This document shows, in pieces, positions 1-32,000 of a DNA stretch of 32,000 bases (position 1 is the first letter of the stretch; every line of letters begins with the position of its first letter). The translations under genes were made by a program, and so were the position numbers. Below the pieces are notes generated by a model. It had not been told where the DNA came from and did not search any database. It saw nothing but the letters and a program-made list of their open reading frames with translations. Origin of the DNA: an uncultured bacterium (lineage in GTDB: Bacteria > Patescibacteriota > Gracilibacteria > UBA1369 > PNNO01); assembly GCA_963704705.1 (NCBI GenBank), contig OY969931.1, positions 540,001 through 572,000 of the forward strand, given 5' to 3'.

Positions 1-2
1 GT

Positions 3-3000
3 GAACTTGCACAGTCAACAGGAGGCTTTTTTAGCTGCGGAAGTAAAGAAGTTACAACATTCACTCAGTTCCAGGGCGGTTTACAGCCACCTTCGGCTGA
101 AGGATATGATCCTACTCTTACACAGCAAACTGATCTAAGAGATTTCATTGTTAATGCAGTGAATTTTGTACTTGGATTTTTAGGCCTTGTTGCAGTTGTA
201 ATGGTAATCTACGGAGGATTCATGTATGTTACGGCCGCGGGACAGGAAGAGCAAACAACCAAAGGAAAGAAAAGCGTAATGTACGCGATGATTGGTATAG
301 TTATTATTCTTATATCTTATGCATTAGTTAATACAGTTATTAAAGGAGTCGGAAAAGGAACAGATGCTGGAATTAATTCCGGGACTCAGCAACTTGCAGG
401 AGCAGCTCCTGAAAATTTAACGGGTGATCAGACTCAGGCAATTCAAAGATTATTTTATGCTGCGGCATTGCAGGTTCAAAGAGCAGCTGAAGATTTGGCT
501 ACTAATTATTCTCATTATGTTGATGTTGACGATGCATTGGCTCAGCTTGAAGCAGTACCGTATGTTGATCGCGCAGACCAATTACATGTATTTTTAGGAG
601 ATATTAAACGTGCATTAAGTAATATTATTTCAGCTTCAGGTGAGTTGAGCAGAACTTCTGAAGCAGCTAAGTTTGCAGAAGATTATGTTGATACATTTTT
701 AAATCAATCTCAGCAGCAATTGACTGCTGATTGGACTACTTGGTGGTCGGACAACAGTGCTGATCTTCAATATGAAATAGATGCAATACTTACAGAGTCA
801 GGAGCAGAAGGTGAAAGTATATGGAAAGCAAATCTGCTTGATTTTGCTGATGCAGTTGAAAAAATCATTAGTAATTTAAATGATTTAAAAAAACAGATTG
901 AAAGCTCAGGATTAGTTACAACTTCTGAAACTGATTTTGGTGTAGCTTTTGATAGAGCTGTAAATAGTTTGGAAAATCTAATACCAATCGGTTTTGAAGT
1001 TCCGACAAATCAAAAAGTGATTGACGCACTTGAAGCATTAAGTGATTTACACACCGTGGTTCAGAACATCAAGTTTGTAGCAGCAATTATTAATGCGGAT
1101 GTTACTAAAGGCAATGCTCCGTTAATAGTAAATGTTGACGCACTTAATTCAGTAAGACCGGATTATGAAAGTATTAATCAGGATGATATTGAATGGGATT
1201 TTGGTGACGGAACCATTGTTGAAGGTAAATTCGCTACTTCTCACATTTATAGGGAAACAGGAAGTTTTGTAATTAAACTTACAATTAAAGGTGATTCTGC
1301 TAAAGGAATTGCTTCTGGTGTTGCTTATCAGGATGTTAAAATCGGTCCGCCTGCATCTCAGATTAATTTAAATGTAACTGTAGGAGACAGATTCCTTGGT
1401 TATTTGAGTTTCTACAAAGACGGATTCCTGGTTATAGATAAAAATAGATTAAACGTAACTTTAACAGAAGCCCGTGATATTGGTATTACATTTGATGCTT
1501 CTGAAACAAGAGGCGGTTCGCAGTCAGAACAGGAACAGGAAGCAGGAGGAACATATATTCAAACTGTTTCATGGGATTTTGGTGATGGAAGCGATACAAT
1601 ATTTGGAGAAATGGTTGCGAATGATGTACAAACACATTATTACGGTGAAGAGGGGACATATCCTGTTATAATTGAAGTTGTTGATTCAAGAGGAATTAGA
1701 GACAGAAAAGTATTTGAGGTAGTTGTTGATTCACCGGCAGCAAGAATTGATTTGAAGCCTGGAACAACAGCGAGAATTAATGAGGATGTAACATTTGATG
1801 GTGGTCAGTCTTCAACTGATGGCGGCCAGATTTCAGGTTACAAATGGAGTGTTTCAAATCCTCAATTAAAATATTCAGCGGAAGAAACCGATGAAAGTTT
1901 TACTAGTTCATTTGAAAGCCCGGGAGTTTATGATGTTTCACTAGTTGTTAGTGACAACCTGGGAAATACAGCAACTGATAATACGAAACTTAAAATTGAA
2001 TCAGAGCCTCCAAAGGCACAATTTACTTATTCAATTCAGAACCCGAGTAAACCGCACATTTATATGTTTGACGGAACTCAGAGTTTTGATCCGGACGGAA
2101 ATATACAAACAGGAACTTATAATTATAAATGGACAATAAATGCCGTGGATGATGATTATGATTTCATTAATCCTGAAACAGGCGAGTATGACCCTGATGG
2201 TGATAGTAAACCAAGAATGTATGTGAAATTTTATAGAACAGGCAATTACAAAGTTACTTTGGAAGTAGATGATGTTAATGAACCTGATAATCCTGGTATA
2301 CCGCAAGAACAAACAGTTAATGTTAATAGTATTTTGGATGTTGAATTTATGAATGTTGATTCTGGTGCAGCTGCTATTTTGAATGAGGACAGCGAAGCAA
2401 AAGTAAATCTATTGGGCTTTTCTGAAAACGCGGTTGCTTATGAATGGGATTTTGGTGATGGAAGCAGTCCGGTGTCTGGCGACATGATTTCAAATCAGGC
2501 TGCAATCACTCATACATATACTCAAGCTGGAAATTATGATGTAAGACTTTCGGTTTTTGATCGCGAAGATAATGAAAACAGTATTACACGAAGAATTGTT
2601 ATCGGCGAAGCTGATTCACCAATAGCCGTTATATCGGTTAAATCAGGTGATGTTGAGATTTATGATTTAAGTGAACCTATTGAAGTTAACAGAAAAACAG
2701 TTCTTTCATTTAGCGCTGAAAGATCTCTTAACCGTGATGGCACAGGAAGAAGACTTGCATATCAGTGGGATTTTGGGGATACAGACAGATCTACAAATAA
2801 AGATGCTACTCATAAATATAGTGATTTAAGCCCTAAAGATCCTGGTTATTATACAGTTACACTGAAAGTTCTCGATCAGAATGATCTAACAAAAACTTCA
2901 ATAGCAACAATGAGAGTTAATGTAATTGGAGAAACTCCAAAGTTACAGGCATTTACTGCTGTTCCCCAACAAGCAGATCTTACAACTCCGGTTAGAGTTA

Positions 3001-4355
3001 AGCTTGAGGCAATTGGTGCAGAAGATCCTGACGGTCAAATAGTAAAATATTTATGGTGGTATTATGATGAAAATGAACCGGATTTAACTTTTGGACATAC
3101 AATCACTCAAACTCCTCAGGCTTATATAACTATTGGAACCCGAGGTAAAGAAGGAGATGAAGTAACTTATAAATTTGGAGTTCAGTTAACGGATCAGGAA
3201 AACTTCACAGGAACTGCAAGCGATCTGTTACCTGAAAATCTTATCCCTAGTTTAACTGTTATTAATGGCCCTAACGATGTGCCTATATCAACATTCTCAG
3301 TTGATAGGACTTCTGTGTTGGTTGGTGAGGCAGTTAACTTTACCAGTGGTTCTTATGATCCGGATGGTAAAATTGTAAGTTATATTTGGGATGTTGAAGG
3401 AGATGGGTTCGGAAATAATGAACCAACAAATAATTCAACAATTGCTTATACTTATGACAAACCTTACCCGGACGGTGTAAATGTTAAATTAAAAGTTATT
3501 GATAATAATTATGCTGAATCTATTTCAAAACCAGTTAAATTATTCGTGGATGTTGTTTCACAAGATCCTGTTGCTGCATTTAGATATGAACTGGTTGGAG
3601 ATAATAAAATTAAATTTATTAATAATTCTACTGCAGATGAAGAAGCCGGAGCCAAGATTGATTCTTATCAATGGGATTTTGATATAAGCAGCGAAAATGA
3701 AAGCGCTGACAGTAATGGTGATGGAATTTTGGATAATGATAATGATTCTGAAGCGAAAGATCCGGTTTGGACCTATGAAAAACCAGGAATATATAGAGTA
3801 AAATTAAATGTATTTGATTCTTATGGAAAATCTGATGAAGTAATTAATTTTGTAAATGTTAGACCTCAAACAACTACAAGCACAGCAATTACCTCAACAG
3901 GTGATTTGGTGGCTGACTTTACAACTACACCTGCACCAGATCCTGACGGAGTGATTTATTTGTCAGGTGATTATGGTGATGTAAGTTTTGATTTCACAAA
4001 TTCCAAAGGAACAATAACTAAATATGTTTTTGATGATAATATATATGTTGATTCGGATAATGACGGAAGAAAAGCTGATGATCAAGATTACACAACAACA
4101 AAAAAAGGTATTTATACAACAACCTTTAATTCAGAAGATGATAAAATAAAAGTCAGACTTACTGTTTATGGTCCAAATGATTCATTTGATGTAAAAGAGG
4201 TGGAAATAAGTTTTAATAAAGGTTTAAACGAAACACAAGCGAATATATTAGGCAATACAAATATTCCATTGATACTTTTGAACCTGGCTATATTTGGTAT
4301 AGTTAGTTTAAGTCTTTATCAATTGTCGTTAAAAGAAGTTAAAATTAAAAAATAA
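3..4355 (+). CDS. Giant envelope protein, 5'-truncated by the window edge: T4SS-pilin-like (TrbC/VirB2-type) two-helix hairpin, helical linker, about 10 PKD domains, C-terminal TM anchor
   Basis: Frame 3 is open from nt 3, with no stop upstream of the track's Met at 159, so the real start lies left of the window. The segment DLRDFIVNAVNFVLGFLGLVAVVMVIYGGFMYVTAAGQEEQTTKGKKSVMYAMIGIVIILISYALVNTV has the helix - AGxxE/KxxKxK loop - helix pattern I recall from the 'type IV secretion system pilin' family abundant in CPR genomes. About ten repeats carry the PKD signature W(D/E)FGDG ... Y.V.L.V.D. The last 30 aa are a hydrophobic helix followed by KEVKIKK. Confidence 0.9.
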   Translation, partial: ELAQSTGGFFSCGSKEVTTFTQFQGGLQPPSAEGYDPTLTQQTDLRDFIVNAVNFVLGFLGLVAVVMVIYGGFMYVTAAGQEEQTTKGKKSVMYAMIGIVIILISYALVNTVIKGVGKGTDAGINSGTQQLAGAAPENLTGDQTQAIQRLFYAAALQVQRAAEDLATNYSHYVDVDDALAQLEAVPYVDRADQLHVFLGDIKRALSNIISASGELSRTSEAAKFAEDYVDTFLNQSQQQLTADWTTWWSDNSADLQYEIDAILTESGAEGESIWKANLLDFADAVEKIISNLNDLKKQIESSGLVTTSETDFGVAFDRAVNSLENLIPIGFEVPTNQKVIDALEALSDLHTVVQNIKFVAAIINADVTKGNAPLIVNVDALNSVRPDYESINQDDIEWDFGDGTIVEGKFATSHIYRETGSFVIKLTIKGDSAKGIASGVAYQDVKIGPPASQINLNVTVGDRFLGYLSFYKDGFLVIDKNRLNVTLTEARDIGITFDASETRGGSQSEQEQEAGGTYIQTVSWDFGDGSDTIFGEMVANDVQTHYYGEEGTYPVIIEVVDSRGIRDRKVFEVVVDSPAARIDLKPGTTARINEDVTFDGGQSSTDGGQISGYKWSVSNPQLKYSAEETDESFTSSFESPGVYDVSLVVSDNLGNTATDNTKLKIESEPPKAQFTYSIQNPSKPHIYMFDGTQSFDPDGNIQTGTYNYKWTINAVDDDYDFINPETGEYDPDGDSKPRMYVKFYRTGNYKVTLEVDDVNEPDNPGIPQEQTVNVNSILDVEFMNVDSGAAAILNEDSEAKVNLLGFSENAVAYEWDFGDGSSPVSGDMISNQAAITHTYTQAGNYDVRLSVFDREDNENSITRRIVIGEADSPIAVISVKSGDVEIYDLSEPIEVNRKTVLSFSAERSLNRDGTGRRLAYQWDFGDTDRSTNKDATHKYSDLSPKDPGYYTVTLKVLDQNDLTKTSIATMRVNVIGETPKLQAFTAVPQQADLTTPVRVKLEAIGAEDPDGQIVKYLWWYYDENEPDLTFGHTITQTPQAYITIGTRGKEGDEVTYKFGVQLTDQENFTGTASDLLPENLIPSLTVINGPNDVPISTFSVDRTSVLVGEAVNFTSGSYDPDGKIVSYIWDVEGDGFGNNEPTNNSTIAYTYDKPYPDGVNVKLKVIDNNYAESISKPVKLFVDVVSQDPVAAFRYELVGDNKIKFINNSTADEEAGAKIDSYQWDFDISSENESADSNGDGILDNDNDSEAKDPVWTYEKPGIYRVKLNVFDSYGKSDEVINFVNVRPQTTTSTAITSTGDLVADFTTTPAPDPDGVIYLSGDYGDVSFDFTNSKGTITKYVFDDNIYVDSDNDGRKADDQDYTTTKKGIYTTTFNSEDDKIKVRLTVYGPNDSFDVKEVEISFNKGLNETQANILGNTNIPLILLNLAIFGIVSLSLYQLSLKEVKIKK

Positions 4356-4365
4356 CTATATAATT

Positions 4366-6693
4366 ATGGATATTAATAATCCTCAAAATAATCAGTCTGC
4401 AGAGAGTTTTGGAACCGAATCGGTTTCTCAGCCAGCTGCGCCGACTTCACAAACACCGGCACAAGCACCAACACCGGCACAAGCACCAACACCGGCAACG
4501 CCACATGCGAATAATATGCCACCGGCAACGCCACCTGCACCTAAACCGGCTCCGGCAGCACCGGTTGCAAAACCTGCAACAGTAACCCCGGGTCAAAGAC
4601 CCGCTCCTGGAAGACCAGTTGTTTCACAGGAAGCATTAATACAAAGAGAAAGAGGCAGAAATAAAAAACTTTTAATTGGTTGCGGAGGAGCATTCGGATG
4701 CGGAACATTATTGTTAATGATTTTAATTTTTGTATTTGTGGGAGCAGCAGGAACAGGAACAAGCGCATTGGCTCAGGCACTTAATATTGATCAGGGGCAA
4801 CTTGTTAATTCACTTATTCTAATAGTTAATTTGTTTTTTGGAGTAAGTGCATTAATAGCATTTATCTTGTCAATCGGAGGAATTTTCAGAGCTGTTATGG
4901 CGCGCCGAGATGATAAAATCACAAAAAGAAAGGGTTATATTATGTCAGGAAGTTCATTTGGAATTTTGATATTAATTATAGTTATGTGGGTTGGAGCATG
5001 GTTTTATCTTACTTCACAACAGATTCCTCAAACGGAAATTAAACCCACAGGGCTTATAACTGTGCCTGTAGATACAACTAATTTAACTGCACCAATTGAA
5101 ATAACTTTTGATGCATCAAATTTACCTTATGATAAAGCGACATACGATATTATCTCTTATAATTGGGATTTTGGAGATGGCACACAGGGTCCGGGAAGCG
5201 ATGTTGAAACACATCTTTATGAAACAAAAGGTGATGGAAGATACGATGTAACTTTGACTTTGACGTTTGTAAATAAAAAGACAAGTGAAGAGAGCACACA
5301 ATCACTTACTCATACTGTTACTATTGCCGACGAACAAATTGTTGCAATAATTTCAGCAGATAAAACAGAAGGGGATATACCATTGACTGTAAACTTTGAT
5401 GGTAGTAAATCTTCTGATCCTGACGGCACTATAAAGAGCTATGCATGGGAAGTTGATGGTAAGGGATTTGAAGAAGGTGATCAAACTTTCTCTTATACTT
5501 TTGATAAAGTTGGAGAATATACCGTAAGATTGCGAGTAACAAATGTTGATGGAGACACAAATATTGATGAAGTAAAAATAACTGCAAAGCTTGGCAATAT
5601 GCCTTCACCAGTTATTAATATTTTAAATTCTGAAACTGACGGTAAATTATTTACTGGAAAATCTTATACTTTTGATGCTACCGGAACTGCCAGTCCTGGT
5701 GGAACAATCAGAAGTTATGATTGGGATTTCGGTGATGGAACTGCAAGTGTAAAAACAAGAACAGCACAGCACACATTTACATCAGCAGGCACATATAATG
5801 TTATCTTAACGGCAACTGATGAAGCAGGGGTTTCCGCTTCAAAAGAAATGAATGTTCAGGTAATAGTTGCACCTTCAGTACCTGTAGCAGTGATTGTTAC
5901 CAATCCAGCTAAAGCAAAACCGGATGATAACTTTATAGAAGGCGTCGCACCGTTTGAAGTTAATTTTGATGCAACCAGCAGTAATGATCCTGATGATGAT
6001 ATTATTGATTATCAGTGGGATTTTGACGGTGATGGTGTATACGATGCTGCTGGAGAAACAGTTAATCATACATTTAATACAGTTGGTAATTATAATGCAA
6101 CACTTGTAGTTATAGATTCAGCCGGATTTGAAGGCAAAAAGGTAATATTGGTGAAAGCAATTTCTCCGGGTCTTCAGACTTCGTTAACAGCTGACCCAGT
6201 ATCAGGAGTTGTACCTTTAACAGTTATTTTTGATGCAACTGGTTCAAAGTACGCTGACGGACAGATTGTAAGTTATGAATGGGATTTCGGAGACGGAACA
6301 CCAAGAAGAAGCGACATAGGTCAGGTTACTTATAAATATACAAAAATCGGTAACTTTACTGCAAAAGTTAAAGTTAGAACAAATGACAATAAAGAAAAAG
6401 AAGCTGAAATTTTAATTACAGTAAGGCAGGTTCCATTGGAATCATGTTTTGAACCTTCTAAAACAACCGGTGATGCACCACTGACATTAACTTTGAATCC
6501 TTCTTGCGCTACTGGTACAATAGCAACATACAAATGGGATTTTGGAGATGGTCAGACCTCAACAGAACGAAGACCTTCACATACCTTTGAAAATCCAGGA
6601 AGTTATGAGATTATATTGGAGGTTGCGGACGCACAGAATGTTGTTGATACCTCATCTCAATTTGTAACCGTAACAGGTGAATTAACCCAGTAA
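4366..6693 (+). CDS. Polytopic membrane protein: Pro/Ala-rich N-terminal tail, 3 predicted TM helices, 6 PKD domains
   Basis: 775-aa ORF starting 10 nt after the previous stop. The N-terminal ~100 aa are low-complexity (QAPTPAQAPTPATP...PPAPKPAPAAP). Hydrophobic helices: LLIGCGGAFGCGTLLLMILIFVFVGAAG, LVNSLILIVNLFFGVSALIAFILSIGGIF, FGILILIIVMWVGAWFYL. Six repeats follow with WDFGDG / WEVDGKG / WDFDGDG PKD signatures. Confidence 0.9.
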   Translation: MDINNPQNNQSAESFGTESVSQPAAPTSQTPAQAPTPAQAPTPATPHANNMPPATPPAPKPAPAAPVAKPATVTPGQRPAPGRPVVSQEALIQRERGRNKKLLIGCGGAFGCGTLLLMILIFVFVGAAGTGTSALAQALNIDQGQLVNSLILIVNLFFGVSALIAFILSIGGIFRAVMARRDDKITKRKGYIMSGSSFGILILIIVMWVGAWFYLTSQQIPQTEIKPTGLITVPVDTTNLTAPIEITFDASNLPYDKATYDIISYNWDFGDGTQGPGSDVETHLYETKGDGRYDVTLTLTFVNKKTSEESTQSLTHTVTIADEQIVAIISADKTEGDIPLTVNFDGSKSSDPDGTIKSYAWEVDGKGFEEGDQTFSYTFDKVGEYTVRLRVTNVDGDTNIDEVKITAKLGNMPSPVINILNSETDGKLFTGKSYTFDATGTASPGGTIRSYDWDFGDGTASVKTRTAQHTFTSAGTYNVILTATDEAGVSASKEMNVQVIVAPSVPVAVIVTNPAKAKPDDNFIEGVAPFEVNFDATSSNDPDDDIIDYQWDFDGDGVYDAAGETVNHTFNTVGNYNATLVVIDSAGFEGKKVILVKAISPGLQTSLTADPVSGVVPLTVIFDATGSKYADGQIVSYEWDFGDGTPRRSDIGQVTYKYTKIGNFTAKVKVRTNDNKEKEAEILITVRQVPLESCFEPSKTTGDAPLTLTLNPSCATGTIATYKWDFGDGQTSTERRPSHTFENPGSYEIILEVADAQNVVDTSSQFVTVTGELTQ
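4453..4503 (+). repeat. In-frame 18-nt tandem repeat (about 2.8 copies) ACACCGGCACAAGCACCA encoding (TPAQAP)n
   Basis: Two identical units at 4453-4470 and 4471-4488, plus a partial third unit, read directly from the sequence inside the Pro/Ala-rich tail of the 775-aa protein. Confidence 0.85.
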
Positions 6694-6695
6694 TT

Positions 6696-6812
6696 ATGGC
6701 AATTAATAAAAGACAAAAGAAAGTTGTACAAATAGTCGGACTTTTGGCTATAACAGCGATAGTTATTACAAGCTTTGCTCCAGCTATAGCAATTTTATTC
6801 TCACAGAAATAA
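6696..6812 (+). CDS. Small single-TM protein (38 aa), not in the ORF track (below its size cutoff)
   Basis: The ATG lies 2 nt after the stop of the PKD gene. Translation is MAINKRQKKVVQIVGLLAITAIVITSFAPAIAILFSQK*: a basic N-terminus followed by one hydrophobic helix, ending in TAA at 6810-6812. The position suggests translational coupling. There is no homology evidence. Confidence 0.4.
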   Translation: MAINKRQKKVVQIVGLLAITAIVITSFAPAIAILFSQK

Positions 6813-6826
6813 TTTAGAGCATAAAT

Positions 6827-6855
6827 TTGACCACGCAACTATAAAATGGTATAAT
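6827..6855 (+). promoter_or_regulatory. Sigma70-type promoter: TTGACC - 17 nt - TGgTATAAT (extended -10)
   Basis: TTGACC at 6827-6832, a 17-nt spacer, and TATAAT at 6850-6855 preceded by TG at 6847-6848. It lies 61 nt upstream of the ATG at 6917. Confidence 0.6.
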
Positions 6856-6860
6856 ATATT

Positions 6861-6881
6861 AATGGTATTGTACCATTTTTT
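6861..6881 (+). terminator. Short AT-rich hairpin plus T-tract (AATGGTA-ttg-TACCATT-TTTT): weak terminator of the PKD operon or a 5' stem-loop of the next mRNA
   Basis: A 7-bp perfect stem (6861-6867 / 6871-6877) is followed by a T run to 6881. An upstream copy AAAATGGTA (6843-6851) can alternatively pair with TACCATTTT (6871-6879). Confidence 0.3.
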
Positions 6882-6916
6882 AAATATTTAATTAAAAATA
6901 AATAACAAAAATAAAC

Positions 6917-9229
6917 ATGGAAAATCCTTTAGCCTCTATGCCACCTGAAGAAAATAAACCTGTTGAACCGGCGGTTCAACCAGCGCTTCAACCTGAAGCT
7001 ATGCCTGCGAAAGAAGGTGTAAAAGCAAAAAAGCCTTTCTTCACTAAAGGTAAAATCATTGCAATTTTTATAGGACTTGTGGTAATTGCCGCAATAGTTG
7101 GAGCAGTGATTTATTACCAGAGTGCTGAACAATTTAAAGGAGCAAGTTTTACAACTGCACCAGTAACAACTACTGTTCAGTCCGTTACAACAACTGTACA
7201 AAAGCCTGTTGTAACAACAACACAACCAGTTGAAAAATGTGTATCTGATAAAGGTTTGGGAGAAGGCGGTCATAACGTTTATGGCTGTGTTTGTAGTTTG
7301 GATGAAAGAACAGAAAATCCTGAAATCTGGGATCCAATTGATAGAGTATGGACTCAAGACCCTAATCCTTATCCAAATCCTTGTGTATGTCCTGATGATA
7401 AACCTATTTGGGACAGCACAAATAAAGTTTGTACAACAATTACATTAGCTCCGCTAGGAGTAACTACAGTTCAAATTCCACCGGAAGAAACAACTGAACC
7501 TGGAATTTCAACTCTTAGACCTCAAATTACAGATAGACCTCAGATAACCATTCCTAAAGAAGAAACATGTGAGAATACATCAGCTACTGCGGATTTAATT
7601 ACAGCTTACAACCAAAGAAACTGGGATGCTTACCAAGGAGCTTTGCAAAAACTTGATGATCTTGCTTGTATTGACCCATGTAAATTAAATATTTATTGGA
7701 CAATCTTTTATTTAAATACAAATAATTTAGACCAGGCAAAAGTTCAATTCGCTACATTTAAAAAGAATTGCGGAACCAATTGTAATTTATATTTTGGATA
7801 TGTTGGAATTGTTGCTGAAATTTTGAGTGAAATTGATCAAAGGGCTCAAACATTTACAGCTGCCAAACTGCCTGGATTAACAGATGATCAGCTTGATTTC
7901 TTGCGTCTTGTTGCTGAAGGTTATATAAATAGCTGTCAGTGTGTTGAATTGAATCAATTATTAACAAATCCGGTTCAGACATTGGATTCGTATTTTCCGG
8001 CCAATGTAACCAGCGCGATAGATCTTAATGCAGCGAAAGAATTGGCTCCAAGTACATTGTCTACTAATCGATTAAATTCAGGTTTAACAGTTGCTTACGC
8101 ACAAAGTTATTCACCTTCAGTTCAATCGGTTTTACAAAGTGTTTTGGACACAAAATGTCCTCCTGAGATAAAAAAAGAACCTAAAAATTGTGAAGCTTTG
8201 AATATAAAAGCACCTTACGATGTTGAAACATATGTTATGCCTGATTTGTTTAATCCTTCTGCAAATACACTCTCAATTGAAATAGTGGGTGGAGAAGACA
8301 ATATTCAGGATTATAAGTACACATCAAATAATTCAACTGTTAAATTTGACGGAACAAGCAGCTCATACAATACTTCAAATAAATCCGTAACTTTAAGTGG
8401 CGGTCCAAATGAAGGTGAATCAGATAAAATCACTGTTACTGCTGTTGATAAAAGTGGTCTTCCTTTAAAAGAATGTACAGATACAGTTACAATTACAAGA
8501 CCGAAAGCTGATCAACCAATTTGTAGATCACTTACAATAGTTGAACCTAGCGATGCTAATCAGGCTGGTACTCCAACAGTTGAAATAGATTCACCATATA
8601 ATAATGAAGTATTAAAAGTTAAGTTAGATGCTGACGCAGGAACATATGATGATTTAAGATTTACTTCAGATAACGGAAATATAACATTTGATGGTCAGGG
8701 CGTACTTGATACAACTTCATTAGAAGTGAAAATGAACGGTGCACCACCTGAAGATACAGAAGAATTAGTTACTGTATGGGCAAGAGCAAAATCCAGAGAC
8801 GGAAGCTATACTGGGATTAAAACATGTACTGATGCATTTATTGTAAAACTAGCAGGAGCACCTCCAACACTTACTTATGTACCCCCTACAAAAGATGAAG
8901 AGCCACCTCCAACATTAACTTATGTTCCACCTACTACAAAAGATGAGGAACCACCTCCGGTGATAACTTATGTCCCGCCTACAACAACTACAACGACAAC
9001 AACAGAACCAACACCTACAACAACTACAACAGTTACTACTTCAACTCCAACTGAACCTACACCGATTTATGTTACTCAAACTCAGCCACAGCCAACAATA
9101 GTTACAACAACTACACCGGCAATACATACGGCTGCACCTACTACGCCTTCAACAGGGCCGGAATTGTTTATTCCATTATTGGCTACAGCAATTGGAGGAG
9201 CCTGGATTAGAAGAAAAAAGAAAAAATAA
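6917..9229 (+). CDS. Surface protein: Pro-rich N-tail, signal-anchor TM, Thr/Val-rich stalk, Cys-rich and helical region, two Cys-bounded Ig-like repeats, PPTLTYVPPT(T)KDEE repeats, poly-Thr, sortase-type C-terminal sorting signal
   Basis: 770-aa ORF. TM helix IIAIFIGLVVIAAIVGAVIYY. An internal duplication is marked by ...KECTDTVTITRP... and ...KTCTDAFIVKLA... The C-terminus TPSTGPELFIPLLATAIGGAWIRRKKKK is an xPxTG motif, then a hydrophobic helix, then a basic tail. Confidence 0.9.
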   Translation: MENPLASMPPEENKPVEPAVQPALQPEAMPAKEGVKAKKPFFTKGKIIAIFIGLVVIAAIVGAVIYYQSAEQFKGASFTTAPVTTTVQSVTTTVQKPVVTTTQPVEKCVSDKGLGEGGHNVYGCVCSLDERTENPEIWDPIDRVWTQDPNPYPNPCVCPDDKPIWDSTNKVCTTITLAPLGVTTVQIPPEETTEPGISTLRPQITDRPQITIPKEETCENTSATADLITAYNQRNWDAYQGALQKLDDLACIDPCKLNIYWTIFYLNTNNLDQAKVQFATFKKNCGTNCNLYFGYVGIVAEILSEIDQRAQTFTAAKLPGLTDDQLDFLRLVAEGYINSCQCVELNQLLTNPVQTLDSYFPANVTSAIDLNAAKELAPSTLSTNRLNSGLTVAYAQSYSPSVQSVLQSVLDTKCPPEIKKEPKNCEALNIKAPYDVETYVMPDLFNPSANTLSIEIVGGEDNIQDYKYTSNNSTVKFDGTSSSYNTSNKSVTLSGGPNEGESDKITVTAVDKSGLPLKECTDTVTITRPKADQPICRSLTIVEPSDANQAGTPTVEIDSPYNNEVLKVKLDADAGTYDDLRFTSDNGNITFDGQGVLDTTSLEVKMNGAPPEDTEELVTVWARAKSRDGSYTGIKTCTDAFIVKLAGAPPTLTYVPPTKDEEPPPTLTYVPPTTKDEEPPPVITYVPPTTTTTTTTEPTPTTTTTVTTSTPTEPTPIYVTQTQPQPTIVTTTTPAIHTAAPTTPSTGPELFIPLLATAIGGAWIRRKKKK
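8861..8990 (+). repeat. Three in-frame tandem units (45-48 nt) encoding PPTLTYVPPT(T)KDEEP / PPVITYVPPTTT
   Basis: Units start at 8861, 8906 and 8954. The peptide repeat is nearly identical while many third codon positions differ (for example CTTACT vs TTAACT, GTACCCCCT vs GTTCCACCT). Confidence 0.8.
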
Positions 9230-10036
9230 TTAAATAAACTTTGAGAGCGGTCCGTGAGATATCGGGCCGCTTTTTAATTCTATTCCAAGTGCCACGCACA
9301 AAACTTCGCTCATATGCATAACCGGCATGTTGAATCCTTTTTGATAAAAATCAAACTGCATGTGGCAAAAAGGGCAGTTGGTAATAATTAAATCAGCTTC
9401 GCCTTCAGCTGCATCACGCAAATATTTATCGCTCATATGGGTTGATGCCTTTTTGTTATACATTCCAATGTGGAATCCGCAGCAATCAAGCTTTGAAGGT
9501 AAATCAACCGGAGTTGCACCCAGAGCTTCAACAAATTCTTCAAAATTAAATGGATTTGCAGTGTTTTGGTGATCTTTTACGTATTTTGAAGGCCTTAAAA
9601 TATGACAGCCGTAGTATGTTGCAATTTTTAAGCCTTTTAGAGGCTTTTTAACTGCCTTTTTAAGCTTTTCTATGCCTAAATCCTCTGTAAGTACCCAAAG
9701 CCAGTGTTTAACGTTAAAATCAGTGAATTTGCCTTTTTCTCGCTGCTTAAATAAGTCTTTTCTCAAATTTATTACACAAGTCGAACAAATGGTCATAATA
9801 TCTAGCCCCTTTGCCTTACTATATTTAAAATTCCGTTCATTCATATCTTCATTAAATTTAGCATCAACTTCTTTAACTACTCCAGCTCCGCAGCAGCTAA
9901 ACTCAGGAATATCAACCAGTTCGATTCCAAGTTTTTTGCATGCGAGTCTTGTAGCTTTATCATATTCAGATGTAAGCTGTTTGCTCGCGCATCCGGGAAA
10001 ATACGCATACCTTATTTTTTCTTCATTTCGTCCCAT
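9230..10036 (-). CDS. CCG-domain (HdrB-like) subunit of a type-E succinate dehydrogenase / fumarate reductase (SdhE / TfrB C-terminal-half-like)
   Basis: 268 aa with two cysteine-rich CCG motifs: YFPGCA...EFSCCGAG and YYGCHILR...KLDCCGFH...NCPFCHMQ. It overlaps the upstream sdhB-like gene by 25 nt. Confidence 0.8.
   Translation of the reverse strand: MGRNEEKIRYAYFPGCASKQLTSEYDKATRLACKKLGIELVDIPEFSCCGAGVVKEVDAKFNEDMNERNFKYSKAKGLDIMTICSTCVINLRKDLFKQREKGKFTDFNVKHWLWVLTEDLGIEKLKKAVKKPLKGLKIATYYGCHILRPSKYVKDHQNTANPFNFEEFVEALGATPVDLPSKLDCCGFHIGMYNKKASTHMSDKYLRDAAEGEADLIITNCPFCHMQFDFYQKGFNMPVMHMSEVLCVALGIELKSGPISHGPLSKFI
9247..9275 (+). terminator. Rho-independent terminator for the 770-aa gene, embedded in the 3' coding end of the convergent CCG-subunit gene
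   Basis: GCGGTCCG (9247-9254), loop tgagatat, CGGGCCGC (9263-9270; 8 bp including one G-U pair), then TTTTT (9271-9275). It begins 18 nt after the TAA at 9227-9229. Confidence 0.6.
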
Positions 10037-10908
10037 TTTTTAACTTTTTTAATAAATAGGGGAGGGAATTTGCCTTTTAAAAGCATTTTTATAGCAAGCG
10101 GAAGCATTTTTACTGCTCTAAATGGACCCCAGGTTCCAAGCGGCAGTTTAAATTCTTCAATTTCTCCTTTTCGCATAACTGATTTATAGATTGTTTTTGC
10201 ATGTCTTGCTCCGTCATTATTTGTAATACCTTCTTTTATTGAACTTTCACGTAAATGAGAAATAACATCTTGCGGCTCAATATCCTGAGGGCAGTTTTCA
10301 CTGGCTTTTTCACAATGAGCACACATCCAGATTTGCTTTTCTACAAGCTGTTTTAAGCGTTCACGTTTTGCCCCGTCACGTACATCATCAATGTAGCGTT
10401 GGGCCAGAACTGAAGCAGCCGGCCCCAAGTATTTTCCTGAAGCATCACGTGAAGGACAATCAGAAAAACAAGCAGCGCACCAAATACATTCAGAGGATTT
10501 TTCAATTTTTTTCACATCTTCAGGCATTACCTTAACATCACGCATTTCATCAAACCATGGTTTTACCGCTTCCATTTCAGCATAAAAAGGTTTCATGTCC
10601 ACAATCAAATCTTTAATAATTCTTAAATTTCCAATAGGTTTAATGCGCACTTCTCCAAACTCCGCAATTTCATTTTTCAAAAAAGTTTTGCATGTTAGCC
10701 TGGCGCGGCCATTAACAACCATTGAACAAGAACCGCAAATACCTGCTTTACACGCATGTCTGAATCCGAGTTCAGCGTCATGTTTTTCTTTAATTAAAAT
10801 TAGTGCATCCAAAACAGTTAAATTTTCATCATACTCAATTTCATACTCTTTAAAGTAAGGTTTTTCGTCTGTTTCCGGATTAAATCTTTGAATTTTAATC
10901 TTTATCAT
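10012..10908 (-). CDS. sdhB: Succinate dehydrogenase / fumarate reductase iron-sulfur subunit
   Basis: 298 aa. 2Fe-2S motif CKAGICGSCSMVVNGRARLTC. Ferredoxin-type clusters CIWCAACFSDCP and CAHCEKASENCP. It overlaps the flavoprotein gene by 14 nt. Confidence 0.88.
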   Translation of the reverse strand: MIKIKIQRFNPETDEKPYFKEYEIEYDENLTVLDALILIKEKHDAELGFRHACKAGICGSCSMVVNGRARLTCKTFLKNEIAEFGEVRIKPIGNLRIIKDLIVDMKPFYAEMEAVKPWFDEMRDVKVMPEDVKKIEKSSECIWCAACFSDCPSRDASGKYLGPAASVLAQRYIDDVRDGAKRERLKQLVEKQIWMCAHCEKASENCPQDIEPQDVISHLRESSIKEGITNNDGARHAKTIYKSVMRKGEIEEFKLPLGTWGPFRAVKMLPLAIKMLLKGKFPPLFIKKVKKWDEMKKK

Positions 10909-12463
10909 AATAAATAAAAGAATGTTTTTTAAAGTTTTGGTCGTCCCTCTCAGGATAATCCGTTCTATAATGAGCTCCGCGGCTTTCTTTGCGTTCTATT
11001 GCGGCTTTTAAAATCGCCTCTGCTATATCGAGCATGTTTTTAAGTTCAAGAGTGTTATAAAAACTAAAGTAATAAGGCGAACTGTTATTAATCTGAATAT
11101 TTTTATATCTTTCTTTTAATTCTTTTATGGATTTCAAGCCCTTAAACAATGAATCTTCATGCCTGAAAATGCCTGCGCTAAGCAGCATTTCGGTTTTTAA
11201 TTCATTTTTGATTTCATATGGATTTTCATTACCTTTTTCATTTAAATATTCCGGTTTTTCATGATTTTGTAATATGTTTGCTGGTGTGTTTTTTACGTAT
11301 TTCGTGGCATTTTGTCCTGCTTTTTTGCCAAAAACAACTGTTTCCATTAATGAATTGCCTCCGAGTCTGTTTGCTCCGTGGATTCCTGCGCAAGCGCATT
11401 CTCCGGCTGCAAATAAACCTTTAATTTCTGTTTCGCATTCTTCATTTGTTGAAATTCCTCCCATAAAATAGTGAACTCCCGGTTTTACCGGAATTGGCTG
11501 TTTTGTACAGTCTATGTCTGCGAATTCTTTTGCTATTTTATGGATTTGGCTTAATCTTCCCAAAACAACATCATCATCAAGATGCCTTAAATCCAGGTGA
11601 ACTGCTCCATCAATTCCACGGCCTTCTTCGATTTCTTTTTGGATTGCTCTGGCAACAATATCTCGTTCAGCAAGTTCATCAACAAACCGCTCACCATCTT
11701 TATTAATAAGATGAGCGCCTTCACCTCGTGTACCTTCTGAAATTAGCAAAGGCCTGTGATGAAGTGTTGTTGGATGAAACTGAACGAATTCGATATCTTT
11801 AAGTGCGCAGCCGGCACGATAGGCGAGTGCCATGCCGTCACCAGTTGAAATAGTTGCGTTAACTGTATTTTTAAATATCTGACCAGCGCCTCCGGTAGCC
11901 AAAATTACAGCTTTGGCCTGAATGGCATAATGCTCCCCGGTTGAAATATCATAGGCAGAAAGGCCAATAATTTTTCTGTCTTCAACAATCAATGAATCAA
12001 CAAACCACTCATCTAAAAATTCAACATTATTTTTTAAACATTGTGTATATAAAGTGGTAATTAAATTATGACCTGTATAATCGCGTGAATAACAGGTTCT
12101 AACTTCGCTGTTACCGCCAAAAGGTCTTTGAGCAATTTTGCCATCTTTAGTTCTGCTGAAAATCATTCCCATTTTCTCTAAATCTTCGATAGCTTCAGGT
12201 GCTTTTTCACAAAAATGCTGAACTGCTAAATTATCGCTTAAATCATCGCCGCCTTTTATTGTGTCTTCAATATGCGCTTTAACTGAACCATTTACAGCTG
12301 CGTTCATACCGCCCTGAGCCATACAGGTTTGGCTGCGTAAAGGGTGAACTTTTGAAATAATGCAAACTTTAAGGTCTTTTTCGCAGTTTAAAGCCGCTGT
12401 TAAACCTGTTCCGCCTCCGCCAACTATTACAATGTCATATTTTAATTTATTCATAGCCTGCAT
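10895..12463 (-). CDS. sdhA: Succinate dehydrogenase / fumarate reductase flavoprotein subunit; the real start may be the second Met at 12454
   Basis: 522 aa. Dinucleotide fold YDIVIVGGGGTGL. Active-site motifs FVQFHPT, EGTRGEGAHL, HYFMGGI, GANRLGGNSL, ESRGAHYRTDYPERDD. RSQT replaces the canonical RSHT covalent-FAD site. Confidence 0.88.
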   Translation of the reverse strand: MQAMNKLKYDIVIVGGGGTGLTAALNCEKDLKVCIISKVHPLRSQTCMAQGGMNAAVNGSVKAHIEDTIKGGDDLSDNLAVQHFCEKAPEAIEDLEKMGMIFSRTKDGKIAQRPFGGNSEVRTCYSRDYTGHNLITTLYTQCLKNNVEFLDEWFVDSLIVEDRKIIGLSAYDISTGEHYAIQAKAVILATGGAGQIFKNTVNATISTGDGMALAYRAGCALKDIEFVQFHPTTLHHRPLLISEGTRGEGAHLINKDGERFVDELAERDIVARAIQKEIEEGRGIDGAVHLDLRHLDDDVVLGRLSQIHKIAKEFADIDCTKQPIPVKPGVHYFMGGISTNEECETEIKGLFAAGECACAGIHGANRLGGNSLMETVVFGKKAGQNATKYVKNTPANILQNHEKPEYLNEKGNENPYEIKNELKTEMLLSAGIFRHEDSLFKGLKSIKELKERYKNIQINNSSPYYFSFYNTLELKNMLDIAEAILKAAIERKESRGAHYRTDYPERDDQNFKKHSFIYYDKD

Positions 12464-12470
12464 ATATTAG

Positions 12471-12508
12471 AAAAAAGCCGCCCTTAATGCAAGGACGGCT
12501 TCTTTTTT
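12471..12508. promoter_or_regulatory. Symmetric terminator-like hairpin flanked by A6 and T6, in the divergent sdhA / tRNA-Gln intergenic region
   Basis: AAAAAAGCCGCCCTT-aatgc-AAGGACGGCTTCTTTTTT. The stem is 11 bp with one mismatch. It is read as hairpin plus U-tract on both strands. On the minus strand it ends about 8 nt before the sdhA ATG. Confidence 0.45.
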
Positions 12509-12533
12509 AATCAACTATTTATTAATAGAAATG

Positions 12534-12562
12534 TTGACTTCATTTGATTATTTACTTAAAGT
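12534..12562 (+). promoter_or_regulatory. Possible promoter for tRNA-Gln: TTGACT - 17 nt - TAAAGT
   Basis: TTGACT at 12534-12539 and TAAAGT at 12557-12562. The tRNA 5' end lies 20 nt downstream. The -10 matches the consensus at only 4 of 6 positions. Confidence 0.35.
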
Positions 12563-12581
12563 TATTTCTGTTTGAATTCAT

Positions 12582-12656
12582 TGGGGCGTGGCCAAGTGGT
12601 AAGGCACCGGGTTTTGGTCCCGGCATTCGGGGGTTCGAATCCCTCCGCCCCAGCCA
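12582..12656 (+). tRNA. tRNA-Gln: tRNA-Gln (anticodon UUG), CCA encoded
   Basis: Manual cloverleaf. Acceptor stem TGGGGCG/CGCCCCA with the U1-A72 pair typical of bacterial tRNA-Gln. U8. D arm GCC-AAGTGGTAA-GGC. Anticodon stem CCGGG/CCCGG with loop TT-TTG-GT. T arm GGGGG-TTCGAAT-CCCTC. Discriminator G, then CCA. Confidence 0.95.
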
Positions 12657-12661
12657 ATTTA
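12650..12661 (+). repeat. Copy A of the direct repeat CCAGCCAATTTA (tRNA-Gln 3' end plus 5 nt)
   Basis: The exact 12-mer is shared with 14589-14600, and a near-copy sits at 13160-13172. Confidence 0.6.
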
Positions 12662-12671
12662 AGATTTTTAT

Positions 12672-13139
12672 ATGAGAGATAAAAGATTTATTGCGAAGCA
12701 TCGTGGAGGGCTTTTGGCGATGGACCAACATAAGCTTTTGATTAAATGGTCTTATCTATGTGTGGAACACGTTTTGTCGCTTTTAGGTCAGCTAATTGAT
12801 TCAAGAATATTGAATGCGATTTCCGTGGCAAAAGAGTGGGAAAAGGGTAATGTTAAAACTGGCGTGGCGATGAAAGCTGCAGTTGAAGCACACTCGTTAG
12901 CAAGAGAATCTTCCAACCCTGTTGAAATTGCTATTGCTCGTGCGGCTGGCCATGCAGTAGCTACCGCACATATGGCAGACCATTCATTGGGTGGTGCTCT
13001 TTATGCTTTGAAAGCTGTTAAATACGCAGGTCGTCCTATTGACATAGAAAAGGATTGGCAAAATCGAAAGGTCCCGTTAGAACTAAAAGATCTTGTATTG
13101 GAAACATTGATGGTTAAAGGAAAAAGCTTTAAACTGTAA
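12672..13139 (+). CDS. Helical protein resembling the 'putative immunity protein' (Imm5-like) family, often mis-annotated as exonuclease SbcC
   Basis: 155 aa. The pattern ...CVEHVLSLL...AISVAKEWEKGNV...AAVEAHSLARE...AIARAAGHAVATAHMADHSLGGALYALKAV matches my recollection of that family (consensus like RAAAHAAATAHMAAHALGAAAYAAKA). Recognition is from memory only. Confidence 0.55.
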   Translation: MRDKRFIAKHRGGLLAMDQHKLLIKWSYLCVEHVLSLLGQLIDSRILNAISVAKEWEKGNVKTGVAMKAAVEAHSLARESSNPVEIAIARAAGHAVATAHMADHSLGGALYALKAVKYAGRPIDIEKDWQNRKVPLELKDLVLETLMVKGKSFKL

Positions 13140-13159
13140 AAGGGTACTAGACCCAGTAG

Positions 13160-13172
13160 CCAGCCATAATTT
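13160..13172 (+). repeat. Copy B (degenerate) of the tRNA-3'-end-like repeat: CCAGCCAtAATTT
   Basis: It shares TAGCCAGCCA with copy C and differs from copies A and C by one inserted T. It lies in the 39-nt gap between the immunity-like gene and the deacetylase gene. Confidence 0.45.
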
Positions 13173-13178
13173 CCTACT

Positions 13179-13904
13179 ATGATATCCATTTCCTCTCACA
13201 AAAAAATTCGGATTATAGTTTTGCTGATAATCATCGCACTTTTATTACTCGCATTTGGCACTTATAAAATCAGCAAGTCCAGGACTTTTCAGTTTTTTGG
13301 AGATATTGTGAATCGTCTTGATACCGATGCGAAGCTTGTTGCGCTTACATTTGATGACGGTCCGAATGCGCAGGTGCAGGAAGTTTTGGATATATTGGAT
13401 TCCAAAGGTATTAATGCCACTTTTTATGTAATCGGAAAAGAAGCCGAGAATAATCCGGATGTGCTTAAGTCAATTGTTGATGAAGGCAATGAGATTGGAA
13501 ATCATTCTTATTCACATGAGCCTTTTTTGTTAAAATCACAGGATTATATTCGGCATGAAATTGAAGCCACAGGTAGTATTATTCGCGATGCGGGATATAA
13601 CGATGAAATTACTTTTCGTCCGCCGTTCGGCAAAAAACTTTTTGGACTTCCATGGTTTCTTGCACAGCATAATATAAAAACAATTACTTGGGATGTTGAA
13701 CCGGATACTTATTTCCCAGGTGATGCTGATGCCATAACAAATTTCACTGTTGAGAATGTGAAACCGGGATCAATTATTCTTATGCATCCGTTTTGTGAGA
13801 TCAATTGTGCTGCGGATCGCCAGGCATTGCCCGAAATAATTGATTTAATAAAAGCAAAAGGATATTCTTTTGTCACTGTTTCTGAATTATTACAATATAA
13901 ATAA
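13179..13904 (+). CDS. Membrane-anchored polysaccharide deacetylase (NodB homology domain, CE4 / PgdA type)
   Basis: 241 aa with an N-terminal TM helix. NodB motifs are present: LTFDDGPN, HSYSH, FRPPFGK, and LMHP near the C-terminus. Confidence 0.88.
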   Translation: MISISSHKKIRIIVLLIIIALLLLAFGTYKISKSRTFQFFGDIVNRLDTDAKLVALTFDDGPNAQVQEVLDILDSKGINATFYVIGKEAENNPDVLKSIVDEGNEIGNHSYSHEPFLLKSQDYIRHEIEATGSIIRDAGYNDEITFRPPFGKKLFGLPWFLAQHNIKTITWDVEPDTYFPGDADAITNFTVENVKPGSIILMHPFCEINCAADRQALPEIIDLIKAKGYSFVTVSELLQYK

Positions 13905-13916
13905 ACCACTACAACT

Positions 13917-14228
13917 ATGAAAATCTGTATTTCATGTGGCATGCCATTAGATAACACGGAAAATATCGGTGCGGAACTTGATGATGGTATGGTTTGCATA
14001 CATTGTTCAACTCATGATGGGCAGGTTAAAAGCTGCGAGGAGATTTTTGAAGGCGGGGTTAAATTTTTTATGCAGATTATTCCTGATGCAAGACGAGATT
14101 TGGCTGAAAGGCTAACACGTAAAAATATGAACAGACTTCCTTATTGGCAGCATAATAAAGCTGATTGCCTTAATGGCGATGAAGCAAGTGACGAAGAATT
14201 TGCTGAAATGATGGCCAAATTACAGTAA
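13917..14228 (+). CDS. Zinc-ribbon domain protein ('putative zinc ribbon' family)
   Basis: 103 aa. MKICISCGMPL...GMVCIHCS gives a CxxC...CxxC ribbon, followed by a helical tail. Confidence 0.7.
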   Translation: MKICISCGMPLDNTENIGAELDDGMVCIHCSTHDGQVKSCEEIFEGGVKFFMQIIPDARRDLAERLTRKNMNRLPYWQHNKADCLNGDEASDEEFAEMMAKLQ

Positions 14229-14291
14229 GAATCCTTTAAAAGGACCATCATTTGCCATATTATAATTAGCGTATTACATAAATTTACTTCC

Positions 14292-14588
14292 ATGAAATCA
14301 TTTCATACAAGACGTGCTTCAGGTGGAGAGGTTTTTATCGTTGCGGTTGTTATTGCAGGCTTTTTTTGGCTGATGTCGCAGGGGATAATGCAAATTCAGG
14401 ACATCTGGTCTTATGTAGGATTCCTTTTAATTATAGTTGTCTTCTATTTCGCACTTTTGCTATGTCGTATGATATTTTTCCATATGGTTGGAGGCAATGC
14501 ATACCCGTGGTGGGAACATGTACAGCATCATGAGGAATATTTAAAGGGAGAACATAAGAAAACTTCAAAGGGAAATAGACATAACTAG
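14292..14588 (+). CDS. Small membrane protein (2 TM) with a His-rich C-terminal tail
   Basis: 98-aa ORF. Hydrophobic helices VFIVAVVIAGFFWLM and VGFLLIIVVFYFALLLCRMIFF, with tail WWEHVQHHEEYLKGEHKK. No homology recognised. Confidence 0.6.
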   Translation: MKSFHTRRASGGEVFIVAVVIAGFFWLMSQGIMQIQDIWSYVGFLLIIVVFYFALLLCRMIFFHMVGGNAYPWWEHVQHHEEYLKGEHKKTSKGNRHN

Positions 14589-14600
14589 CCAGCCAATTTA
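14589..14600 (+). repeat. Copy C of the direct repeat CCAGCCAATTTA
   Basis: An exact 12-mer match to the tRNA-Gln 3' end region. It sits exactly between the TAG of the 98-aa gene (14586-14588) and the stop of convergent typA (14598-14600). Confidence 0.6.
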
Positions 14601-16391
14601 TCTCGCTTTCTTCCTGTCGTTTAAATTCAGGATTTTTTTGCGTAACCTGACTCGTGTAGGTGTTATTTCAGCGTATTCGTCTTCTTTAATATATTCAATT
14701 GCACTTTCAAGTGTCATTGGAACAATAGGAGTTAAAGTCAAAGCTTCATCTGCACTTGAAGACCGCACATTACTTAATTTTTTATTTTTAATCGGATTAA
14801 CAACAAGATCGGTTCCCTGATTGTGTTCGCCGATAATCATTCCTTCGTAAACTTCAGTGCCCGGACCAATAAAAAGCGGGCCTCTCTCCTGTAATTTCCA
14901 TAATGAATAAGCCATTGTTGAACCATTTTCTCCCGATATCAACGAGCCAACAGTACGTTTTTCGATTTTACCGACATGCGGCGCAAAATGATCAAACGAA
15001 TGATAAAGCGTGCCTTCGCCTCGCGTAATAAGCAAGAATGCTGAACGAAATCCAAGCAGACCTCTTGTCGGAACTTCAAATTCCAGCATTGTGTTGCCGT
15101 TTTCTGCCTTCATGTTTTTCATGATTCCTTTTCTGCGGCCCAAAGCTTCAATAACCTGGCCGGCCATTGAGTCAGGCACATTAATAACCGCGTTTTCAAT
15201 CGGTTCATTTTTTACTCCGTCAATCTCACGCATTATTACCTCGGGCTGAGAAATTTGTAATTCAAAACTTTCACGCCTCATGGTTTCGATTAGCACGGCA
15301 ATATGCATTTCACCGCGACCGAAAACCTTAAGTGCATCGCTTCCTTCAATTGGTTTGAGTTGCAAACCAACGTTTGTTTCAAGTTCTTTTTCAAGACGGT
15401 CTCTTAAGTGACGGCCTGTTACGTATTTGCCTTCACGTCCGGCAAAAGGGGAGTCATTAACCATAAATTCAATTGCAAGTGCGGGAGGATCAACTTTAAT
15501 AGCAGGCAATACTTCGGCATTTTCGTCAGTTGTAATTGTTTCGCCAACATAAATTTCCGGTAATCCGGCCAAAGCAATTATATCTCCGGCCTGAGCCTGT
15601 TTGATTTCATATTTTTCCATTCCTTCAAATGCGAAAATTTTACTTATTTTACCATGATATTTTTTGCCATTTGATTTGATTACTGTAACGGATTGCAGGG
15701 GTTTTACAGTGCCTTCATATACTCTTCCAATTGCTATTCTTCCCAAAAAATTATCGTACTGTAAAGTTGCGGGCTGCATTCTAAAAGGCGCATCAGCATT
15801 ATTTTGAGCGGGTTTTACATTTTCAAAAATAAAATCAATCAAAGGTAAAATATTCTTTTGCTCATCAGTTAATTGTCTTATTGCCACACCCTTTTTTGCG
15901 TCCGCATAAATATAAGGAAAATCCAGTTGTTCTTCGGTTGCACCAAGACTCGCGAAAAGATCAAAAGTTAAATTTACAACTTCATCCGGTCTTGCCATTG
16001 GCTTATCTATTTTATTAATAACAACAAGCACTTTAAGGCCAAGTTCCAAAGATTTTCTTAACACAAATTTAGTTTGCGGCATTGGGCCTTCGTAAGCGTC
16101 AACAACAAGAATAACCGCATCAACTGTTCTTAGTACGCGTTCAACTTCAGATCCGAAATCAGCATGACCCGGAGTATCAACAATATTAATTTTCTTTCCA
16201 TGATATGTAATTGCCGCATTTTTGGCATAAATTGTGATTCCTCGCTCTTTTTCCTGATCATTGCTGTCCATTGCGCGTTCAGCAAGACCTTTATGCACGT
16301 CAAAATTATCACTGGATTTTAAAAGCGAATCAACTAAAGTTGTTTTTCCGTGATCCACATGCGCTACAATCGCTATATTATATATGTCCAT
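14598..16391 (-). CDS. typA: Translational GTPase TypA/BipA
   Basis: 597 aa. G1 AHVDHGKTTL, G3 DTPGHADF, G4 NKID. The EF-G-like domain order and length are typical of BipA. Confidence 0.95.
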   Translation of the reverse strand: MDIYNIAIVAHVDHGKTTLVDSLLKSSDNFDVHKGLAERAMDSNDQEKERGITIYAKNAAITYHGKKINIVDTPGHADFGSEVERVLRTVDAVILVVDAYEGPMPQTKFVLRKSLELGLKVLVVINKIDKPMARPDEVVNLTFDLFASLGATEEQLDFPYIYADAKKGVAIRQLTDEQKNILPLIDFIFENVKPAQNNADAPFRMQPATLQYDNFLGRIAIGRVYEGTVKPLQSVTVIKSNGKKYHGKISKIFAFEGMEKYEIKQAQAGDIIALAGLPEIYVGETITTDENAEVLPAIKVDPPALAIEFMVNDSPFAGREGKYVTGRHLRDRLEKELETNVGLQLKPIEGSDALKVFGRGEMHIAVLIETMRRESFELQISQPEVIMREIDGVKNEPIENAVINVPDSMAGQVIEALGRRKGIMKNMKAENGNTMLEFEVPTRGLLGFRSAFLLITRGEGTLYHSFDHFAPHVGKIEKRTVGSLISGENGSTMAYSLWKLQERGPLFIGPGTEVYEGMIIGEHNQGTDLVVNPIKNKKLSNVRSSSADEALTLTPIVPMTLESAIEYIKEDEYAEITPTRVRLRKKILNLNDRKKAR

Positions 16392-16418
16392 TTTAGTTCT
16401 TAAATCAATAACCAGCTG

Positions 16419-16447
16419 ATTCTAACAGTTAATTACATTAACTGCAA
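16419..16447 (-). promoter_or_regulatory. Candidate typA promoter: TTGCAG - 17 nt - TGtTAGAAT
   Basis: On the minus strand, TTGCAG is at 16447-16442 and TAGAAT at 16424-16419, preceded by TG. The typA ATG lies about 28 nt downstream. Its -35 overlaps the -35 of the divergent permease promoter. Confidence 0.5.
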
Positions 16448-16466
16448 AGCGGAATTTTGATATAAT
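16438..16466 (+). promoter_or_regulatory. Permease promoter: TTAACT - 17 nt - TGaTATAAT. The -10 ends 6 nt before the ATG, predicting a leaderless mRNA
   Basis: TTAACT at 16438-16443, TG at 16458-16459, TATAAT at 16461-16466, ATG at 16473. Confidence 0.55.
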
Positions 16467-16472
16467 ATTATT

Positions 16473-17768
16473 ATGACAAAACCCACACTAAAACGCGAAC
16501 TCGGATTATTCCAGGCCACTACAATAGGCGTGGGGCTTATTTTAGGCGCTGGAATTTACGTTTTAATTGGTGAAGCAAGCGCTACTTCAGGCAATGCTGT
16601 ATGGCTGGCTTTTCTAATTTCAGCAGTTGTTTCTTTATTAACCGGTCTTTCTTATGCTGAGCTTTCATCTATGTATCCGAAAGATGCAGCTGAATATACT
16701 TACACCGATAAAGCTTTTGGCAGGGGACTTGCTTTTTTTATAGGTTATTTTGTTTTACTTTCAGCAGTTATTTCAGCAGCGGTTGTGGCAATTGGTTTTG
16801 CTGGTTATTTTAATTCTTTACTTAATTTAAACAATATAATTCTTACATCAATTGTAATAATCATACTTTTTTCAATTTTAAATTATCGCAGCATTAAAGA
16901 ATCCGCTTGGGCGAATGTTATTTTTACAGCGCTAGAAACGTTTGGTCTGCTTGTAATTATCTTTTTGGGAATATTTCATATTGGTTCGGTTGATTATTTT
17001 GAGATGCCGATCGGAATGGCTGGTGTTTTTAAGTCTGCTGCATTGGTATTTTTTGCTTTTTTGGGATTTGAGAGTGTTGTTAAGCTTTCTGAAGAATGCA
17101 GAAATCCGCGTAAAACAATACCGCTCGCGCTTCTTCTTTCAATTGGAATAACCACTGTATTATATATTTTGGTTGCCATAGCTGCTGTTAGCATTTTAGA
17201 TTGGCAGACATTGGCTGCTTCAAAGGCTCCACTTGCTGATGTTGCAGCTACTGTACTCGGAAATAACGCTTTTATCGCAATATCAATAATCGCGCTTTTT
17301 TCAACCGGCAACACTGTTTTAATAAGCCTAATAGCAGGCTCGCGCACACTTTACGGAATAGGGGAGGAGTACAAACTTTTAAAGCCTTTTCACAAAGTTC
17401 ACAAAACAAGGCACACACCTCATGTTGCAATTTGGACTGTAATGATTTTTTCTATAATTTTCACTTTTATTAATGATATCGGTTTAATAGCTGAGCTTAC
17501 AAACTTCACTTTATTTGTTACTTTCGCAGTAATTAATCTCGCTGTAATCGCTTTAAGGTACAAATATCCAAACGAACCCCGAAAATTCAAAGTGCCTTTA
17601 AATATAGGTAAAGTGCCTATACTCGCTTTTGCCGGGTTTTTATCGTGCCTTTTCTTTATTTCACAATTAAATAAAGAAATAATTATTGGCGGACTCGGGC
17701 TTGTTGCGCTTGGAGCGATATTTTATTTACTTGTTATCCGTTTCGAGTACCGAAATAAAGAGCAGTAA
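16473..17768 (+). CDS. APC-superfamily amino acid permease (about 12 TM)
   Basis: 431 aa. The N-terminus LKRELGLFQATTIGVGLILGAGIYVLIGEA and the overall hydrophobic pattern are typical of amino acid/polyamine/organocation transporters. Confidence 0.88.
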   Translation: MTKPTLKRELGLFQATTIGVGLILGAGIYVLIGEASATSGNAVWLAFLISAVVSLLTGLSYAELSSMYPKDAAEYTYTDKAFGRGLAFFIGYFVLLSAVISAAVVAIGFAGYFNSLLNLNNIILTSIVIIILFSILNYRSIKESAWANVIFTALETFGLLVIIFLGIFHIGSVDYFEMPIGMAGVFKSAALVFFAFLGFESVVKLSEECRNPRKTIPLALLLSIGITTVLYILVAIAAVSILDWQTLAASKAPLADVAATVLGNNAFIAISIIALFSTGNTVLISLIAGSRTLYGIGEEYKLLKPFHKVHKTRHTPHVAIWTVMIFSIIFTFINDIGLIAELTNFTLFVTFAVINLAVIALRYKYPNEPRKFKVPLNIGKVPILAFAGFLSCLFFISQLNKEIIIGGLGLVALGAIFYLLVIRFEYRNKEQ

Positions 17769-20007
17769 AGTTGTTGAAAGTAGGTATAATTCCATCTTCC
17801 CAAATTATATCAATTGCTTCTTCTAATTTATCGCAATATTCATTTGCCTGTTTGTTTGCTTTGCCTTTCCCGCTTATTGCTCTGCCCAAAGCAATGAATG
17901 GCCTAGCTGCCCAGTTTCCTTTAATTCTTTTAATTTCTTTTTTAAGTCCTAAAACAGTTTTTTTCAAAATTTTATAATAATCCTTTAGCCTATTAGCTTC
18001 GTAAGGCTGCCCCTTTAATTCTGTCTGCATGTCTCTGTGAATTTGTAATTGCTGAATATTTTCATTTAAAATTGCTTTTAATCGATTTTCGATGTTAACA
18101 AAATATTGATAATCACCTTTATCTCTTAAAAGTTCAACAAGCTCAGGGTAACCATCAGCATTGGGTATTTTATCAATTACAATATCAATGAATGCCTGGT
18201 CCGGTATAAATAAATCCGCATCAAAACCAGATCTAATTATGAGTCTGTTAAGTATTTCTCTTATTAAATCCTCAAAATCTTTAAAAATATGTGCATTAAT
18301 TAATTGTTCTTTTTCGAATTTTGCTCTGCTTGCAGACAATTTTTCAAGAAGTATCAGCATGAATTCTTTTTTTAATTCAGCTGTTTCAAGCGCCGGCAAA
18401 ATTTCAGCTTCAAGTTTTTGCTTTAATTCTTCAACTGCCATTGGTGAATAAAAGTTTCGTATTTCACCCATTAGACAACTGGCTTTGATTCGTAACTCAG
18501 CTCTACTACTTACTTTTAATTCTGAATAATCGGTTTTTGGTTCTGCTCCAATATTTTCTAATGGTTCACTGCCCGGCTTAGTTTGATAAAAAGCCGCAGC
18601 TTCTTCTGTTAATGCTTCCATGCCAGCTGTGCTGTTTATATCAACTTGTAAATTTTCCCATAAAATTCGAGGCTCTTTCTGAGAAGCTTCACGAACCTTA
18701 TCAGCGGTTAATACTGCAAGTTGCGCTGCTTCTCGAGCTTGTGTCTCTGTTGCTTTTGCAGCGATTTTTTCTCCTTCAGGACCTCTAACCACTTCAAGCA
18801 TAGCTTGATCTATTTCATTTGTAAGTCTTGGCATAAATGCCAATGTCTTACCCAATTCTTTATTATTGACTGCTGGATCATCAAAAGCATCTGCCTGAAT
18901 GGTTTCATCAAGTGCAACGTCCTGTTGCTTTGGCAATGAAAATGCATCTATTCGCCAAAGAGTACCGCTTTTCTGCGAACCTATTAATGCTTCTATTTCT
19001 TCCCATAATACTTCCCATTTTGCAAGAACCAATTCAATTGGAGCAACTTTAAAGTCATCGGTTAAATAGCTGTTAGCTATAAGTATAGGTTCAAGCATCA
19101 TATCAGCCGGAACCTGATTTATTTGATTACCAGCAGTTTGATTTTGTTCTGCCAGATCTTTGCAATATTGTTTTAATGGACCTAAATAACTATCGATTAC
19201 TTCTTTCAAAAAAGGAATAAATTTTGTACTTTTTTCATTGCCTTTGAAAGTTAATTTATTTAAAATTTCTTCAATTTTTTTTCTTATAACAATATCAAAA
19301 AAATAATCAATTTGAGGTCTCCATGTTGCTGAATAGTAGATCATATCAGCATCATTTTGCAGGTAAACATAGATTTTTCTTAATACTTTTAGATCATTGC
19401 TTGTAATACCCGGGTGATTTGATACCCCTGGTACTGGTTTTTCAATTAACCTTTGTCCATGTGCTGATCTTTTTGTTAATTCTCTGAGAAAATTTTGAAA
19501 TGTTTGACTCAACTGTATTCTTTTTTTACTTCTCCTTTTTTCAGCAGCTAATGCCGGATCCGGCTCTGTGGTGTAAAAAATCTCATCACCTTTAAAATTA
19601 TCTTTTGCAATTTCCAGTTCTCCTTTTAAAATAGCATGTACAAGCCTCCAATTGATTGTAATTCCGATAGTGTTTTCATTGAATAAACCTTCCAAATTGG
19701 TTGTTAATTCAATATTGCCATCCGGGTCATTGTCTTGTTCATTTATTTCTTCCTGAAATGCATACAAAAGCCTCCAGACATTCTCGATTACTTCAGGGTG
19801 ATCAATGATATAACGGAAAAAATACATATACCCTCCTCTTACCATCAAATCTCTTTCTTCATCTGTTTTTGCATTATCAACACTATATTTGCGAACTCTT
19901 TGTTTAAGTTCAGCATAACTTAATTGTTGTTCATTACATTCAAGTACAAAATCTTTTAGTCCTGATACAAACTCTTCATTTGATTGATTATTTTCAGGTG
20001 AGCGCAT
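17734..20007 (-). CDS. Large acidic, predicted all-helical hypothetical protein (757 aa); its C-terminal ~80 aa are paralogous to the upstream 371-aa protein
   Basis: Uninterrupted 757-aa ORF with no TM segment, signal peptide, P-loop or other catalytic motif recognised. The C-terminus is LKDYYKIL...EYCDKLEEAIDIIWEDGIIPTFNNFTALYFGTRNG. Confidence 0.8.
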   Translation of the reverse strand: MRSPENNQSNEEFVSGLKDFVLECNEQQLSYAELKQRVRKYSVDNAKTDEERDLMVRGGYMYFFRYIIDHPEVIENVWRLLYAFQEEINEQDNDPDGNIELTTNLEGLFNENTIGITINWRLVHAILKGELEIAKDNFKGDEIFYTTEPDPALAAEKRRSKKRIQLSQTFQNFLRELTKRSAHGQRLIEKPVPGVSNHPGITSNDLKVLRKIYVYLQNDADMIYYSATWRPQIDYFFDIVIRKKIEEILNKLTFKGNEKSTKFIPFLKEVIDSYLGPLKQYCKDLAEQNQTAGNQINQVPADMMLEPILIANSYLTDDFKVAPIELVLAKWEVLWEEIEALIGSQKSGTLWRIDAFSLPKQQDVALDETIQADAFDDPAVNNKELGKTLAFMPRLTNEIDQAMLEVVRGPEGEKIAAKATETQAREAAQLAVLTADKVREASQKEPRILWENLQVDINSTAGMEALTEEAAAFYQTKPGSEPLENIGAEPKTDYSELKVSSRAELRIKASCLMGEIRNFYSPMAVEELKQKLEAEILPALETAELKKEFMLILLEKLSASRAKFEKEQLINAHIFKDFEDLIREILNRLIIRSGFDADLFIPDQAFIDIVIDKIPNADGYPELVELLRDKGDYQYFVNIENRLKAILNENIQQLQIHRDMQTELKGQPYEANRLKDYYKILKKTVLGLKKEIKRIKGNWAARPFIALGRAISGKGKANKQANEYCDKLEEAIDIIWEDGIIPTFNNFTALYFGTRNG

Positions 20008-20068
20008 TTTACAAAATTAGGGTTTAACTGGAATATTAGAACCCTTTATAACAGATTTCTTTACAAAT

Positions 20069-21184
20069 TTAAATACCATTTACGTTTTCACCATAAAAAA
20101 TCTTGGCATATAGAATAAAAGCCGGCATAACGGCATTTTCCCAGGCATTTATTAAGTGAATTTCAAGTAATTTTAAATATTCAGCTATATTTTCATTTTT
20201 TAATTTTGCTTTATCTGCAATTTTTTGGATTTTAGCAGCATTTAAGTATATTTCATGAAGTTTTTCTTTGAATTTACTGCAATATTCAAAAAACTCTTTT
20301 AAGTTTAGATCCTGAACTTCCAATAGAGCTTTAAATGTAGTGATTTTACTTATTAACTCAATCAATTCTTCTCTAGCATCAGCAATAATATTCAAAGCGT
20401 CCTGATTGTCGGTATCTAATCTAGGAAATTCATAGCACCAATGACAACTATCATCTCCATTTATGGATGGCATGCCTATTTTTAATTCTTCATTAGGAGA
20501 CTGAATTGAAACTTTTTTTGCATTTTCACTAATGTCATCAGTCATATTTAAACTTGTAGCAACAGTATAAACCGAAGTCGTAAGTGGGTCGTGAATTTTT
20601 GATAATTGATTAGCCGGAACTTTTTTACTTTCAACAATACGTCTATAAAATTTTGCGCATTCAATAGCAAAAACGCGTTTTGTTCTTTGTGTTACAGCAT
20701 ATAATCTTCTTATCCTTATATTAAAAAATGCATATAAATCAACTTGTACTTCCTTTTCATTAAGATCCAATTCTTGTCTTTCAAATCTATCTGCAAGATT
20801 CATCATCTTATTCTTCATAGAATCAATAAGATGATTTTCTGCAAAAATTTTCATTTCTTTTGGACATTCATTTTGGAAGAAATCAATTAAAGCTGCTTCT
20901 TTTTTAATAATATCCATATTAGCTGCCAGAATAACATCAACTTTATTCAATATAACAGCATATGGCAAAGCCTCTTGTTCGCTAAATGTTAGTGAGGATA
21001 TATCCTCTTCAGATTTGTGCAATAAGTGTGCTCTATATTGTTCATCAATTTGAACAAGTAATAAATCTCCCTGAATCGCTTCAATTAAGTCACCGATTGC
21101 CTCAGCGTCGGTTTCTGTTGTTTCAAAAGGAAATTCATTGCCAGTTGTTTTTACTTCCTGAATTTCTGGTGATTGTGCCTGCAT
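20069..21184 (-). CDS. Acidic helical hypothetical protein (371 aa) sharing a C-terminal module with the 757-aa protein
   Basis: 371-aa ORF on the same strand, 61 nt upstream of the 757-aa gene. The C-terminus is LKEFFEYC...EYLKLLEIHLINAWENAVMPAFILYAKIFYGENVNGI. It has a single CHWC motif. No known domain recognised. Confidence 0.8.
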   Translation of the reverse strand: MQAQSPEIQEVKTTGNEFPFETTETDAEAIGDLIEAIQGDLLLVQIDEQYRAHLLHKSEEDISSLTFSEQEALPYAVILNKVDVILAANMDIIKKEAALIDFFQNECPKEMKIFAENHLIDSMKNKMMNLADRFERQELDLNEKEVQVDLYAFFNIRIRRLYAVTQRTKRVFAIECAKFYRRIVESKKVPANQLSKIHDPLTTSVYTVATSLNMTDDISENAKKVSIQSPNEELKIGMPSINGDDSCHWCYEFPRLDTDNQDALNIIADAREELIELISKITTFKALLEVQDLNLKEFFEYCSKFKEKLHEIYLNAAKIQKIADKAKLKNENIAEYLKLLEIHLINAWENAVMPAFILYAKIFYGENVNGI

Positions 21185-21233
21185 TTTAAATTGAGTAGAT
21201 AGTCATTATATATAACTACTTATTTTAAAATTA

Positions 21234-21866
21234 TTACAAGTATTTTTTTGAACTTGGACAAATATTGTTTAATTTACAGTCCGCGCATTTTGGAGTAGGA
21301 GCTTTACAAAGTGCTCTGCCGTGATCGACAAAATAATAAGATAGCATTCCCCAGTCTTTTTGTTTATAAAGCTTCATTAAATCACGTTCGATTTTTACAG
21401 GATCTTGATGTTTCGTCAGTCCAAGTCTGTTTGAGATTCTTATCACGTGCGTATCAACAATCACTCCTTCGTTTTTGCCATACCAAACAAACAAAATTAC
21501 ATTTGCAGATTTTCGTGCAATTCCTGGAATTTTAATCAAATCTTCCATATTATCCGGAACTTCACCATTGTATTTTTCTAAAATAGTTTGTGCAGCTCCT
21601 TTTATGTTTTTCGCCTTATTTCTAAAGAAACCAGTTGATCTAATTTTTTGTTCAAGTTCATCTAAAGAAACTTTAGCAAAGTCATCAATTGTAGGAAGTT
21701 CTTTAAAAAGTGGGGGAGTTACCAAATTAACTCTTTTATCAGTACATTGAGCAGATAAAATTGTTGCAACCAAAAGCTCCCAAGCACTTGTAAAATGCAA
21801 TGCACATTTTGCATTCGGATACATTTTGCTCAGTCTGTTGAAATATTCGTATGCGTATTTTTTCAT
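21234..21866 (-). CDS. nth: Endonuclease III (HhH-GPD DNA glycosylase with 4Fe-4S cluster)
   Basis: 210 aa. [16 protein letters not shown], the HhH motif [26 protein letters not shown], and the C-terminal cluster [17 protein letters not shown]. Confidence 0.93.
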
Positions 21867-22279
21867 CTTTCTCCCATTACTTTAACAATTACACGTTTTT
21901 TTCGGCGACCATCAAATTCAGCATAAAAAATCCTTTCCCATTGGCCCAAATCTAATTTACCTTCGGTTATAGGAATTATTGCCTGATGACCAATCAGAAT
22001 TCGTTTTAAATGGGCATCAGCATTATCTTCACCCGTTTGATGATGTCTATAATTTTCACCATATGGAGCCAGTTTTTCAAGCCATTCATGGATATCTTCG
22101 ATTAAACCGTTTTCCAAATCATTAACATAAACTCCTGCAGTTATATGCATCGCCGAAATCAGACACATTCCTTCCTTAACTCCGCTTTCAGCAACAATAT
22201 CCGCAACTTCATCAGTAATGTGTACTGTGTCATAACGGTTTTTTGTATTGAACATTAAATATTCGGTGTGCACTTGCAT
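21863..22279 (-). CDS. yjbQ: YjbQ/UPF0047 family protein (secondary thiamine-phosphate synthase type)
   Basis: 138 aa. [15 protein letters not shown]...[11 protein letters not shown]...YRHH...[10 protein letters not shown]...[26 protein letters not shown]. An ATGA overlap links it to nth. Confidence 0.88.
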
Positions 22280-22293
22280 GCAACAATTTTAAC

Positions 22294-23760
22294 TTATTCA
22301 GCTGGTTTATCCAAGCTTAATAAATCTAGATCTTTCAAATAATCCGGTATATATTCATCTGCAAGTTTATCCAAATCCAAGAGATAAAGCGGATCAACAT
22401 GTTTACCATTTTTAATGGTTTCAAAGTGAAGATGAGCACCTGTGGTGAAATAACCGGCACCTTTGCTTCCAGGGATACCTCCGGAAAGTCCGATAACTTC
22501 GCCAGGAAGAACAACATCCCTTTCTTCAACCATAACCTGATAAACATGTCCATAAACTGTTAATAAACCTCCTTTATGAGCAATAATTATATATGAATAG
22601 CTTGTATCACCATTATCTTTCACTTTATAAACAACACCTGCTGCAGGTGCTCGAATTGGTGTGCCCTGAGGAGTTGGAATATCGATTGCCTGATGCGGAA
22701 CTCCAAAGGCTGCTAAATAAGATGGGTCATGGAAATATGCACTAATTCCTCTGCTAGGTTCAACTGGCCAGTTTAATTTTTCGCCTGTTGCAAATTCCCC
22801 TAGCATTTCAAAATCATAAACCGCTCTTACATTCGGATTAATAAGGTTTTGATAATTATCAGGGTTAAAGTTTTCACCGTCTTCATTTATTTTTTGTTCA
22901 ATAAAAGCAAGATTTTCTTTAAGTTGATTGATTTCTGCCACTACTTCCAGCTGTTCTCGTTTTGACTGAGCAATCAACTCACGATAAATTTGTTCTTCAC
23001 CCTTTGTTTGAACAAGCAGTTGATTTTTAGCGTTTTTTTGAATTTTTAATGTTGTTTTATCTTCTTCAAGTTCTCCATTAAGTTTTGTTAATTTTTGTCT
23101 GGTTTGCTGCAGATATGTTCGCGCACTTTTATACTCGCCCTGAATTGTTTCCAGTTTATTAAAGATATTTCTGCCTGTTTGTTCAAGGATTGCGTAATAT
23201 TCGATTTCTTTAAAAGTGTCACCGATTGCAGCATCACCCAAAAGTAATTTTGACGCACTTAAATCAGCATCGTTATCCTTGTTCATAAAAGAATTTTCCT
23301 GTAGATAAAGTGCTTTTAGATAGTCTCTTAATACTAATTTTTGATTTTCAAGTTCAATTTGTTTAATTTTTATTTCATCTCTATAAGAATCAATTAAATT
23401 TTGCTTTTGAGATACCTGTTTTTTAACATTTTCTATTTTTGCCTGAGTATTTGAAATTAAGTAATTAAAATTATCAACTTGTCCCTGTAATGTATTTATT
23501 ACATCACTACTTGTTACCAGTCTGTCTTTAGCTTCATCAATGCTTTTAGTTACCTGAAAGTATTCATTTCTCGCATTTTGCAAAGAATTTTTTAACTGAA
23601 GTAAAAATTGTTGATTTTTTAAAGTCTGAGATTCAGTAACAGGCACTTTTTCAGTTGTGTCTTCTGTGTTTTCTTCAGCATATACCGAAGTAAGACTTGC
23701 CATTTGTAAGCCTAAAATAAGCCCTATCGCGATAATTTTTTTCAATTTTGTGCCTTTCAT
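22294..23760 (-). CDS. Secreted coiled-coil M23 (LytM-type) peptidoglycan metallopeptidase, EnvC-like architecture
   Basis: 488 aa with a signal peptide and about 270 aa of coiled coil. The M23 domain has HQAIDI (HxxxD) and GAHLHFE (HxH). Confidence 0.9.
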   Translation of the reverse strand: MKGTKLKKIIAIGLILGLQMASLTSVYAEENTEDTTEKVPVTESQTLKNQQFLLQLKNSLQNARNEYFQVTKSIDEAKDRLVTSSDVINTLQGQVDNFNYLISNTQAKIENVKKQVSQKQNLIDSYRDEIKIKQIELENQKLVLRDYLKALYLQENSFMNKDNDADLSASKLLLGDAAIGDTFKEIEYYAILEQTGRNIFNKLETIQGEYKSARTYLQQTRQKLTKLNGELEEDKTTLKIQKNAKNQLLVQTKGEEQIYRELIAQSKREQLEVVAEINQLKENLAFIEQKINEDGENFNPDNYQNLINPNVRAVYDFEMLGEFATGEKLNWPVEPSRGISAYFHDPSYLAAFGVPHQAIDIPTPQGTPIRAPAAGVVYKVKDNGDTSYSYIIIAHKGGLLTVYGHVYQVMVEERDVVLPGEVIGLSGGIPGSKGAGYFTTGAHLHFETIKNGKHVDPLYLLDLDKLADEYIPDYLKDLDLLSLDKPAE

Positions 23761-23780
23761 CTTTTGTTTTTTATCCTTAT

Positions 23781-23809
23781 ATTATACCTTAAAAAAGCCT
23801 TTATTTAAA
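23781..23809 (-). promoter_or_regulatory. Candidate promoter of the M23-yjbQ-nth operon: TTTAAA - 17 nt - TATAAT
   Basis: On the minus strand, TATAAT is at 23786-23781 and TTTAAA at 23809-23804. The ATG at 23760 lies about 20 nt downstream. Confidence 0.45.
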
Positions 23810-23828
23810 GCCTAAATCTAATTAAATT

Positions 23829-23875
23829 AGACCAGGTCTGCCCGCCAGACCAGGTCTGCCCGCCAGACCTGGTTT
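23829..23875. repeat. GC-rich 18-bp tandem array (2.6 units) AGACCAGGTCTGCCCGCC; each unit contains the palindrome AGACC-N-GGTCT
   Basis: Identical units at 23829-23846 and 23847-23864, then AGACCTGGTTT at 23865-23875. ACCAGGTCT and AGACCTGGT are exact reverse complements. The array lies midway between the divergent M23 and rpmA promoters. Confidence 0.85.
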
Positions 23876-23891
23876 AAAATTTAATTTTTCC

Positions 23892-23920
23892 TTGCAATAA
23901 AGCCTGCAATCAATTAAAAT
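23892..23920 (+). promoter_or_regulatory. rpmA promoter: TTGCAA - 17 nt - TAAAAT
   Basis: TTGCAA at 23892-23897 and TAAAAT at 23915-23920. The ATG at 23951 lies 30 nt downstream. Confidence 0.55.
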
Positions 23921-23950
23921 CTTCATGCTTTACAAATTAAGTATTAAATT

Positions 23951-24238
23951 ATGTCTAAGACTAAAGCAGGTGGATCAACCAAGAACGGCCGAGATTCGGT
24001 CGCAAAGCGATTGGGAGTTAAAGTATGGGGAGGCCAGGTAATACCGGCAGGAAGCATCATTGTTAGACAAAGAGGAACAAAATTTCACGCAGGTGAAAAT
24101 GTTGGAGTTGGCAAAGATCACACACTTTTTGCACTAAAATCAGGTGAAGTTAAATTTACTGAAAAGCGAATAAAAAAATTCGATGGCAGAAAATTTAAGG
24201 ATATTTTTGTTAATATCCTTGAAGGTACTGCAAAATAA
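23951..24238 (+). CDS. rpmA: 50S ribosomal protein L27
   Basis: 95 aa. [58 protein letters not shown] is the canonical L27 sequence. Confidence 0.96.
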
Positions 24239-24259
24239 GTATACTTTAACCTTTAAATC

Positions 24260-24517
24260 ATGAAACTTTCAGCAAAAGCTCTAGGATTATCTTTGGGCAT
24301 TATGTTCGGACTTTGTGTTTTTATCACCACAATATTAGCTGTCTATACTGGCTATCTTAAGAATTGGGCAGACTTGTTGGTTGGAGTGTATCCTTATTAT
24401 GAATTAAGTTTACTAGGTTCTTTTGTAGGACTTGTTTGTGGATTTTTAGACGGATTTATTGGCGGAGTAGTTTTTGCTTGGATTTATAATGTATTTGCAC
24501 CTGGACGTGCATCTTAA
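24260..24517 (+). CDS. Small 2-TM membrane protein of a family I recall being auto-annotated as 'bacteriophage holin'
   Basis: 85 aa. The helices are LGLSLGIMFGLCVFITTILAVY and LLGSFVGLVCGFLDGFIGGVVFAWIYNVF. The ending G(F/L)(I/L)DGxxGGxxFAWxYN is the recalled family signature. Function unknown. Confidence 0.7.
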   Translation: MKLSAKALGLSLGIMFGLCVFITTILAVYTGYLKNWADLLVGVYPYYELSLLGSFVGLVCGFLDGFIGGVVFAWIYNVFAPGRAS

Positions 24518-24529
24518 TTTTGTTAATTT

Positions 24530-25213
24530 ATGGCAGATTTTGAAGTTTTTGGAGGTGTCGAAGATTCAGGACAAATTGACGAAGCATCTTTTGAAAAATT
24601 TAAAGAAAGGGTAAAAGCAGCTCAGGCTCAGATTAAAGCTATTCAAAAAGGTGAACAGAAGGTTCGTCAAAAAGAAGAAAAATTAATAAAGATACTTTTA
24701 AAATTTGTAAAAAATCATCATAAAAAGGATGTAATGCTTCTGATCGCACGTCTGCTTGAGCAAAATATACCGCCTATTTTTATTTTAAGCGTTGTTTTGT
24801 TGGGAAATGAGGAAGTTTTGGAAGATGAAGAGAGTAAAAAGCTTTTGGCGGGAAAAGTTGAAATACCTGAAGCTGATGCTGTTTCTTTGGCGAAACTAGA
24901 TAAAGATCAACTACTTCCAATTAAATTAAAAGCCAGAATAGATGAGTGGTTAAAGAATATTCTTAAATCAGCTTTGGAAAATCCGCACAGATTAATAAAA
25001 ACAGTTTATGATCAGGATGAAGAGATTAAGTTGCCATTGATCCAGCTTTGCGCATTTATTCAAAGAGATTATTTGGAAGCTAACAACGAAGAAGCTGATT
25101 ATGAAAAGCTAAAAGAGTTCAGTATGTTTTTTATGGCTGGTATTTTAAAGCAGGTTGAAGATTCTATTGAGAAAACAAAAGAATTAAAAGACATTGAGGA
25201 TCAATCTAAATAA
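24530..25213 (+). CDS. Hypothetical charged helical protein (227 aa)
   Basis: The ORF starts 12 nt after the previous stop, so it is probably in the rpmA operon. No recognisable domain. Confidence 0.7.
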   Translation: MADFEVFGGVEDSGQIDEASFEKFKERVKAAQAQIKAIQKGEQKVRQKEEKLIKILLKFVKNHHKKDVMLLIARLLEQNIPPIFILSVVLLGNEEVLEDEESKKLLAGKVEIPEADAVSLAKLDKDQLLPIKLKARIDEWLKNILKSALENPHRLIKTVYDQDEEIKLPLIQLCAFIQRDYLEANNEEADYEKLKEFSMFFMAGILKQVEDSIEKTKELKDIEDQSK

Positions 25214-25220
25214 CCCACAA

Positions 25221-26081
25221 TTAAGCAGCTGATAAACTTCTAAGGTTCTCAACAGCTACTTCACGGTATTCAGCTTGGGAATCAGAACAATCATTTAATA
25301 CCTGACCGCCTTGATTCTTCATATCAATCAGTTGATTTTCAAGCTTTTCAAGATCTTCATAAGTTTTTCCGGTCTTTTCAAAACTGTTAAATGATTGAAG
25401 TTTTCCGTAAATAGCTGTTAATGCTCCTGGTATTGCACCTAATGGACCGAAAAAGATCCCGCCAACAACTGATGCGGTAATTCCGCCAGCTTGTTTACCT
25501 TGTCCAAGTGCTGGTGAAATAACGTCTGCTTTAAGTGTAGGTGGTAAATTAAGTTCACCATTATTTATTTTCTCAGCTAATTTTTCGATTTTCTTTAAAT
25601 TCGTTTTAAATCTTGAACTTTTTATAAGTCCATAAATAGAACCAATAAAAGGGAATAAAGTAACACCAAATCGATGTGATTCCCTTGAATTTTCAGCTTG
25701 TTCCTTTGCTGTTTGTACGAGTTTTAATAATTCATCAATTAATTCCTGACTCTCACTTATAGCTTCTTCTGCACGATTAACAAATCTCATAGTTGGGTTA
25801 TGTTCAACCCCATATTCATCTACTTGTTTATATAAATTATTTTTTTCCGCTTCTTCAAATTCAGCAGGATTTAATGGCATTTTTTTTGCTTTTTGATCAG
25901 GCAAAGCAGCCATATCAACATTTTTACTGAAATCTTCATATTGTGCATCTGAAAAATTGGTTTTTTGGCAATATTCATAAGCACTTCCAAATTCTCCTCG
26001 TTGAATCTGTCCTTTTAAAGCATCAGCAGAGGCAGGAGTTGGAGCTTGAATTTTCTCTGGATTTTCTCTGGATTCAGCCAT
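25221..26081 (-). CDS. Hypothetical protein with two Gly-rich hydrophobic segments (glycine-zipper-like)
   Basis: 286 aa. FGVTLFPFIGSIYGLI and GGITASVVGGIFFGPLGAIPGALTAIYG are embedded in otherwise acidic helical sequence. Confidence 0.7.
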   Translation of the reverse strand: MAESRENPEKIQAPTPASADALKGQIQRGEFGSAYEYCQKTNFSDAQYEDFSKNVDMAALPDQKAKKMPLNPAEFEEAEKNNLYKQVDEYGVEHNPTMRFVNRAEEAISESQELIDELLKLVQTAKEQAENSRESHRFGVTLFPFIGSIYGLIKSSRFKTNLKKIEKLAEKINNGELNLPPTLKADVISPALGQGKQAGGITASVVGGIFFGPLGAIPGALTAIYGKLQSFNSFEKTGKTYEDLEKLENQLIDMKNQGGQVLNDCSDSQAEYREVAVENLRSLSAA

Positions 26082-26244
26082 TTATTTGTTTTTTTATTTT
26101 TGAAATTTCTGCCTGGTCTTTTTGATTTAATTTAAATTCCCCAACTTTATCATTTTCTTTTGCTAAAGTTGAATGCAGCTTTTTATAATCAGCTGCAATT
26201 TGGAGTTTTTTTAATAAATCCTGTTTTGCTTTACTATCACTCAT
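26074..26244 (-). CDS. Small helical protein (56 aa), not in the ORF track; overlaps the downstream gene by 8 nt (ATGGCTGA)
   Basis: Manual translation: MSDSKAKQDLLKKLQIAADYKKLHSTLAKENDKVGEFKLNQKDQAEISKIKKQING*. The ATG is at 26244-26242 and the TGA at 26076-26074. A promoter-like site lies just upstream. Confidence 0.45.
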   Translation of the reverse strand: MSDSKAKQDLLKKLQIAADYKKLHSTLAKENDKVGEFKLNQKDQAEISKIKKQING

Positions 26245-26266
26245 TTTTTGTTTTTATTTCGATAAT

Positions 26267-26295
26267 ATTATATCACAATTCTATGCTTCCGTAAA
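26267..26295 (-). promoter_or_regulatory. Candidate promoter: TTTACG - 17 nt - TGaTATAAT for the 56-aa / 286-aa gene pair
   Basis: On the minus strand, TATAAT is at 26272-26267 and directly abuts the TGA stop of the dipeptidase gene (26275-26273). TTTACG is at 26295-26290, inside that gene. Confidence 0.5.
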
Positions 26296-26938
26296 TAGCC
26301 TCGGATTTACCTCTGGTTTTTGCCCATTCCTGATCCCCATAACTATAGTGCCACCATTCTTCAAAATAATTTGCAAAGCTGACAGATTCCATTATCTCTT
26401 TGAACATCATGCGATTTTTATGGAATTTATTTGTTGAATCTTTCTGAAAATGATTGGTAAATGACTTTTCAGTAAATTCATCAAACGGTGTGCCCATAGG
26501 TAATTCTGCGCCTGTTTCATCAACAATTGTCAGATCAATTGCAGCACCTGTATTATGCGGTGCAGGGAATTCAGAATTATGTGAAGGGGGGGATACAAAT
26601 ATCTCAACCATCTGGCAAAGTTTTTCATGAGGGAAATCAGGATGTTCTTTTTTAAGCCGATTATAATAATCGTCGTAAAGTATTTTTTGTACTTTTAATG
26701 TTCTGAATGCATCCCAAACTTTAAAATTGTAACCTTTTGGAAGATTTTTTTTGGCTTCTCTCAGCTTATAGAGGGTTCCTGTTCTCAACTCTATTTTAGG
26801 TGTTTCAGAAAAACCCCAATTAAAATACATTGGTTCCAAAACAAACTCATCCTTGTTTAAATCAACAAGGGATTCTCCACATTCATTTATATGAATCTTA
26901 ATTTTATGATCATGTATATGATTTTCTAAATTGTCCAT
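26273..26938 (-). CDS. ddpX: D-alanyl-D-alanine dipeptidase, peptidase M15D (VanX/DdpX family)
   Basis: 221 aa. GYNFKVWDAFRTLKVQ, PHNTGAAIDLTIVDETGAELPMGTPFDEF and EEWWHYSYG correspond to the VanX motifs (GYxLxxWDxYRP, SxHSRGxAIDLTL, EWWHY). Confidence 0.85.
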   Translation of the reverse strand: MDNLENHIHDHKIKIHINECGESLVDLNKDEFVLEPMYFNWGFSETPKIELRTGTLYKLREAKKNLPKGYNFKVWDAFRTLKVQKILYDDYYNRLKKEHPDFPHEKLCQMVEIFVSPPSHNSEFPAPHNTGAAIDLTIVDETGAELPMGTPFDEFTEKSFTNHFQKDSTNKFHKNRMMFKEIMESVSFANYFEEWWHYSYGDQEWAKTRGKSEAIYGSIEL

Positions 26939-27507
26939 TGGTCATGAATTATTCCTACTAACATCCAACCGTCATTATATTTTTCAAATACTAATCTTAA
27001 AGATTCCCAGTCCATTCCTTCATATTCGGGATTGAATCCGGGAAAATGGAATTCAACAAATTCAGCATTAGGATAAACTTCCTCAATATTAACTAAAGTG
27101 TTTCCGATACCTAAAACTTTATTTAAAGAATATTCTTCAGAATTTGCGAAATCTTTGTCATAAATAAATTTGTCATAATATTCACTGAAAGTCATCTCAA
27201 TTGGTTCACCTGAACCATCATATGAACCCCATTTATAAACAGTTTGATCATTAAACTTATCTTTTAAATCACTTGGTTTTAAAACAATATCATTTTGCAC
27301 GTTTATAAATGAATATGGTGAAAATCTTACTCCTTTAATTGGATGAACAAATTCAGCCAATTGTTCCAGATCTTTATTTTTTAGAATTTCGATAACTTGT
27401 TTTGCTGTATTATCCAGATCGCTGACTTGTTTTGTTTGTGTTTTTACTAAATTACATCCCGACAGCAGTAAAACGCTTAATAAAGCGAAAATTGCCATTT
27501 TTTTCAT
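26926..27507 (-). CDS. Lipoprotein of unknown function (start chosen at MKKMAIF; the ORF is open to 27537)
   Basis: The signal peptide MKKMAIFALLSVLLLSGC has a lipobox LSGC. It overlaps the dipeptidase gene by 13 nt. Confidence 0.75.
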   Translation of the reverse strand: MKKMAIFALLSVLLLSGCNLVKTQTKQVSDLDNTAKQVIEILKNKDLEQLAEFVHPIKGVRFSPYSFINVQNDIVLKPSDLKDKFNDQTVYKWGSYDGSGEPIEMTFSEYYDKFIYDKDFANSEEYSLNKVLGIGNTLVNIEEVYPNAEFVEFHFPGFNPEYEGMDWESLRLVFEKYNDGWMLVGIIHDQWTI

Positions 27508-27571
27508 AAAGTTTTGATTAAGAGGCATCCAAATCATAACTTAATTTGAAGTAAATAATCAAATCCGGAAT

Positions 27572-27607
27572 AAAAAAGAGAGCCGCCATTTTGGTAGCAG
27601 CTCTCTT
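27572..27607 (-). terminator. Rho-independent terminator of the beta-helix protein gene
   Basis: The minus strand reads AAGAGAGC-(16-nt loop with an inner GCCA/TGGT pairing)-GCTCTCTT followed by TTTTTT (plus-strand A run 27572-27577). It begins 20 nt after the stop at 27627. Confidence 0.65.
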
Positions 27608-27626
27608 TGTAGAATTTTTGTGATTT

Positions 27627-29483
27627 CTAATTTGTCAGAATTCTATAAAGCATATCCATTGCATATCTTCTGTTTAACTGCATAGGTCCAACTTCTGTTG
27701 GGTCACTGAAAGAGAAAGGTACCCATCCATTACCGTCAGCATCGTCCACCATTGAACAATACCAGCAATCACCAGAATCAATATTGTAAACTAAATCCAA
27801 AGCTCCTAAGAACATTTTTAGTCCTTCACCAAGTAAAACAATATTTCCTGGTTTTGCATCACCGTCAGGATAACCCTGAACAAATCCTGCATCTTTTGCA
27901 GTACAGAAGTATTTAGCATACCAATCATTTGTTACATCAGGGAAGCATGCAGCAGCATTTTGATCTACAACACCCAGACCTTTATATTCACGGGCTCTAA
28001 ACGCCATTGCCAATAATTCAGCTCTAGTTAAGTAATCGTCGATTCTCAAATTTCCATAACCGTCACCCTGTACTATTCCTCCATGATTACATAAGTAAAC
28101 CGCAATATTATAATGACTGTCGGTTGAATCAATATCCAACCATCCTCCGCAGGCTACCTGAACCTCAGTTAAACAAACAGCACTACAACCGTCTCCATTT
28201 ACTAAGTTGCCATCATCACATTGTTCTCCGGTATCAACTGTTCCATCACCGCAAACTCCGCCTGTGCTTTCTATTGTACAAGAAGAGCTGCAACCGTCAC
28301 CATTCACTAAATTGCCGTCATCGCACTGTTCTCCTGATTCAAGATAACTGTTTCCGCAAGCTTGTGGAATTTCAAATTCATGAAATCCTGGATCATATTC
28401 TGCACCCTGAGGTCTTGAAGTCCCAAAGTAGTCATCGCTGACTAGCAGGATACCTCTTCCCTTATCAATACAAGTTGAACTTGCACCTAATTTGTAAGCT
28501 GCTGCACCGGTTCCACCCGCAAAAGCAGGGTCACAATCTCCTTCACCAAAGTTGTTTTCAGCAACTGCATTTGGTGATAAAACATAATCATCACCAGAAA
28601 CATTGTTAACAAGATTGTTATAAAGTGTGTGTCCGGTTCCGCTTGAAGCAATAGCTCCGCTTGAAGCAGTACCTCCAACAACTGTGTTGTTATAAACCTG
28701 CGCTTCATTTGAAATTCTTATTGCAACTCTGTTATTGACTCCGGAATTAGCAATTAAATTGTTTCGTACGATAGCTCCGTCAGTTGCTCTGATAATTCCA
28801 TAAGAACCATTTAAAGACGATGTTGAGTTGAAGTAATTTTTATCTATTAATGAATCTCCTGCACCTATTGCATCAACAATTGATTGATCAGATGTTGCTA
28901 ATGTGAAATAGTTATTGATAATTTCTCCAACGCTTCCTGCACCTGAATTGATTCTTACAAAATAATTAACAACCGTAGAAAGCCCAAAGTAGTTGTCTGA
29001 AACAGCAAATTGCAGACCAGAGCCAGCATTGTTAACCGAAATCAGATAATTAACTCCAAGTTGGCCTCCAAATGTCATTCCTGAAATTTCACCGCTTGTG
29101 TTTGTAACATCAATTTTTCCATTTAACATTGTACTGTGTGCCTGGGTATCCCGATCAGTAAATGGATTTAGATCTCCGGGACCGCCATTGTAACCACCCA
29201 TAATTCGTACTTCATCAGATCCTGTAATGTTTAGATCTTCTGTATAATTCCCTTCGGCAACATGAATCGTCCCGCCATCACTATCCAAATCATTCAAAGC
29301 TTCAGTAATTGTCAGATAAGGTGAATCAATTGGTCCATGGACATAAGTCCCATAATCCACCCATGTCAGTTCTCCGTCTACGTAAAGTTCTTGATACGCA
29401 GCAGAAACAGATTGAGATGCCACAATAAATAGCCCCGTCATAACAAGGAAGGGGATTAGCATCTTCGAGATTCTTTGTAACAT
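27627..29483 (-). CDS. Secreted protein: right-handed parallel beta-helix repeats, two Cys-rich 'Myxococcus-type' repeats, 2-3 SLH-like repeats
   Basis: The ORF is open to 29546. The start was chosen at [28 protein letters not shown]|A because that gives a signal peptide. The N..(I/V).NN repeats (NNYF, RNNLI, YNNTV, YNNLV) are typical of PbH1 beta-helices. The Cys-rich repeats are [27 protein letters not shown] and [27 protein letters not shown]. The C-terminus has [33 protein letters not shown] and ...[29 protein letters not shown]. Confidence 0.85.
28164..28358 (-). repeat. Tandem duplication encoding two ~30-aa cysteine-rich repeats ([27 protein letters not shown])
   Basis: Residues 397-426 and 432-461 of the ORF. 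The DNA copies are clearly related, for example gtctccatttactaagttgccatcatcacattgttctcc vs gtcaccattcactaaattgccgtcatcgcactgttctcc. Confidence 0.85.
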
Positions 29484-29571
29484 ATATAAAAGGTTAATAA
29501 AAACTCCGATTTCCATAATACATCTATTATAACGATATTCAAACAATGACCGTTACAAGTTTAAGACCATG

Positions 29572-29600
29572 TTGCTATTAAGAATCTGATGTAATACAAT
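29572..29600 (+). promoter_or_regulatory. Promoter: TTGCTA - 17 nt - TACAAT for the lipoprotein gene
   Basis: TTGCTA at 29572-29577 and TACAAT at 29595-29600. The ATG is at 29630. Confidence 0.5.
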
Positions 29601-29629
29601 CAAAAACAGTATTATTAACTTTAATTAAC

Positions 29630-30085
29630 ATGAAAAAAATAATTACTATTCTTGCTTTTCTTTTGTTTGTGTTTACAGGTTGCATGCAGGCAGCACCACA
29701 GGAAGATGCTGTTATGAACAATGAAAATGCTTTAACTAATGAAGAAAAAACGAACATTACCGAAAGTATGCCTGAAGATTATCAGGGAGCATGGTTTAGA
29801 ACAGGTGTTTATATGGATGGAGAATTGCAAAATCAATCTCCTGCGATTTTAACATTAAATAAAACTGATTACACCTCTGTTGGTACATGCAGTAATGCTG
29901 GTCAACTAATTGATAATGGTGATAATAGTATAACTTTAACGCTAGATAGTACTGATTGTCCTGGTGTAACTGCTGGCGGTCAAGTTACATATACTTATAC
30001 TATCCAATATGATCAGGATCGTGATGTTGAAACAATGACAACTTATACCGGACCTGTAACTGAAACTTACGACAGGCAAAGCTAA
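29630..30085 (+). CDS. Small lipoprotein of unknown function
   Basis: 151 aa. The signal peptide MKKIITILAFLLFVFTGC has a lipobox. Confidence 0.75.
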   Translation: MKKIITILAFLLFVFTGCMQAAPQEDAVMNNENALTNEEKTNITESMPEDYQGAWFRTGVYMDGELQNQSPAILTLNKTDYTSVGTCSNAGQLIDNGDNSITLTLDSTDCPGVTAGGQVTYTYTIQYDQDRDVETMTTYTGPVTETYDRQS

Positions 30086-30095
30086 TTAAAATCTA

Positions 30096-30605
30096 TTATC
30101 TTGATTGTTTTCTGTGTGGAAGTACTTTATTTAGTACGCAATTTTGTAAATCTTTTTCGCAATTTCTCACCTTAACAACACTATCCCTTACTTCGCCAGT
30201 TAAGTGAAAAGGAAACATCTTACTCATAAAGCTATTTTTTGGAGCAGGAATTTTACCCTGAGCAACACTTGCACATTCATGCCGTGTTTCTTCACATATA
30301 GAAAGTGCGGTTTGCGCATCAGGATTATTAAGTATTCGTGGTAAAGGAGCGCTAACATATTCAACAAGAGTGGGTATTTTATTTTGTTTTGGTTTTTCAA
30401 CAGTATTAAAGTTGCTCTTTATTATGCCACCGGTATTTTGTCTTGTTTCAGCTATTTTGTGTTCAACTTCAGCAATTAAACGCCCTCTATTTGAATATGC
30501 TGTGCTTGCTGTCATTAAGCCCAAAGCTGTTAAAGCTGATATTACAACAGCCGGTCCTATTGCTTTTTCTTTTAGATCAGATAATTTATCTTTGAAATTT
30601 TCCAT
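30096..30605 (-). CDS. Hypothetical single-TM protein with 4 extracytoplasmic Cys
   Basis: 169 aa with TM helix GPAVVISALTALGLMTASTAY. It is preceded by a perfect consensus promoter. Confidence 0.7.
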   Translation of the reverse strand: MENFKDKLSDLKEKAIGPAVVISALTALGLMTASTAYSNRGRLIAEVEHKIAETRQNTGGIIKSNFNTVEKPKQNKIPTLVEYVSAPLPRILNNPDAQTALSICEETRHECASVAQGKIPAPKNSFMSKMFPFHLTGEVRDSVVKVRNCEKDLQNCVLNKVLPHRKQSR

Positions 30606-30627
30606 AATTAATAAGTTACGAGATTAT

Positions 30628-30656
30628 ATTATAAGCATTAATCGTATCTTTGTCAA
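30628..30656 (-). promoter_or_regulatory. Perfect consensus promoter: TTGACA - 17 nt - TGcTATAAT
   Basis: On the minus strand, TTGACA is at 30656-30651 and TATAAT at 30633-30628, preceded by TG. The ATG at 30605 lies 22 nt downstream. Confidence 0.65.
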
Positions 30657-30674
30657 CAAATGCAGGTAGTAGCA

Positions 30675-30703
30675 TTGCCAAGCATGCATATTCATGGTAT
30701 AAT
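30675..30703 (+). promoter_or_regulatory. Promoter: TTGCCA - 17 nt - TGgTATAAT
   Basis: TTGCCA at 30675-30680 and TATAAT at 30698-30703, preceded by TG at 30695-30696. The ATG at 30729 lies 25 nt downstream. It is arranged back-to-back with the minus-strand promoter. Confidence 0.6.
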
Positions 30704-30728
30704 TTAAACATATTCATAAAACAAAAAT

Positions 30729-31004
30729 ATGCACAAAACAAAAACATTGCAATTCAATTATAAAGTATTATTGATTGCAGCAAGTATCCTTATTTTACTT
30801 GCACTTGCTTTTTGGGGATATGCCCAAAACAGGGACCAATTGCATAATGCCCCTTTGAGTCAATTATCAAAATTAGAAAACATTAAAGATGGTCCTAGAT
30901 TTGTACCACCAAATGAACCAGTTGAAAATATTAATAATAAAGTTAGAACTCTAGAACCAATAAAAATTGATGAAAAGGTGCAGTATAGTATCAAATCAAG
31001 GTAA
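30729..31004 (+). CDS. Small single-TM hypothetical protein
   Basis: 91 aa with TM helix VLLIAASILILLALAFWGY. Its stop lies 2 nt before the next ATG. Confidence 0.6.
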   Translation: MHKTKTLQFNYKVLLIAASILILLALAFWGYAQNRDQLHNAPLSQLSKLENIKDGPRFVPPNEPVENINNKVRTLEPIKIDEKVQYSIKSR

Positions 31005-31006
31005 TT

Positions 31007-32000
31007 ATGCTGAATAAATTGAAAAGGCTTCTATTTTTGAGCCTTATCATAATAACACCGTTCTTATTCAATCCATTTAACGGCGATATTGAGCTAATAA
31101 AGGTAATATTTTTATGTTCAATGATATTTGTTTTGCTTCTTTATGCAATATTTTTCATACAAAAGAGACTGAAATTTAATAAAAAAGGGAAAATAATTGT
31201 ATTTTCAATTCTGGGATTTATTTTATTTGCTTTAATATCAACATTTTCAAATGATTTTCTTACTTCAATTTATGGTCAATACGGACGTTATTTTGGGTTC
31301 TTGCCATGGTTTAGTTGTATTATGCTGGCATTTGTTGCACCTTTTTATATAGAAGGCAAGAATTTTCTTGAAAAGCTTATAAAAGTGCTAATCTGGGTTG
31401 GTTTTGTTAGTGCTTTAAGTGCAATATTGCTTTCTTTTTTGGATATAGGAGCTGTTTTCGAAGGAAGATTGTCAGGATTTACCGGGAATCCAAATGTATT
31501 GGGTAAATTGTTGCTGATTACGATTATTTTGAATTTTATATATCTCGCCCATTTAAAAAAAGACACTAAATGGCTATATATAATAACTTTGATAATTCAA
31601 TTGGGCGTATTTATAATGACTGGAAATAGGGGAGCATGGCTTGCACTAGGTATTATTTTATTGATTCTATTACTTCGAAATCCTAAAAAATATATTAGAT
31701 ATGCCACAATCGGGTTAATTAGCGCAGTTCCATTTGTTTTAGTAATTTTTACCCGAATAATTGATACGATATCTATTTCCACAAGACTCGAAATCTACGA
31801 AAAAGCCATATCAAAGCTTTTTGAAGGGGGGTTGTTCGGATATGGATTTGATTTTGACCCTAATATGTTGATTCCAAATGAAACGTATACTTATAGTGTT
31901 GATAGGGCCCATCAGTTATTTTTGGATGTTGGTTTGAATGTTGGAATTCCCGGATTAATATTTTTTATAATTTTTAGTGTTTACGCGATTTATATTTTAT
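31007..32000 (+). CDS. O-antigen ligase / Wzy-like polytopic membrane protein, 3'-truncated by the window edge; absent from the ORF track because no stop is reached
   Basis: Manual translation from the ATG at 31007 is open to the end of the window (331 codons). It begins MLNKLKRLLFLSLIIITPF... and contains many TM helices. It carries the motifs GFTGNPNVLG, IMTGNRGAWLAL and GYGFD...DRAHQLFLDVGLNVGIPGL, typical of the O-antigen ligase (Wzy_C) family. Confidence 0.8.
   Translation, partial: MLNKLKRLLFLSLIIITPFLFNPFNGDIELIKVIFLCSMIFVLLLYAIFFIQKRLKFNKKGKIIVFSILGFILFALISTFSNDFLTSIYGQYGRYFGFLPWFSCIMLAFVAPFYIEGKNFLEKLIKVLIWVGFVSALSAILLSFLDIGAVFEGRLSGFTGNPNVLGKLLLITIILNFIYLAHLKKDTKWLYIITLIIQLGVFIMTGNRGAWLALGIILLILLLRNPKKYIRYATIGLISAVPFVLVIFTRIIDTISISTRLEIYEKAISKLFEGGLFGYGFDFDPNMLIPNETYTYSVDRAHQLFLDVGLNVGIPGLIFFIIFSVYAIYIL

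What the first reader, a model, noticed from the sequence alone, without database searches (positions are those of the whole stretch)
1..6812. Operon of PKD-array envelope proteins headed by a pilin-hairpin::PKD fusion
Seen in sequence: three tightly linked genes with gaps of 10 nt and 2 nt.
- Gene 1 (more than 1398 aa, start outside the window) begins its visible part with a two-helix hairpin. That hairpin looks like the small TrbC/VirB2-type 'T4SS pilin' proteins that are normally about 100-150 aa and stand alone in CPR genomes. Here it is fused to a ~250-aa helical region, about 10 PKD domains and a second, C-terminal TM anchor.
- Gene 2 has a ~100-aa Pro/Ala-rich tail, 3 TM helices and 6 PKD domains.
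- Gene 3 is an unlisted 38-aa TM peptide.

Inference: a protein anchored at both ends, displaying about 1100 aa of Ig-like repeats from a pilin-type membrane hairpin, is not an architecture I know to be characterised. In an episymbiotic lineage it is a plausible host-attachment or cell-cell contact apparatus.
Basis: partly seen in the sequence, partly recalled or inferred. Interest (0 to 1): 0.7.

Follow-up and report, generated by a model that had tools for sequence, protein, structure and literature searches.

The report
Pilin-hairpin and PKD envelope gene cassette
Three linked genes at the start of the window are the tail end of a conserved Peregrinibacteria operon in which membrane hairpins of the type IV secretion pilin family, two of them fused to long arrays of Ig-like PKD domains, probably build a fixed cell-surface structure that nobody has yet characterised.

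Summary
Gene 1 (3..4355) has a hairpin that passes Pfam T4SS_pilin (36.2 bits, cutoff 26.6). After it come a helical region of about 210 aa, 9 clear PKD domains plus one weak one, and a C-terminal TM. Gene 2 has a Pro/Ala-rich tail, 3 TM helices and 6 PKD domains. Gene 3 is a real 38-aa TM peptide (dN/dS about 0.13).

A matching contig adds context. Gene 1 is 1483 aa, so only 33 aa lie outside the window, and it starts with a signal peptide. It is the third pilin-family gene in a row, after two proteins that each carry three tandem hairpins. Gene 2's TM2-TM3 is probably a degenerate hairpin too.

The cassette recurs in 44 species-level Peregrinibacteria/Peribacteria genomes, usually beside secE-nusG. 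No VirB4-like or other ATPase family was found among the flanking genes I scanned, within 10 kb.

Each of the seven clear hairpins is its own orthologous group (253/253). Gene 2 homologues always have six PKD domains. This suggests a fixed hetero-oligomeric envelope structure, not a variable adhesin.

VirB2-like pilin arrays are already known in Patescibacteria, so this is a new variant of a known kind. Its function is untested.

The parts
3..4355 (+). Gene 1 (visible part; full length 1483 aa). It comprises a signal peptide (outside the window), a conserved Cys-containing pre-hairpin segment, a T4SS_pilin hairpin, a helical region, 9-10 PKD domains and a C-terminal TM with a basic tail.
3..137 (+). 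Conserved extracellular pre-hairpin segment of gene 1 (full-length aa 34-78), with the motif C..TFTxFxG..PP..EGY..LTQ..R.
   Evidence: Invariant columns in alignments A1 and A2. Mean identity is 49% over 39 species.
138..347 (+). Gene 1 pilin-type hairpin (aa 79-148): two hydrophobic helices joined by the basic loop AAGQEEQTTKGKKS.
   Evidence: PF18895 at 36.2 bits and NF045849 at 40.1 bits. It is the most conserved region of the protein, with 68.5% mean identity over 39 species.
432..1064 (+). Helical region of gene 1 (aa 177-387). It has no family match.
   Evidence: AF2 predicts helices with pLDDT about 75-90. There is no Pfam hit and no specific PDB match by sequence or fold.
1086..3884 (+). 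Nine PKD domains of gene 1 (aa 395-1327).
   Evidence: Pfam PKD_4 at 3e-61 and my own HMM. Each domain is positionally conserved across species at 38-51% identity.
3894..4241 (+). Weak tenth Ig-like unit of gene 1 (aa 1331-1446).
Evidence: My own PKD HMM gives only E 0.07-0.17.
4263..4319 (+). C-terminal hydrophobic helix of gene 1 (aa 1454-1472). It is preceded by the conserved motif QANIL and followed by KEVKIKK, which makes it a membrane anchor or an unrecognised sorting signal.
   Evidence: Kyte-Doolittle score 2.17. The motif, helix and basic tail together are present in 35 of 39 homologues. No NCBIfam sorting-signal model matches.
4366..6693 (+). Gene 2 (775 aa). It has a P/A-rich cytoplasmic tail (nt 4366-4665), the signal-anchor TM1 (4690-4746), the hairpin-like pair TM2-TM3 (4813-5013) and six PKD domains (5059-6690).
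   Evidence: hhalign of TM2-TM3 against the gene 1 hairpin gives E 1.2e-4, while reversed controls give 0.05-0.12.
6696..6812 (+). Gene 3: a 38-aa peptide with one TM helix, a basic N-terminus and an 'AP' motif near the C-terminus.
   Evidence: an equivalent peptide in 23 of 36 loci; dN/dS 0.13.
6843..6885 (+). AU-rich 15-bp hairpin followed by a T-run. It is the probable terminator of the operon.
   Evidence: -14.4 kcal/mol, z -2.6.
6827..6855 (+). Promoter-like site TTGACC-17-TATAAT with an extended -10 TG, placed ahead of gene 4.
   Evidence: 11 of 12 matches, the best in the region.

Best explanation
Genes 1-3 are the distal half of a vertically inherited Peregrinibacteria operon. It is this lineage's version of the VirB2-like 'pilin array' of Patescibacteria.

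**Components**
- Protein A carries three hairpins.
- Protein B carries three hairpins.
- Gene 1 carries one hairpin.
- Gene 2 probably carries one hairpin.

**Proposed steps**
1. The hairpins insert through Sec. Both ends face outside and the short basic loop sits in the cytoplasm.
2. The hairpins pack side by side into a defined hetero-oligomer in the cytoplasmic membrane, together with the gene 3 peptide.
3. Gene 1 projects a helical bundle and 9-10 PKD domains from this platform. Extended, they would span roughly 35-40 nm (my estimate).
4. Gene 2 projects exactly six PKD domains, roughly 20-25 nm.
5. These fixed-length Ig-like stalks cross the wall and S-layer and present a surface for contact with other cells or envelope layers.

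**Anchoring**
- Gene 1 is tied down again by its C-terminal helix, unless an unknown sorting enzyme removes it.
- Gene 2 is locked in the membrane by an uncleaved TM1 and a cytoplasmic Pro/Ala-rich tail.

**What is shown and what is inferred**
- Shown: family membership of the hairpins, the domain layout, operon conservation, and position-specific orthology.
- Inferred: co-assembly, membrane residence, and the contact or scaffold function.
For: **Family membership.**
- Gene 1 scores 36.2 bits on T4SS_pilin. Proteins A and B score 90.9 and 88.5 bits, each with three stretches.
- NCBIfam's pilin-like conjugal transfer model gives 40.1 bits for gene 1 and 52.4 for B.

**Operon.**
- Gaps are -14, 7, 56, 10 and 2 nt.
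- A terminator-like hairpin and a promoter-like site follow gene 3.

**Conservation.**
- There are 44 species-level loci, all Peregrinibacteria, Peribacteria or Patescibacteria, with the order A-B-gene 1-gene 2.
- A gene-2-type N-terminus is found in 40 of 45 loci.

**Fixed composition.**
- Every hairpin's nearest foreign relative sits at the same position, 253 of 253 over A1-A3, B1-B3 and C1. Paralogues share only 19-35% identity.
- Gene 2 homologues have six PKD domains in 37 of 37 cases and end 0-5 aa after the last one. Gene 1 homologues have a mode of nine.
- The hairpin is the most conserved part of gene 1, at 68.5% identity.

**Topology.**
- Basic loops and tails sit on the cytoplasmic side.
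- Gene 2 TM2-TM3 aligns in register with the gene 1 hairpin, E 1.2e-4 against 0.05-0.12 for controls.

**Context from the literature.**
- Saccharibacteria carry six divergent, essential VirB2-like pilins (PMC12857230, PMC10633639).
- Pilin arrays of 2-11 genes occur in 383 assemblies (PMC12102498).
Against: - There is no direct evidence that the proteins interact. No multimer prediction or experiment was possible.
- Homology to pilins argues that hairpins might instead be extracted into a filament.
- Four of 39 gene 1 homologues lack the C-terminal helix, so double anchoring is not universal.
- The gene 2 hairpin call is weak: hhalign probability is 56% and Pfam gives no hit.
- The gene 3 peptide is absent from one clade.
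- Fold searches gave nothing specific for the helical region or the triple-hairpin protein.
- Function (contact versus scaffold versus transport) is entirely inferred.
- Lengths in nm are my estimate from typical PKD domain size, not a tool result.
Confidence: 0.45

Rival explanations
1. The cassette builds a true conjugative-type (T4SS) pilus. A and B are concatenated major pilins that a VirB4-driven machine, encoded elsewhere, extracts from the membrane. Gene 1 and gene 2 are 'modular pilins' that join the filament or its base and display PKD adhesins for host attachment.
For: - The hairpins pass two independent pilin-family models.
- In known VirB2/TraA pili both termini face the outside (my own knowledge), so a C-terminal fusion would be surface-displayed.
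- Pilin arrays are essential in Southlakia and are thought to make pili (PMC10633639, PMC12857230).
- T4SS genes are dispersed rather than clustered in class Gracilibacteria (PMC12102498), so the lack of linkage is not decisive.
Against: - The cassette has no small single-hairpin major pilin.
- Seven non-interchangeable hairpins are encoded at 1:1.
- Gene 2's uncleaved TM1 with a 45-186-aa cytoplasmic tail, and gene 1's C-terminal helix, would hold them in the membrane.
- No VirB4-like or other ATPase family was found among the flanking ORFs I scanned, within 10 kb.
- PKD arrays show no sign of the variability expected of host-range adhesins.
Confidence: 0.27
2. The hairpin proteins are the membrane translocon or stalk of a divergent T4SS, functionally replacing the VirB6 that cannot be detected in this class. 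The PKD proteins form the wall-spanning conduit or its scaffold, so the cassette moves DNA, proteins or nutrients rather than merely adhering.
For: - VirB6 homologues are reported absent in Gracilibacteria-class genomes (PMC12102498).
- A and B are 6-TM proteins.
- The cassette is highly conserved and sits next to secE-nusG-rplA, a strongly expressed neighbourhood.
Against: - Nothing resembles VirB6, VirB3 or VirB8 in Pfam or NCBIfam.
- The 6-TM proteins are plainly three pilin repeats.
- No ATPase is nearby.
- PKD arrays are not known conduit elements (my own knowledge).
Confidence: 0.13
3. Genes 1 and 2 are ordinary PKD surface proteins. The hairpins serve only as generic membrane anchors, and the neighbourhood with pilin genes has no functional meaning.
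For: - PKD arrays are common in large CPR surface proteins (PMC8080830, PMC4736985).
- The helical region and gene 2's N-terminus have no family hit.
Against: - The hairpin scores above curated cutoffs and is the most conserved part of the protein.
- The gene order A-B-gene 1-gene 2 is kept in about 40 species, with gaps of a few bases.
- Domain counts are fixed.
Confidence: 0.07

Closest known systems
VirB2-like pilin arrays of Patescibacteria (Southlakia epibionticum SEML1 T4SS locus; arrays surveyed by Quinonero-Coronel et al. 2025)
   Same: - The same Pfam family, PF18895, is involved.
- Several sequence-divergent hairpins are encoded side by side. Six occur in Southlakia, against 3+3 in proteins A and B here.
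- The host is a monoderm CPR bacterium.
- A signal peptide precedes a two-helix hairpin.
   Different: - Here six hairpins are concatenated into two polypeptides.
- Two further hairpins are fused to 6 and 9-10 PKD domains.
- A small TM peptide is attached to the operon.
- The cassette lies beside secE-nusG, with no VirB4 within 10 kb, rather than inside a T4SS cluster.
- Essentiality is unknown.
VirB2/TrbC/TraA conjugative pilins of Proteobacteria (Pfam PF04956)
   Same: - The plan is the same: a leader peptide followed by a hydrophobic helical hairpin with a basic loop.
- There is weak HMM similarity, with TrbC at 21-26 bits.
   Different: - The scores fall below the TrbC cutoff.
- Classical pilins are small single hairpins, encoded with VirB3-B11, that polymerise with lipid into a pilus.
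- None carries a 1300-aa ectodomain or a second membrane anchor.
Mbov_0395-family pilin-like conjugal transfer proteins of Mycoplasma ICEs (NCBIfam NF045849)
   Same: Gene 1 scores 40.1 bits and protein B scores 52.4 bits on this model, which links the hairpin to monoderm conjugation systems.
   Different: - The Mycoplasma proteins are small ICE-borne proteins.
- The locus here is chromosomal, shows no ICE genes, and has large fusions.
Modular type IV pilins (e.g. Streptococcus sanguinis PilB/PilC) - analogy from my own knowledge
   Same: The concept is the same: a pilin membrane module fused to a bulky extracellular adhesive module.
   Different: - The pilin fold and machinery are unrelated, being type IV pilus rather than T4SS.
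- No class III signal peptide is present here.
Large PKD/Ig-repeat surface proteins of CPR bacteria (Vampirococcus, Peribacter)
   Same: Both are giant membrane-anchored proteins with PKD arrays that have been proposed to mediate attachment.
   Different: - Those reports do not describe a pilin-hairpin anchor.
- They do not report fixed domain counts or a conserved hairpin operon.

Membership tests
T4SS pilin (Pfam PF18895 / VirB2-TrbC superfamily) | Significant match to the family HMM above the curated cutoff. | tested here: met
   - Gene 1 scores 36.2 bits against a cutoff of 26.6.
- Proteins A and B score 90.9 and 88.5 bits, each with three stretches.
- NF045849 gives 40.1 bits against a cutoff of 40.
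- TrbC PF04956 gives only 21 bits, below its 27.9 cutoff.
T4SS pilin (Pfam PF18895 / VirB2-TrbC superfamily) | A leader or signal peptide followed by two hydrophobic helices joined by a short basic loop. | tested here: met
   - The signal peptide ends in ASA and was judged by eye.
- The helices lie at aa 85-103 and 128-146, joined by the loop AAGQEEQTTKGKKS.
- AF2 predicts a helix-turn-helix.
T4SS pilin (Pfam PF18895 / VirB2-TrbC superfamily) | A small stand-alone protein of roughly 70-150 aa. | tested here: not met
   - Gene 1 is 1483 aa and gene 2 is 775 aa.
- Proteins A and B are 371 and 315 aa, each with three hairpins.
T4SS pilin (Pfam PF18895 / VirB2-TrbC superfamily) | Encoded with VirB4 and other T4SS components. 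| tested here: not met
   - No VirB4, AAA ATPase, VirB6 or VirB8 was found in the 32-kb window.
- None was found among the 20 flanking ORFs scanned with Pfam from 9 related loci; several of those ORFs had no Pfam hit at all.
- The rest of the genome could not be searched.
T4SS pilin (Pfam PF18895 / VirB2-TrbC superfamily) | Polymerises into an extracellular pilus. | not testable with these tools
   This needs cryo-ET, cryo-EM or fractionation.
PKD-domain surface protein | Tandem PKD (Ig-like beta-sandwich) domains with the WDFGDG-type motif. | tested here: met
   - PKD_4 gives 3e-61 for gene 1 and 2.7e-89 for gene 2.
- The counts are 9+1 and 6 domains.
- Foldseek hits to ColH, ColG and PrtV PKD domains give target-normalised TM-scores of 0.75-0.82.
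Sortase / exosortase-type C-terminal sorting signal | A recognised motif (LPXTG, PEP, PGF, GlyGly and so on), then a hydrophobic helix, then a basic tail. | tested here: inconclusive
   - The helix and basic tail are present, and a lineage-specific motif [GQ]A[NT]x[LFM][LFP] is conserved in 35 of 39 homologues. Some clades read LPVT[NS].
- No NCBIfam sorting-signal model hits gene 1.
Patescibacterial VirB2-like pilin array | Two or more pilin-family genes in tandem, or separated by one gene. | tested here: met
   Protein A, protein B and gene 1 are consecutive PF18895 genes. This matches the definition used in PMC12102498.

The most novel reading that the evidence does not exclude
Peregrinibacteria have turned the VirB2-type pilin hairpin into a fixed-stoichiometry machine with eight hairpins, independent of any VirB4. 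It consists of two triple-hairpin subunits, two hairpin-anchored PKD stalks of set length and a micro-peptide. It would be a previously unseen kind of envelope-spanning organelle that makes or gates the physical junction with partner cells.
Probability: 0.2. Interest if true: 0.8.

Novelty: new variant of a known kind. Interest (0 to 1): 0.6.

Why it matters
VirB2-like pilin arrays are one of the few envelope systems shown to be essential for the epibiotic life of cultivated Patescibacteria. What they build is unknown.

This cassette offers a naturally 'wired' version:
- Hairpins are covalently linked three by three.
- Each position is individually conserved.
- Two hairpins are fused to rulers of exactly six and about nine PKD domains.

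That wiring constrains how the hairpins can pack, and it gives concrete, testable targets for complex prediction and cryo-ET.

It also shows that pilin-family hairpins can act as anchors for giant surface proteins. This may explain part of the 'large extracellular protein' complement long noted in Peregrinibacteria genomes.

Tried and rejected
- **Structure prediction with locus sequences.** The 8-sequence alignment I then used gave only moderate confidence (pLDDT 68).
- **Profile search with alignment A2.** In the word-indexed protein database it returned only 4 hits.
- **Fold searches.**
  - Foldseek against the PDB found only PKD hits for gene 1. There was nothing VirB5/TraC-like for the helical region.
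  - For the triple-hairpin model it found nothing significant. The top hits were 14-3-3 proteins at E above 0.05.
- **PDB sequence profile.** It returned only PKD matches and generic coiled coils.
- **Fusion test.** I asked whether 6- or 8-hairpin proteins from other lineages are A+B fusions. They are not: their hairpins do not follow the A1-A2-A3-B1-B2-B3 order.
- **Faulty model.** In that same run my 'D1' model for the gene 2 hairpin turned out to be contaminated by PKD sequence. I therefore discard the D1 rows.
- **Source contig.** The source contig of over 1 Mb could not be read. Only the 16.6-kb Logan contig came back, so the rest of the genome could not be checked for VirB4.
- **Supplementary tables.** Those of PMC12102498 hold no Peribacter or Peregrinibacteria rows in the stored part.
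- **Sorting signals.** Known sorting-signal models do not match gene 1's C-terminus.

Full report
**1. What is in the window**

Three + strand ORFs occupy 3..4355, 4366..6693 and 6696..6812, separated by 10 nt and 2 nt. The first frame is open from base 3.

An exact-protein look-up of gene 2 returned a 16.6-kb contig, L001. It is identical to the window over 12,169 shared bases and extends 4,493 bases upstream. There gene 1 is complete at 1483 aa. Only 33 residues lie outside the window, and they form a typical signal peptide ending in ASA.

**2. Domain content**

Gene 1:
- The hairpin passes Pfam T4SS_pilin (PF18895) at 36.2 bits against a 26.6 cutoff. TrbC/VirB2 scores 21 bits, below its cutoff.
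- NCBIfam NF045849, 'Mbov_0395 family pilin-like conjugal transfer protein', is just met at 40.1 bits against 40.
- AF2 predicts a helix-turn-helix, a disordered linker, then a helical bundle of about 210 aa with pLDDT 75-90, then the first PKD domain.
- The helical region has no Pfam, PDB-sequence or Foldseek relative.
- An HMM seeded on gene 2's repeats finds nine confident PKD domains (aa 395-1327) and a weak tenth Ig-like unit.
- A hydrophobic helix at aa 1454-1472 with a KIKK tail ends the protein.

Gene 2:
- It has a 100-aa tail rich in P/A/Q/T/S, ending in a basic cluster.
- Three hydrophobic helices follow.
- Exactly six PKD domains come next, and the protein stops at the end of the sixth.

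Gene 3 is a 38-aa peptide with a basic N-terminus and one TM helix.

**3. The larger operon**

Upstream in L001 lie three more genes:
- A 691-aa Lys/Glu-rich protein without TM helices or a Pfam hit.
- Protein A (371 aa).
- Protein B (315 aa).

A and B each have a signal peptide plus three tandem T4SS_pilin hairpins, scoring 90.9 and 88.5 bits with three stretches each. AF2 of B gives three long helical hairpins at pLDDT 74.

Spacings are -14, 7, 56, 10 and 2 nt. After gene 3 come a 15-bp AU-rich hairpin with a T-run (-14.4 kcal/mol, z -2.6) and the best promoter-like site of the region (11 of 12 matches, with extended -10). Gene 4 (6917..9229) is therefore probably a separate transcription unit.

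A profile-profile comparison aligns gene 2's TM2-loop-TM3 in register with gene 1's hairpin. It gives E 1.2e-4 and probability 56%, while reversed-sequence controls give 0.05-0.12. Gene 2 therefore probably reads: cytoplasmic tail, signal-anchor TM, degenerate hairpin, PKD array. Pfam itself does not see this hairpin.

**4. Conservation**

Extent of the family:
- A pattern scan of one genome per GTDB species found 44 loci. All come from Peregrinibacteria, Peribacteria or unclassified Patescibacteria MAGs and SAGs.
- My ORF and phmmer maps show the order A-B-gene 1-gene 2 throughout.
- Thirty-nine complete gene 1 homologues range from 1480 to 1785 aa, and a gene-2-type N-terminus occurs in 40 of 45 loci.

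Gene 3:
- A peptide of 26-77 aa (mostly 32-41) with one TM helix follows gene 2 in 23 of 36 loci that have enough downstream sequence. One of them (L045) is a doubtful match. The peptide is missing from one clade.
- In the close clade its median dN/dS is 0.13, so it is a real gene.

Neighbourhood:
- The 691-aa protein and gene 4 are confined to close relatives.
- Many loci have the cassette divergently next to secE-nusG-rplA.
- Other flanking genes are housekeeping genes such as purF, purD, fumarase and an amino-acid permease.
- No VirB4-like or other ATPase family appeared in the Pfam scans of the window or of 20 flanking ORFs from 9 related loci. Several of those ORFs had no Pfam hit at all.

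A full HMMER scan of 1.84 billion cluster representatives with gene 1 aa 34-394 gave these counts:

| E-value threshold | Hits |
|---|---|
| 1e-3 or better | 32,905 |
| 1e-10 or better | 2,344 |
| 1e-30 or better | 76 |

- About 120 of the best 150 are proteins of roughly 900-2,650 aa, mostly 1,400-1,800, with one N-terminal hairpin and PKD-like repeats.
- The four sampled with Pfam were T4SS_pilin plus PKD arrays.
- The rest of the best 150 carry 3-8 tandem hairpins.

**5. Signs of a defined assembly**

- Hairpins extracted from A, B and gene 1 of all loci fall into seven position-specific orthologous groups. For 253 of 253 hairpins the most similar hairpin from another genome occupies the same position.
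- Same-position identity is 37-52%, and between-position identity is 19-35% both within and between genomes. The seven hairpins therefore diverged before these species did, and none has been lost or homogenised.
- Gene 1's hairpin is the most conserved part of the protein, at 68.5% mean identity over 39 species. That compares with 28% for the helical region and 38-51% for each PKD domain, which align one to one.
- Gene 2 homologues have six PKD domains in 37 of 37 cases. Gene 1 homologues have 7-10, with a mode of nine.

These patterns fit subunits with fixed places and fixed lengths. They do not fit antigenically variable pilins or fast-evolving adhesins.

**6. Mechanism**

Sequence shows a consistent positive-inside topology:
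- Cleaved N-termini lie outside.
- Hairpin loops (AGNEE..TK.KK) lie in the cytoplasm.
- Ectodomains lie outside.
- Gene 2's tail and gene 1's last residues lie in the cytoplasm.

Gene 2's uncleaved TM1 and gene 1's C-terminal helix would hold them in the membrane. I therefore favour a membrane-resident hetero-oligomeric hairpin platform carrying two PKD stalks that span the envelope (confidence 0.45).

The main rival is a true T4SS pilus with concatenated and modular pilins (0.27). Homology supports it, as does the essential six-pilin array of Southlakia (PMC10633639, PMC12857230). Lack of VirB4 linkage is weak evidence against it, because T4SS genes are dispersed in class Gracilibacteria (PMC12102498).

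A translocon or VirB6-substitute role (0.13) and 'ordinary adhesins' (0.07) are less likely.

The conserved C-terminal module of gene 1 homologues consists of the motif [GQ]A[NT]x[LFM][LFP], a helix and a basic tail. It is present in 35 of 39 and reads LPVT[NS] in some clades. It could be an unrecognised sorting signal, but no known model matches it.

**7. Comparison with what is known, and novelty**

- VirB2-like pilin arrays of 2-11 genes are documented in 383 Patescibacteria assemblies and are essential in one cultivated species (PMC12102498, PMC10633639).
- Large PKD-bearing surface proteins are noted in CPR genomes (PMC8080830, PMC4736985).
- I found no report of pilin hairpins fused to PKD arrays, of triple-hairpin polypeptides, or of this cassette.
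- PF18895 appears in only three papers of the searched library. Of the two listed, the T4SS survey has no occurrence of PKD and the other cites the family only as a domain abundant in freshwater-specific protein clusters.
- Database names are 'hypothetical protein', 'pilin', or misnomers such as 'cytochrome bd subunit 2'.

The finding is thus a new variant of a known kind. It is real, widespread in one lineage and uncharacterised, and its function is still inferred.

Noticed in passing
window 6917-9229 (+): Gene 4 encodes a 770-aa protein with no Pfam hit. It has an N-terminal TM, a Cys-rich middle and a Thr/Pro-rich C-terminal part, and it ends in ...TPSTGPELFIPLLATAIGGAWIRRKKKK. That ending looks like a sorting signal, but PEP-CTERM scores only 13.9 bits, below the 16-bit cutoff. 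The gene has its own promoter-like site. Homologues sit at this position only in close relatives (9 loci).
   Followed up: partly
window 9230-12463 (-): Three overlapping genes look like a succinate dehydrogenase or fumarate reductase: a flavoprotein (FAD_binding_2 plus Succ_DH_flav_C), an Fe-S subunit (Fer2_3) and a CCG-domain subunit. Related loci carry a fumarase next to the cassette. By my own knowledge this is unusual for a CPR-type genome.
   Followed up: no
window 12582-13139 (+): A tRNA-Gln(ttg) gene is followed directly by a 155-aa Imm5_like putative immunity protein (1.2e-35). No toxin gene was recognised nearby.
   Followed up: no
window 27627-29546 (-): A 639-aa protein carries DUF4215 repeats and two S-layer homology (SLH) stretches. 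This implies a wall polymer that anchors SLH proteins in this organism.
   Followed up: no
L001 208-2283 (+), upstream of the window: A 691-aa Lys/Glu-rich protein without TM helices or a family hit contains two internal repeats of about 90 aa. Its end overlaps the start of the first triple-hairpin gene by 14 nt. Recognisable homologues at this position occur only in the close clade (6 loci).
   Followed up: partly
proteins P0011, P0012, P0016, P0019, P0024: Other metagenomic proteins carry 5-8 tandem T4SS_pilin hairpins in one polypeptide. Pfam finds 8 stretches in P0012 and 6 in P0011. Concatenation of pilin hairpins is therefore widespread, and these proteins are not simple fusions of the A and B proteins seen here.
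   Followed up: partly
C-termini of gene 1 homologues (L001-L045; window 4200-4352): A lineage-specific C-terminal module is conserved: the motif [GQ]-A-[NT]-x-[LFM]-[LFP] (LPVT[NS] or FPVS in some clades), a spacer, a hydrophobic helix and a basic tail. It matches no known sorting-signal model.
   Followed up: partly
window 17734-21184 (-): Two adjacent genes, of 757 aa and 371 aa, have no Pfam hit at E of 0.05 or better.
   Followed up: no
database annotations of triple-hairpin homologues: JGI names several of these proteins 'cytochrome bd-type quinol oxidase subunit 2' or 'Ca2+/Na+ antiporter'. These are likely mis-annotations driven by hydrophobic similarity.
   Followed up: no

Follow-up and report, generated by a model that had tools for sequence, protein, structure and literature searches.

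In a complete genome without a self-made quinone pool, what is the electron partner of a CCG, HdrB-like subunit when quinone is absent? This question is posed by a three-gene operon in a 32,000-nucleotide stretch of DNA from an uncultured bacterium (GCA_963704705.1 OY969931.1:540001-572000; hereafter the window), and it bears on how CPR bacteria rebalance their redox carriers, which is largely a puzzle. CPR bacteria are usually described as fermenters without a TCA cycle or electron transport, and our literature search returned no description of this operon in Peregrinibacteria or Patescibacteria. Our answer, which is tentative and to which we give a little less than an even chance, is that the operon encodes a cytoplasmic, quinone-independent fumarate reductase of the SdhABE type, which would run one way, draw on a thiol-type donor and act as a small redox sink. 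The anchor-less three-gene layout is itself already known; what is unusual is the host genome, the flavin site and the distal Fe-S cluster. The features of the locus, counted from the first nucleotide of the window, are as follows.

9230-10036, minus strand: sdhE-like double-CCG (HdrB-like) subunit gene, 268 aa (two CCG domains; AF2 pLDDT 92.4)
9365-9607, minus strand: second CCG motif, C144 ... C185C186 ... C221xxC224 (alignment)
9776-9991, minus strand: first CCG motif, C16 ... C48C49 ... C84xxC87 (alignment)
10012-10908, minus strand: sdhB-like Fe-S subunit gene, 298 aa, with the family's C-terminal extension (TIGR00384; AF2 pLDDT 90.5)
10015-10125, minus strand: basic amphipathic SdhB tail, residues 262-298 (hydrophobicity, moment, charge, AF2 helices)
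10288-10323, minus strand: distal-cluster motif CAHCEKASENCP, SdhB residues 196-207, third Cys of CxxCxxCxxxCP replaced by Ala
10895-12463, minus strand: sdhA-like flavoprotein gene, 522 aa (TIGR01812, FAD_binding_2 and Succ_DH_flav_C)
12329-12331, minus strand: Gln45 codon, at the covalent-FAD His position (local motif RSQTCMAQGG)
12464-12581, minus strand: upstream non-coding stretch, the expected site of the operon promoter (position only)

The ORF coordinates match exactly the earlier note's description of flavoprotein, Fe-S and double-CCG genes that overlap by 14 and 25 nt; sdhB and sdhE, which share the 25 nt, are separate ORFs in different frames. As that note had also stated, no hydrophobic anchor gene adjoins the operon. 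On the downstream side a 770-aa surface-protein gene runs convergently, its stop adjoining that of sdhE (9229/9230), and upstream lie tRNA-Gln (12582-12656, plus strand) and an Imm5-like gene. The upstream stretch contains one weak sigma-70-like match (12576-12547). Because promoter-like matches in the region were not above chance, the stretch marks a position and not a demonstrated promoter. The order sdhA-sdhB-sdhE is kept in 10 CPR loci and ~60 other loci, and all three ORFs are intact at every locus. Synteny gave no sign of a concealed anchor or partner gene: in 11 CPR loci, neighbours were conserved only in the form of SLH/PKD surface proteins (family f1) or 5-FTHF cyclo-ligase (family f42), and at none of these 11 did HdrA, MvhD, Flx or FrdD/E genes lie beside the reductase genes.

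The flavoprotein is SdhA-type: it carries FAD_binding_2 and Succ_DH_flav_C domains (Pfam) and scored 644 bits against TIGR01812 (NCBIfam; cut-off 567). L-aspartate oxidase (NadB) was ruled out as its identity, because it fell below the TIGR00551 cut-off (432 against 452.75 bits) and a separate true NadB, above that cut-off at 528 bits, is encoded elsewhere in the genome (C1:840863-842311). The residues that align with the catalytic residues of E. coli FrdA/SdhA are kept (H230, S242, E243, R267, H331 and R366). Gln45 sits where E. coli FrdA (H44) and SdhA (H45) have the covalent-FAD histidine. We found Gln here in all ~24 Peregrinibacteria-clade sequences, which are 52-100% identical, whereas a second CPR family and the fermenter Veillonella have Ala; the histidine is kept in ~45 non-CPR relatives. 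With Gln in one lineage and Ala in each of two others, the histidine was lost independently at least three times. The FAD site is followed by Gln (AQGG), which we take to be SdhA-like (SdhA Q50) as opposed to the Glu of E. coli FrdA (E49), and this counts against our main reading. Covalent attachment raises the FAD potential by ~100 mV and is required for succinate oxidation (PMC10238741), and the W. succinogenes SdhABE enzyme, with Ala86 at the FAD site, holds its FAD non-covalently, reduces fumarate and does not oxidise succinate (PMC2680327). The clade-wide change from His to Gln backs the fumarate-reductase direction inferred in the earlier note, and the altered flavin and Fe-S sites together suggest a cytoplasmic enzyme that only reduces fumarate.

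The second protein contains Fer2_3 and Fer4 domains (Pfam) and scored 233 bits against TIGR00384 (NCBIfam; cut-off 88). All of its 2Fe-2S and 4Fe-4S ligands are kept across the copies compared. In 8/8 Peregrinibacteria copies the distal-cluster motif reads C-x2-C-x6-C-P; in 23/23 non-CPR relatives it has four cysteines. One of the four is missing in both CPR lineages, at different positions, and in our protein the distal cluster has probably become a three-Cys cluster. The third protein, which is encoded after sdhB in place of a haem-b anchor, has two CCG domains (PF02754, E 6e-29). All 10 CCG cysteines are kept in the homologue alignment, and the five of the first motif are invariant in 71 homologues. 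In Foldseek comparisons the AF2 model matched HdrB (8rwn_B, 5odc_B) with TM scores of 0.83-0.85 at 30-33% identity. Within the genus, SdhE shows deletions and a C-terminal truncation, and genus-level deletions also occur in SdhA and the distal-cluster motif.

The host genome is a single closed contig of 1,374,545 bp (35.5% GC, 99.4% complete). It had been called CPR-like from the window, and this proved correct: it belongs to Peregrinibacteria, and records under the names 'Candidatus Peregrinibacteria bacterium' and 'Patescibacteria group bacterium' supplied the closest homologues. The supposition that it makes no quinone also held, as a UbiA-family prenyltransferase had no match in this 99.4%-complete genome. 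Nor did the genome contain complex I (Proton_antipo_M), NDH-2, cytochrome bd or class-2 (quinone-type) DHODH; its PyrD is class 1B and is accompanied by PyrK. The earlier note had held that menaquinone synthesis with a full respiratory chain, or a contig from outside CPR, would make this an ordinary type-E enzyme, and we found neither. Anchor and partner modules elsewhere in the genome were likewise rejected: the haem-b anchor (Sdh_cyt), MvhD/FlpD (PF02662) and HdrA/GltD-like flavoprotein modules (PF07992 search) are absent genome-wide, and the only full Pyr_redox_2 (PF07992) protein besides SdhA is TrxB. The inventory that the earlier note had proposed also returned no class I fumarase and no MDH/LDH, and on the thiol side the genome contains one thioredoxin and one TrxB, with no low-molecular-weight-thiol disulfide reductase found. 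The genome has just two Lyase_1 proteins, PurB and one that resembles ArgH, and no other endogenous source of fumarate was found. A Dcu-type C4-dicarboxylate carrier is absent from the genome. The genome encodes one CitMHS/TrkA_C anion permease.

We compared the enzyme with characterised systems. By sequence it belongs to the broad SdhABE 'non-classical' or type E complex II superfamily and is closer to SdhABE/MFR than to TfrAB. The MFR of Wolinella succinogenes and Campylobacter jejuni is likewise a three-gene sdhABE without SdhF, with a 10-cysteine CCG subunit that lacks membrane helices, a C-terminally extended SdhB, a replaced covalent-FAD histidine and a non-covalent FAD that serves only fumarate reduction (Juhnke et al. 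2009, PMC2680327). MFR is also the best NCBIfam match of the window's CCG subunit (179 bits), although all three MFR equivalog scores are far below cut-off (NF042982, 462/1100 bits; NF042952, 174/600; NF042965, 179/500). Unlike MFR, which is periplasmic and has a Tat signal on SdhA, the window's SdhA has none; its FAD site carries Gln where MFR has Ala, its distal-cluster motif has three cysteines where MFR has four, and its host makes no menaquinone, in contrast to the MFR host. The type E SdhABE(F) enzymes of Sulfolobales share the subunit families and the CCG subunit (Hamann et al. 2009, PMC2754724), and the SdhB family models PRK12576 (231 bits) and PRK12577 (219 bits) are among the best matches of SdhB. 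Those enzymes have covalent FAD, a fourth Cys that gives a second [4Fe-4S] cluster, often SdhF, a quinone acceptor and succinate-oxidising activity (PMC2754724). Two strict type E features, the four-Cys SdhB motif (with a second [4Fe-4S] replacing [3Fe-4S]) and the covalent-FAD histidine (RSH[ST]), are lacking here.

The earlier label of 'type-E / thiol:fumarate-reductase-like' therefore stands for its SdhABE/MFR side, whereas TfrAB is less close. The Methanothermobacter TfrAB (EC 1.3.4.1; NF004900/NF004898) has flavoprotein, Fe-S and double-CCG modules in the same order, is anchor-less in a quinone-less host, as here, is soluble and cytoplasmic, as our enzyme is predicted to be, and provides a functional model for a thiol donor. 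TfrB fuses the Fe-S and CCG parts, whereas the window has separate overlapping genes; the TfrA model scored 513 bits (cut-off 718), and TfrB matched two window proteins, at 181 bits and, for the CCG half, 59 (cut-off 385). The thiols of TfrAB are CoM-SH and CoB-SH, and CoM and CoB are not expected in bacteria. Miura et al. (2008, as cited in PMC13147460) reportedly described the five-subunit NADH-FRD of Hydrogenobacter thermophilus as a soluble fumarate reductase. A Flx-Hdr-linked FRD has been proposed in Pseudoclostridium thermosuccinogenes (PMC7282089). Both resemble our proposed system in quinone-independent cytoplasmic fumarate reduction, with CCG/Hdr-type Fe-S subunits that link FrdAB to another module. 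In contrast to them, our operon has no adjoining FrdD/E, HdrA, MvhD or Flx gene, and genome searches with PF07992 and PF02662 gave only TrxB and nothing, respectively.

The earlier note had pointed out the missing anchor or SdhF gene and suggested a soluble or peripheral enzyme. In bacteria and archaea that contain quinones, however, ~60 sdhA-sdhB-sdhE loci likewise have no anchor gene, and neither does Wolinella MFR (PMC2680327); the anchor-less layout is the family norm and is no evidence of solubility. None of the three subunits has a membrane-helix-like segment (19-residue windows, Kyte-Doolittle maximum ≤1.3). The earlier note had suggested looking for an amphipathic docking surface; the basic SdhB tail (mean hydrophobicity 0.23, hydrophobic moment 0.49, net charge +4), with AF2-predicted helices at 262-267, 269-277 and 292-297, is the only candidate segment for docking on a membrane or a partner. 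The maximal SdhA ORF contains no N-terminal Tat/signal extension or twin-arginine motif; there is no room for an upstream extension, and the FAD fold begins at residue 10, nine residues after the start. Because SdhA lacks a Tat signal, the enzyme is predicted to be cytoplasmic and not periplasmic.

The operon is rare in CPR bacteria (~1% of 400 sampled genomes). It was found in 8/13 genomes of the family, 0/~188 in the rest of the order and 3/400 in the phylum sample. 'Patescibacteria group bacterium SMAG_U13152', which falls in the Veillonella clade and has a 4.1-Mb genome with UbiA genes, was not counted as CPR. UbiA is absent in 6/8 SdhABE-positive family genomes and in 3/3 genomes of the second CPR family. 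Every family member, with or without sdhABE, encodes PurB and NadB; the enzyme is therefore not required for biosynthetic fumarate, and this lack of correlation speaks against disposal of PurB fumarate, or service to NadB, as the reason for its presence.

From these observations we infer a direction, a donor and a physiological role. The enzyme would be a three-subunit SdhABE relative of type E complex II and of Wolinella/Campylobacter MFR that only converts fumarate to succinate. Electrons would enter at the HdrB-like CCG subunit and cross three SdhB Fe-S clusters to a non-covalent FAD in SdhA, and from there reach fumarate. Because no quinone is made and no quinone reductase is recognisable, the donor should not be a self-made quinol pool; the candidates are a thiol or thioredoxin at the CCG subunit, a two-subunit [NiFe] hydrogenase, or a scavenged quinone. 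We consider a thiol or dithiol the likeliest donor; it would give up its electrons at the CCG clusters in the manner of TfrB, or of HdrB working in reverse, and the only candidate found is the one thioredoxin of the cell, which TrxB and NADPH would recharge. Retention of all 10 CCG cysteines, together with one thioredoxin and one TrxB, favours this option. Fumarate would come from adenylosuccinate lyase (PurB) and the ArgH-like lyase, possibly with import. Since fumarate is otherwise a dead end in a cell without fumarase, bar possible use by NadB, we suggest that the enzyme serves as a small redox sink and for fumarate disposal, rather than as an energy-conserving respiratory complex. Against this proposal, the combined PurB and ArgH flux would be small for a redox sink, and CPR bacteria, which obtain lipids from hosts, could take up quinones from them as well. 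The lack of a low-molecular-weight-thiol disulfide reductase counts against a thiol donor, and so does the CCG subunit being as near to MFR SdhE (179 bits) as to HdrB (163; NCBIfam). The characterised SdhABE CCG subunits of Wolinella MFR and Sulfolobales SQR, which act with quinones and not thiols (PMC2680327, PMC2754724), count against it too.

That every characterised SdhABE enzyme is quinone-linked (PMC2680327, PMC2754724) is the starting point for a different explanation, in which the enzyme is a peripheral-membrane MFR/type-E quinol:fumarate reductase working on menaquinone-type quinones scavenged with host or partner-cell lipids. The basic amphipathic SdhB tail, kept across the whole family, could dock on a membrane; Veillonella, with the same His-less flavoprotein, lies within a quinone-containing clade, and 2/8 SdhABE-positive relatives have UbiA-family genes. 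A quinol oxidase, however, needs an upstream quinone reductase, and the genome has no complex I, NDH-2, class-2 DHODH or cytochrome-b-linked hydrogenase, nor a quinone-dependent oxidase (cytochrome bd was searched). In addition, two CPR lineages independently remodelled the donor-facing distal cluster, which suggests a changed partner, and SdhE shows the genus-level deletions and truncation described above. We consider this explanation rather unlikely. The enzyme might alternatively be driven by H2 (or by ferredoxin or flavodoxin), with a protein partner docking on the HdrB-like subunit or the SdhB tail to form a soluble H2:fumarate oxidoreductase. The leading candidate partner is a minimal group-3 [NiFe] hydrogenase of this genome. 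It consists of two subunits and comes without a diaphorase or other electron-transfer subunits: its operon encodes only a large subunit of 440 aa, a small one of 189 aa, and maturases, with no beta or gamma subunits. A hydrogenase occurs in 8/8 SdhABE-positive versus 2/5 SdhABE-negative family genomes and in 3/3 genomes of the second CPR family, against a phylum background of 81/401 (20%). Methanogen Mvh hydrogenase feeds an HdrB-containing Hdr complex (5odc), and Hdr-linked soluble fumarate reductases have already been proposed (PMC7282089). Yet the hydrogenase and sdhABE are ~47 kb apart and syntenic at no locus seen, their co-occurrence amounts to only two independent lineages, and two hydrogenase-positive relatives lack sdhABE. 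With MvhD/FlpD and any HdrA-like flavoprotein absent, the known hydrogenase-coupling modules are missing, and the hydrogenase may merely vent H2 from ferredoxin or flavodoxin. We regard an H2-driven enzyme as unlikely.

The patchy spread of the operon (8/13, 0/~188 and 3/400) fits acquisition followed by loss, and SdhA, SdhE and the cluster motif all show deletions within the genus. These findings would suit a decaying remnant of a horizontally acquired operon without a current role, or else a succinate dehydrogenase or an enzyme with another substrate. The three ORFs are nevertheless intact at every locus, and copies with no more than 50-57% identity retain the catalytic residues, all 2Fe-2S/4Fe-4S ligands and all 10 CCG cysteines, which argues for long purifying selection. 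Succinate oxidation is improbable without the FAD histidine and a high-potential acceptor (PMC2680327, PMC10238741). We judge this whole group of explanations very unlikely.

Returning to the cytoplasmic fumarate reductase with a thiol-type donor, we note a broader and speculative version to which we assign a low probability: two CPR lineages may have independently rewired SdhABE for quinone-less life, with the HdrB-like subunit fed by hydrogenase or thioredoxin. If true, this would have produced either an H2:fumarate or an NADPH-thioredoxin:fumarate oxidoreductase, soluble in both cases and of a type so far undescribed, reached by loss of the covalent flavin link and of one donor-facing Fe-S ligand. 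Were the donor a thiol, thioredoxin or hydrogenase, thiol:fumarate-type chemistry would extend from methanogens to bacteria, and ultra-small symbionts would have a new fermentative electron sink. The FAD histidine and the distal-cluster cysteine, both lost repeatedly, are concrete residues to probe. Among further relatives of the window's SdhA, Aquificota SdhA proteins are ~50% identical to it, and relatives also include ANME-2 proteins annotated 'TfrA'.

Three overlapping genes in the window encode a flavoprotein, an iron-sulfur protein and a double-CCG subunit. We found their coordinates, their overlaps of 14 nt (sdhA/sdhB) and 25 nt (sdhB/sdhE), and their domains to be as an earlier note on this DNA had described, and no further gene of the unit, such as one for a membrane anchor, adjoins the operon in the window. 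The operon and the features upstream of it are as follows:

10895-12463, minus strand: sdhA-like flavoprotein gene, ORF of 522 aa
10012-10908, minus strand: sdhB-like Fe-S protein gene, ORF of 298 aa
9230-10036, minus strand: sdhE-like double-CCG subunit gene, ORF of 268 aa
12582-12656, plus strand: tRNA-Gln(TTG), upstream of sdhA, between sdhA and the Imm5-like gene
12672-13139: Imm5-like immunity gene, upstream of sdhA

SdhA contains FAD_binding_2 and Succ_DH_flav_C domains and is of the SdhA/FrdA type (TIGR01812, 644 bits against a cut-off of 567). SdhB contains Fer2_3 and Fer4 domains and is of the SdhB/FrdB type (TIGR00384, 233 bits against a cut-off of 88). We rejected NadB as the identity of the sdhA product, because a second FAD_binding_2 protein of the genome is the genuine NadB. 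SdhE has two CCG domains, and its top matches are SdhE of the 8-methylmenaquinol:fumarate reductase (MFR; 179 bits) and HdrB (163 bits). An AlphaFold model of the window SdhE (pLDDT 92.4) superposed on HdrB with a TM of 0.83-0.85; there is no solved structure for a type-E SdhE. The ten CCG cysteines were invariant across 71 homologues, and no membrane-helix-like stretch was detected in SdhA, SdhB or SdhE.

The earlier note had pointed out the absence of an anchor gene. We found the order sdhA-sdhB-sdhE without a fourth gene at every CPR locus, and the same layout in about 60 loci outside the CPR, from Nitrospina, Veillonella, Dehalococcoidia, Thermoplasmata, Deltaproteobacteria, Thermovibrio and others. 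The W. succinogenes enzyme likewise has three subunits, lacks SdhF and associates loosely with the membrane (PMC2680327). Given these parallels, we conclude that the missing anchor is the norm of the family rather than an oddity.

The flavin site bears on the direction of the reaction. A covalently bound flavin has a potential higher by about 100 mV, and succinate oxidation depends on this bond (PMC10238741). In Wolinella MFR, an Ala at the position of the covalent-FAD histidine gives non-covalent FAD, and the enzyme reduces fumarate and cannot oxidise succinate (PMC2680327). The equivalent position in the window SdhA is Gln45 (motif RSQTCMAQGG), and Gln occupies it in every member of the Peregrinibacteria clade (about 24 sequences, 52-100% identity); about 45 relatives belonging to other phyla keep RSH[ST]. 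All catalytic His and Arg residues are retained, and the active-site Thr is replaced by Ser, as in Veillonella. In a quick maximum-likelihood tree of SdhA (LG+G4), which included no authentic TfrA, MfrA or Sulfolobales sequences, the Peregrinibacteria clade was monophyletic with a support of 100. The copies from a second CPR family (f42), with Ala at the site, were separate, and a third group, also with Ala, comprised Veillonella and one mislabelled 4.1-Mb 'Patescibacteria' genome. Because these groups are separate in the tree, the sequences indicate that the FAD histidine was lost at least three times. The mislabelled genome (locus L063, genome G594, DATMYQ010000152.1, titled 'Patescibacteria group bacterium SMAG_U13152') has two UbiA-family genes and an SdhA sister to that of Veillonella, and its label or bin looks wrong.

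The donor-facing cluster of SdhB also departs from the type-E pattern. The four-Cys motif CxxCxxCxxxCP was present in 23/23 non-CPR relatives, whereas the third Cys is gone from all eight Peregrinibacteria copies (CAHCE[KR][AS][ST]ENCP) and the second from all three f42 copies, which gives the latter an E. coli-like three-Cys pattern. In the genus of the window genome SdhA, SdhB and SdhE are shortened, and SdhE is missing its conserved C-terminus as well as two internal segments. The window SdhA carries neither a Tat nor a signal extension, and thus the enzyme is predicted to be cytoplasmic, unlike MFR.

Among characterised systems MFR comes closest: it has the same operon layout, a CCG subunit and the non-covalent FAD that is predicted for the window enzyme. 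The two enzymes are unlike in location, quinone dependence and cluster motif, and also in score: each window subunit falls far below the MFR equivalog cut-offs. The window enzyme is no strict type-E succinate:quinone reductase, since it lacks the FAD histidine and the four-Cys motif; it fails as a thiol:fumarate reductase (TfrAB) on fusion and scores, although TfrAB is its best functional analogy. The Hydrogenobacter NADH-FRD and a proposed Flx-Hdr-linked FRD (PMC7282089) are module-coupled soluble reductases that require partner genes absent here.

The earlier note had made its reading depend on a CPR host lacking menaquinone synthesis and a full respiratory chain, and the host proved to be of this kind. 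Close homologues of all three subunits are found under the record names Candidatus Peregrinibacteria and Patescibacteria group bacterium. The host genome (G000) is a single contig (C1) of 1,374,545 bp (35.5% GC, 99.4% complete), in which the window spans C1:540001-572000. Pfam-level family searches of this whole genome, with positive controls in each, gave no match to UbiA-type prenyltransferases (the family of MenA, UbiA and MqnP), complex I antiporter subunits, cytochrome bd, Sdh_cyt anchors, class I fumarase, Ldh_1_N malate/lactate dehydrogenases, MvhD/FlpD or DcuA/B carriers. Only two Lyase_1 proteins are encoded, an ArgH-like protein of 613 aa and an adenylosuccinate lyase whose gene is the purB of a purC-purE-purB cluster, so the genome has no class II fumarase or aspartase. 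Similarly, thioredoxin reductase (TrxB) is the only full Pyr_redox_2 protein besides SdhA, which leaves no NDH-2, HdrA or GltD-like protein. PyrD is of the NAD-linked class 1B, with PyrK. The ArgH-like lyase (G000:C1:205549-207390; L003:3550-5391, minus strand) is extended at its N-terminus by ~190 residues without a Pfam match, and its gene is co-operonic with proB, proC and proA. Despite the lack of a quinone prenyltransferase, another locus (L001, G000:C1:834000-848000) encodes shikimate-pathway DAHP synthase, AroB and an AroA-AroK fusion; there, a TrhP/UbiU-like U32 protein adjoins nadB.

We infer that the sdhABE complex is a cytoplasmic fumarate reductase. Electrons would enter at SdhE and pass through the SdhB clusters to a non-covalent FAD, which would reduce fumarate. 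In a genome that lacks fumarase, MDH and aspartase, PurB and ArgH are the sources we found for fumarate made by the cell itself; a CitMHS/TrkA_C anion permease encoded in the genome and an amino-acid permease encoded near sdhABE leave room for fumarate import. The occurrence of PurB and NadB did not correlate with that of sdhABE, which suggests an accessory role for the enzyme, as a redox sink, rather than an obligatory one in nucleotide or NAD synthesis.

As for the donor, the genome inventory excludes a self-made quinol pool. A scavenged quinone is possible, but the cell has no recognisable reductase to recharge it. By analogy with TfrB, a thiol or dithiol may act at the HdrB-like clusters, which fits both the fold of SdhE and the quinone-free setting; one classical thioredoxin with TrxB is the only thiol system found in the genome. 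The donor could instead be a protein partner, for example the cytoplasmic group-3 type [NiFe] hydrogenase, a minimal enzyme of large and small subunit only, plus maturases, that lacks electron-transfer subunits. It is present in 8/8 sdhABE-positive genomes of the window's own family and in 3/3 of f42, compared with 2/5 negative relatives and a phylum background of 20%, yet this co-occurrence represents two independent lineages only, and the hydrogenase genes are unlinked to sdhABE. The hydrogenase locus (L116, G000:C1:500921-505411) lies about 35-39 kb before the window start; its genes share an operon with those for HydG and a HypC-HydE fusion, and diaphorase and ferredoxin-like subunits are lacking.

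sdhABE occurs in 8/13 genomes of the window's own family, in three genera; about 188 genomes from 18 other families of the same order gave no match. A 400-genome sample of the phylum yielded a homologue in only three genomes, all f42. Six of the eight positive family genomes, three of them 97-99% complete, have no UbiA-family genes, and neither does any of the three f42 genomes. From this distribution we conclude that sdhABE has been kept while genera diverged, in lineages that have no quinone prenyltransferase. No paper that our literature search found describes this operon in a CPR bacterium, Peregrinibacteria included; the one complex II from CPR that those papers discuss is a type-B enzyme of a respiring Parcubacterium (PMC5220378).

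Three large surface-protein genes lie in a row at 159-9229 (plus strand), convergent with sdhABE, and this synteny is kept in three genera. Two of the proteins have PKD repeats, one of them with a T4SS-pilin-like N-terminus, features typical of CPR; the third, of 770 aa, has no Pfam match. The 770-aa gene ends at 9229 and abuts the sdhE stop (9229/9230). A strong terminator-like hairpin at 9243-9274 (plus strand; 12-bp stem, 7 G-C pairs, T-run) is 3' of the 770-aa gene yet within the last ~15 codons of sdhE. Because the two stops abut, this single hairpin may end transcription from both sides. In several relatives, the position of the tRNA-Gln instead holds a gene for an SLH-domain surface protein, on the same strand as sdhA. 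In one f42 genome (L026, G315:C67, 2068-6669) sdhABE is interrupted, with all genes on one strand: a Vut_1 vitamin-uptake transporter gene lies between sdhB and sdhE, and a UPF0047 gene, which also occurs in the window at 21863-22279, lies between sdhA and sdhB.
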